A stretch of DNA of 64,000 nt from Callorhinchus milii. Taxonomy: Eukaryota. A program made the position numbers and the translations under genes. This document shows positions 1-64,000 of this stretch, one piece after another (the first letter of the stretch is position 1; every line of letters begins with the position of its first letter). The notes below the pieces were generated by a model that saw only the letters and a program-made list of their open reading frames with translations, did no database searches and had not been told where the DNA came from. The stretch is from the NCBI RefSeq assembly GCF_018977255.1, contig NW_024704742.1, positions 70,372,001-70,436,000 of the forward strand, written 5' to 3'.

Positions 1-234
1 TCCGTGACCTCTTCGCACTCGATATCAGAAGTGAGGATTGACGGTGCTTGAGAGGGAGCGTGGAGCAGGTGGTGGAAAGTGGAGAACAGGATTTTGGGGT
101 TATTTTGAACACAACTTCAGAGCAGAGAGTTCTACCGACTGAGCCAGGTTGACACATGACTGAAGTGTGGGCCAGAGATGTAAATGTACCAATATTTCAC
201 CACATAGAAACCATCTGTTTTGACTCAAGATGGT

Positions 235-1042
235 TCTCGCCCATTACTACCGAGAAGATTTCCCCGTTACAATTGAGGGAATTTCCTCATTATTGTCTGG
301 CAGATTTCCCTGTTATAATCAAGGGGATTTCTCCATTATAGTATACAGGATATTACAATTACAGTCTAGGGGGATTTCCTCATTACAGACTAGAACAACA
401 ACAAGATTCCATTTATAGAGCGCCTTTCACGTCGGGAGGACGTCCCAAGGCGCTGTACAGTTGGGTCAGGACCCGAGCGGGGGGAGAATGGTCAGGGTGA
501 GGGGAGGGAAGGGAGGGAGCGAGGAGGGGGGAAATGGTCAGGGTGAGGGGAGGGAAGGGAGGGAGGGAGCGAGGAGGGGGTAGAGAGTCGAGAGGGGAGC
601 TGAAGGCTCGGTCAAAGAGAAAGGTCTTGAGACCGGCCTTGAAGGAGGAAAGGGAGGAGGCGGCGAAGGCACTGGGGGATAGAGTTCCAGAGCCTCGGGG
701 CTGAGAGGCTGAAGGCCCGGCCACCGATGGTAGGGCGGTTGGGGCGGGGGATGTGGAGCAGACCGGAGCCAGAGGAACGGAGGGTACGGGCAGGTAGGTA
801 GGGGGATAGTAGGTCAGAGAGGTAGGAGGGAGCGAGGCCGTGAATGGCCTTGTAGGTCAAATCTAGGGGATTTCCTCATTACAGGCCAAAGGGATTTCCC
901 CCTTACATTCTAGCGGATTTCCCCATTGTAGGCCAAGGAATTTCCCCATTACAATCCAGTGGATTTCCCCATTATAGCTCGGGGATTTCCCCATTACAGG
1001 CAAGGGGATTTGGCCATTACAGTCTGGAGGATTTCCCCGTTG
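235..1042. repeat. Degenerate ~22-23 bp minisatellite (unit ~ggggatttccccattacagtcta) split by an L2 insertion at ~394-860
   Basis: Repeated gatttcccc-attaca units at ~235-393 and 861-1042. Confidence 0.85.
394..860 (-). mobile_element. 5'-truncated L2-clade LINE 3' end (subfamily 1)
   Basis: ORF 612..860 encodes [17 protein letters not shown]...[15 protein letters not shown] (L2-type ORF2 C-terminus); terminal stem-loop and (GTT)n tail; near-identical to copies at 5795 and 54841. Confidence 0.85.
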
Positions 1043-1086
1043 CTCTCCGAGAGTAACGAAGTGCTTGCGTTCCCTGTCCACCTCAG

Positions 1087-1211
1087 GTGACGTGCGGAAC
1101 GACATCTACGTGACTCTGGTGCAGGGTGAGTTCGACAAACAGAACAAGACCACGCAGAAGAACGTCGAGGTGACCATGTGCGTGTGTGACGAGTATGGAA
1201 GTGTCATCCCG
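1087..1211 (+). CDS. DOCK2: DOCK2-like internal coding exon (1st in window), start of DHR-1/C2 domain: (G)[41 protein letters not shown]
   Basis: cctcag|GT acceptor and CCG|gtaagc donor; 125 nt; peptide matches the DOCK1/2/5 DHR-1 start, with NKTTQ and MCVC as recalled for DOCK2. Confidence 0.92.
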
Positions 1212-2029
1212 GTAAGCTTTTATTTTCTGGTGTTCTGGGTTTTTATCATCATCCCAGTCACTCCCTTCTCCTACCCCTTCCTATCCACGTCATTAAAATT
1301 GATCCCACTACCGTTGACCTGGCCGGCCCCACCTTTGACCGCTGGTTCCATGCTGGCCCGGGCGTTTCATCACCTGCTCCGGGAAGAGTGGCTTAGCTCC
1401 ACTTTGAAACCGTTCCTGGGAAAGGCACCAAAAGCCTGGGATCGGCACAAAACTGGGGTCAGTGAGTGAGTCAAAGGCTTACGGCTCAGTGGCCTCAGGT
1501 GAATCTATTTGAACGCAGATATGAGGGGAGTTTGGAGTGAGGAGGAGGGGGGGGAAGGGGCTTGTGTATGTGTGTAGGTGTATGTGTTATTGTTGTTTTC
1601 AGATACCCCAGCACTCTTTTCTCTGAGTTAGAAGCAATCTTTCCCGCACCCCCACCAAATGCATTGCGATGATGTGATAAGGCACTGAATCGAACAAAAG
1701 GATTCTTGTTAATAATTTATTATGTTCCGTTATGAACAGTGTGGTGTGTAATTGAGGCTCGTCTTCCTTATAAAGACATAATAAAGCCCAATTAAGAAAA
1801 TACTGGGGCTATCAATACTATTGATAGTGGAAATTAATTCCAATTTATAACATTTATCCAGAGCCCATGATTAGATTACAGCAATAAACCCGCTCCCATG
1901 TATGCATGTGTTTTTTTTAATAATATGTTTTGGTTTAAGCAATGAGGCTTATTGAGAATCTGGGAGTTCTCTCAGTGCTGGCTGGCACAGGTCAGGATTT
2001 ATACAGCTCATCACATTCCCATAACTAAA

Positions 2030-3990
2030 AACAGCAACAATGTGCACTTATATAGTGCCCTCCATACAGGGTAGCATCTCAGAACGCTTGACAGTGGGGT
2101 CGGGGGTAGGGGGCAGGTGACGGTAAGCACAGTTGAAAAGGTTTTCAGGCAGGACTCTGAAAAAGGGGAGAGGGGGGCAAGGCGGGGAGATAGAGGGAGA
2201 GTGTTCCAGAGTTTCGGGGCTTAGTGGGTGAAAACGCGATCTCCAGTGGTGGAGCAGAGGGTGCAAAGGGCGAGCAGGAGGCAGGTGCCAGTCGAGTGGA
2301 GGCGCCGGGTGGTGGATTGGGGAGTGAGGAGGTTGGAGAGGTAGGGAGGTGCCAGGGAGTGAATGGATTTGAACACAAATGTGAGGATCTTGAAGTCGAT
2401 CTGTTCAGTGATGGGGAGTCAGTGGAGCTTGGCCAGAACTGGTGAGATGGGGGTATGGAGTTCGGGTCAGTATGCGGGCGGCAGAGTTCTGAATGAGCTG
2501 GATCTTTTGAATGGTGGAGCTGGGGAGACCTGATTTGAGTAATTCAGGCGGGAGGTGACAAACGTAAGCGTGAGGATTTCGGCTGCATTTAGGGTAAGGT
2601 ACGGTCGGAGGCGAGCAATGTGGCAGAGGTGGAGGAAGGTGATCCTGATCAGGAACCGGATGTGGGGGAGGAAGGACAGCTGGGGGTCAAATTGGATGCC
2701 TAGATTGCGCACTGGGTCGGTGAGTTTGAGGGAGAGCCCAGGGAGGTTGAGGAGTTCAGATCCGCAGGAGTGAAGACATTTGATGGGAGCCAAGGAGTAT
2801 GGCTTCTGTCTTGTCCATATTCAGCTGCAGGAAGTTTCCACTCATCCAGGCCCTGATGTCTGCCAGACAAGCTGATAGAACATCGATGGACATGGAGATG
2901 GTACTGGAGGAGGCAAATTAGATTTGTATGTCATCCACATATATGTGGATGTTTACCCCGTGTCTGTGGAGGCCATCGCCCAGAGGGAGCATATAGATAA
3001 GGAAAAGAAGAGGGTCAAGGATGGAGCCCTGGGTACCCCACATGTCACTGGGAGGGGTCGGGAGGAGAAACCATTTGCTGAGATGATGTGGAGGCAGTTG
3101 GTTAAGTAGGACTTCAGCCATGTAAGTACGGTCCCACTAAGGTGGGTAATGAAGGAGAGGCAGTGGAGGAGGATGGCCTGGTCGATTGTGTCAAACATGG
3201 CAGAGAGATCCAGGAGGACGAGGAGGCAGAGGGAGCCCTGGTCACAGATAGATAGATGGATGGATGGATGGATGGATGGGTGGGTGGGTTGTTCGGGTGG
3301 GTGGATGGATGATCCTTACATTTGATATAGTGCTTTTCATGTCTTCTAGACTTCTAAAAGTGTTACACAGAATATACTGTAAAGTGAATTGACTGTATAT
3401 ATATGGGCGAAACACAGCAGTGTCCCACAAACAGTCGTGACGAGAGAGAATGTCGCCTGTGACTTTGGCAAGCGCTGTCTTTGTGATGTGGGTAGGGTGA
3501 AAACCAGACTGCAGGGGCTCGAGGAGGGAGTGGAGGGAGAGGTGTGACCGAAGTTGACCTGCAACAATACCAACCAGGACTTTAGCATGGAAGGGTAGGT
3601 TGGAGATGGGACGATAGTGTGAGAGATTAGAGGGATCAAGGGTAGGTTTTTTGAGGAGGGGTGTGATGACAGCGGTTTTCAAGGGGAGTGGAACAGAGCC
3701 CGAGGAAAGAGACTCGTTGACCGTGTCGGCCAGCAGGGGGGAGAGGAGGGGGAGTTGAGTGACCAGCATCTGGGTGGGGAAGGGATCAAAGTAGCAGGTG
3801 GTGAACTTCATCCGGGTGATTGTGGTTGAGAGAGAGGAGGGAGAAATGGGGGCAAAGGAGTGTGAGGAGGGGGGAGTGGCAGGAGGCATGGCAGAGGGCG
3901 AAGGTGGTGTGGATGGTCTGGGTGGGGTGGAAGGTGACATGGGGGCTGGAGGGAAGCAGCCAAGCAGAAGTTTTCAATCTTTGAGGCAAA
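2030..3990 (-). mobile_element. Degraded L2-clade LINE ORF2 (reverse transcriptase) fragment with frameshifts, interrupted at ~3247-3440
   Basis: Translated pieces LLKKPTLDPSNLSHYRPISNLPF, LDLSAMFDTID, YVDDIQI (YADD-like), VRNLGIQFD and SRLNYSN in several frames. Confidence 0.88.
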
Positions 3991-4242
3991 AAAGTCTAGG
4001 ACCTCTTTGCACTTGGCGTTTGATGTGAGGATAGAGGATAAAAATCCAAAAGAAGCACAAGTCCTTTGCTTGTTACCATGTTGTCCTTATCAGGCATCCA
4101 GAGCTTGTCTCTGGAATAACTCAACTTCTCCCTTTCCTTAATATCCCCCACTCTACTCCCCTCCCCTATTCAGTTTCTCCTACTCAGTTCTCTCCCTCCC
4201 TCCCACCCCTCACTCTGTCCCTCTCTCTTTCACCCTCTACCC

Positions 4243-4606
4243 TGGAGTCCTGTAACGTAGTGGTTAGAGCACTCACCTTGCAAGCGAGAGGATCCAGGTT
4301 TGATTCCCAGGCTGGGCGAAACCTTAGGCTAGTTTCTTTACTTCACACACTTCTATTTACCTAGCAGTAAGTAGGAATCTGGTTGTTAGTGAATCATTTT
4401 CCAGGGGTAATAATCGCTTCAATAAAAAAAAGTTTGATCACTCAATTCACGACTGTTTATAGGATACTGCTGTGCACAATTGGCTGCCGAGTTTCGCCCA
4501 CAAAATACACAGTCAATTCATTTTACAGTATATTCCTGTGAAGCGCTTTGAGACATCTCAACAACGTGATAAGGTGCTATATCAAATGCAAGGATTACTA
4601 CTATTA
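4243..4606 (+). mobile_element. tRNA-derived SINE family A (tRNA-Ala-like head, L2-type tail)
   Basis: Head tggagtcctgta..agtggttagagcactc.ccttgcaagcgagag, A/B-box-like motifs, shared tail ending caaatgcaaggatta. Confidence 0.8.
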
Positions 4607-4855
4607 CCATAGGTCAGTCGAAGAGCTACGTTTTGAGGTGGAATTTAAAGACAGAAAAAAGTGAATGAGATGAGGGAAGAGGGAGGGAGTTCCAGAGGTT
4701 GGAAACTGAAAACTCAGCCATTTATAGTGGGCGGAGAGGGCCAGTGAGTGGAAAAGTAGGGTAGAAGATCAGAGGGTGTGCCAGGGAGTGGTTGGATTTA
4801 TAGGTAAGGGTGAGGATCTTGAAATTCATCCGCTGGAAGGAAGCGCCTTTGTTTG

Positions 4856-5170
4856 TGGAGTCGTGTAGCTCAATGGTTAGAGCACTTGCCTTGCAAGCAA
4901 GACACCTGGGTTCAATTCCTGGCAGGGCGTAAACCTTGGGCAAGTTTCCTCACTCCACATGCCTAATAATAATCCCTCCAAAACAAAAACAATAATAAGT
5001 TGGTAATTTTCAATCCACGACTGTTTATGGGACACTGCTGTGCGCAATTGGCTGCTGCGTTTCGCCCACAAATAACAGTCAATTCACTTTACAGCATATT
5101 CTGTGAAATGCTTTGAGATGTCGAGAAGACGTGAAAAGCGCTATATCAAATGCAAGGATTATTATTATTA
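4856..5170 (+). mobile_element. SINE family A copy, with an L2 fragment (~4607-4840, - strand) just upstream
   Basis: Same head (B-box ggttcaattcc) and tail ending (ATT)n. Confidence 0.8.
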
Positions 5171-5640
5171 TCTCATCCTTCCAGAACACCCAGCCCACCA
5201 TCCCCCCATCACAGCATTGAGCTGCTTTTTAAGTGAGTCCCAGCTCTCTCACCTAAAATCTTCCCCCACTTCCTGGCAACCTCATTAATTACCCTATGGT
5301 GTATGTCCTGAAATTGCCCCTTTGCAACTCTAAACCTGTGTCCTCTTGTTCTGCTGTCTTGATACATCCCAAGGTAACGATCGAGGTTTACTTCTTCAAT
5401 TCCATTTAAAATATTAAACACCTCCATAAGGTCCCCTCTGAGTCATCTTCTCTCAAGATTGAAGAGCCCGAGTTTGTCTGATCGTTGCTCACAGCTCATT
5501 CCTCTAACACTAGAGATCAGCCTCGTTGCTCTCCTCTGCACTGTCTCCTCTGCCTGAGCGGCCCCTTATGTCACAGTGACCAGGACTGTCTGTGGTGTTC
5601 AAAGTGAGGCCTGACCCGAGCCCTGTCCAGTGTGACGTCT
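5171..5640 (-). mobile_element. CR1-like LINE 3' fragment
   Basis: ORF 5209..5427 encodes EVFNILNGIEEV...SRTRGHRFRV, resembling the CR1 ORF2 C-terminal TRGH motif; related pieces at ~21930-22260, 24100-24320, 40240-40510, 57850-58150 and 58450-58730. Confidence 0.7.
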
Positions 5641-5794
5641 GGGGATCTGAAGTCAGATGATTTAGTGGTATAACCCAAATACCTGGGCAGGGGATGGGGG
5701 GAGAGGGGGAGTGGAAGAGCCCCATGATGTGTCAAAACTACTCAGTGTTGGATGGAAGGAAAAACAAACTCCTGGAGTAAGTGTAAGTAAAACA

Positions 5795-6475
5795 ACAACG
5801 ACAACAAGATTCCATTTATAGAGCGCCTTTCACGTCGGGAGGACGTCCCAAGGCGCTGTACAGTTGGGTCGGGACTTGAGCGGGGGGGGGGAAATGGTCA
5901 GGGTGAGGGAAGGGAGGGAGTGAGGAGGGGGTAGAGAGTTGAGGGGAGCTGAAGGCACGGTCAAAGAGAAAGGTCTTGAGACCGGCCTTGAAGGAGGAAA
6001 GGGAGGAAGCAGCGAAGGCACTGGGGGATAGAGTTCCAGAGTCTCGGGGCTGAGAGGCTGAAGGCTCGGCCACCGATGGTAGAGCGGTTGGGGCGGGGGA
6101 TGTGGAGCAGACCGGAGCCAGAGGAACGGAGGGTACGGGCAGGTAGGTAGGGGGATAGTAGGTCGGAGAGGTAGGAGGGAGCGAGGCTGTGAATGGCCTT
6201 GTAGGTGAGAATGAGGATCTTGAATTCGATCCTCTGGGGGATGGGGAGCCAGTGGAGGTGAGCGAGGGTGGGAGTGATGTGGTCGCGGTGTCTGGCGCGG
6301 GACAGTACACGAGCTGCAGAGTTCTGAATGACCTGCAGCTTGTGGAGGGAGGTGCCGGGAAGGCCGGCGAGGAGAGAGTTCCCATAGTCCAGCCTTGAGG
6401 TGCTAAAGGCGTGGACCAGAGTTTCAGCAGCGTGAGGGGTGAGGTAGTGCCGTAGTCTGGCGATATTCTGGAGAA
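5795..6475 (-). mobile_element. L2-clade LINE 3' end (subfamily 1)
   Basis: Near-identical to 394-860, extends further 5'; (GTT)n tail. Confidence 0.85.
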
Positions 6476-6899
6476 TGTCCGGAATGTTCCGGACCCACAG
6501 AAACGAGAGCCCTTTAGTCCCGTGATGTTAACTCTACCTTACGACCATCTACAAAAGAATGAGGCAGCACCTCTCAGTGGGGTTTGACTGCTGCTATCTC
6601 TACGGACACTGTGTAGTCATTAAGCTACAACCTGACTCTATGTAAGTCACGTAATTATTCCGGTTTCACATGAATATCAAACGTCAGCTTCCGAACTAAC
6701 ACAAAATAAAGGTAATCAATTTTCCCCCCACCAGCCAAAGACGTGTTGTTAATGAAGTGCTCAGGCAATGGACCGGTAATAGAGAGAGACAGAGAAAATG
6801 CCAATCTCTGGGCCAGATTGCAAATGCAATTCATCACTCTTGAAGTTGTGCATTTATAAAATAAAGAATCTTATTTTTTTTAAATTGCTAATTATTCTC

Positions 6900-7245
6900 C
6901 CTATATCTTCCCCTTTCCCAATTCCAACTCCCTCGCTCTCTTCCTTTTCATTTCCCTCCCTCTCTCACCACCCCCCTTCCCTTTTTCCCTCCCTCTCTCC
7001 CCTTCCCTCCCTACTTCTCTCTCCCTCCCTCCTTCTCTATCCATCTCCCTCCCGCCTTCCCTCCTCTCTCCCTTTCTCTCTCTCCATCTCCCTCTTTCCC
7101 TCCCTCTCTCTACCCCATCCTCTCTCCCTCTCCCTCCTCCCTCCCTCTCTATCCATCACTCTCTTTTCATCCCTCCTGCTTCATTACCTCCCTCCCTCCT
7201 TCCCTCCCCCTCTCTCTCCCCCACCCTCCCTCCTCCCGCCTCGCC
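6900..7245. repeat. CT-rich low-complexity tract upstream of the exon at 7262
   Basis: ~340 nt almost entirely pyrimidine on the + strand. Confidence 0.85.
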
Positions 7246-7261
7246 TCACCGTGATGTTCAG

Positions 7262-7360
7262 AACGCAATTTGTCAAGGAGCTGGGGATAGACCTGTCACT
7301 CGGTACCAATCGGTTGTATATTACCAACTGAGGCAACAGCGCTGGATGGAGACTGTCAAG
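7262..7360 (+). CDS. DOCK2: DOCK2-like exon 2 in window: [33 protein letters not shown]
   Basis: ttcag|AAC ... AAG|gtgaga; 99 nt, phase 0/0; long pyrimidine tract upstream; NAIC..GAGD and RWMETVK are DOCK2-like. Confidence 0.93.
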
Positions 7361-7499
7361 GTGAGATTTGCGTTTGTACAACATCTTTCACACTGGTGCT
7401 GCCTGACTGGGAGCCCGAGCTGAGGAACGTGTATTCAGAGGGTAAAGTGACCAAAGTAACTTGTTTTCAAATGGAAGGGGAAAAAAATCTCATGGTCAT

Positions 7500-7915
7500 C
7501 CTGGCTTGGTCGGCAGCACTCTCACCTCTGAGTCAGAAGGCTGTCGGTTCAAGCCCCACATCGAGACTTTGAGCTCACAGTCTAACCTGACACTCCAATG
7601 CAGTGCCGGAGGGAGCGCTGCAGTGTTGGAGGTGCCGTCCTTCGGATGAGACGTTAAACCGAGGTCCCGTCTGTGCCCTGTTCAGGTGGACATTAAAGAT
7701 CCTGTGGTACTTTTGGAAAAGTGAAGAGAGTTTCTCTCCCGGTGTCCTGGCTGACAATCCCCCAGATAAAATTGGTCGCTCGCTTGATGGACGTTTGTGG
7801 AGACATTTCTGTGCATAAATTTGCTGCTGCATTCGACTACAGTAAAATCTGTGAACTGCTTTGAGACCTCTTGATGACGTGACAAGATGCTATACCAAAT
7901 GCAGGAGTTATTTAT
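7500..7915 (+). mobile_element. tRNA-headed SINE family B with Deu-like central domain (representative copy)
   Basis: Head ctggct..gtcggcagcactctc.cctctgagtcagaagg..ggttcaagcccca; body ggaggtgccgtccttcggatgagacgttaaaccgagg...aaagatcc...ggtgtcctggc resembles the Deu domain as recalled; L2-type tail. Further copies near 10555, 11660, 12200, 19470, 23480, 26890, 29222, 31165, 31875, 38745, 39975, 41240, 44055, 45085, 45480, 50005, 51005, 53575, 55610, 59250, 60380 and 63375. Confidence 0.75.
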
Positions 7916-8364
7916 AAGGTCCGTGAATTCACAGATCATGGGAGAAGTTCTACCTCAAAACTTCTCACGAGTGTTAAAATTATTTTAATGGCACACAAGA
8001 GCCATGTGATTAAAATATAAGCAAGTCGGGATTGAGCGAAGATCAATTGGCTATCCCTTTGCTCCTGACCTCTGCATCTATCCGAGCTCTGAAATTCATC
8101 AGCACAGATTTAATTGTTAAAGTATTACCCTGATAATCCATCCTGGATTATCAGGATTGTCCTCATAAATCATAGCCTGGGAGACAATTTTTCTCTTAAA
8201 ACTTAAGATCGCCCAGAAATGATGCAAACATGACCAGTCGCTGGGGTCAGCGATTCTTCTCACTTGGTGTTGCTGTTACCATGTGATGCAAATGTAGAGT
8301 GGTCCTAGCTGGACAAACAGAGGGAAAGTCTCATGGCATTATTATTATTATTGTTTGGTGTGAC

Positions 8365-8760
8365 AGGTGCCTGACCTACGGGGAAGCCCATCACCGTGCT
8401 TAAGAGTATCCAAACTAGACAAACTAGCTTGTCATTAAGAGCTCTGTCTGGCAAGCTTTCCCGCTGCTTGTCCATCTAGCACCATCCTCCTGTTGGGGCT
8501 TTGGTTTGCAGGGTGACCAGGAGCTGAGTGAAAAGAATCCCTGCCCCCAGTGACTGGTCTGTCCCTTGAAAGTCTTACTGATGAGCCAGGCTGGGCTGTG
8601 CTGTTATCAGTAGAGCCTTGTGGACCCACCTGGCTCAGAAACCGGACTCGAGACCACCACAGAGGACTGGCTTGATTCCAACATTCTATTGCCAAACATG
8701 TCACCTTGGAGCCAGTTCAGCTCTGAAGACACTCCTCATACCTCCTGGTACAGCAGTTCA
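8365..8760 (+). mobile_element. Unclassified interspersed repeat family C (representative copy)
   Basis: Motifs gctgcttgtcca.ctag and gatgagccaggctgggctgtgctgt.atcag recur at ~22755-23130(-), 32330-32570(-), 35350-36170(-), 45770-46100(+), 46110-46390(-), 55865-56410(-) and 56650-56795(+). Confidence 0.7.
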
Positions 8761-10388
8761 TTCCAATTACCCCAATAAATATAAAACACAAAATACTGCA
8801 GATGTTGGAAATCTGAAAACAAAAACAGAAGTCACTGGGAACACTCAGCAGGTCAGGCAGCATCTATGGAGAAAGGAAAGTGAGTCAACATTTCGGGTCA
8901 ACGACCCTTCGTCAGAACTGGGGCATGTTGGGAGGGAGAGGCTTTTAAGAGCTAACAGAGAGGGGGAGGCAGGGCAAGGAAAAAAGATACCCGTTTCCCT
9001 GCTCACAGTTCTGTGTTCTAATCATGTCTTGCCATTGTAACCTCAAAGAACAAGAACAGTGAATGTGGTAAATGTCCCTGTGCCTACAATTCTGAACATC
9101 TATGAGTGTCCTCGACTCCTATCATAATAATAATCTTTACATTTCATACATTGACTTTCATATCAGGAGGATGTCTCAAAGCGCTTCACAAGATTCACGG
9201 TACCATCTGCTGACTGTAGGCAAATATGGCAGACAATTTGCACACAGCAAAGTCCCACAAATAGCCATGAAGTGAATGAGCAGTTTTACCTGGGGGATTA
9301 TTGGCCCAGAAGGACATTAGGAAAGAGAAAGTCGCAAATTGGCTGCCGCGTTCACTTACAAATACTCAGTCACTAAGTATCACATTAAAAGCATATGAAG
9401 CGCTTTGAGACGTCCTCCAGTGTGATAAAGTGCTGCATCAAATTCAAGGATTATTATGTGTTAAATGGATTGGAATCATCGTGAAAATTGAGCCTGGTGG
9501 ATTGAAAGCAGTGGGTTAATGGGCCGAGACCTGTGCTCATTTCATACAGGAGTACTCTCAATATGTATTCATTTTGCCTCATTACTTTTTTTGCAAATCT
9601 CCCACTGTTTGAAGATTTGATAAAAGTCCATAATTTTTTCTAAAAACTCAAGTACAGTAATTCTATACGAGGCTTGCATTCTTCACTCATTTTGACCAGT
9701 CTTCAGAACATATTCGCTTGCATTGGAATAAAATACACTGTAATTCCATCACTTTCTCAGAGAAAGTGCTTGTATTTTTTTAATGAAAGACACTTCCACT
9801 TCGAGTGTCGGGAGGACATGTCAAACTGCATCACACAATTTACCATAAAGTGCAGTCGTTATTTTTTAGGTGAACCCCGCAGCCAATTTGTGCACAGCAA
9901 CATCCCCACAAACAGCTATGAAGTGAATGGCCCGTTTCTTTTAATCTGGGGAATTGTCAGGCAGGGCATTGGGAGAAACTCCCTTCACTTCCCGAGCACT
10001 GCCATTGGATATCAACCCCTGAAATAAAATTGGTCACTCAGTTTAAGTCTATTTGTGGGACGTTGCAAAATGGCTGACAAATTGCACTGCTGTGAAATAT
10101 TTTGAGATGTGCTGATGGTGTGATAAGGCACTGTATTACACGCAAGGATTATTAATCTGCAAGAATTCACCAGGAAGCAGATTAATTAATTGTTCTGTAA
10201 TCGGGAATAAAAGTGCTTTATGATAATATAACAATAGTTCGCATAACTAAAGTCACTGCACTTCAAAGTGACTCACCCTTGTATGAGGGCTGCAAAGCTC
10301 TGAGTCAAATGCAAGTATTATTGTTCCTCCAGTTACTGACTCTGTTGCACCAAGAAACTCATTGAAATATTTCTCTGTGACCCACCAG

Positions 10389-10461
10389 GTTGCTATTCCC
10401 ATTGAAGATGTCCACAAGACTCACCTCAGGTTCACTTTTAAGCACAGGTCATCTGGTGACT
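10389..10461 (+). CDS. DOCK2: DOCK2-like exon 3 in window: VAIPIEDVHKTHLRFTFKHRSSGD(S)
   Basis: caccag|GTT ... GAC T|gtaagt; 73 nt; HLRFTF-HRSS DHR-1 motif. Confidence 0.93.
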
Positions 10462-11528
10462 GTAAGTACGACTGTATGTTAACATTTTGTGTGCCGCTAT
10501 TCAAAGGGTTATCTTGAAAGCGTTAAATAATCTCAGCCCTAACAAGAAACTTGTTTGGCTCAGTCGGCAGCGTTCTCGCCTCTGAGTCGGGTCAAGGCCC
10601 ACGTTAGGACTTTTGAGTTTACAGTCTCGGTTGATGTTCCAATGCAGTGCTGGGAGAGCACTGCACTGTCGGAGGTGCTGTCCTTTGAATGAGACATGAG
10701 GTCCTGTCTGGCAGTTCAGGTGGATGCTGAAAAGCATGTGATACGATTAGAAGGGAGAAAGGAGTTTCCCCCCAGACAGTCACACAGGTAAAATTGGTTA
10801 TTCACTTCAGTAACTGTACATGGTTAACTGTGTTGACTGCCACCTGAACAGGCAGATTGTGTCTCATCAGAAAGACCCTCCTTTGATATTGCAGTGCTGC
10901 ACTGAACAACAGGTTGTGTTTATACAGCGCCTTTCACGTAGGATAAGGTCTCAGATTGCTTCATGGTAGCAGGGTTAGATGTAGGACTTGGAACAACAAC
11001 AAAATTACATTTGTATAGCGCCTTTCACGTCAGGAGGATGTCCCAAGGCGCTGGACAATCACTGTTTCGGACCCGAGCTGGGGGTCGGTATCAAAGAGGC
11101 TGGAGGGCAATGGGGGAAGGAGGAAAAGTGACCATAGATACGGTCAAAAGGTAGATTTTAGGGTGGGATATTAAGATAGATAGAGAGGGGAAGAAGCGGA
11201 TGCAGCGTGTTCCAGAGGCTAAGAGCACTGTGCCAGGGTGTCAGCCTGGATTACTGTGAGCTCAGGATCCCTGACATGGGGTCCTATCATAGCATCCAAA
11301 GCTGTGCATTATAATTACAATTTACATTTACACAGCGTCTTTCATATCAGGAGGATGTCCCAAATGCTTGACGCTGATGGCTGAGCACCTGAGCTGGGAG
11401 GAGTGGTGGGAACTGGGGGGAACAAAAGTTCTTTATGAGCCATTCGCCAATGAAGGTCAAACCAAATGGAAAACATTCATCATTTTGCAAAAGCTAATGT
11501 TCACCATTAACGTCCCTTTGTATCCCAG

Positions 11529-11632
11529 CCAAAGATAAGAGCGAGAAAATATTTGCCATGGCGTACGTGAAGTTAATGAAACTAGACGGGACCACGCTAC
11601 GAGACGGGGAGCACGATCTGATCTTATACAAG
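11529..11632 (+). CDS. DOCK2: DOCK2-like exon 4 in window: (S)[34 protein letters not shown]
   Basis: cccag|CC ... AAG|gtacaa; 104 nt; DGTTL-DG-HDL DHR-1 motif; phase matches previous exon. Confidence 0.93.
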
Positions 11633-13554
11633 GTACAAAGAGTGAATAATTGTGTGTCAGCCTGGCTCAGTGGTAGCACTCCTCCTCCTTCCTCAGCGGT
11701 AGCGCTCTTGTCTCTGAGTTAGAAGCTTGTGGGTTTAAGCCCCACGTCAGGATTTGAACTCGCATATTCTAAGATGACATTCCAGTGCAGCGCAAGGGTG
11801 TGTTGCAATGTCGGAGATGCCGTCTGTTCAATAACAACTTGCATTTATCACACAGGGTGGTTCATGTTCATATTTAGCTACGTTCAGGTGGATGTTAAAA
11901 GATCCCATGGCACCATTCAAAAAGAGAAGGGAGTTTCTCACCCCGGTGTTCTGGATAATAATCTGCCAAATAAAATCGGTCATTCACTCCATGGCTGTTT
12001 GTGGAACATTGCCTACAAAAATACAGTCACTCCATTTCACAGTAAAACTCCCGTGAAACTGTTTGGGACGTCTTCCTGATGTGAAAGGCGCTATACCAAA
12101 TGCAAGGATTATTATTAATTAATATTCTTATTCTTATAACTTTCAGAGTTACAGCCCGTCTCTAAATTTTTTATTTCAGGGATTCTTTCATTTGAGTGTA
12201 CGGCTCAGTCGGTCACCTTCCCGCCTCTGAGGCAAAAGGTTATGGGTTCAAATCCACCCCCACCCCTCTCCCCACACATGGGGGACTTTCAGGCTGACAA
12301 TCAGTGCAGTGTTGCGGTTGTATTTCATTGTCGGAGGTGCCATTGCTCAGAAGAGACCTTAAACCAAGGTCCTATCTGTGCCCTATTCATGCGAAGATTA
12401 AAGATCCAATGGTGCTTTTATTTTGGGGGATTGTTGGCCAGGACACTGGGAGAGAGAAACTCTCTTCTCTTGCCAAGTATCCACGGGATCTTTGACGTCC
12501 ACCTGAGCAGGCACAGGCTCAGTTTAACATCTCATCTGAAAGACAGCAAATCTGTCAGTGCAGCGCTCCCCAACACTGAATTGGAGTGTCTACTTAGATA
12601 ATATGAGTTCCAGGGAGGGGAGGATGGGGAGAGAGGAGGGAGGGTGTAGGGAATGAGCCAAAGGGAGGACTTGAACACACAACCTTCTGAGGACTGAGAC
12701 CGGCTGACACTATATTCATATAGTGTAAGTGGAACATTCTTCCTCTCTCCAAACCATGTTATGGTAATGCATTATTCATTATGGAAATTAGCAAACTCTT
12801 AAGAATAATGAATGAAGAAATAATATGTTTGCAGTGTGATATAATGTCTGTAGATCATATACATTGCTCACAATTAGTTGATAGCTCGAACAATGAAGGA
12901 CTCTTCCTCCCCTGTCCACACACTGATCAAACCCCCAGCCTTAAGCAGTATATGGTCCATTTTTTTTCACCCACAGAATATACAGTCACTTTACTTTACA
13001 ATATAATCTGTGAAGCGCTTTGAGATGGGTCAACGACATGACAAGGTGCAAAATCAAATGCAAGGATTATTATTATGATGATGACAATCACGGGAGATTG
13101 ATAATCAGTGATAATCAATAAGTCAATATTAGCTCATTGCATGTCAGGAGGACGCCTCAAAGCGCATCACACAATTTTACTGTAAAGTGCAGTAACTGTG
13201 TATTTTGTTGGTGAACATGGCAGCCAACTTGGCAAAGCAATGAGGTGTGAACTGCCCAATTTTTTTTCTCGGAGTGGGTGGGATTGTCGACCTGATACTT
13301 GACACACCAAATTGGCTGCCGCATTCACCTACCAAATACACACTTGACAGAGAATCCTGTGGTGCTTGTGTGGGTTGTTTCAATGCTTGTTATTAATTAG
13401 TTATTTATCCTTTCTTCCTCTCCCAATCATACCCTTCCCCAACCCACTCTTTCACCCTCCCCTTGTCCCCGCCCTTCCCCCTGCCTCCCGCTCCTCCCCC
13501 TCATTCCTCTCTCCTCCCCCGTACCCTCAACCCATCCTCACTCCCTGTGTGTAG

Positions 13555-13735
13555 GGCGACAGTAGGAAGCTCGAAGATCCTAACATTTACCTGAACCAAA
13601 TATGCAGTCGGCAGTCGGACCACAAGTTGAGTCTGAGCGCCTCGTTCCGAAGCAGTAGCGGAAGTCACCTTGTCTGCTCCAGGGACAGTTTCCAGATCTC
13701 CACCCTCGTCTGCTCCACCAAACTCACCCAGAATG
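13555..13735 (+). CDS. DOCK2: DOCK2-like exon 5 in window: GDSRKLEDPNIYLNQICSRQSDHKLSLSASFRSSSGSHLVCSRDSFQISTLVCSTKLTQN(V)
   Basis: gtgtag|GGC ... AAT G|gtgagt; 181 nt; STLVCSTKLTQN marks the end of DHR-1. Confidence 0.93.
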
Positions 13736-14428
13736 GTGAGTCTGCTCAGCCCAGTCCAGCCCGCCAATGGGCTTGATTTCAAGATCCTCACTCTCACATA
13801 CTCTCTCCCCTTTTTCAAGTCTCGCCATAAAACCTTCCTCTTCGACCATGCTTGACCCCCAGCTTGGAGTCAGGCTCCGCCACTGTTAAGGGCTCTGAGA
13901 TGCTACCCTACGTGAAGGCGCTATATAAGTGCAAGTTGTTGTTGTTGTTGAAGAGTGCTGTTATTGTGGCTGATGATTATGGGGTGGGGGTAGGGTGGGG
14001 GAGGGTGATGGGTTCGGTGCAGTCCGTTACTTGCTGATACTTTTATTATGTAGAACAACAAATTACATTTGTGTAGTGCCTTTCACGTCAGGGTATGTAA
14101 TGGGTTTGGGGAAAGTGGGATTGAAAGGTGCACCGTGATCTAATAAAAGCAACAGCCGCTTGCATCTACACAGCACCTTTCCTGCAGGGAATCGTTCCAG
14201 AGTGCTTAACGGGAACGGAGTCGGATGCCGAACAGGGAAGACGGAAAGGGGATGGTGACCATAGGCGCAGTTAAAGAGTTAGGATTTAAAGATGGATAGA
14301 GAGCGGAGGGGTAATGTAGCGCTCCGAGATGCTATCCTGCATAAAGGGCACTGGGGAAATGCCAGCGAGATGTTGTTGAGGAGGAGGAGATGGTTCTAAC
14401 CCGTGCGTTTGTGTTCCCGCTGGAGCAG

Positions 14429-14526
14429 TGGACCTCCTGGGGCTGCTGAAGTGGCGATCGAACGTGGGCTTCCTGAATGAGAACCTGCGGAAACTGATGA
14501 AGGTGGACGGAGGCGAGATTGTCAAG
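14429..14526 (+). CDS. DOCK2: DOCK2-like exon 6 in window: (V)DLLGLLKWRSNVGFLNENLRKLMKVDGGEIVK
   Basis: gagcag|TG ... AAG|gtaaca; 98 nt; LLGLLKWR and VDGGEIVK family motifs. Confidence 0.93.
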
Positions 14527-16414
14527 GTAACAGCAAATGTCACTGTGGAAAATTAACCACAGTCTCCACGGAATGGCGCTTGATGCGGGGCTTAAAATAT
14601 ATCAATGTGCTTCACAGGGAATTGACTGTATTTTGCAGGCGAACCCAAGCAGTCAGATTTGCACACAGCAACATCCTGCAAACAAGCATTGAATGAGTGA
14701 CTGATTTTATCCGTGTGATTATCAGCCAGGATACCGGGAGAGAGAAATTCCCTTCTCTTTTCTAATAGCTCCGCCTGAACAGGGCACAGAGGGGAATCCG
14801 GTTTAATGTTTCATCCAGAGGGCAACTCTGTAGTACTCCAGGACACTGCTGATTCAAGCGCTCTAAAATGCTATTACTGTGACGGTCCCTACATACATGT
14901 ATATAAATGCAAGTTGTTGTTGTTGTCCCTCCAGGATAGAGAGTGCGCATTCCATTCCAGGTACAGGGTCATTTCCCTGGCATGATCGGCGTGCATATAC
15001 GTGAATCTCTCAGTAGTTTGGTGTGGAGACTTTCAACCACGGCGATTTTATTCAATAATATATTTTTTAAATCCTTGCATTTGATACTGTGCCTTTCACG
15101 TTGGCAGTGGGTTTCTAACCGCTTCATAGGATTTTACTGCAAAGCGTAGTGACTGCGTTTGTGTAGTTGTGCGTGTTGAACATTCAGTTGACCAAACAAA
15201 CAAACAAATAAATAAATATATCGCGGAGAGAGAGAGAGGGGGCCAGCGAGAGAGAGAGCAGGAGAGAGCGCGTAGGGAAGAGTGGACAGCAGAGATGGAG
15301 AGCGCGGGGAGAGAGAGAAATGGGGAAGAAAAAGAGTGGGGGAGAACAGAGGAGAGAGAGAGTGTGGGAGAGAGAGAAAGAGTGGGGTGGGAGAGAGACA
15401 GAGCCTAGGGAGAGAGAGCCGGGGAAAGAGAGCCAGGGAGAGAGAGAGAGTGTGGCAGAGGGAGAGTTGTAATCTGTTGCCCATGTCTCAATGTAATTGA
15501 TACTTCAGTGATGATACTTCACATGGCGTAATCCAAACTAATACACTTGTAAACACCCTGTGCTGCTGGTGTGCATTCATTTATTGGTGTTAGATATTCC
15601 GTCTCAGTAAATCTTAGGGCTCGGATGCCCCCAAAGCAATTATAGCTGTGAGCACGATGTAGACAATTATTTTCCTTAAGCTGCACCTTTGTCTCTCTCT
15701 CACACGTGCTCTCTCTTTCTCTCTCACGCACTCTCTTTTTTGATCCTTCTCATTTTTGCGCTCTCGATCTTGCACTCACTTGCGCTCTCTCTCCTGCAAC
15801 CTCTTTCTCTTGCTCTCTGTCGCTCTTTCTCTAGCTGTCTGTCTGTCTCTCACACTCTCTCGCATTCTCTCTCTCTCTTCTAGCCCACTCCCCTTCACAG
15901 CAAGATCCTGCAATGTTATTCGAGAAGAGAAAGTAGTTTCTCTCTCCCGGTATTCTGGCCGACAATCCCCCAGATAAAATCGGTCATTCACTTCATGGCT
16001 GTTTGTGGGACGATCCTGTGTGCAGTTTGGCTGCTCCATTCACCTACAAAATACACACTCACTGCATTTTACATAAATTCCTGTAAAGCGCTTTGAGACG
16101 CCTCGAAGACGTGAAAAGGCGCTGGATCAAATGCACAGATTATTTCTATATTATGCTCATTATAATCGTCTCTGGCAGGCATTTTGCTTGTTATGATCAT
16201 ATCAGCAGTCTCTGAACATTTGTTTTTAATATGGTCTAATTTGCGGATTTCTTAAAAGATTTCTCAACGAGCTGAAACCCTCCAAAATATTGTGGGCCAC
16301 AGTCTGGAGGGAACGAGTGGGCATGGTGGGTCTGGGGGTGCGCATGAGGTTTGATTCTTGTATAAATCCCAACCTACACCTTCCACACCCAAACCTGCGG
16401 AGACCCTCACTGTT

Positions 16415-16786
16415 ATAATATATAATGATCCTTGCATTTGATACAGCCCCTTATCATGTCTACGAGATGTCTCAAATCGCTTCACGGAATATACTGTAAA
16501 GTGAATTGACTGTATATTTTGTGGGTGAAATGCAGCAGCCAATTGAACGCAGCAGTGTCCCACAAACAGTCATGGATTGGGTTACCAAATTATTATTGTT
16601 ATTTTTTTCGAAGGGATTATTAACCCCCGGAAAAGTGATCTGTCAATTGACTAACAATCGGGTTCCTACTTACTGCTAGGTAAACAGTGCGGAGTAAGGA
16701 AACTTGCCCAAAGTTTCGCCCTGCTGGGAGTTAAAACCCAGGTCTCTTGCTTGCGAGGGCTCCAACCACTGAGCTACAGGACTCCA
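16415..16786 (-). mobile_element. SINE family A copy
   Basis: Reverse complement of the family A head at ~16730-16786, tail at ~16415. Confidence 0.8.
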
Positions 16787-16960
16787 CTGTTGGCTCAATC
16801 ATTGAGACTGAAGCTGGTCCCGAAATCTTTCCTCTCTCTGTATTTTTATGGACGTTCCTACAGCTCCCTCACTCTGTGGGGCTCAGTCTCTGCTCCCAGC
16901 CAGCGCCCTGTGTCGCTGACTGTACAGAGCTGATCTGTGCTCTTGCCTTTCTTTCTGCAG

Positions 16961-17050
16961 TTCCTCCAAGACACTTTGGATGCTATGTTCAGTATAATGA
17001 TGGAGTTTTCCGATATCGACACTTATGATAAATTGGTCTTCGATGCTCTG
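16961..17050 (+). CDS. DOCK2: DOCK2-like exon 7 in window: [30 protein letters not shown]
   Basis: ctgcag|TTC ... CTG|gtaaga; 90 nt; FLQDTLDA and LVFDAL motifs. Confidence 0.93.
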
Positions 17051-18399
17051 GTAAGATAGCTAGCAAACTATTTTTATTTGAATGATGTTAAATTGAAGCT
17101 GTTTTGTAACTGTGTCTAGGGAGTGAAAATTCTCCACGTCAAGATCCTTGTACTCACTTTTAACACTTTCCATGGTCTTGCCCACTCTTACCTCTGTGAC
17201 CTTCTTAAACCCTACCAACCCATGCGCTTCTTCCACTCAGCGGACACCAGCCTGCTTCACGTTCCTTGGCCTGCCCGCCCCCGCTGGGCTTTCAGTGTAT
17301 CTGCCTTCACCCTCGAGAACCCCATCTGGAGTCCATTCACCCAGCCCCTTCCCTTGCCTTCTTCAATTTCCATCTCAACACTTTTGACCATGCCTTTGGT
17401 CATCTACCTCCCCCACCCCACCCCCCTTGATCCTCTCCGTATCCAGCCCCCAGCTCGGGTGCAAACCCTCAACTGTCCAGCACCTTGGCATGTCCTCTCA
17501 ACATGAAAGGCACTATATAACTGCAATATGTAGTTCTTGTTGCTATCACGGAACAGAGGGCTAGTGTTGTTTATCCCGGCCCTAACCCCTGAAACTGCCT
17601 CCCTCTACCTCTCCGCCTCCCTCTTCATCTATCTTTAAATCCCTCCAAAGACCTGTAGCAACAACAAATTACATGTGCATTCACGTCGGGAGGATGTCCC
17701 AAGGCACTGGACGGTAAAGGATTTGAACCTAGCTCTTAGACTAGGCCAACGGTCAACTGTCCATCGTTCCTTCTCACTCGCTAGGTGTCCAACCCAGAGA
17801 TGGTGCAAGAACGCTCCCCCTCCCCCCTCTCCCCCCACCCGATCAGTCATTTTGCAGCTGTTTGTGGGATGTCACTGTGCACAAATCGGCTGCTGTGGCT
17901 GCCTGCAAACACACAGTAAAGTCCTGCAAAGCACCTTGAGACGTCTTGGTGACGTGATAAGGCACTGCATTGAATGCAATGATGATTATTATAGCATACC
18001 ACCCTCCCACTCTCTCCCCAGCTCCCCCAGCAAGGCAAAACATCAGAAGAGAAAGATTTTGACAGTGTGTGTCCCAGCAAGGATCGTAGTGACAGCAGCC
18101 TCTTTACGTTGTCACTTGGCTGGCTGCATAGAGAGAGAGACTAACCTGCTAATCCCCTCCTTTCAGGGCTCGATGCCTCTGACAAGCTGTAATACAAACA
18201 ACACCGTTTTGACTGTATTTAAATTGGATTTGACTCCCTCTAGGTCCTTTCCATTAGCATTGGTGAGGGGAAGATAAATAGCCCCACTGTGAGTAATGAA
18301 TCTGCTCCTCGGGTGCCCCAGCTCCAATGTATGCAGACTGATGGATGGTTCTCTGTCTCACCGCTGGTGTAATTCTTTCATTATAATCTGACATCGTGT

Positions 18400-18582
18400 T
18401 CAGTGAGAGAGAGAGAGAGAGAGGGTGCAAGGGAGGGCATGAGGCAGTGGAGACAGAGATAGAGAGAGGGAATGAGGGAAAGAGAGGGTGGGGGGCACGA
18501 GGGAGGGTGCAAGGGAGGAGAGACAGAGAGAGAGGAGGGGGGCGAGGGGAGAGAGACTCAGAGAGAGGGGGAGAGAAAGACC

Positions 18583-18616
<34 letters not shown>

Positions 18617-18945
18617 GAGAGAGAGGGGGAGAGAGACACAGAGAGAGGGGGCGAGAGAGATAGACAGATAGAGAGGGGGAGAGAAACACAGAGAGAGTGG
18701 GAGAGAAAGACAGACAGACAGACAGACAGAGACAGACAGACAGAGAGAGGGGGAGAGAGACACAGAGAGAGGGGGCGAGAGAGATAAACAGATAGAGAGG
18801 GGGACAGAGACACAGAGAGAGGGGGAGAGAACGACAGACAGACAGACAGACAGACAGAGAGAGGAGGAGAGAGACACAGAGAGAGGGAGTGAGAGAGATA
18901 GACAGATAGAGAGGGGGAGAGAGACACAGAGAGAGGGGGAGAGAA

Positions 18946-18981
<36 letters not shown>

Positions 18982-19310
18982 GGGGAGAGGGGGAGAAGGG
19001 GAGAGGGGAGAGGGGGAGAGAGACACAGAGAGAGGGGGCGAGAGAGATAGACAGATAGAGAGGGGGAGAGAGACACAGAGAGATGGGGAGAGAGACACAG
19101 GGAGAGGGGGCAAGAGAGACAGACAGACAGAAAGAGGAGGGAGAGAGAGAGACGAAAAGAGGGAAACAGAAAGAGAGACAAGTCGATAGAGAGGTGGCAT
19201 GGGGGACAGACAGACAGACAGACAGAGAAAGAGAGACCGAGAGTTATAGAGAGATAGAAATGGAGAGATACACACACCGAGCATGTGACAGAAAGAGACA
19301 GAAACAGACA
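18400..19310. repeat. Compound (GA)n/(GACA)n satellite with higher-order duplicated blocks
   Basis: Block gagagggggagagagacacagagagagggggcgagagagatagacagatag recurs several times. Confidence 0.9.
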
Positions 19311-19975
19311 TTGGCTCTAACAGGGCTTTTGTTTAACCCTCTCCTTCCCTTTGCCTTCCGGGGAGGTCAAGTGTGGGTTTTGTTTCCCGGAACCCATGGG
19401 CGCCATTTTATTTACATGGCGGAAGCTCTTTTATCAAGAAAGAACGCGACGCGAACAACCACCACCCCTGCTCAGTCGGTAGCGAACTCACCTCCGAGTC
19501 AGAAGATCTTGGGTTCATTCCCCAAGTACAGGCTTTGAAGTCACATAGTCCAGACGGACACTCCAGTGCAGTGATGGGGGAGAGCTGCATTGTCAGAGGT
19601 GCCATGCATTAGATGAGATGTTAAACCAATCTCCCACCTGTGCCAGTTGAGGTGAACGTTAAAGTGAGTTTCTCTTTCCCAGTGTCTCGGCCAACAATCC
19701 CCCAGATAAAATTGGTCATTCATTTCACGGCTGTTTGTGGGAGAGAACTTTGAGGCGTTCTCCTGAGATGAAAGGTTATTAAGGATTATAAACCCCACCC
19801 AACGATCCCCTCATCACACATCGACTAAAATCTGTGTTTCTCCACCCTTCAATGGCCCAGCCAGGGTGCGGAGTGATGGAAAGAGATCAGGTCCTGCCCG
19901 AGGAATCCTCGCTGTTCACACCCCGTCCAAGTGCACAGGATGTGTCACTAATGCCCTCCCTCTCTGTGATTTCAG

Positions 19976-20076
19976 ATCTTTGTGATCGGGCTGATAGCGG
20001 ACAGGAAATTCCAGCACTTCAATGCTGTCCTGGAAGCTTACATCAAGCAGCATTTCAGCGCCACCTTGGCTTATAA
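19976..20076 (+). CDS. DOCK2: DOCK2-like exon 8 in window: [33 protein letters not shown](K)
   Basis: tttcag|ATC ... TAT AA|gtatgt; 101 nt; [12 protein letters not shown] and HFSATLAY motifs. Confidence 0.94.
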
Positions 20077-20968
20077 GTATGTAGGAATATGATAAGAGTA
20101 ATAATAAGAGTAATAATAAGAGTAATAATGTAATCAGAATAGTAGCAATTGTAATAATGTTATAGTAATAACACTAATAGTGGTAATAATACATTAAACT
20201 CCTGATAATTCAACCTTGGTTTAACTTGTCCCTCCCACTTAAGTCATCATGCTGTCAGTATCCCAGACATATTCATTCATTCATTCATTCATTAATTCAT
20301 TAATTCATTCATTCATTCATTTATTGCGTTTATGTGTTTATGTATTTATTTATGTATTTATACATATGTATTTATGCCTAACTCCTGCTCCTGATAATTC
20401 ATTACTGAGCCCTTTTCCCTGGATGATGAGTTATCAGGAGTTTACTGTAATAATAATAGTAATAATAATTAATAGATAACATACTTTGGTAACAGTAATT
20501 TTAATAATATAATGGGAATAATAGTATAGAACAATAGTAATAACAGTATTAAAAGTAATAATAGTATCAAGAGTAACAGTAATAATAATAATATTATTAC
20601 TATTACTCTTATTACTTTCAGCCTATCTGCCCCTGCTCTCTGGAACTCCATCCGAAACTCCCTCCTCCCTCCCTTCCTTTGTTCAAGGTCCATTCTCAAA
20701 ACCTACCTTTTTGACCGTGATTTTGGTCAACATTCCCTTTCCCTGTTCGCCTCGGCTCCCAGTCCCGGCTCGGATGCCCATCCAGCAGTGTGAAGTGCGT
20801 TGAGACATCTCCCGATATGAAAGGCACTGTGTAAATGTAAACTGTGCTGTACTAATCCCATCTCTCCGTTCTTTCACCATATCCATTGATACATTTCTCC
20901 CCCCCACTTCCCAGTAAACATTAATCTCCCTCTGTCCTGCTTAAATCTTCCCTCTGATCTGTTTCCAG

Positions 20969-21103
20969 GAAGCTGCTGAGTGTGCTGACCGGATATGTGC
21001 ACACGGCGAGCCAGGGACTGGAGTGTGAACCACTGAAAAGAGTCTTCAAAGTTCTCGAATATGTCTTCAAGTTTATCGTGCGTTCCAGATGCCTCTTCTC
21101 CCA
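20969..21103 (+). CDS. DOCK2: DOCK2-like exon 9 in window: [44 protein letters not shown](Q)
   Basis: ttccag|G ... TCC CA|gtatgt; 135 nt; [12 protein letters not shown] motif; phase 2/2. Confidence 0.93.
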
Positions 21104-21448
21104 GTATGTTCCTCTCTGTCTCATGGAATCTGGGACCACAGCATAGAGACCGACGCGCTCTCTGCCAGTCTGTCCGGGTCTTTTCTCCGCATCCCAGACA
21201 GTGTGGGATAATCAGGGAGGGAGGGAGAGCGCGAGAGAGAAAGAGAGACAGAAAGTGAGAGACAGAGACTGAGAGACAGAGAAAGCGAGAGAAAGATAGC
21301 AAGAGAGAGCAGAAAAGAGAGAGAGAGGGAAAGAGAACATGAGAAAAAAGAGTGTGTGAGTGCAAGAGAGAGAGAGAGGGTGAGCGCATGCGAGAGCATG
21401 TGAGAGAGGGCAAGTGAACACAGCTAACCAAGTGCTGACTGATTTCAG

Positions 21449-21560
21449 GTTGTACGAGGGGAAGGAGAAGGCTGAGTTTGAGGCTTCCCTGCAGAGACTC
21501 TTTGAGATGTTCAATGCTTTGATGAAATCACGGCTGGAAAATAACATGTTGGTGATGCAG
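21449..21560 (+). CDS. DOCK2: DOCK2-like exon 10 in window: LYEGKEKAEFEASLQRLFEMFNALMKSRLENNMLVMQ
   Basis: tttcag|G TTG ... CAG|gtaaac; 112 nt; QLYEGKE is DOCK2-like. Confidence 0.92.
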
Positions 21561-22524
21561 GTAAACACCCCTCAACAGGCTCAATGGATCTAGAGGTTTC
21601 CACTGAGAGCTGAGCAGCGAGCTCCAGTGACACACGCTGGGCTGAAACTGACAGTTCAGCACACCGGAATCAATAATTAACAACCGTCTCGCATAAAACC
21701 AGTTACTCATGCTGCTTGTGGGACATCTCTTTGTGCAAAATTGGCTGCCAAGTTCGCCTACTTGGCAACACAGTCGCTCCACTTTCCTGTGAAGCGCTTT
21801 GAGTTGTCACAGAAGGGAAGGCACTGTATCAAACACAAGTCCTAAATTTGGAGATGAAACGGTTGCGCAGGCTAAGACTAGATGTCATTGTAGTGCTACA
21901 AGTGGCTGAGGGCTCTTCAGTCATAAGAGGAAAAGTCTCAGAGGGGATCTTGTAGAGGTGTATAAGATTTTACATGGGATTGAAAAAGTGAACCCAGATC
22001 AATATGTTTTGGATACACGGAGACAGTAGAATAAGAGGATTTAGAGATGTAAAGGGCAATTTCATAGCAGCCACCAGGAAATGTTTCTTTACCCAGCGCA
22101 TAATTACCAACTGGAACATGTTGCTATTCAAGGTGGTTTGAGGACAGGACACTGGGAGTTATTTAAAAACAGCTTGCTGCAGTGAAAGGAGGATGGCGGG
22201 TGTCCTGCAGGGATGAGATCGGATGGGCTGATGGGTCGACTTCATCCAAACCCATTGTTGTGAAGGAGAAAAACACCCACAAAGTACACAGTCACAGCCC
22301 TTTACAACAACAACTTGCGTTTATATATCGCCCCTCATGCAGGGTAGCGTCCCAGAGCGCTTATCCTTTACAGTGTATCCTGTGACGTGCTTTGAGACGT
22401 ATCGATTATGTGATAAGGTGCTATATCAAACGCAAGGATTATTGTTAATATTCCCCTCTCCCATTCTCTTTAATTGTGCCTCTTAAGTAAAACCTCTCAT
22501 CTCTGTTCTCTTCTGTTACCACAG

Positions 22525-22595
22525 GGGGCTTCCCTGAAATACCTGCCGAGTATATTACAAGACGTTATGACTCTGTTTGATCCTGTGATCCTGAG
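22525..22595 (+). CDS. DOCK2: DOCK2-like exon 11 in window: GASLKYLPSILQDVMTLFDPVIL(S)
   Basis: ccacag|GGG ... CTG AG|gtaacc; 71 nt; LKYLP-I--DV--FD motif. Confidence 0.92.
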
Positions 22596-23737
22596 GTAAC
22601 CTCAACCGCTTCTCTCTTAGTCTTTAAATTAACTAATTAATTTATTTATTAATAATGAGGCTAAACTCCCAGCACCGTGATGTGCTATGTGTTATTTGTC
22701 AAGATTGAGGTTCATTTGGTTCAATTTGGTTTTGGGTTTAATTTGGTTTAACCCTCTATGACCGTCTCTAGTCTAGTTCCTGAGCCAGGCGGGTCTGCAG
22801 TATTCCAGGGTACTGCTGATGACAGCACAGCCCAGCCTGGCTCATCGGCAGGACCTGGAAAGTCAGACCAGTCACTGGGGGCAAGGAGTCATCCCACTCA
22901 GCTCCCGTTAACCCTGCAAGCCAAAGCCCTTTCGGTTAGGGTGGTCCTAGCTGGACAAGCAGCGGGAATCATGCCAGACCGTGATTTCAATGCAAAGCCT
23001 ATGTGGTTTTAGCTGATTAAAATCTCCCCCAACCCCCACCCAACACACAGTCTTTCATCTTGCTAACCTGCAAAGATCAGCTAAGCAGTGTGAGACCCTG
23101 TGGGGAGAGCACAAGCATTCCATTCCAGACCAGGGATATAAAAAAATTATATAATCAGAGATATAATCAAATATGTGAAAGCCTGGCTCAGTTGGTAGCA
23201 CTCATCCCTCCACCCACCCACCACCCTCAAACCTCCCAGCTCAGGGATGCTGATGCCACTAAACTGTCAATGAGGGGAACCCCAGCCTCAGATCAGAGTG
23301 TGACACATTGTTGGAGCAGGGTATGTGGTCTGTTAATGAGGCTCCTGTGCCCATTGGACTTGCTAAACAAAAGACTCAAGCAGCAGCAGCACAGTCTGTC
23401 AGCCTTTTAAATGCGGGCTGGTGTGGCTGAGAGCTTCTAGCTGGATAAATAGCAGCACGGCAACAATAACACCAGCTAGTCTGCCTCACTCTGGCAGCAG
23501 CATGTTCTCCGCTGAGCCAGAAGGTTGTGGGTTCAAGCCCTCCTCCCCTCCTCCCTCAACTGTGAGCTCACAGTCTAGGCTGACCCTTCGGTGTGGTGCT
23601 GGGGGAGAGCGCTGCATTGTCGGAGATGCCATCCTTCAGATGAGGCGTTAAAGATCCCACGGCACTACTCGAAAGGAGAAGGGAATTTCACTTTCCCAGT
23701 GTCATGGCCGACAATACACCCCTCAAATAAAGGGCTA

Positions 23738-23960
23738 TAGGAGCGGAATAGAGGGGTGTAGGAGAGGGGAATAGAGGGGTGTAGGAGAGGTAAATAGCGG
23801 GATGTAGGATAGGGGAATAGAGGGGTATAGGAGAGGGGAGTAGAGGGGTGTAGGAGAGGGGAGTAGAGGGGTGTAGGAGGGGGGAATAGAGGGGTGAGGA
23901 GAGGGGAATAGAGGGGTGTAGGAGAGGAGTATAGGGGTTTGGGCGAGGGGACTAGAGGGG
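23738..23960. repeat. ~22 bp G-rich minisatellite (ggggaatagaggggtgtaggag)
   Basis: Roughly nine tandem units visible. Confidence 0.9.
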
Positions 23961-25826
23961 TGGAGATTGGTGTGGAGAATAAACACTGGCAAGGATTAAT
24001 TGGGCCGAGTGGCCTGTTTTTGTGCCGTACAATCTTATCTATTTTCAAACTGACTTCATCTGAGTTAATTAACGCATCGAACATCAGCACAGTTGAACAA
24101 AAGAACATAAGTTTAGCGTTGCAGTTTCAGGACAGACACCAGGACGTTTATCTTTACCCAGAGGGTAATTAACAAGTGTAGTGGGTTTACCAGGCAGAGT
24201 GGTTGAGGTCAGGATGCTGGGCTCATTTATGAAAAGGTTGAATGCTGTGACAGGGAGAGGGATGGTCTGGAGGGATGAGATCGAATGGGGCAAACGGGGG
24301 TTCTTCACCCAGACCCATTTTGATGTCTGTGAGACTGCATGACATAACCCACCCCTGCAAAAAATTAATCATCAATTCCAATGACTCCCCCATTCCTCAT
24401 TGGTGTGATTTAGTGCCTCTGTTGGGGAATAGGAAGGATGGCTGTTATTATGCTGTGAACTCAGGCTTGCAGAGAACTCCGCTGACTCTGTGATCTATTT
24501 AAAAGTCCCTGCGAGACATTCCTCCCTCACGGCCCACAATCAAAGCACAGCCCGAGCAATTTGCAAGCCTTGCAATTCAGTCAACAGTGGACCCCATTAT
24601 AAATGATTTATTTTACAATAAAATGATAATGCTTACATTCAATACAGTGCCTTTCATGCCAGGAGGACTTCACTGGATTTCCTATAGAGTGCAGTGACTG
24701 TGTATTTTGTAGGCAAATGCAGTAGCAAAATTACACACAGCAATGTCTCGCAAACAGCCATGATCTATTTTAATTTGGGGATTATTAACCAGGACACTAT
24801 GGGCATGAACCCACAATTTTGTGACTCAGAGATGAGAGTGCAAGTGACTGAGCCAGGCTGGCACACATATAGAGTGAATAAGAAAACAGATTTTCACAAA
24901 TGTGGAATTCAATCTTCTGGAAAGCTTGTAGATGCTGGGCCAAATGAAGAATATAATACAGATTTACATTTACGCAGCGTCTTTAACGTCGGGAGGACAT
25001 TCCAAGGTACTGGACTTTCCAGGATTTGCACTGAGCTGAGTGTGGGAGTCAAGGAGGTGGGGGCAAGGAGGTCGAAGTAGGGGAAGATGAGCAAATTCAC
25101 ATTAATGAAGTGATGAGGAAGGTGTTGAAGTGGACCTTGAACAAGATGAGTGAATGGGCAAGGTGAAGGGATGCCTGTCGATTATAGGATATTGCTTTAA
25201 GAAGTTAAATGGCAATTAAGAAAGAGCCAATGAACCAGAAGCAGGAAGTATAAAAGCATCCTGAGAAGGGAGCCAGGGTGTGGGTTTATAGTTGGAAATA
25301 GGGAATAAAGGATTACAATACAGCAGCGTTGTGGATTAAGAATCATTACATTGATCCTCTGGAGGATGGGAGCTAGTGGAGCCAGGCAAGGCTGGGGGTG
25401 ATAAGGATCATAAAATGATACAAGTAAGAGGGAGGAGTAGATGAATATTTGGTGGTCCTGGGGGAAGGGGGGTGGTATCAAGGGATATGGGGAAATGGAA
25501 TTAAGTGGATGATCAACAACAACAATATACACAGCACCTTGCATATGTGTCAAGGTAGGTCAGCGGACTAGGAGCCTGAGCTGGTGGGGGAGTGTGTGAA
25601 CATAGAAGATCACCGAAAGCACGGTTGAAATGTTAGATCTTAAGGGGGGTTTTGAAGGTGGGAAGGAGGAGTTGGGAGGCGAGGCAGAGGAAGTTCCTGA
25701 GGGCAGAATGACTGAAAGTTTGCCGGCCGATGGGGGTTGATTGGGTGGGATGTGTGGGGAGGGGACTTTCCACTCCCACTCATACCTCCTTGTGTTTTTA
25801 CCCACCCCCTCCCTCTCCCATTTTAG

Positions 25827-25933
25827 CCATTTGCTGCGTGATTTCATCATGAACGTGGCCCCAGAACGTCTGGTCAAACACAAATTACAGTCAATGATGG
25901 GAATCGTCAACACGAAACTCTTTGAGAGAGAAG
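25827..25933 (+). CDS. DOCK2: DOCK2-like exon 12 in window: HLLRDFIMNVAPERLVKHKLQSMMGIVNTKLFERE(E)
   Basis: ttttag|C ... GAA G|gtaggc; 107 nt; phase 2/1 links the flanking exons in frame. Confidence 0.9.
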
Positions 25934-26169
25934 GTAGGCTGAGCGTGGAGTGAAAGTGGGACATCTTCTCCCTCCCCAATTGTTCAAAGAACACATCTAT
26001 AAACAATACAAATAAACATCCGTAATAATAATATTCTTTGCATTTGATGTAGCACCTTATCACTTCGTTGAGATGTTTCAAAGCGCTTCACAGGATCTTT
26101 CGCAAAGTGCAGTGACTGTGTTTTTGGGGCAAACGAGGAAGCCAATTTGCGCACAGCCAATGTTCACAA

Positions 26170-26885
26170 ACAACAACAACCTGGATTTATATAGCGCCTT
26201 CCACGCCGGATGGCGTCTCGGAGCTTCACAGTAATGGATCCCGGGACCGAGCCAGGGGGAGGGGGAGGGGGAGGAAGGTGACCAAAGGCGCGGTCGAAAA
26301 GAAAGGTCTTCAGCAGAGACCTGAAAATAGGAAGGGAGGGAGCGTGATGAAAGGAGCGAGGAAGGGAGTTCCAGAGCCTCGGGGTATTGTGGCTGAAGGC
26401 ATGGCCGCCGAGGGTGGAGCGGAGGATTCGGGGGACGAGGAGGAGGCCAGACCCGGAGGAATGAAGGCAACGGTTACTGTTTTGAGGAGAGAGGAGGTCG
26501 GAGAGGTAGAGGGATGCAGAGGAGTGCAGGGACTTGAATACAAGGGTGAGGATCTTGAAATCGATCCTCTCTGGGATAGGCAGCCAGTGCAGTCTGGCAA
26601 GGACTGGGGTGATCGGGGAGCGGAGTTTCGTGCAGGTGAGAATGCGGGCGGCAGAGTTTTGAATGATTTGGATTTTATGGATGGTAGTGGACGGGAGGCC
26701 GGCGAGGAGGGGGTTAGAATAGTCCAGCCGAGAGGTGACAAAGGCATGGATTAGGGTTTCAGCGGCTTTTGGAGTGAGGTTTTGGCAGAGACGGGCGATG
26801 TGTCGGAGGTGGAAGAAGGTGGTGCTGGTGAGGGCTGGATGTGGAGGAGGAAGGATAATTGGGGGTCAAACTTAACGCCGAGGTT
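26170..26885 (-). mobile_element. L2-clade LINE 3' end (subfamily 2)
   Basis: L2-type ORF2 C-terminal similarity; 3' UTR differs from subfamily 1; near-identical to 36500-37065. Confidence 0.85.
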
Positions 26886-28657
26886 GCCATGAAGTGAATG
26901 ACTGATTTATTCTGGGCGGATTGTCAGCCAGGACACCAGGAGAGAGAAACTTTTTTTCTCTTTTTCCAAAAGCCCTGCGCGATCTTTAACATCCGTCTGA
27001 ACAGGGCATAGAAGGGGAGCTCGGTTTAACTTTTCATCTGAAGGACGGTACTTCTGACAGTGTCGTGGCTCCCCCCAGCCTTGTATTGGAGTGTCATCTT
27101 AGACTGTGAAGTAAAAAGTCCTGACGCGGGGGATTTCCTGACACTTGTTCAATGCCAGAGAAAACAGGAACAGCGTTAAGGATATCGGCAGCAGACTCTG
27201 CCTGCCAATCTCGATCTTTGGAGGTTGAAACCAATTTTACAAGACATTAATGGAAATCCAGTGACGCACGAGAGACAGGATTGTTCTACACGCCGCTGTG
27301 TACAGCATCAGCCCTAGAGCAACCTGTCTCTACAAGCTCAGGCTGTGTTCTAATAATAATAGTAATCAGTCATTTACTTCATGGCTGTTTGTGGGATATT
27401 GCTACGTGTATATGGCTTGCCCAGAAAATATACAGTCACTGCACTTCACAGTATATCCTGTAACGCTCTTTGAGACGTCCTCCTGAAATGATTGGTGCTA
27501 ATAACAAATCTGATGGTTACTCATTTATTTTATTTATGAGCAATTTTTTAATTATATAAGATTCCATGGATATCAAGTACAATATAATTATTGGTTGTAA
27601 GAGAATGTGAACAACACACATATTGAGGTCCTTAACATCAATAGCTGTCCTAATCCTCTTGAAAGTCAGAAGTGTATGCATATACATTAATTATGTAAAG
27701 TATATTTGACTACAAATATTATCACTACACTTGCCAGCAATTATCTGTGAACCATTTTGAGATGATGTGATATTATTGATGTTGTGTAATCAAATGCAAG
27801 GATTATTGCAAGGATTATCATAAAAATAATAATCTGGTTACTCAATCCACGACTGTTTGTGGGACATTGCTGTGTGAAATTGGCTGCTGTGTTTTGCCCA
27901 CAAAATATACAGTCACTACACTTTACTGTATATTGTGTAAAGCACTTTGCGACGTCTCAAAGAAGTGGTAAGGCTCTATATCAAAAGCAAGGATTTGATA
28001 TTGCACGTTTGGTACAGCGCCCATAACACCAAAACCTCTCAAGGCACTTCAACAACTTGCCCTTCCATCCCCTTTCAAAGCAGAGAAACACCATTGGAAA
28101 GGACGAGGGAGTTTCTCTCTCCCTGTGTCGTGCCCAACAATCCTGCAGATAAAATCGGTCATTCAATTCACAACTGTTTGTGGGACATAGCTGTGTGCAA
28201 ATTGGCTGTCGCATTCACTACACAAAACACAATCACGCTGCTTTATCATAAATCCTGTGCAGCGTTTTGAGATGTGACGAGATGACATGATTGGTTTGAA
28301 TGAAGAAGGCCCTTCAGTCCATCTGATCTCATCCCTCCAGAACACCCACCTACTGCACTCTGCCATTCCCCCACTTCCCCAATTCCCACCCTTCCCCTTC
28401 CACCCCGATTACAGAATCAAGGTTTTTTTTAAATAAGTCCCAGTGACTAGTTTAAGAGGAAGAGTGGTCATTGTCCCCCGAGTTGGGACATGAACGGCAC
28501 TATACCAGTGCAATTTGTTGTTGTTGTTATCCCCTCTGAGATGCCTCCTGGCCTGTCTAAACTTTGAGGTTACAGGCGCTGCGTGGAATGAGAAGGGGAT
28601 AGCGATGTTCAGCAAGGGTGTGGACTGACCCCCCCCTCCCACTTTCCCCCACTGCAG

Positions 28658-28785
28658 AGTGCCGTGCCATCCTGCTGCCCATGATGACGACAATGCTGAA
28701 GGAGTTGATCGAGCGTAGCGAGGAGGAGCAGGACAGCATCGAGCTGCTCAGTAACCTGTTGGAGGTTCTTTACCGGCCCAACGTG
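28658..28785 (+). CDS. DOCK2: DOCK2-like exon 13 in window: (E)CRAILLPMMTTMLKELIERSEEEQDSIELLSNLLEVLYRPNV
   Basis: ctgcag|AG ... GTG|gtaagc; 128 nt; ECR-ILLP and LL--LEVL motifs. Confidence 0.92.
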
Positions 28786-30418
28786 GTAAGCTCAGTGCTC
28801 AACAATAACATCAACTCGCACTTACACAGTACCCATCACACAGGTAGCAACTTGCAGCGCTTAACAGTGGTGGAGCTTGACACTGAGCATGGGGATGGGG
28901 TGGGAGAGGGGAGGTGACCGTAGACATGGTCGAAGAGGAAATTCTTCGGGTACGCTCTAAAGACAGGCAAAGAGGAGGTTTAGAGGCAGGGAGTGAAAGT
29001 GTCTTGGGGCGCAGTGGGTAAAGCATGGTTGCCTACGGGTGGAGTGGAGGGAGTGAGAGACGTGCAGAAAGCCCGAGCCAAACGAACAAAGCGGACGGAT
29101 CAAGGAGTAGGGTGTAAGTAGGTGCGAGCTACCCGGTATGAAGGGCGCAACGTGAATGCAAGTTTGTTGTTGTAAAGAGCTTCCCGAAGTAAAAGATGTT
29201 GGTTGAATTTAAATATGTGACAGCCTGGTACTCTTGCCTTCGAGTCAGAAATTTGTGGGTTCAAGCCCCACGTCAGAATTGAGAATCACATAGTCAAAGT
29301 TGACACGCCAATGCGGTGTTGGGGAGTGTGCGCCCGGCGTGGAGGGCACTATATAAATACAAGTTGTTGATGTTGTTGTTATTGTCGGAGGTGCCGTCTT
29401 TCAGGTGAGACATTAAACCGAGATCCTGTCTACCTGTTCAGGAGGATGTTAAAGATCCCGTGACGCTATTAGAATAAAGAAGGGAGTTTCTCTTTCCCGA
29501 TGTCCTGGCCAAGAATTCCCCAAATAAAATTGGTCACTCACTCTATGGGTGTTTTGGGGATATTGCTATGCGCAACTGGCTGCTGCAATTTGCTCACAAA
29601 ATACATAGTTAATCCACTCTCCACTCTGTGAAGCATATTGAGACGTTTCAACGACGTGATATCCTTTATAAGGATTATTATTATTAATCCAATTCCCTGC
29701 TCTTCCCCCATTATGTTTGTGCTGGTGATTGTTCCCCCCCCCGTCTCCCCATCTCCCTGCACCCCCATAAGTCCTCCTTCAGTGGCACAATTCCTCTAAG
29801 TCCTATCTATTGCGTGCTCTTTCCCCATGCCCTCTGTGTATCTCTATCTGTTCGCAGTATTCTATCAGTTATTTGTATCTATGCCATTAAGTTTCTGTAT
29901 GAGTTTTCACCCGTCGTTTGTATCTCTGACAGTATTAGTAATTACAAATCAATCTCTGTAATTTGTGAGTAGACACACGCATTTCATTAACGTTTCTGTG
30001 CAGCCGAGGCTTGAATCCAATGATTTATTCCCTGTAGCAAATAACCCGGTGTTACAAGTGCTGCTTAATGGAACCATGCAGGGGAAACACTGTGATTTGA
30101 GTTGCAATACTATTTGATCATAGCGCCTTATCACGTCAAACAGGTCTCTATCGGATTTTAGTGACAGTTGTATTTCTTGGTGAATGTGGGCAGCTAATTT
30201 GTGTCAAAGTCCCACAAACAGCCATGGAGTGTGAGTGATCAGTTTTATCTGGGGGATTGTCAGCCAAGACACCAGGAGAGAGAAACTCCCTTCTCTTTCT
30301 CGAATAGCGCTGTGGGATCTTTTAATCACCCACTATCGGTGGCCATGCCTTCAGCCACTAGGCCCCTAACCTCTGGAGCTCCCTGCTTCTATCCCTCGCC
30401 CCACTCGTGCCTTCGTTG

Positions 30419-30778
30419 TGGAGTCCGTTAGCTTATGGTTAGAGCATTCACCGAGAGGATCTGGGTTCGATTCCCGGGCAGGGTGAAACTTTGGGCAAAT
30501 TTCCTTATTCCACATGCCTGTTTACCTACCAGTAAGTAGGAACCCGGTTGTTAGTCGATTGGCGGATCACTTTTCCGGGGTTAATAATCCCTTAAAAAAA
30601 ACTGTAAAGGAAAAAAATAATTTAGTCAATTGATCCACGATTGTTTGTGGGACACTGCTGGGTGCAATTTAGTTTTGCCAACAAAATATGCAGTCAATTC
30701 ACTTTCCAGTATATTCTGCCTTTTGAGACATTTCGAAGACATGATAAGGCACGATATCAAATGCAAGGATTATTATTT
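30419..30778 (+). mobile_element. SINE family A copy
   Basis: Head with B box GGTTCGATTCC at 30464-30474; shared tail. Confidence 0.8.
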
Positions 30779-33700
30779 TAAATTATTTTTAAATTATTTA
30801 TTTTATTGTTTTTTTTAAATCCCCAAACAACCTCTCTCTGGTCAGCTCCCTCACCCCCTTCTCCCTTGCTCGGCTTCCAAACTCGCAACTAACCATTAAG
30901 CGTTGTAAGATGTCATCCTGCATAAAGGCAGTGTATAAATGCAAGTTGTTGTTGGTAACATCCACTTAAACAGGGCATGGATTGGAACCTCAGTTTAACA
31001 TCTCATCCTATGTCAGCAGCTCTAACGATGCAGCGCTCCTCCTCCCTCCAACATAGACAGCGAGCTCAAACTCCCCAAAGTGTGGCTTGAACCCACAACC
31101 ATCTAAGTCGGAAGTGAGAGTGGGACTAACTGAGCCAGGCTGAATTGTCACAAGGGTAGAAAATGAGACAGAAGATTGTGGGTTCAAGGGTGGGGAGCTC
31201 ACAATATAGGCTGATGCTCCAAAACAGTGATGGGGGGAACACTGCATTGTGAGAGGTACCATCCTTCAGATGAGATGTTAAACTAAGCTCCTGACTGTGC
31301 CTGTTCAGGTGGATGTTAAAAATCCTGTGCCATGATTGGAAAAGACAAGGAAGTTTCTCTCCCGGTGTCCTGGTGAGAAAGCCCCCAGATAAAATTCACC
31401 TCAGGGCTGTTTGTGGGACTTTGCTGTGCTCAAATTGGCTGCAACGTTCGCCTACAAATTAAACAGATACTATATTTTACTGTAAAATCCTGTAGAATGC
31501 TTTGAGACTGGAATGAAAGGCTATAAATCAAAAGGAATGATTGCTATTACTATTATTCAGTCAACTTACTAAGAAAGCTGTTTCAATTCATGGCTTGTAA
31601 TGTGGGGAATAGATGTTTGGGTGAAAAAAAATTGTGTTGTAAATAGTGAGTGATTCGTAGTCAGGGGGGCAATTAATGCACTGTTTGCATTCCACACTCA
31701 TAGGAAGGTAATAACCTGCCTTTCAATAAATTATTACATTTAATTTTTAACGTGGGTCGGCTTGTAAATTACAAGTGTGACTCGTGCTTAAAATTAAGAT
31801 AACAGAGGACTCCTTTATCTCAACCTTTCAGAGGATGTTACCTAGGACTCGAGAATCTAATATAGAAAAAAAATCAGAAGGCTGTGGTTTCAAGACCCCA
31901 TGTTAGGAACTTTGAGTTCACACGGTCTAGGCTGATGCTCCAGTGTAGTGCTGGGGGCAGTGTTGCATTGTCGGAGGTGCCGTCCTCAGGATGAGATGTT
32001 GAACCAAGCTCCCGTCTGTGCCCTATTCAGGTGGATGTTAATAATTGAGCGACTCCACTTGAAAAGAGAAGGGAGTTTCTCTCTCCCAGTGTCCTGGCCG
32101 ATAATCCCACTGATTAAAAAAAAACAGTAGTCACTCATTTCCATGACTGTTTGTGGGACACAAATTTGTGTCTGTGCAGAAATTGGCTGCTGTGTTGGCC
32201 TACAAAATACAGTTACTACACCTTGCAGAAAACTTTGTGAGGCACGTTTGAAGCCTACAAGATACACAGTCACTACACATTGCAGTAAATCCTGGTATGC
32301 TTTGAGACGTCCCCTCGATAGGAAAGGCAGGTGCTCTCCGTATAGTCCCACTCCCTTTTCCACCATGATGGGTAGGATGGTTCTAGCTGGACAAGCAGCG
32401 GGAAGCTTGTCATATAGTGCATTCAATGGTAAACTCCAAGCTGGTTAAACTCCAGCAGTTTCCCCCTCTAGGGAGAGGGAGCGCGCATTCCATTCCAGAC
32501 TTGCTGATTCCCATGTGTGGGTGGGATCCATGGCGCTCTCAGTTTTAAGCATGGTAATCAGACAGACACCTTTCTAATGTCGCCCCCCCCTCCCCCCCCA
32601 AAAAAATTGCGTCCTTTCCTTCCCCAATAGACCCATAGAAATTTACCACACAGAAGGCCAGTCGGCCCATTGTGTCTGTGCCAGCTTCTGTAAGAGCAAT
32701 CTGTTCATTCTCATTTACCTACCCTTACCCCATAACCCTGCAGCTGACTCATTGTAAGATATTTATTTAACTCCCTTTCGAAAGCCAATATGGATTGTGC
32801 CTCAACACACATCCTTACAGACTGTTCCTTTGTGGAATACTTGCCTGTTTTCTTTGTGAGCGTGAAAGCAAAAGGAAGAGATGAGAGTGTTTTGCTCATT
32901 GCTCTGAATGATATGATCTACAGCTCCTGTCGGCCACAGCTCTGCTTTTCTTCCCTGTGCTTTCTCAGAGGCTTTTTGATGTCTCCTAGCCTACATTTAA
33001 CCTCAGGTCCTGTTTATCAGACAATGAGACGCTATTGATTCCTGGGCTCAGGGTGTCTTTGGACACCTTTCATCCCCCGGCTTCTGAGAAAACTATTAAA
33101 GTCTTTTGAGATTAAAAAAAATCTGTCATTCTTTTCAATCCCATTCGGGATTTCTCACCCTGATGAGGGAGCCAAGGAGAGGGGGAGCCAGGGGGAGAGG
33201 GGGAGCCAGGGGAAGAGTGGGAGTCAGTAAGGAAGTGCAGGAGTGGATCAGTGAGGGATTGAGGCGGCGAGAGAGCAAGGCACCGCGGAAGCTGTCCTGA
33301 TCGGTGATGTCAAAATTGAACCCCACCCCCCCCACCCCTTTTTCTCCCCTTCCTCTTCTCTTCTCTCCTCCGTTCTTCCTCACATTCCTCCCCCAGCTCC
33401 CTCCTCCTCCACTGCCTGTTTTCTGCTCGCATGTGACAGAGCCCCTGGATCACTCTTGGAAGCTGTGGTTGAATCAGAAGGTATCAACGTATTTAAGAAA
33501 AAATTTGATACATCCCTAAGGGAGAAAGGTATAGAAAAAAAACTGTGCTTTTGATATGGCACGTCGTTGAGAAGTCTTAAAGAGCTTCACAGGAATTATT
33601 GTAAAGTGTAGTGACTGTGTTTTGTAGGGGAACGTGAAAACCAATTTGGACACAGTAACACTCCACAAACAGCCGTGAAGCGAGTGACTGATTTTATCTG

Positions 33701-34251
33701 TGGGATTGTTGACCAGGATACTAGGAGAGAGACATTCACTTGTCTTTTTGAATAGCGCTGCGGGATCTTTAACATCCAACTGGACAGGCACAGAGAAGGA
33801 GTTCGGTAAACATTTAATCCAATGGACAATAAAGGAGAGAGAGGGAGAAATAAGTTTATTCTTATTCTGATATTGTGATTATTTGGAATCAGCTTGGGTC
33901 TAAATCCCTGACTGTCCAGCGCCTTGGGACGTACTCCCAACGTGAAAGGCGTTGTACAAATGTTATTTTGTATTGTATTATTATTATCATCAATAATAAA
34001 CCTCTTGGAGTCTCATAACATTTGCCCCCTCCCTCACCTCTTTCAAAGTCTGTATTAAGACCTACCTCTTCGACTGCTCATTTCCATCATCTTTCCCCTC
34101 CATATACCCACCTCAGCTCCTAGCCCCAGCTCGGGTGCCGAGCCAGGATTGTTAAGTGCCTTGGGAAGAGCTCCTAAGGTGAAAGGCGCCATGTGTGAAT
34201 GTGAATTCGTACTGCACTGTTGCATTGTTAACTCTGCCTGTGTCCCGTCAG

Positions 34252-34347
34252 GGCAACACATACGAGAACATCCAGGATATAATGGACAAGCTGCTTCGCA
34301 CAGTCAACCGGATGGTTATCATCCTCGGGAGAGACCACCAGCTAATC
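34252..34347 (+). CDS. DOCK2: DOCK2-like exon 14 in window: GNTYENIQDIMDKLLRTVNRMVIILGRDHQLI
   Basis: cgtcag|GGC ... ATC|gtgagt; 96 nt; LLRTVNR-VI--GRDH-LI motif. Confidence 0.93.
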
Positions 34348-35520
34348 GTGAGTACCCCTCACCTCATCTGCTTTGTCCCCACAAACAAACATTCTCTCTG
34401 TAGGCCGCACCTCGCTCTAAGAGCAGATCTTCCCAACTCCCTCCATCGCTCTCTGCTCCATCGATACCATTATAGGTGTGGCTGGTGTGCATGCACGGGA
34501 AGGGGTGCCTGAGGGAAAGGGGAGAAGGTTTATTATTGCAATGTAAGAACTGTTGAGGTGAAATTGACTTTTTTGTTTCTGATAGAATTTAGTACTTCAT
34601 TGCCACCTGACTCCATTTCAGCGTGCAGCAGGTTACCCATGCATTCAGGGGGCTATTGGTACAGTCTGGGGCAAGTCCCCTTCATGTGGTCACCGCTATG
34701 TTCGTGGGGATATTGGGGCTCTCTGGGAAGTACCTTTTGTGAAGTTTGGAGCGTGTTTGGAGCTTTTGCACATTGGGAGGAGGGAAGGGTCTGACTGGAA
34801 GCTCCTCATGCTTGTTTGATCTTAGGTAAAGTACATGCTTTATAACTGGTATTTGGTGTGTGGATTAATTCCTGATTCCAATGTGGTCACGAACCAGAGC
34901 CTTTCTCTTTCCAACAACAACAACTTGCATTGACACAGGGACCTTCATGCAGGGTAGCGTCTTGGAGCATTTAACAAGAGCGAAGCTTGATGTCGACCCG
35001 GGGAGGGGAGGACATGACGTAAACACTGTCGATGGCGAAGGTCTTCAGGTGTGATCTGAAGATGGGAAAGGCAGAGGGATTGTGGCAAGGAGTTTTGGGG
35101 TGTAGGGGCTGAAAGCACGGCCGCTGATGGTGGAGCGGAGTGGACAAGAGATGTGCAGGAGGCCGGAGCCAGCTGAGCAAAGGTGGCAGGTAGAGGCGTG
35201 GCGTATGAGCAGGTTGGAGAGGTAGGGAGGTGCCACAGTGTGAAGTGATTTGTAGGTGACCCTGTGAGGATCCTGAATTTGATTCGTTCTGCAATAAAGA
35301 GCCAGTGGAGGCTCAAACTCACGCTTGTCAGATGTCAAATGACCAACTAGTGACTGTACTCCTTGTGGGGTTTGTAGGGGGGAGGTAAGCGGGGGTCACC
35401 TTGGAGCTGAACTGGCTTGAAGGTGACATGTTTGGCAACGAAATGTCAGAATCGAGCCAGCTCTCTGTGATGGTCTCTTGTCTGGTTCCTGAGCCAGCTG
35501 TACTAAAGGGCACTGCTGAT

Positions 35521-35887
35521 AACAACAATAATAATAATTGCCTTATTACGTCTTCGAGATGTCTCAAAGCGTTTCACAGAATATACTGTAAAGTTAATTG
35601 ACTGTATATTTTGTAGGCGAAACGCGGCAGCCAATTGTGCAGAGCAGCGTCCCACAAACAGTCATGGATTCAGTTGACCAATTTATTATTGTTATTTTTT
35701 TGAAGGAAATTATTACCCCCGGAAAAGCGATCCGCCATTTGACTAACAACCGGGTTCCTACTTACTGCTTGGTAAACAGAGGTGTGTGCAGCAAGGAAAC
35801 GTGCCCAACATTTTGCTGTGCCGAGAATCGTACCCAGGTCTCTCGCTTGCGAGGCGAGTGCTCTAACCACTGAGCTACAAGACTCCA
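35521..35887 (-). mobile_element. SINE family A copy inserted into a family C repeat
   Basis: Family C sequence ends at ...cactgctgat (35520) and resumes at gatgacagcacag (~35900). Confidence 0.8.
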
Positions 35888-36499
35888 TAGTGATGACGGA
35901 TGACAGCACAGTCAGCCTGGCTCATCGGCAGGACTTGGAAGGGCAGACGAGTCACTGGAGGCAGGGACTCTTCAGGCTCAGCTCCCACTAACCCTGCAAA
36001 CCAAAGCCCTAATGGGTAGGGTGGTTCTAGCTGGACAAGCAGTTGGAATCCTGTCAGACAGTGCTCTCGAAGGCAAGCTTTGCAGTTTCAACTGGTTAAA
36101 CTCCAGGATTTACTCCAACGCACACTCTGTGGTCCCCAAGCCTTAGCTCTTGCCAACCTGCACCTAATACTATAATAGTAATAATATTCACGTGTTCGAG
36201 ATGTGCTAAAACGCTTCACAGAATATATTGTAAATTGGATTGACTGTATATTTTGTCGGCGAAATGCAGGGCCAATTGTGCAATGCAGTGTCCCACAAAC
36301 AGTTGTGGATTGAGTTACTTTTTTTGGTAAGGTTTATTACTCCCAGGAAAGTGATCCGTCAATCGACTGAAAGGTAGGTTCCTTGTTATTTTACGGTTAG
36401 ATAAACAGAGGCCCTGAGATGGGGATTTTACAATGTTACAGTGTACATCAGCTGTATGGATTACTAATACTCTCCAGAATTAGGTAAGCAGGCTGTATC

Positions 36500-37065
36500 C
36501 AACAACAACAACAACATGGATTTATAACTTGGATTTATATAGCGCCCTCCACGTCGGACGGTGTCTCAAAGCGCTTCACAGTAACGGATCCCGGGGCTGA
36601 GCCAGGGGGAGGGGGAGGAAGGTGACCAAAGGCGTGGTCAAAAAGAAAGATCTTCAGCTGAGACCTGAAAATAGGAAGAGGGGGAGCGAGACGAAGGGAG
36701 TTCCAGAGCCTCGGGGCATAGTGGCTGAAGGCATGGCCGCCGAGGGTGGAGCGGAGGACTCGGGGGACGAGGAGAAGGCCAGACCCGGAGGAATGAAGGC
36801 AACAGGTACTGTTTTGAGCAGAGAGGAGGTCAGAGAGGTCGGGGGTGCAGAGGAGTGAAGGGACTTGAATACAAGGGTGAGAATTTTGAAGTCGATCCTC
36901 TCTGGGATAGGGAGCCAGTGCAGTCTGGCAAGGACTGGGGTGATCGGGGAGCGGAGTTTGGTGCGGGTGAGAATGTGGGAGGCAGAGTTTTGAATAATCT
37001 GGATTTTATGGATGGTAGGGGATGGGAGGCCGGCGAGGAGGGCGTTAGAGTAGTCCAGGCAGTGA
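36500..37065 (-). mobile_element. L2-clade LINE 3' end (subfamily 2)
   Basis: ORF 36654..37157 contains LDYSNALLAGLP...IQNSASHILT...LARLHWLPIPERIDFKIL. Confidence 0.85.
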
Positions 37066-37664
37066 GTGCACATTGCATTCCAAGAAATATCTTGGGAATT
37101 TCCGTGTGCAGGTGGGATGTATGTAATTCTCAGTTTGTTGTGGATACTCTTAAGCATGGTGATGGGTTTCCTCCTAGCAAGGATTGTGGAAATGGAGATA
37201 CGGCGGGAGGGGTGGGGGGAGGAAGGGGTTTATATTTTCCAAGGTTTTGCAGGGGGAGTAGAATGGGCGGGGGACAAAGACTGAATGCATGAGAGGTGAG
37301 AATCCTCTCTCTGTGTGACTTTGACCTTGATGTAGTGCTGACGATTACACTGAGTTATACAATAAGCAGAGCTTGTCCCATTGTGATACACTCAGAGCGC
37401 GGTGGAGGCTCCCTGCTGAGAACGCAAGTGAACGGCTTGCACAGGGGAGGATGAGAATTGGAGGCGAGAACTGAGCGGGGGAATTCATGTGGTGCCTGGG
37501 CTCTGTCGCAGGAGCCTTACGTGACTCAGTCATTCCTCCTGATTGAACCCTCTCAGTCCAGCCCACCCGCAGACGGTAACCCTTTCACCCTTGGACTTAT
37601 TTCTTTTGTTGTAAAACAAAAGGTTCATTTAAAACTGGTGAAGTTCAGTGTAGTTTTTTTGGTG

Positions 37665-37930
37665 TCTGTGTTTGCATCTGTGTGCAGTTATGTGCGTGTG
37701 CATGTGTGTCTGCGTGCATGTTTGTGCGAGTGTATGTCTATCTGTATGTCTCTGTGTATATCTGTGTAGCTGCGCATGTGTGCCTGCATGCGTGCACGCA
37801 CATATATGTGTCTGTGTGGGTTTGTGCGTCCGTATATATGTGCGTGTGAGTGGTTGTTTGTGTGTGAGTGTGTGTGCGTGTGTGTGTATGTGTGTGTGTT
37901 TGTGTGAGCGTGTGTGTGTGTGTGTGTGTT
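37665..37930. repeat. Degenerate (TG)n microsatellite
   Basis: Direct inspection; a similar TG/TA-rich tract lies at ~61225-61620. Confidence 0.85.
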
Positions 37931-40900
37931 GGGAAATGACGAGCCAGTGGAGCCTGGTGAGGATTGGGTTGATGGTTGTATGGAATTTGGTGCAGATTAG
38001 GATGTGGGCTGCAGAGTTTTGGATGATCGTACTGTGTGGATGAAAGAGGTGTGGATGTTAAAAAGGAAACATTAAATAACAAGGAATGTTTGACACCGGA
38101 TAAAAAAAACACGGATTCATTGTAATGACGAGCGACACTGCAGCTTATAAAGATGTATTACTCAGCCGAATAATAGGCACCTGAGTACAAGTCTATTACA
38201 TGCTCAGTGATCTGACTGGGCTGTGTTTCTACATCACCGTTCCTTCTCAGGCAGAGCAAACGTCAGTCTGGCTCAGGCAATTGGCAGCACTCTCGCCTCC
38301 GAGTCAGAAGGTTGTGGGTTCAAACCCCCACATCGGGCACTTTGAGCTCAGGACAGTTTATTGGGGGGCAGCCGGGTATCTGACACCCTCGGCAACCCAT
38401 CACCCTGCCTTAAGAGTATCCGAACCAGTCTGAGAGCTCCAGCCTGCTTCATCTTCCCCACCTCGCCCGCCCCACCATTAACGGGCGGGCCTTCTGCCAC
38501 TCTGCCCCAACTTCTGGAACTTCATCCCGAGGTCCCTCCACCTTGCCCCTCCCTTGCCTCCTTCAAGACCCATCTCAAGAGCCTCCACTTCGACCATGCC
38601 TTCGGTCACCCTCCTTCCCCCTCTAACCTCCACCTTCTCCAATTCCGACCTCCAGCTCGGGTCTGAAACACTGATTGTCCAGCGTTTTGGGACATCCTCT
38701 CGACGTGAAAGGCGCTGTACGAATATAGTTTTGTTGTTGTTGTTGGAGGCAGAACAGGGCACAGAAGGGGCTTGGGTTTAACGTCTCATGCAAAGGACGG
38801 CACCTCTGACAATGCAATGCACCCCCACTACCACACTGGAGCGTCAACCTAGACAATTTAAGTTTAAAGTCCATGATGCGGGGCTTGGACACACAACCTT
38901 CCAACTCAGAGGCAAAATCGCTGGCATCTGAGCATGATATCTGGGGAGAGATTGTTGGCCAGGGCCACTGGGAGAAACTCTCCTCTCTTTTTCGAGTAGT
39001 GCCACGGAATCTTTAATGGCACAGTCGGGACCTTGGAACATCTGGCCTTAAGGATGGCACCTCCGACAATGCAAGCACTGCACCCCCACCCACCCATCCA
39101 CCCACCGAGCACTGCGCTGGAGCATCAGCCGAGGCTGTGTGACTTAATATCATTACCTCCCTCACATACCTACTAATTACAACCACTAATAATATAATCC
39201 TTGCACTTGAGACGTCTCAAAACGCTCATAGGACTCAATAAGAAGAATCCTTGCATTTGATACAACTCCTTTCAAATCAGGAGACCATCACAAAGCACTT
39301 CACAAGATTCACTGTAAAGTGTAGTGACTGTGTATTTTGTGGGTGAACACAGTAGCCAATTTTGTGCATAGCCACGCTACTCAAACAGCCATGAAGTGAA
39401 TAACCCATTTTATTGGGATTGTTGGCCAGGACACTGTGGGGTTGGAGGGGAGAGAAACTCCCTTCTCTAATGAATGGGCTCACCTGAGTATTGGTCAGTG
39501 AAGCCTCTCTTCCCCTCCCATAACTAGTCCTCACCTCACGATCCCCTCTGCTCTCACCGTCTATATTCACATCACATCCCCCGCAGTCAGGGTGACTTAC
39601 TAGGATCCACAGCAAATCCTTGCTGAGTTATATCTAAGGGAAGAGCTGGCAGATTAATAGGAAAATTTACATGTATGTTTAATGAATAAAATATTGGCCC
39701 GGGATGTATTATACATAAACCTGACGGGTTCAAAAAGTCGCTGGTTTTAAATTTCAAATGTTTTCACTCATCTAAAGTGAATCTAAATTCATTTTGAGAA
39801 TGATTTTTCATCTTCCCTCGTTTCAAAAGACACAAATATTCCATTACCTACTGTGTATCAGCAGCTGTTTAGAAGTCTCACGTTCAAACACTTGTCTCTG
39901 TCTCAGTACTCCTGTATAATTGTTGTTCCACCCGCCCCACCCCTTCATTAATTGATTTGGTGTCTGTACGTCAGGGACTGTGAGTGCACAGTCTTAGGCT
40001 GATGCTCCAGTGCAGTGCTGGTGGGTGGGGGGAGGATAGAGTTGGAGGTGCCGTGCTTTGGATGAGATGGTAAAATGGAGGTTCCATCTGTGTTGGTTCA
40101 GGCAGATATCAAAAATCCCATTGTTGGGAAAAAGAAATGAGTTTCTCCCAGTGTCCTGACCAAGAATCCTCCTGGATAAAAAATGGTCCTTTACTTCATG
40201 GCTGTCTGATGGAGGCCATGTAGAGAGCAACGAGGATGATCCCTGGTGTTCGAGGGATCTTATGGATAACATTTTTAATGGGATTGAATGAGTATACTCA
40301 GATCAATGCTTTTGGATGCACTGAAACAACAAAAAAGGTCACAGGTTTAGAGGTGTAAAGGGGCAACTTTGGATAGACACCAGGAAGTATTTTTTTCCCC
40401 AGAGGGTATTAATAACTGGAACGGGGTTACCAGGAAGTGGGGTTGAGGCCAGCACACTGGGACTCATTTAAGAAACAGCTTTATGCTGTGATGGGAAGAT
40501 GGTTGACCTTCTGAACAGATCTGGTGATCTTGTGTGCAAATTGGCTGCTGTGTTTAATACAAAACGTTCACTACATCTGTTTATAAGAGCTAGGAAGCAT
40601 GCCAGACATATCAGTATGGAGAGGGGATGAGGAGAATGTTTGAAAACGCAGGAGTATTTAAGAGTGTGTGGGAGCGAGAGAGTGGGTTTACACTAGGTGT
40701 CTGATGTGGAGATAAACACAGGCACAGACTTGATAATAAACATTGCAATTTATGTAATAATACAGTAAACCCCTGGCTTAAAGCCCACATGATCCCCATA
40801 GCTTTCTAGCTCACTATTCTTTCTCTGGCATCCAGTGTCCATGTGTGTGAGTTACTGTTTTTTGGTTTACAGCAGTAGAAATCCATATGCACTGCTGGCA

Positions 40901-42419
40901 TTTTCCATCACTGCATATTTTTTGCAAAACCGGAATTGTAATATGCTTAAGCCAGAAATTCCGGCTTGCCAGACTGGATCTCCCTTTCCGTTAGTCCGGC
41001 TAGCCAAGGTTTATCTTTAAAAATAATCCTTACATTTGATACAGTGCCTTTCACGTTGGGAGGATGTCCAAAGTGCTTCACAGGATTTGTTGTAAAGTGC
41101 AGTGACGGTATGTTTTGTAGCCAAATGTATTGTATATTGTAGGGAAATTTCCATATGTAAGTGGTCTGGTGTGGATACTCTCCAAACACGGTGATGGGTT
41201 TCCATATGAGTCAGATGCCCAACGGACAAATAAAACAAGGTAGCCAATTTGCTCAAAGCAACGCTCTACAAACAGCCATGCAGTGTGTGACTGAGTTCAT
41301 TTGGGAGATTGTTGGCTAGGACAGCAGGAGAGAGAAACTCCCTTCTCTTTTCAAGTAGTGCCACGGGATCTTTAACGTCCACTTGAAAAGGCACATTATC
41401 AGATGTACCGTCCTTCAGCTGAGACGTTAGACGACTGGTTTAACGTCTCAGCCGAAGGATGGCTCCTCCAAAAATGCAGCGCTTCTCCCAGCACTGCCAT
41501 GGAGTGTCAGCCTAGACTGTCAGCTCAAAGTCCTGATGTGGAGACTTGAACCCAAAACCCACCGTATGGGTTGTCCTTCTGTGGGGATTTTGTATCCTAT
41601 GTTTCTCTGTTAAGCAACACTTGTAAAACATTACAAACTTTATTTCTAAACGTTGGGCGAATGAGCCCTGGACTTTGAATGTCAGATTTGAAAGCTTTGG
41701 CCTCTGGTGAGAAGCTTGTGTTAAAAAAATATACAATTTGCCTTTTTGTCTGTCAAAAAAAAGAGAAACGATGGAGAAGATGAAACAGGAATCAGGGCTC
41801 TACCTCAGGATATAGATCTGAAAGTTCAAAGATTTTCTCTCATCCTCTGCCACTATCAACTCAACAGATAGCTTTACACTGCTTCATCTGACAAGGCTAC
41901 AGCTTAGAGAGAGAATGAAAGAGAGGACAGACAGACAGAGGGGGAGGGAGGGAAAGAAAGAAAGAAATGAATACAAAAAGAGAGGGGAGAAAACGAAAGA
42001 TTGAGGAAGTAAAGAAATAGGAAAGGAAAAAGAGAGAGATGGAGGGAGAGTGGGGTGAGAGAGACAAACAGAAACACAGGGAGAGGATTTATGCAAAATT
42101 CTACTTTGGTGTATTTGAAAGTGAAACTAGAGCAATATGTGAAGTGGAGGAGTCAGAGAGAAAGCGTGCTGATGTGGTGCCAATTAACTCCTTCACAGAA
42201 TCGAGATATATCCTCAACAGAGAGCCTGGGATCCACACAGCTTGGGACTGACCTCATTAAAATCATAGACATTTACCGAAGGAGGCCATTCAGCCCATCG
42301 AGTCTGAACTGGCTCTCAGAGCAAGCTGTCTGTTCAGTCCCACTGCCCCGTCCTATCCCCAAACACCCTCAAGCCTCTCCTTATACATTGTGCAAATCAA
42401 AACGGTGTAGATAATGAGT

Positions 42420-42795
42420 CTGTGTATCTCTTTCTCTGTCTCTTTCAGGCTCTATAACAGTTTCTCTCACTCTGATTATAATTCTCTCTGCCTCTCATTC
42501 TCTCTGCATCTTTTATTCTCTGCCTCTAAAACTCTCTCTGCCTGTATAACTCTGCTTCTATACTTCTCTGTCTTTATAACTCTTTCTTTCTGCCTCTATA
42601 ACTCGCTCTCCCTGACTCTATAACTCTCTCTCTGTCTCTATAAAAGTCTCTCTTTGACTCTATAACTCTCTCTCTGTCTCTAAAACAGTCTCTCTGACTC
42701 TACAACTCTCTCTGTCTCTATAACAGTCTCTCTCTGACTCTATAACTTCCTCTCTCTGAATCAATAACACTCTCTCTGTGACTCTATAACTCTAT
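42420..42795. repeat. ~19-21 bp CT-rich minisatellite (ctctataactctctctg)
   Basis: Repeated tataactctctct units. Confidence 0.85.
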
Positions 42796-45700
42796 CAAAG
42801 GGCAATAAAAACAATAATCCTTGCATATGATACAGTAACATTCATATGGGGAGGACATCTCAAAGTGCTTCACACAATTTACTAAATAGTAACTGTATTT
42901 TGAAGATGAATACGGCAATTTAAAAATGTGATTGAAAGAATACACCTCAACAGTACTTTCGGATGCACAGAGACATATAAGGATATTGGTTTAAAATTGT
43001 AAAAGGCAATTTCAGAACAGACACCATGAAGTATTTCTTTCCCCAGAGGGTAATTAACCCGTCTGTGCTTGTTTGGATGGATGTTAAAGGTCCTGTGGCG
43101 CTATTGGAAAAGAGAAGGGAGTTTCTCTTTCCCAGTGTCCTGGCTGACAATCCTTCAGATAAAATTTGTAATTCACATCACGACTCTTTATGGGATGTTG
43201 CTGTATGCAAATATCAAATGCAAGTATTATTATTCTTTCTCGCCTTTTTATTTGTCCCCATACCACTGAATTCCCTTTCACCCTAGATATGCCTTTTAAA
43301 CAGCGCACAAAACATACAGTCACTCCAATTCACAGTAAAACACTGTGAAGCGATTTGAGACAGCCTCTTGATGTGGCAGGATGCTGTTATCAAACACCAA
43401 GATTATTGTAAGTATCTGAGTGCTTTGTGTCTTCTCGGTTGAAAGGCATAACAGTTTTCTCTGATGGTCTCTCCTCCTCCGTCATAACTCGGACCACTTA
43501 GGTGTACGCACTGTACCCTGTCACCCTGCCCCGAGCTCCGTCTGATACATCAGTGTCTGGAGTGCAGAGCTCCCAGAGTTGCACACAGTATACCAGGCAT
43601 CACCTCATCAATCATACACATCAGCTTAGAGCCCACTTGTTTCAATTTATATTCAAATGCCCTTGAGATGAATCCCGGAACATGACTGGCTTTCCTGATC
43701 TCAGCTTCCCATCGGCTCAGTCAATCAAGTTAATGGACTAACCATGTGCTTTGTGTCGTTCTCCCCACCCCCCATTCTCCTTCCCTCCCCCTCCTCCTCC
43801 CCTCAGCCCCCCCTCCACCCACCCATCAACATTCAAATCCGTACTTACAGGTTCAACAGTGTCACTACTTGTGATAGAATTGATAGCCTGAGAGCTGGGG
43901 GTCGTGTGCGTGCGTGCTTGTGAATATTACTTAAATGCCAATATAGTTTATATTAATCCTTATATTTGATACAGTGCCTGCAATGTCACCAAGCTCTTTG
44001 CACAGTTTCCACAGAGTGTAGTAATTGTGGGATTTGCAGGCTAACATGGTAAATAACAATCCTTACATTTGATACAGTGCTTTTCACATCAGAAGGACGT
44101 TTAAAGTGCTTTACTGGATTTACTGCAGAGTTCAGTGACTGTATTTTGTAGGTGAACATAGCAGCCAAATTGCACACAGCAAATTTCAACAAACAGCCTT
44201 GAAGTGAGTGACTGATTTTAGCTGGGGGATTGTCGGCCAGGGAGAGAGAAACTCCCTTCTCTTTACGAAGAGTGCAAATCCACCTGCACAGAGTGCAAGT
44301 CCACATGCACAGAGCAAACACAGGCACCTTGGTTTAATGTTTCGTCCGCAAGACAACATAATGCTCCCCCCCAGCACTGCACTGGAGCATCAGCCAAAGT
44401 GTAAGCTCAAAGTCCCCAATGACTCAGGTGAAGAGCAGGGAGTTGGGATTGCACTGGATGGCTTCAAAGCAGGAGCATACCCCAACATGTTAAAATGGGC
44501 AGAATGGCCTCTTAGAGTGTCCTACATTTCTGTTGTTGTATCTGAAAAAGAAACACATCACAGTGTGGGGGGCAGTGGAACTGAATTGATAACACACTGC
44601 ATTGTCAGAGGTACCGTCCTTGGCTGAGGCACTGAACCAAGCTCCTGTCTGAGTCTGGTCAGGTGGGCGTTGCAAATCCCAAATCGCTATTGGAAAAGCG
44701 AAGGGAGTTTCTCCCGACATTCATAGCCAAGAATAATCCCCCCTTCCTCAGCCAAAGATTGCCTCTGTATGGCAACAACACTGTGTGCAAAACAGGAGCG
44801 GTGTTTAAAACAGTCACTTGACAGGAAAAGTGGCGCTGCCAGCAACCTTGCCTTGTGTTCCGCACACATCCCCAGTCAACTGTCAGCGCATTATCCATCA
44901 AATAATCTTTTAATCCCTCCCTTTTTGTTTTCTTTTTATCTTGTTGCACTATGTTGTCTTTTGGGTAATCCTCCTAATCCCTTTCCACTCGTTCTGAATC
45001 CCGTACGTCATTGTTTTCCTCCCGGGGAAATGAACGGCTTCGGCCGTGGCAATGTATTACAGAATACAGAATAATATCCCAACAATCCTTGCCTTTAATA
45101 CACCACCTTATCCAAATGCCTCAAAGGACTTTACTGTCAACCGCAGTGACTATGTATTTTATGAGCAAATGTGGCAGCCAGTTTGCGCTCAGCAATGTCC
45201 TCACAAACATCCAAGCTGTTAGTGACCGTTTTTTGGGGGGGAGGAATTGTTGGCCAGAACACTGGGAGAGAGAAGCTCTCTTCTCTTTTCCAAATAGTGA
45301 CATGGGATCTTTCTCGTCCACCTGAACAGGCACAGATGGAACCTCCATTTAATGTCTCATCTAACGATGCCTTAGAGAAGTATTGCATTGGAGTATCAGC
45401 CTAGACTGGGAGCTCAAAGTCCCACTCGGGGATTGAACCATAACCTCTGAATCAACAACAATAACTTGCATTTATATAGTGTTGGGACTTTGAGCTCTCA
45501 GTCTGAGCTGACATTCCAATTCAGTGCTGGGGTTGTGCTACATTGCCGGAGATGCCATCCTTCAAATGAGATGTTAAACTGAGGTCCTGACTATGCCAAT
45601 TCAGGTGGACATTAAAGATCCCAACGGCGCTGTTGGAAAAGAAGCAGGTTTCTCCCAGTGTCCTAGCTGACAATCCCATAGATAAATTCATTATTCACTT

Positions 45701-46585
45701 TGTGGTTGTTTGTGAGACAAAGTCTTAAATTCATGCCCTCGTTCATTTTTTTGGTCAGCCAATTGTTTGACACACGTGGAAACCCATCAATACGCTTAAG
45801 ATTATCCAATCCCGACTGAGACTTCTACATATGTTTTCCACCTACCTACACAGGAAATTTCTCTGTGTCTGGAATAAAATGTGCATTCTCTCCCCAGAGA
45901 CGCATCTTGTTTACGTAATTCTGGGGAGCATTAGACGCAGGTTGGCAGGAGCCAAGGTTTGGGGACCCCAGAGTATGCTGACTCCTGGAGTCTAACCAGC
46001 TAAAAACACATAGCTTGCCATGGAGAGCACTGTCTGACAAGCTTCCTGCTGCTTGTCCAGCTAGGACCACCCTACCCATTAGGGCTTTGACTTGCAGGGT
46101 AATCCGATAGTAGCTGGTTAAACTTTAAAAAATTCTACTAATATTTACAGGTTAAACAGTTATCCCCAAAATGCACACTGTGGGTATCTCCAAGCCTTAG
46201 CTCTCACTAGCATGTGCCCATTATGCAGGGAGCATCCCTCCTGCAAGAGAGAGAGAAAGTGAGTGCGTATTCATTCCAGACACAGGGAAATTTCCATGTG
46301 TAAATGGCGTACATACATGGAACTCTCAGTCTGGATTGGAGACTCTTAAGCACTGTGATGAGTTCCCACTTTTGTCAGACACCTAGCTGACCAAAATAAA
46401 GATAAATACAATGCAATTCACATTATAATTTACATTTAGATAGTGCCCTTCATCATCTCAGCACTCACTCACAAAGGCAGCTACAAAAAACAGTGGAGCT
46501 TACCATCTGTGACAGCCACATATAGTGGATCAAAGTAATCTTGATTTTGATCCCCCCCAAATTGCATTTCATACCTATTTCTCCT

Positions 46586-46591
46586 TTTATT
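46586..46591 (-). promoter_or_regulatory. Candidate polyadenylation signal AATAAA for the INSYN2B-like transcript
   Basis: TTTATT on + strand about 390 nt past the stop codon; no transcript evidence. Confidence 0.3.
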
Positions 46592-46982
46592 TCTCAACCC
46601 CTGTGTGTGTGTTTGTGTGTGTGTGTGTGCGTATGTGTGTATATACTGTGCGCGTGTGTATATATATATATATCTAGTAGCAATTGTTAAACTATTTAAA
46701 CTTATTTTTTTAAATATAACATTCTTAAATTACATCCTGTAAATATCAGTAGAATTTTTTTTCATTTTTCTTTGTTCTGTGGTGATATTTCTAAAAATAC
46801 AAAAAAGATGTTCGGAAGACGGACACTTGGCGGAAACAAAATGTCTTCCTTGAAATCCCCGGAGAGGAAATGGTCACGGGGAGAAACAAGAAGTAGCAGC
46901 CTCCATTTTCTGTTCCTCCCCCTCCCTGCTTCTTCCTCCCCCCAGGGGTTCAGTCTTAAAAAATATAGACGGGTTCCGGAGT

Positions 46983-47175
46983 TTATAAGAACCAAAAGCA
47001 TTTCCTTTTGGACTTTTTTGGCTCTGTCCTGGCCGTTGGCTGTGGTATGGGACTCTCTTCCTGCTTGCTCAAGGGCGTGCCAGGCTGCTCCGAATTTTGA
47101 CCCCAAGCGCCCATCTCCATGTCACTCAGGACCTTGTGGAACCTGACTTCCTGCTGCCTGAAATCGTGCTCCACG
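46983..47175 (-). CDS. INSYN2B: Terminal coding exon of nested inhibitory synaptic factor 2 (INSYN2/FAM196) family gene: (S)VEHDFRQQEVRFHKVLSDMEMGAWGQNSEQPGTPLSKQEESPIPQPTARTEPKKSKRKCFWFL*
   Basis: Minus-strand acceptor tcattctcccttttctccctggcag|C, phase 2; TAA at 46985-46983; SVExDFRQQExRFHxVL and the basic KKxKxKCFW C-terminus match INSYN2B as recalled; position inside DOCK2 matches the mammalian arrangement. Confidence 0.85.
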
Positions 47176-47339
47176 CTGCCAGGGAGAAAAGGGAGAATGA
47201 CAACAAAACAAGAATAATCTCTCAACACTGACCACGCAGACCGCTCTGTCCCTTTATGACCTGGGCGTGGTAACCGCAGTAAAATCGGCTGCTCTGACCC
47301 ATTTATCATGTGGGGCACGGAGACGGAAAAGGGAAACCA

Positions 47340-47690
47340 CAACAACAAATTACATTTACACAGTGGCTTTCTCGTCAGGAGGACGTCTCAAGGAGCTGGA
47401 CAGTCAGGGATTTGGACCCGAGCAGAGGATTAGGATCAAGAGAGGTGGAGGGCAGGGTGGGCAGGGGGGTGACCAAAAGCACGGTCAAAGAGGAGGGTTT
47501 TGAGACGCATCTTGAAGGAGGCAAGGGAGGGAGTGAGGCGAAGGGACTGTGGGATGGAGTTCCAAAGGTTGGGGGCAGGGAGGCTGAAGGCTCGACCGCC
47601 GATGGTGGAGCGTGCCGGGAGGGGGCCATGGAGCAGGCTGGAGCCTGCAGAGTGGAGGGAGCGGACAGGTTGATATGGAAGCACTCAGTT
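47340..47690 (-). mobile_element. L2-clade LINE 3' fragment ~165 nt upstream (in INSYN2B sense) of the last-exon acceptor
   Basis: ORF 47436..47684 encodes GGRAFSLPAPNLWNSIPQSLR...FKMRLKTLLF. Confidence 0.8.
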
Positions 47691-50600
47691 TGAGGCTGTG
47701 AATTTATAGAGAGAGAGACATAATGGGGGTCAACCTCTTTAGTCAGCTGAAACCCATTTCCATAAATATTCCATAATAATATAATTATATAATATGATAT
47801 ACATTAGATAATAAAATATAATAATATAATTCTTATACTGTATTTGATACGGTGCTTTCATGTTAGGAGGGAGTCTCAAAGCACTTCATAGGACTTACTG
47901 TAAAATATGAAGTCCTCCTGACGTAAAAGGTGTTTAAAATGTAAATTGTATTGTAGGTGGAGTGGTTGTGTGTTTTGTAGGCGAACATGACCAGGGGCAG
48001 AGAGGCAGACAGCAACGTGTGTGTAAGGGGAGAAAAAATAATGGGATGACTAAATTTATATTGAATAAACCTTTTGAAGAGAGCAGGAGACACAATTTCT
48101 GGCAAATACAAAGCTCTTACAGATATGGACATGAAATCTCAGGGCTGTTTGCAAGTAGCGGTGTTGATTTTAATCGTCTTTAAGTCCTGGCCTGATGGAC
48201 ACATGAGATAAAGTAAAGCCTAATCGAAACAGATGCTTGCCATTTGTCCGAGAGGGTTTTTGGTGGAATGTAATAATGGGTTTCAGTAAAGCTCGCTTGA
48301 CATTGTCCGTCTCTCTCTCTGGTGTTTTGTAGAGAATCCCATCAGCCCCTGTTTATCTGCCAGCCTGACCACTGTAGGCCTGCGGCTGAGAGATGGCAAC
48401 AACCTGCACTCAACTAGGGTCAATGACTGGATGAGCCACAGAGACGGAGAAGGGAAGGGAGATCAGCGACCAGGAAGGGAGGAGAGGGAGGGAGAGGAAG
48501 ATCGAGGGTGTTGACCAAAAACATGGTCAAAGAGACAGGATCTGATGAAGACAGGGATCTATAATAATAAGTTTTTTGTTTGTTTTGTTTTCCTTTGTTG
48601 TTTTATCATCAGGGATCTGGTGAGGATAGGGTGGGTTATGGAGAGACCTTCGGGGGAGAGCATTAATTAAGATTAATTATAATAAAAGTGATTTAGGTTA
48701 CTGTGAGGTGGATACATCGATTTCTTATTCTGTGGCTCAGACTCACTGGCATGTCATCAGCCAGGCTCCCTCGGGGAACGCCTGGGATTAATTAGGGACT
48801 GATATTGTTAATGAGCTGTGAGCAACGAACAGACAAGCTAGGGGGCTCTTCAGTCCTGAGAGAAGATGTCTCAAAGAGGATTTTATAGAGGTGAACAATA
48901 GTTTAAATGGGATGGAGAAAGTAAACCCAGAACAATACTTTAGGATGCACCAAAATAGTAAAGCAAGACGACACAGGTTAGAGTTGTAAAGGCTGTTGCT
49001 GTGGGCATATCTGCTGTCGAGTTCACCTACAAATACACAACACTTCACAGTTGATCCTGGGAAACACTTTGAGCTGTTTTGGCAACATAATATGGGGTTG
49101 TCTTGAATGCAAGGATTATTATCTAGAAATGCCTCAAAATGCTTCACAGGTGATTTTTAGTGACTGCATCTTGTAGGCAAACGCATCAGCCAATCTGCGC
49201 ACAGCAACATCCCACAAACAGCTGTGAAGTATCGTTATAAAACGAATTCAGAGAAAAGGTGATTTATTGAATAGATTAACATTAATTATAGTAAATGGTA
49301 AAATTACGATTTTGGTCTCTGATTTAGGTGAGCAGGACTCCCTATGGTTCTATAGGAAATATCATAAATAATGTTTCACTGCATTGGTAAAAAAAATGTT
49401 TTGCATTCTGACCACCGCATTATAACACGGCTCCACTGTACACTCAAATTCTTTCCACTCCTCCCTGCTCGATGATCCCCATCAACATCTTGGTCTTCAG
49501 GGTATTAATCCTGTATGGAGGGCGATGTAAGGGCATTTGCTTGCTTGCCAGGTATAGGATAGAAACAAGACTGGGACAGGAGAGACACAGGGAGAGGATA
49601 GGAGATCAGCTGCAGTGCTTATTAAACGCTGTTTGCAATCTCCTACGCACAACTTTCGCGTTGCCTGGAAGCCAACTTCAAGCCCTGTGTAATTTCGTTT
49701 ATTTTTATGTGCAATAAACTGGAAAATAGGTGAGGGAATGTTTGGAAGGCCTGACGGGCGAGGTTTGATGTTATTAAAAGAAATTAAAAATTGATTTTTT
49801 TCTTCCACGTTTCCCCCCATGCGCCACTCACTGCCCGCCACCAAAATGCACAAGTGAAAGTGATTTCACGGGCTCTTAACTTCAATATATCTGTAATTTA
49901 ATTATCCCAATAAGTCCCAATAATTTTTTTAAAAAGAAAAGAGAGAGCGAGAAAGAGAGGGAGAGAGCCCGTTTCATGCTCCCAATGATGTGGAAGGTTC
50001 ATAAATAATAATCCTTACATTTGATACAACAGCCTTCACATCGAGAGGATATCTCAAAGTGCTTTATAGGATTTTACTGTAAAGTGCAGTGACTGTGAAT
50101 TTTGTAGGCAAATGTGGCAGCCAGTTTGCACACAGCAATGTTCTCACAAACAGCCATGAAGTGAATAATAATAATAAAACTTGCATTTGATACAGGACCT
50201 TATCACATCATTGCGACATCTCAAAGCTCTTCACAGGGAATCCTGTAAAGTGAATTGACTGTGGGCGAAACACAGCCAGTTGCACAAAGTGTTTGTGGGA
50301 CAAGTTCCAGAGACAGCAATGGAGTGAGTGACCAATTTTATCTTGGGGACTGTTGGCCAGAACACCGGGAGAAGCTGCGTTCTCTTTTCGAACAGTGCCA
50401 TGGGATCTTTAACATCCACCTGAACATGCAGATGGGACCTTGGTTTAATGTCGCATCTGAAGAGACACAGTGACCTCTGAAAATCACCATCCCTTTTAAC
50501 ACTGACCCGAGGGACACTTCCTCTTTAACGCTCTGAACCCTGGTGACACATTGAACAATCTCTGCACCTGATGCTAAAATCCCCCTTTAATATTCACATC

Positions 50601-52494
50601 ACTGATGTCCAGAATACAATTTCCCTTAACATTCAGGACACTGACTGCCTGTGCTGCTGTCTCTGACAGCCTGGGTTTAGGCAATATGAATTGCCTCTGA
50701 AAAGAGTAAAAAATAAGCCTCTATTTGGAAAACTCATTCAAATTAAATCAAAGGTGTTTGTATTGGGTGAGGTCAGCAAATAATAAGGTATTAAATAAGG
50801 TTTTTGATTGAAAATAACTAGCGCTTTGACTTAGCATCCCAAAGTGTGCGCTGACTGCAAAGGGTGGATAGGTTTAAAGGTGCAATCATTGAAGTGAGAT
50901 CTTCGTCTATTGTTGCTTTTTACTGAGTTTTTTTTGGTTTAAAGCCCTGAATTTGTGACTGAGCTAAGAATTTTTTTCTATTTATGACAGAAAGTGTCCT
51001 GTCAGCCTGGTACAGTTGTTAGCACTCTCACCTCTGAGTCAGAAGATTGTGGATTCAAATCCAAAGTTGGGACTTGAACTCATAGTCCATGATCGCGCTC
51101 CAATGCAGTGCTGGGGATGTGCTGCACTGTCATAGGTGCCGTCCTTTGGATGAAACATTAAACTGAGCTCCCGTCTGCCTGTTCGGGTGGACGTTAAAGA
51201 TCCCATGCCACTATTCGAAAAGAGAAAGGAGTTTCTCCTGGTGTCCTGGCCAACAATTCCCCAAATAAAAATGGTCACCCACTCCATGGCTGTTTATCGG
51301 ACATTACTGTGTGCAATTATGCTGCCGTGTTTGTCTACAAATACACAATTACTCCATTTTCACAGTAAATGCTGCGCCATCCTTCGAGTGAGACATTAAA
51401 CCAAGCTCCCTGTCTGTTCGGGAGGTCATTAAAAATCCTATGGCGCTATTGGAAAAGAAAAGGGAATTTCTCCTGATGTCTTGGCCGACAGATAAAATCT
51501 CTGGGTAAAATCAGTCACTCACGTCACGGCTGTTTGGGGGCATTTGCTGTGCGCAAGGCGGCTTCTGCGTCCGCCTACAATATACATAGTCACTACATTG
51601 AATAGTAAAATCCTGAGAGCTCTCAATGCTGTGAAAAGGCTCTGTATCAAATGGGAAAGATTATTGTGTTATTTATGTAATCCTGCATCAGTCGGTCTCT
51701 CATACGCCTCAATTGATTCCTTCGCCACGTTAGCTATGTCTAATCCCGTGTTGAATTCACTGTCACAATCTGCGTTCTCCACTTCCCTGTGGCAGTCTGT
51801 CACCACTGCTCACTGTGTAATAATATTAATCATCAATGCTGTCATCACCTCACTCTCCCCAGGTCCCAATATTCTGCCTTTGTCATGGCAGAAGGTTGTT
51901 TTCTCCCTAACACGATACCCAGGATTTCTGAGATTCTCAAATTAGGTCTGTAATAGGAAGCTGTTTTCTCCCGGTGTCTACTTCTCCAATAGAGCTCGAT
52001 ATTTCAACAGACTCCTGACTAGGTGTCAGCCTGGCTGAGTTTTTAGCACTCTCGCCTCTACTTCAGAAGGTTGATGGTTCAAAAGGTTTTACAGTGAAGT
52101 GCGGTGTCTGCGTATTTTGTAGGCGAATGATTTGCACAAAGCATCCCCCTACAAAACAGCCATGAAATGAATGACCATTTTTTTTATCTGGGGAGGGGGG
52201 GGTGGGGGTGCATTTGTTGACCAGGACATCAGGAGAGAGAAACTCCCTTTCTTTTCGAGTTGGGCCACAAGATCCTTAACGTCCACCTGAACAGATACAG
52301 ACGAGACCTTGGTTTAATAGCAGATTGATTGCATTTATATAGTGCCCTTCACGCAGGGTAGTGAAAAAGGCATTGGAGCGTGAGCTCAATGTCCCTTACA
52401 ATGGGGCTTCAACCCGCAACAGGGGATGGAAAAAGGGGGAAAGGGAAGGTGACCATTGACCCGATCAAAGAAGTAGGGTTTAAGTCAGGACGTG

Positions 52495-53170
52495 AACAAC
52501 AACATCAACAACAAGTTGGATTTATATAGTGCTTTTCATGTCCCAAGGCGCTGGACAGTTGTCACTCAAACTGGGGATTGGAATCAAGGGGTGGAAGGTG
52601 GGGGCTGGGGTTGGGGGGGGAAGTTGGAGGATGACTGAAGGCACACGCAAAGAGGAAGGTGTTGAGACAGGCCTTGAAGGAGGCAAGGGAGGGGGCGAAG
52701 TGGAGGAACTCCGGGATGGAGTTCGATAGGGGTGGGTGGGGCAGAAAGGCTGAAGGCCTGACTGCTGATGGTGGGATTGGTAGGGTGGGGACCTGGAGCA
52801 GGCTGGAGCCTGCTGAGGAGAGTCAGCAGTAAGGTTGGTGTTAGTATCTCACAGAGGTAGGGAGGAGCGAGTCCGTGGAGGGCTTCGAAAGTGAGGACGA
52901 GGATCTTGAACTGAATCCTCTGAGGGACAGGAAGTCAGTGAAGCCGGGTGAGGATGGGGGTGATCGGGTCAAGGAGCGGGAGAGGATCTGCAGCTTGTGG
53001 AGGGAAGAGTTGGGAAGTCTGGTGAGCAGGAAATTCGTGCAGTTAACCTTGGACGTGATGAAAGCATGGATAAGGGTCTCTGCGGCCTGAGGGGGGAGGC
53101 AGTGACAGAGGTGGTGAATGTTGCGGAGGTGAGGGAAGGCAAAACGGGTCATGGCATGGAATGACCCTTC
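52495..53170 (-). mobile_element. Older degraded L2 fragment
   Basis: Translated AETLIHAFITSKVNC..LP..SLHKLQIL; (GTT)n-like tail. Confidence 0.7.
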
Positions 53171-54840
53171 CTCTGCCCTTTGCCTTCCTCCCCTGAAGAT
53201 ATATTGGGCAGTGGAGAGAGACAAAGGGGTAGAGGGAGGAACTTCCAGAGGTTAAGGACATAGAACCTGATAGCTTGGTCACTAATGTTGGGACAGAGAG
53301 GGAGGGGATTCCCAGCAGGCCCTGAGTTGGGGGGTGGGGGGGAGCAGAGGAATGGATTAGGACAAGATCAGAGAGATAGGGAGGTGCTAGGGCGTGAAAG
53401 GATTTAGAGGTTAGGGAAGCATATTGCTCTGGGTTTACTTTTTCAGACCCATTTAAAATTTTATGCACCTCTGGGTTAGAAGCTCTTTCCTTCCATTTTA
53501 ATGAGCCTGGAATGGAATATAGAATGGCTGAGCCTATTACTATTTTATTTCCTTTCAATGTGATCTTCAGGAATAGTCTGGCTCAGTCAGTAGCATTCTC
53601 GACTCAGGCAGAAGGTATTGGGTTTGAGGTCCCATGTCGGGGACTCTGAGCTCACAGTCCAGGCTGATGCTCCAATGCAGCGCCGGGGGGAGAGCGCACT
53701 GCATTGTTGGAGTTGCGTTCTTCGGATGAGACGATAAACCGAGCTCCCCATCTGTGCATGTTCAGGTGGACATTAAAGATAAAAAACATGGGTCAGTCAC
53801 TCCATGGCTGTTTGTGGGATGTTACTATGTGCACATTAGCTGCTGTGTTCGCCCACAAAAATACACAGTCACTACACTTCATAATAAATCTTGTTAAGTG
53901 CTTTGAGACGTCCTCCCAATATGAGAGGCCATGTCTTCGGCAAGGGTTCTCAATCGGCAGAATTCCTGCCTCTCACAAATGTAAGGATTATTATTATGAT
54001 TATTTTTATGCCCTTTTCTGATTTCTTCTGAGCTTGTCGAAATGAGTAGAATGACGGAGATAGAAGCCGGCTGTAACGTTTGTGCCGATCTTCCCATCCC
54101 ATCCGAGTCTGTCGCTAATCAGCAAATTAGATCTCTCTGTTGCAAAAAAGAAAGCAAAAGACTTTGAACAAGGCTCCCAGCCTTTGGAAACCTCACGGTT
54201 GTTGTTTAGCATTGCGCTGTAAATCCATTATTCTCAGTAAAATAAAAGTTGAAATTAAATAATCATAACAGCCCCTGAGCGAGCTGGATACAAATATTAC
54301 GTGGAAACACACTTTCTTTTCTCTCATTGTTAAAATTGACCTAACCTTGTTACAAAGATTATTTTTAATACATCTTTTTGAGATCTTTTCAAAGAAGCAA
54401 ACTTGAGTTTAATTGAATTTATAGCACAAGGAACATAGAGAGGCAGAGGCGGGAGGGGAAGGAGTGAGAAGTGTAGCCAGGGGGAATCAGGAGAATCATC
54501 GAATCTTATAGGGCAGAGACCATTCGGCCCATCATGCCTGTGCCGACTCCTCCCTCTTACCCCATAGCAATGCAAATCTTTCCTTTTCAAGTACCTATCC
54601 AATTCCCTTTTGAAAGCTCCTATTGAATCTGCATCCACTAGCCTTTCAGGCAGTGCATTCCAGATCGTAATACAGATCTAGCAAATGATGAATTCAGGTC
54701 ATTTGCTTATCTTATTTCCTAGCCAGAGAACCTGTTTTGTCTTGAAATTTAAGAATAAGTACTGAAAATTAGTCAATTCAAATCTAGAATTCGGAAGCTA
54801 TGTTTTCTGTCGTCCACCACTCTATAAAACCGCACTGTAT

Positions 54841-55495
54841 AACAACAACAACAACAACAACAAGATTCCATTTATAAAGCGCCTTTCACGTCAGGAGGAC
54901 GTCCCAAGGCACTGCACAGTTGGGTCATGACCCGAGCAGGGGGGAAATGGTCAGGGTGAGGGAAGGGGAGGGAGCGAGGAGGGGGGAAATGGTCAGGGTG
55001 AGGGGAGGGAAGGGAGGGAGCGAGGAGGGGGGAAATGGTCAGGGTGAGGGGAGGGAAGGGAGGGAGAGAGGAGGGGAAGAGAGTCGAGAGGGGAGCTGAA
55101 GGCTCGGTCAAAGAGAAAGGTTTTGAGACCGGCCTTGAAGGAGGAAAGGGAGGAGGCGGCGAAGGCACTGGGGCATAGAGTTCCAGAGCCTCGGGGCTGA
55201 AGGCCCGACCACCAATGGTAGGGCGATTGGGGCGGGGGACGTGGAGCAGACCGGAGCCGGAGGAACGGAGGGTACGGGCAGGTAGGTAGGGGATAGTAGG
55301 TTGGAGAGGTAGGAGGGAGCGAGGCCGTGAATGGCCTTGTAGGTGAGGATGAGGATCTTGAAATCAATCCTCTGGGGGATGGGGAGCCAGTGGAGGCGAG
55401 CGAGGGTGGGAGTGATGTGGTCCCGAAGCCTGGTGCGGGACAGTACACGAGCTGCAGAGTTCTGAATGACCTGCAGCTTGTGGAGGGAGGTGGCA
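54841..55495 (-). mobile_element. L2-clade LINE 3' end (subfamily 1) with 3 copies of the 3' UTR repeat
   Basis: [41 protein letters not shown]; (GTT)7 tail. Confidence 0.88.
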
Positions 55496-57492
55496 TTGGC
55501 TACAAAATTCACAGTCACTACACTTTACAGTAAGATCCTGTGAAGTATTTTGAGACGCCCTTCCAACATGAGAGGAAGCTCCACATCAAATGCAAGGATT
55601 AAAGTCGGTAAATCCTCACTGCTGAGTCAGAAGGTTGTGTGTTCAAGTCACCAGATTAGAGACTTTGAGCTCAGTCTAGGCTGACCCTCCAATAGAGTGG
55701 GGAGCACTGCATAGTTGTAGGAGCTGAGCTTTGGATGAGATGTTAAACTGAGGTCCTGTCTGTGCCCTCTTCAAGTGGACGTTAAAGATCCGGTGAAGCT
55801 ATTCGAAAAAAGAAATGGGAGTTTCCCTTTCCTGCTGTCCTGGCCGACAATTCCCCCAGATGATATTGACATGATACTGACATGTTTGGCAAAAGAATTT
55901 CAGAATTGAGCCAACCTTCTGCGGAGTCTTGCAGTTCAGTTCCTGAGCCAGACGGGTCCCCAGTATTCCAGGGCCACTGCTGATGACAGCACAGCCCAGC
56001 CTGGCTCATCGGCAAGAGCTGGAAGGGCAGATCATTCACGGGGGGCAGAGAATGCTCCCACAGGTCCTGTTAACCCTTTAAGCCAAAGCCCTAACCCGTA
56101 GGATGATCCAAGTTGGACAACCAGCAGGAAAGCTTGTCAGGCAGTGCTTTCAATGGTAAGCTATGCATCTTTAGCTGATTAGACGCCAGCAGTTACCCCA
56201 ACCCACATTCTGGGGTCCCCCGAACCTCGGCTCTTGCCAACCTGCACCTAATACATCCAGAATTAGGTAAGAAGGACACGTCCCTCCAGGGAGAGAGCGC
56301 ACATTTCATTCCAATAAACCTCTCTGGAATCTCCATGTGTAGGTGGGATGCATGGAATTCTCAGTTTGGGTTGGAGACTCTGCATGGCAAGTCACCCGTC
56401 TGACCCCCAAAAAATATGTAAATTGGGCTGCCAACAAAAATAGTCACTTCACTTTACAGTGATGGACTTTGAGACACTCTTCCGACGTGAAAATCACGAT
56501 ACAAATGCAAGGGTTATTTTTATTATAGGTGTGACAGGGAATTCCCGAGACAAAACAGAGATGTCACACAGGATTCTCTTTTATTACAGAGCTGAACATT
56601 GACCTGGAATGTAATTCAGATCTCTCAGATGATTTTTGTTTTTGCTCTGCCGGGTGTCTGATACATGCGGATACCCGTCAGCATTCTCAATAGTATCCAA
56701 ACCAAACTGAGAATTCCATGCATCCCACCTACACATGGAAATCCCAGAGTTTGTTGGAATGGAATGCGCACTCTCTCTCCCTGGAGGGACGGGGATAAAT
56801 AAACTATATTCAAACACCTTCTCCTCAGGAGAACATCTCAAAGTGCTTCACAGGATATTACTGTAAGCGAACGAGGCAGTCAATTGATGAAGCAAATTTC
56901 CATCTTTACAGGGGGCGGGAGGGGATATTGTCGGCCAGGACAATGGGAAAGAGAAACTCCTTTCTCTCATTTTCCAATAGCGCTGCGGGATCTTTAACAT
57001 GCGCTTGAACAGGCTTCTGACTCAGAGGAGAGCGTGGTAACTGAGCCAGACTGTTAGTTAAAGTGAAGTAAAAATATTTCACTGTTTGAGCCATTGGACC
57101 AAATATGCCCACGAGCTCGAATCATTAACACATTTTTACTGCAGTTTTTGAGCTAATGAATCAATTGGATTTGATTAATCAACATAATCTCTGCTCAGTT
57201 TGCCCTTGAGGAAAGGCATAATTGATGTGCCTAATGAGGAGGTTTAGTCTGTGGTTCATTGGATCTGAAATTTCTCATGGTCTTAGCCTTAAGATCATCA
57301 TCTCTGCCATCGATACAAAAAAAATAATAATGTGGTCACTCAATCCACGACTGTTTGAATTTGGCTGCCACGTTTCACCCACAAAATATACAGTCAATTC
57401 ACTTTACATTATATTCTGTGAAACGCTTTGAGACATCTAGAAGATTTGATAAGGCGCTATATCAAATTCAAGGATTCCTCCTATGGAGTCCT

Positions 57493-57822
57493 GTGGAGTC
57501 CTGTAGCTCAGTGGTTAGAGCACTCGCTTTGCAAGCGAGAGACCTGGTTCAATTCCAGGCAGAGGGTGAAACCTTGGGCAAGTTTCCTTACTCCACACAG
57601 AGCCTAATAATAATCCCTCCAAAACCAAAAATAGTAATAAATTGGTCATTTTCAATCTACGACTGTTTGTGGGACATTGCTGTGCGCAATTGGCTGCCGC
57701 GTTTGCCCACAAATATACAGTCAATTCACTTTACAGTGTGTTCTGTGAAGCGCTTTGGGCCGACGTGAAAAGCGCTATATCAAATGCAAGGATTATTATT
57801 ATTATTATTATTATATATTATT
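57493..57822 (+). mobile_element. SINE family A copy with a duplicated 5' end, abutting an upstream SINE tail
   Basis: tggagtcctgtggagtcctgtagctcagtggttagagc at 57483; (ATT)n tail. Confidence 0.8.
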
Positions 57823-59769
57823 ATATCTTGCCATTCTGCCCCCGGGCTCAAGGACTCCATGCTGGAGTTGTAATGTGTTGTTCTGGATTTAATTTTTTTA
57901 ATCCCATTTAAAATTTTATCCACCTCTGTGAGGTCCCCTCTGAGACATGTTCCATCATGACTAAAGAGCCCCAGACAGACACCAGGAAGTATTTTTGAAC
58001 AACTGGAATGGTGGTTGCCGGGAAGCGTGCTTGGGGCCGGGAAGCTGGGACTCACTTAAAAAAGAGCTTGATGCCGTGACGGGGGGATAGTCAGGCAGGT
58101 ATTCTTGGGGGATGAGGTCAGATGGGCCGAAAGGCCTTCTTTATCCGAAACCTTGTGAGTCAAAGGCAGAATGGGCCTGTGCTCCTTCAGAGAGAGCAGA
58201 GGGAGAGGAGACCATTTCCATTCAATCTGAGTTGGATTCCAGCCCAGAATTTAAGAGATGAAGAGTGGAGTCAGCACACAAGTCTGAGGGCAGGTTTGGA
58301 AGGCTGCCATCCTGAGGGACATTAATCAAAGACAACTTCTTGCCTTCAGTCTGGGCTGGATTTCAACTAGTTCTCCGGGTTTTGGGAAGACGCAGTGTAA
58401 TATTTAAAAGACGTCTCTCCGAGGGGACCAAAATAAAATTCTAAATGGAACTGAGAAAGTAAACCCAGAATAATACTTTTAGATGTGCCCAGACAGTGAA
58501 AAGTTTCGGAGTTGCAAGTGGCAATTTCAGGACAGGTACCAGGAAGTATTTCTCTACATAGATTAATGACTGAAATGGAGGGATTACCAGCGGGGCTGAT
58601 TGAGGCCAAGACCCTGGGACTCATTTAGGAAACGGCTCGATGCTGTGATGGGACAACAGTGTGGGGAGAGGGGGGGATTCTCGAATGACCAGATCATAAT
58701 AGGCCAAAAGACCTTCTTCATATGATCTAATCTCATGCTCTGGTGACCTTGTGATCTGGTGATTTTAAGATATGATGGTCTTAGAACTGTAGAACCACAG
58801 AAACTTACAGCACTGAAAGAGACCATTCAGCCCATTGTATCCATGATGGTTATTTTTAAGGGCGATCCTTTCAATCCAATTTACCTGGCTTTTTTTCCCC
58901 CCATTTCCCTGTGGCTTACTGCCCTGGCTGGCTGAGAGTTAAACTCTCTAGGGTGGTACCAGGCTTACTGTCCGAGACATGGAGCACTCGTGTGCTTGAT
59001 AGCCAGCATGTGTAATGGCTTCCAGTCGCCCTACAGCAGTCCCGCTGTCTCCCACTCTCACTACTATTTCTCACTGTTCCTGCTAATTCCCGCTGCTCCA
59101 GTAAGCTCTTCCCACGCGTTAAGCAGCTTACACTGATTCCTCGCCACCGTTGTCTTTAATCTGCTGTTAAAGGGGACTGAGACGCGCTGCCCTACATCCC
59201 CCAAGAAAGGGCTTACCCGGTATTTTTGTAATGCCTCTGCGATTATTTAAATAATAATAATAATCCTTGCATTTGATAATTTGATTTTCCAGGAAAAGTC
59301 TCAAATGTTTTGAGTAGGCTGGTGCGTTTATATTTTTATAGGTGAATGCGGCAGCCAATTTGCACACAGCAAAGTCCCACAAATGGCCATGAAATGAGAG
59401 ATTTTATCTGGGGAATTGTTGGCCAGGATACCGGGAGAGAGAAACTCCCTTCTTTTTTTGAGTAGCGCCTCGAGATCTTAAACGTTCACCTGAACAGATA
59501 CAGATGGGAGCTTGGCTTCACGTCTCACCCGAAGGACGGACCCTGTGACAATGAGTGCCTCCCCCCAGCACTGGGCTGGAGCATCATCCTAAACTGTGAG
59601 CTCAACGTCCCACCGTGGGGGTGGGGGGACTGTGGAGAATAGGGAGGGGGGCTTGAACCCACCACATTCTAACCCATGACCTTTCAAATGGGAAACAGAT
59701 CCACCGTCCATCCACAGACAATATGAAAGGGCCCTGAAGCCATTCACACTGAACCGTGGGGTGCCACAA

Positions 59770-60084
59770 GAGGTGTCTCAAAACGCTTCACAGAAGTTAA
59801 TTGACTATATCTTGTGGTCGAATCGCAGCAGCCAATTGCGCACAGTAGTGTCCCACAAACAGTCGTGGATTCAGTAACCAAATTATTTATTTATTTTGGA
59901 GGGATTATTATCCGCAACCAGAAAGTGATCCAATCGACTTACAACCTGGTTCCTACTTACTGCTAGGTAAACAGAGGTGTGTGGAATAAAGAAGCTTGCC
60001 TAAGATTTCACCTCGCCCTGAAATCAAACCCACGTCCTCTCACTCGCGAGTCAAGTGCTCTAACCACTAAACTACAGGACTCCA
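59770..60084 (-). mobile_element. SINE family A copy
   Basis: Reverse complement of the head ends at ...ctacaggactcca (~60084). Confidence 0.75.
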
Positions 60085-63000
60085 CATATTTTGCTGCTTG
60101 CTTTAGCTTTCCGTCCCGCCTCATACACCAAATGTCTGCTCCTAGGCTGTCACTGACCAGCAACTCAGAGCGGAAGCCAGAGGAACAGACAGTGAATGGG
60201 AGCTGCCAGTCCTCAGCTGTCCACCTTCATTACACTGAGGAGTGTTCAGCTCCTATTCATACGTTGAGCTCAGCATATCAAACAGCCATCATGGTCGGGA
60301 AAAGGCGAAATATTCCACCGGGGAGAAACTCCCTTCTCCTTTTGAGTCGTGATAGTGATAAAAGGACTTTGTGTCTCAGCATGGCTCAGTTAGCCACACT
60401 CTCGCCTCTGAGTCAAAAGGTTGTGGGTTCAAGCCCCACATTGTAACTATCAGCTCACAATCTGAGCTGTGACTGACACTCAGAGGCGATGTCCTTCAGA
60501 TGAGACGTTAAACGAAGGTCCCCTCTGTGCCCGTCCAGGTGGACATTAATGATCCCGCGGCGCTACTGGAAAAAAGGAAGTTTCTCTCTCTCGGTATCCT
60601 GGCCGACAATCCCCAAGATAAAATTGGTCATTTACTTCATGGTCATTGCAGGATTTGCTGTGTCCAAAATGGCTGCTGCCTTCTAACCGGCATTCGCCTA
60701 CAAAATACAGTGTCACTGCACATTAGAGTAAAATCCTATGAAGTGATTTGAGTCATCCTCCCGATATGAAATGGAGAGATTTATTATCAATCATTAATAT
60801 TATTACATGATGGTTTGCAGGAAATTGCAGTGTGCAAATTGGCTGCTGCATTCGCCTACAGAACATAATACTACCAGAAGCAGGCTTGTAATTTTGTGGG
60901 TTGGTAGGGTTGCAGGAGGGTGACCAGATGGGGTGGAGGGGTGAGATCATAGAGGCAATTGAACGCATGGCGAGGATCCTGAACTCAATCCATTGGATGG
61001 GGAGTGAATGGAGCCGAGCGAGGGTGGGGTCAAGGTCTGGTGTGTATGAGGGCTCCTAACCCAAATTACCACCTTTTTAAAAAAAAATTAATTTCTGTGT
61101 CATTCAAAACCCTTGACTTTTGGGTTGCTGATTAGGTACCAGTCATATTGCGCTACTGTAACCCCCTCCTCACATCGATGTAGTGAAGATTATTATATTA
61201 AATACTTACTATCAAAGGGGAAATATGTATATGTATGTGTGTATATGTACATTTATATACACGTTTATTTGTGTGTGTGTCTCTCTATGTGTGTATGTAT
61301 GTTTATGTGTAATTATGTGAATATGTGTGCTTATACATATGTATGTGTGTGTATGTACATTTGTGTGCACGTGTGAATGCGTATGTGTGTATAATAATAA
61401 TAATTATCTTTGCATTTGATATAGCACCTATCACGGCGTTGAGATATGTGTAGAGTATGTAATGTGTATATGAGTGTGCGTGCATGTGTGTATATAAGGA
61501 CATGTATAAATGTGTATGTGGGTCTGTGTAAGTGTGTAGTGTACATATATATAAGTGTGTATTGTTCATGTATGTAAATGTGCGTGTGTATTTGTGTCTA
61601 TATATGTCTGTATGTGTATGTAGGCTAGCGTGTATGATTTTTGTTTGGCCGGGAACTTGCCACCAAAGGCAGCGCCCGTTTAAGAGTTGACTGGCACTGA
61701 CGTCAGGCGTAACAGCGCAGTGGCTCCCTGCTCTGATCACTCGTGGTGTTTTAGCTAAATACACCAAAGGAAAACCTGCTCAGCAATCATGTTCCTGTCA
61801 CGCTCGTCAAATTAAAGACATCCCGGGCTGCCCCAGCCGAGGGCACTCAAGCACAGGATCAGAACTGCGCAGGAGAGGAGCAGCTGAGAGGAACGTAAGC
61901 AGTCCTGGCGGGCTGTACGTCAAATATAGAAGAACTTGCAATTTATCTGTTTATTTGTTTATTCTCCTAAAAGAAACAGTCACTACACTATAAAGCGAAT
62001 CCCACAAGGGGCTTTGAGACATCCTCCCGACATGATTAACAACAACAACAAAATTACATTTGTATTAACGCCTTTAATGTCGAGAGGACATCCCAAGGTA
62101 CTCTGTCAGATGCAAAGCATTATTAACAACTGATAACTCATCACTCCGAGGGAAAAGGGCTCAGTGACGAGTTATCAGAGTGGTGAGTTAGGCATAATAA
62201 TAAATCTTGCATTTGATACGGCAGCTTATCACGTCTTTGAGACATCTCAAAGCGCTTCACAGAATATAATGCAAAGTGAATTGACTGTATATTTTGTGGG
62301 CGACATGTATAGGCATTTCTATAAATACATAAATAAATGCAGCCAGGATACTGACAGCATGATGATTTAAGTGATAGTGACAAGTTAAGGCAGGGTTGAG
62401 TTATCAGGAGTTTACTGCAGTTTTGCATGGCTTCTCAACATCAAAACTACTCACATCCATTCCCTCGCAACTCATTCCTAACAGGTGTAGTTTTTTTTTT
62501 GCATTCAAACATGTGAAAAAAATGCAGTTTTTTAATATATTCACGACAAAACACCTCAAAGCGCTTCACTGGATCTTCCAGTGTATTCGCCCACAATACA
62601 CACGGTCACTGCACTTTACAATATATCCTGTGAAGTGCTTTGAAGTGTCCTCCTGACATGAAAGGTGCTAATTCCTAATGTAAAGATTAGTATCGTTATT
62701 ATCACTATTATTGATGAGATGCTGTGTCAAATCGTATTATGATGTGAACCGTAAACAGGTCAGCATTGAGTGCTACCCAGAACAGGGAAAATACATTCAC
62801 TCCATGTTTAAATGCTGGGCAAAGCTATCACCTCTCTCCGTGGCTCAGTTTGTATATTTGTTTGTTTCCCCCTTGATTTCACAAGTTGTGTACAGCGTTC
62901 CCCCCCACCACCCCACCCCCAAAAAGAGTTTTACTCAACTTTTCTGGCTCCTGTCAAAATAAATCAGCCCAAGTGATCACAGGCTCCTAATGAAAGGAAT

Positions 63001-64000
63001 AAACTGACGTGATTCTCAGCGATCAATGCCAGACTTGGCCGTAAATCTGCAGCAGAGTGGAACAGGCAGCTTATAAATGCCATCCGTCGGGGATGTTTCT
63101 CTCGAAGGTGAACGAATGACACAAACAAACCAAGAACATCCTCTACTCCCTCCCTCCCATCCTTTTTTCTGCTCAGCATCCAATGCAATGCTCCAGGACA
63201 TTATTGCAAGTTGTTGTTGTTCAAATTGATAACTTATATAATAATAATAATCTGTGTGTTTGATACAGCGCCTTATCACATCATCGAGATAATAATATTA
63301 TTGCATTTGATATTGGGCCTTATCATGTGATTGAGATCCCTCAAAGCGTTTCACAGAATATATTGTCAGAGAGATCTCAAAGTGCTTCACAGGATTTTTC
63401 TATAAAGTGTAGTGACTGTACTTTGTAGGTGATTGCGGCAGCCAATTTGCGCAGATCAACTTCCTGCAAACAGCCACAAAGTGATTGACCGATTTTATTT
63501 GGGGGGTTGTTGGCCAGGACACCAGGGAGAGAGACACTGTCTTTTCTTTTACAATCCCGACCTTTAACGTCCATCTGAACAGGCATGAATGAGACCTCGA
63601 TTTAACGTCTCATCCGAAGGATGGTGCCTCTGACAATGCGATGCTCTCCCCCCTCCACATCCCCCAGAGCTGTGCTGCAGTGTGAGTCTAGATATAAGCA
63701 ATTAAGAAGACATTATGGGGGTATTTTAATAATAATCCACCTGAACAAGCACAGATGGGGGAACTCTGTTTAACATCTCCTACAAAGGACAGCAAGCTGA
63801 TAATAATAATCTTTGATTTGATATAGCGCTTGTATCATGTCGTTGAGACAAACGCTTGTGTATTTTGTGGGTGAATTGCAACATAAATAATATTAGAATA
63901 AATAATATTATATTAATTATTATAATGAATAGCAATAATCGTTGCAATCTGATACAGCGTCTGAAACATTAATAATGTATCAGAGTCCTTGGCAATGATT

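Follow-up and report, generated by a model that had tools for sequence, protein, structure and literature searches.

Which two genes share this stretch of DNA from the elephant shark (Callorhinchus milii), one antisense within an intron of the other, and how old is the arrangement? The window, by which we mean the whole 64,000 nucleotides analysed, corresponds to C1:70372001-70436000, and our extended coordinates continue its numbering past 64000. A preliminary description read a minus-strand exon in this window as the end of an INSYN2B-like guest nested in DOCK2. Human INSYN2B (FAM196B) is indeed nested in DOCK2, and INSYN2A (FAM196A) in DOCK1; DOCK1, DOCK2 and DOCK5 form the DOCK-A grouping. 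Our analyses support the nesting and revise the identity of both partners. We favor, with a probability of about 0.85, a history in which an ancestral nested pair was brought to four copies by genome doublings, so that the window holds a fourth DOCK-A ohnologue and a third INSYN2 paralogue, including the mechanistic steps proposed below. The anatomy of the window pair, its paralogy and the intron it has in common with its relatives are shown by the data. The features are collected in Table 1.

Table 1. Features of the host and guest genes in and beyond the window.
Feature	Position	Strand	Basis or remark
Host, fourth DOCK-A ohnologue, 14 exons, residues 421-927 of XP_042199746.1	1086..34347	+	Labelled DOCK2 or DOCK2-like in databases
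Host LLRTVNR exon	34252..34347	+	The intron with the guest begins at its donor
Host intron, phase 0, about 66.7 kb	34348..64000, ends at extended 101011	+	Whole guest coding region inside
Guest ATG exon, residues 1-420, 1258 bases	C1:70441640-70440383 (extended 69640-68383)	-	One base short in assembly
Guest middle exon, 75 bases, ending CIIY AG|gt	C1:70437283-70437209 (extended 65283-65209)	-	Protein mapping
Guest last intron	47176..64000, leaving the window toward the middle exon	-	Protein mapping to genome
Polypyrimidine tract and CAG acceptor	47176..47205	-	Sequence; 13/857 YAG sites equally pyrimidine-rich
Last coding exon, third FAM196/INSYN2 paralogue	46983..47175	-	Split Ser codon, residues 446-508, TAA
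Probable 3' UTR	46586..46982	-	Putative end at the first AATAAA (46591)

The guest's last exon has every element attributed to it from the letters alone. Direct inspection of the minus strand finds pyrimidines at 22 of the 27 bases preceding the acceptor at 47175, a richness matched by 13 of the 857 YAG sites on that strand between 34349 and 64000. One base finishes the split codon (the phase 2 start) and is followed by 63 open codons, the terminal peptide KKSKRKCFWFL and a TAA at 46983. Measured from the donor of the host's LLRTVNR exon, the distance to the stop is 12,635 bases, in agreement with the 12.6 kb first estimated, and the stop-to-stop open reading frame (46983-47387) extends into intron sequence, the fusion that had been said to mask the exon. 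The exon peptide matches the Pfam FAM196 profile (PF15265) with 48.1 bits (cut-off 27; E 1.7e-12) at profile positions 431-489 of 489, and is 100% identical to the C-terminal end of UniRef A0A4W3GW30_CALMI, a C. milii protein of 508 residues named FAM196B. Of 12 candidate proteins 11 were matches, every one of them from a cartilaginous fish, and an Atlas feature search returned FAM196 clusters only, all under 0.9. Many short fragments resembling the 3' ends of LINE retroelements occur, among them 413-856, 5816-6538, 26164-26865, 36535-37229, 47436-47684 and 54872-55524; the guest acceptor has one of these about 260 bases upstream.

Exact mapping of A0A4W3GW30_CALMI resolves the guest into three minus-strand coding exons with GT/AG ends at all borders, each of them matching Pfam FAM196. 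The upstream exons expected beyond 64000, one with a CIIY AG|gt ending, are both present there. The next host exon begins at extended 101012, so the entire guest coding gene lies within a single host intron. The profile match and this mapping bear out the claim that a cartilaginous fish carries a FAM196-family gene antisense within a DOCK-A gene.

The assembled coding exons sum to 1526 bases where 1527 are needed, and a frameshift near extended 68936 (C1 about 70440936; L011 about 4936) leads to a stop at codon 253, as would be expected if the guest were a recent elephant-shark pseudogene. The same-species UniRef protein is nevertheless intact, and only one other residue differs from the assembly within its last 273. 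Reads were matched to the whole 10-kb guest locus at 90% likeness; repeats dominated the joints and loose ends, and among those listed no splice junction of the guest was seen. A search of RNA runs for window positions 46700-47175 listed none, a result that speaks neither for nor against expression. Contigs from three runs belonging to two studies carry extra letters: 303 over 302 reference bases in run X2 (L011 4770-5071, which includes the site; one gap, no further change), 1963 over 1962 in run X3, and 2727 over 2725, with two gaps, in run X4. The gaps span the frameshift stretch and do not place the insertion to the exact base. The substitution separating the UniRef protein from the assembly (L011 4553; residue 363) is present in the same three runs. 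Because the UniRef protein is intact and the contigs of three runs carry extra letters, the frameshift is probably an assembly error, and a genuine pseudogene appears very unlikely. A fourth run, X1, which is RNA by guess only, holds 0.42 of the words and gives contigs at L011 4985-5197, 5386-5587, 5576-6050 and 6106-6308; some intronic bins of L011 are uncovered in it, holes that prove nothing given that its kind is guessed. Upstream of the guest ATG its contigs extend for up to about 670 bases (L011 5640-6308), possibly a long 5' UTR. Annotated N-terminal extensions occur there in shark relatives.

The host, mapped to the window exons, encodes a protein of 1834 amino acids (XP_042199746.1) with the SH3, DOCK_N, C2 (DHR-1), TPR and DHR-2 domains of a DOCK-A protein by Pfam, and with PDB matches along its length. 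Its GEF motif GIVDPAVMGG is intact, and the valine motif of DHR-2, which serves as the nucleotide sensor, is identical to that of galago DOCK2. A simple CT/GA-rich repeat of about 1 kb at window positions 18254-19332 gives spurious long open frames.

Our survey of the elephant-shark genome places this pair in a series. DOCK1-5-type genes occur on C1, C7, C13, C28, C5 and C12; the first four are of DOCK-A type, and the more distant genes on C5 and C12 are presumably DOCK4 and DOCK3. A genome profile search gave 10 FAM196 matches in three clusters, on C7, C13 and C1, and a hagfish query against the same genome revealed no further cluster. The intron after the LLRTVNR-equivalent exon measures about 67 kb on C1, 57 kb on C13, 59 kb on C7 and 373 bases on C28, and on C1, C7 and C13, three of the four DOCK-A hosts, a FAM196 gene lies within it antisense to the host. 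Exon phases are alike among the three guests. The C28, C5 and C12 stretches hold no FAM196 remnant (best E 0.36). The C28 gene, of DOCK5 type (C28:380001-430000), takes up a compact 40 kb or so, where each of the other three spans about 200 kb, and bears no guest. Three DOCK-A genes out of four thus have the guest in one and the same intron, so that the nesting predates the duplications, and the earlier suggestion that it is older than the split of DOCK1 and DOCK2 is supported.

The identity of the host is a different matter. Our host tree (580 columns, LG+G4) comprises 31 rows, 29 chosen database proteins together with exon rows from C7 and C28; its DOCK1 and DOCK5 rows consist solely of elephant-shark exon pieces, and the branching order depends on a single hagfish row with a long branch. 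A DOCK3/4-type row from C12, with 64 columns and a long branch inside DOCK2, was dropped, as was a duplicate C13 check row. The window gene falls into a 12-row clade (99/98) whose other proteins come from sharks, rays, lungfish, a caecilian, alligator and birds, and mammalian DOCK2 is united with the C13 gene in a clade of 16 rows (100/100). A topology constrained to join the window host to amniote DOCK2 is rejected (p-AU 0.0007). The DOCK2 orthologue of this species is thus the gene on C13, and the name first given to the window host does not hold. Identity to galago DOCK2 is 62.4% for the C1 protein against 77.5% for that of C13, and the PDB DOCK2 DHR-2 (2yin) scores 703.6 bits with the former and 817.1 with the latter; the full-length proteins of both score best with DOCK5 chains, totals that do not decide orthology. 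One exon from C7 scored best with DOCK1 and one from C28 with DOCK5. When the C2-domain exon of the window host was used as a query, 116 of the best 120 of 1047 matches went with the window gene by identity, 3 were unclear and 1 was DOCK2; the corresponding C13 exon gave 115 DOCK2 and 5 unclear among the best 120 of 446, many mammals included.

The guest follows its host. The guest search gave 165 representative matches, the best 150 of which were considered. The guest tree has 60 rows and 125 columns: the three elephant-shark guests, seven further named proteins and, out of 64 representatives, the 50 that have a complete C-terminus; the other 14 and 84 weaker matches were left out. Marsupial and rodent INSYN2B join the C13 guest (100/99), ostrich FAM196A joins the C7 guest (100/99), and the window guest lies in a third group of 32 rows (88/94), the rows having been picked by motif and the grouping being in that measure circular. 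Joining the window guest to INSYN2B is rejected (p-AU 4.9e-5); the INSYN2B of this species, like its DOCK2, is on C13. The two trees have the same shape, with DOCK2 or INSYN2B sister to the window gene and a long cyclostome branch at the root; the branching order of the guest tree rests on two lamprey rows. Both lamprey and hagfish possess FAM196 proteins.

These results bear on the simplest alternative, that the window pair is true DOCK2 and INSYN2B as the database labels say. The RefSeq name (dedicator of cytokinesis protein 2) and the UniRef name (FAM196B) favor it, and both trees put the window genes in a sister position to the clades of DOCK2 and INSYN2B. Against this, a better orthologue pair exists on C13, the tests above reject both groupings, and each of four species (elephant shark, Heterodontus, Pristiophorus and lungfish) has one protein in each of the two host clades, as do the palaeognath birds taken together. 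The C13 pair agrees with the window pair in its families, host intron, antisense orientation, three coding exons and phases. It differs in sequence: the window guest core is 62-65% identical to mammalian INSYN2B, that of C13 78-84%. It differs as well in the proline-rich tail of the host, found in 12 of 12 full-length fourth-clade proteins and in 0 of 14 DOCK2 proteins. The neighborhood, described below, is that of GnRH2. We consider this alternative extremely unlikely. The other relatives are further removed. The pair on C7 has the same intron and orientation as the window pair, and the window guest core is about 41% identical to ostrich FAM196A; the DOCK5 gene on C28 is of DOCK-A type like the window host, with a C-terminal PPPPPK-type motif in common. 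The elephant shark has DOCK1 with INSYN2A on C7, DOCK2 with INSYN2B on C13, DOCK5 alone on C28, and the fourth pair on C1.

The surroundings of these genes point to genome doubling as the source of the series. EBF genes occur on exactly C1 (70.67-70.73 Mb), C7, C13 and C28. Two-exon forkhead-I-type genes lie at C1:69.22, C7:23.12 and C13:13.76 Mb, which we take to be FOXI3, FOXI2 and FOXI1, and PANK genes are found on C1, C7 and C13, plus C24 and C377. DOCK-A and EBF genes therefore mark all four segments, and forkhead-I-type and PANK genes three of the four. Two neurophysin genes and GnRH2 lie within 16 kb (C1:68319340-68335381), 2 Mb from the host; a 10-residue GnRH model gave weak scores only, and the C1 GnRH2 was confirmed by translation. 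The genome search did not find a KCNMB gene on C13, a marker that speaks against the scheme, KCNMB1 being a neighbor of human DOCK2. The portion of PMC6135963 available to us places VT, OT and PANK2 beside GnRH2, DOCK1, FAM196A, FOXI2 and EBF3 at the GnRH3 locus, and DOCK5 at GnRH1. DOCK1 and INSYN2A are reported in one shared interval in an excerpt of PMC11840842, and that pair accordingly belongs to the GnRH3 segment, different from the window segment (PMC6135963, PMC11840842, both in excerpt). The GnRH paralogon as given in the accessible part of PMC3265131 consists of EBF1/2/3/4, DOCK1/2/5 and FAM196A/B. To this same four-fold duplicated region the window pair belongs; the list as given there has three DOCK and two FAM196 genes, without a fourth DOCK or a third FAM196, and the window pair fills those empty slots.

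We propose that an ancestral DOCK-A gene would already have borne an antisense FAM196 gene in one intron of its middle region, and that the early vertebrate genome doublings would have turned this nested pair into four copies. Alternatively, a segmental duplication that copied the DOCK2-INSYN2B block in some early jawed vertebrate could have given rise to the fourth pair. The sister position of the window pair to DOCK2 and INSYN2B in both trees is what this would produce, but two doublings also yield a sister pairing, and the surrounding EBF, forkhead, PANK and GnRH paralogues make up the fourth segment of a four-fold paralogon (that of PMC3265131, as far as its available text goes). Segmental duplication is consequently very unlikely, and we retain the doublings as the source of the fourth pair.

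The fourth pair is retained in sharks, lungfish, amphibians, reptiles and birds, and is absent from humans. The 18 named rows among the 32 of the third guest group come from chimaera, sharks, rays, lungfish, gar, a cyprinid, axolotl, turtle, lizards, owls, ostrich and tinamou, with no mammal among them in the best 150 of 165 matches. The named rows in the best 120 of 1047 window-host matches include sturgeon and neither a mammal nor a teleost. Absence from mammals is stated on these two sets of matches and on the mammalian family of 11 genes, three of them DOCK-A, given in the accessible part of a review (PMC3967044). Guest and host of the new clades are on a shared chromosome in five of the six species with records of both (Heptranchias, Heterodontus, Rhinoraja, lungfish and ostrich), which is linkage and not nesting; for the sixth, Scyliorhinus torazame, the two records come from visibly different assemblies.

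Both window genes are already annotated, under wrong names. RefSeq calls the fourth DOCK-A 'dedicator of cytokinesis protein 2' in elephant shark (XP_042199746.1) and in alligator (XP_059577139.1), and labels in the third guest group range from INSYN2B-like to mucin-2 and TFIID-subunit-4-like. Ray-finned fish have FAM196 proteins of 700-1500 residues with mucin, proteoglycan or TFIID-like labels. Long guest matches of 900-1500 amino acids looked at first like invertebrate relatives; the single one checked comes from a teleost and carries the label mucin-12. This divergent long FAM196 group may be a further teleost paralogue.

What the two proteins do can be outlined from their features. The host would be an ELMO-binding Rac exchange factor with a proline-rich adaptor tail of the DOCK1/DOCK5 type, to judge from its sequence; the proline-rich region of DOCK proteins is described as the site for Crk and Grb2 in the text available from PMC3967044. 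The guest has the FAM196 traits of a long C-terminal helix, a Cys motif and a basic/aromatic tail, and C433, C436, C441 and W506 are invariant in 43 sequences. Its predicted model has helices at 374-418 and 434-468 and low confidence in the remainder (mean pLDDT 51.5 over the full length). By analogy with InSyn2 at inhibitory synapses, the guest may be a scaffold, disordered over most of its length, in which a coiled-coil helix is accompanied by a Cys motif and by a basic/hydrophobic tail, the last probably anchoring it at a membrane; we rate this reading as a membrane-held coiled-coil scaffold at about even odds. InSyn2 was found by gephyrin proximity labelling and is reported at inhibitory postsynapses near gephyrin (PMC10913824, PMC5447330), INSYN2A being the family member for which such a synaptic role has been reported, and its function is called little studied (PMC10913824, PMC5447330, PMC11840842), in each case in the portions accessible to us; neither InSyn2 nor FAM196 occurs in PMC6944460. 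The guest would be transcribed from its own intronic promoter and spliced over its three coding exons, and the host would remove the 66.7-kb intron whole by splicing.

Expression of DOCK2 is mainly haematopoietic, and the preliminary description had pictured a largely haematopoietic host sharing DNA with a guest from a neuronal family, plausibly through mutually exclusive expression. Since the window host is a gene other than DOCK2, with a proline-rich tail that is missing from DOCK2, that idea cannot carry over; a blood-versus-brain explanation is moreover unneeded because the nesting is the same in DOCK1 and in the fourth gene. We suggest instead that nesting persists mainly because a rearrangement parting guest from host would break the host, so that it could end only by loss of the guest or of both genes. 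It is also conceivable that selection for regulatory coupling, through shared enhancers, transcriptional interference or mutually exclusive expression, has kept the genes together, an account that fits the paralogy equally and competes only with the structural reason for persistence. Since the duplications the guest has persisted in three hosts out of four, all three with long introns, and developmental regulators (EBF and forkhead genes) are close by. Nonetheless, the DOCK5 copy survives after loss of its guest, retention would be the default for a nested gene, and comparison of the C1 intron with six pieces of about 3-4 kb from the C7 and C13 introns, a small sample, gave no unique non-coding match that would point to a shared element. 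Regulatory coupling is thus unlikely, though by some way the best placed of the alternatives considered here, and the structural constraint remains our preferred reason. In the boldest form of the idea, host and guest may be coupled in regulation and the guest may have survived the loss of the host in teleosts. The third guest was found in a cyprinid, and the best 120 of 1047 host matches contain no named teleost host.

We found no description of a fourth DOCK-A or a third FAM196 gene in the open full-text literature, a scope outside which lie subscription papers such as the 2011 GnRH paralogon studies. Among the papers searched by term, FAM196C, INSYN2C, INSYN2B-like and FAM196B-like had no match, and a single match to 'dock2l' came from one chicken preprint; a term search of 12 of the 13 supplementary files of PMC6135963 found only DOCK1, DOCK5 and FAM196A. 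Orthology databases may already hold the fourth-pair group. It is tempting to speculate, and we do so tentatively, that most non-mammalian jawed vertebrates possess an unrecognized twelfth DOCK, sister to DOCK2 with a tail of the DOCK1/5 type, together with a nested third inhibitory-synapse scaffold, that mammals lost both as a unit, and that the genes have been filed as DOCK2, INSYN2B, mucin and proteoglycan.

In summary, the result is a correction of gene identity and history and not a new mechanism. A fourth DOCK-A gene, beyond the three usually counted, is present in sharks, lungfish, amphibians, crocodilians and birds, and 'DOCK2' in comparative immunology or association work on these species may be the wrong gene. 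One nested pair was lost whole in the human lineage. The four-copy series, with three hosts that keep a guest and one that does not, offers a clean natural experiment on nested genes.
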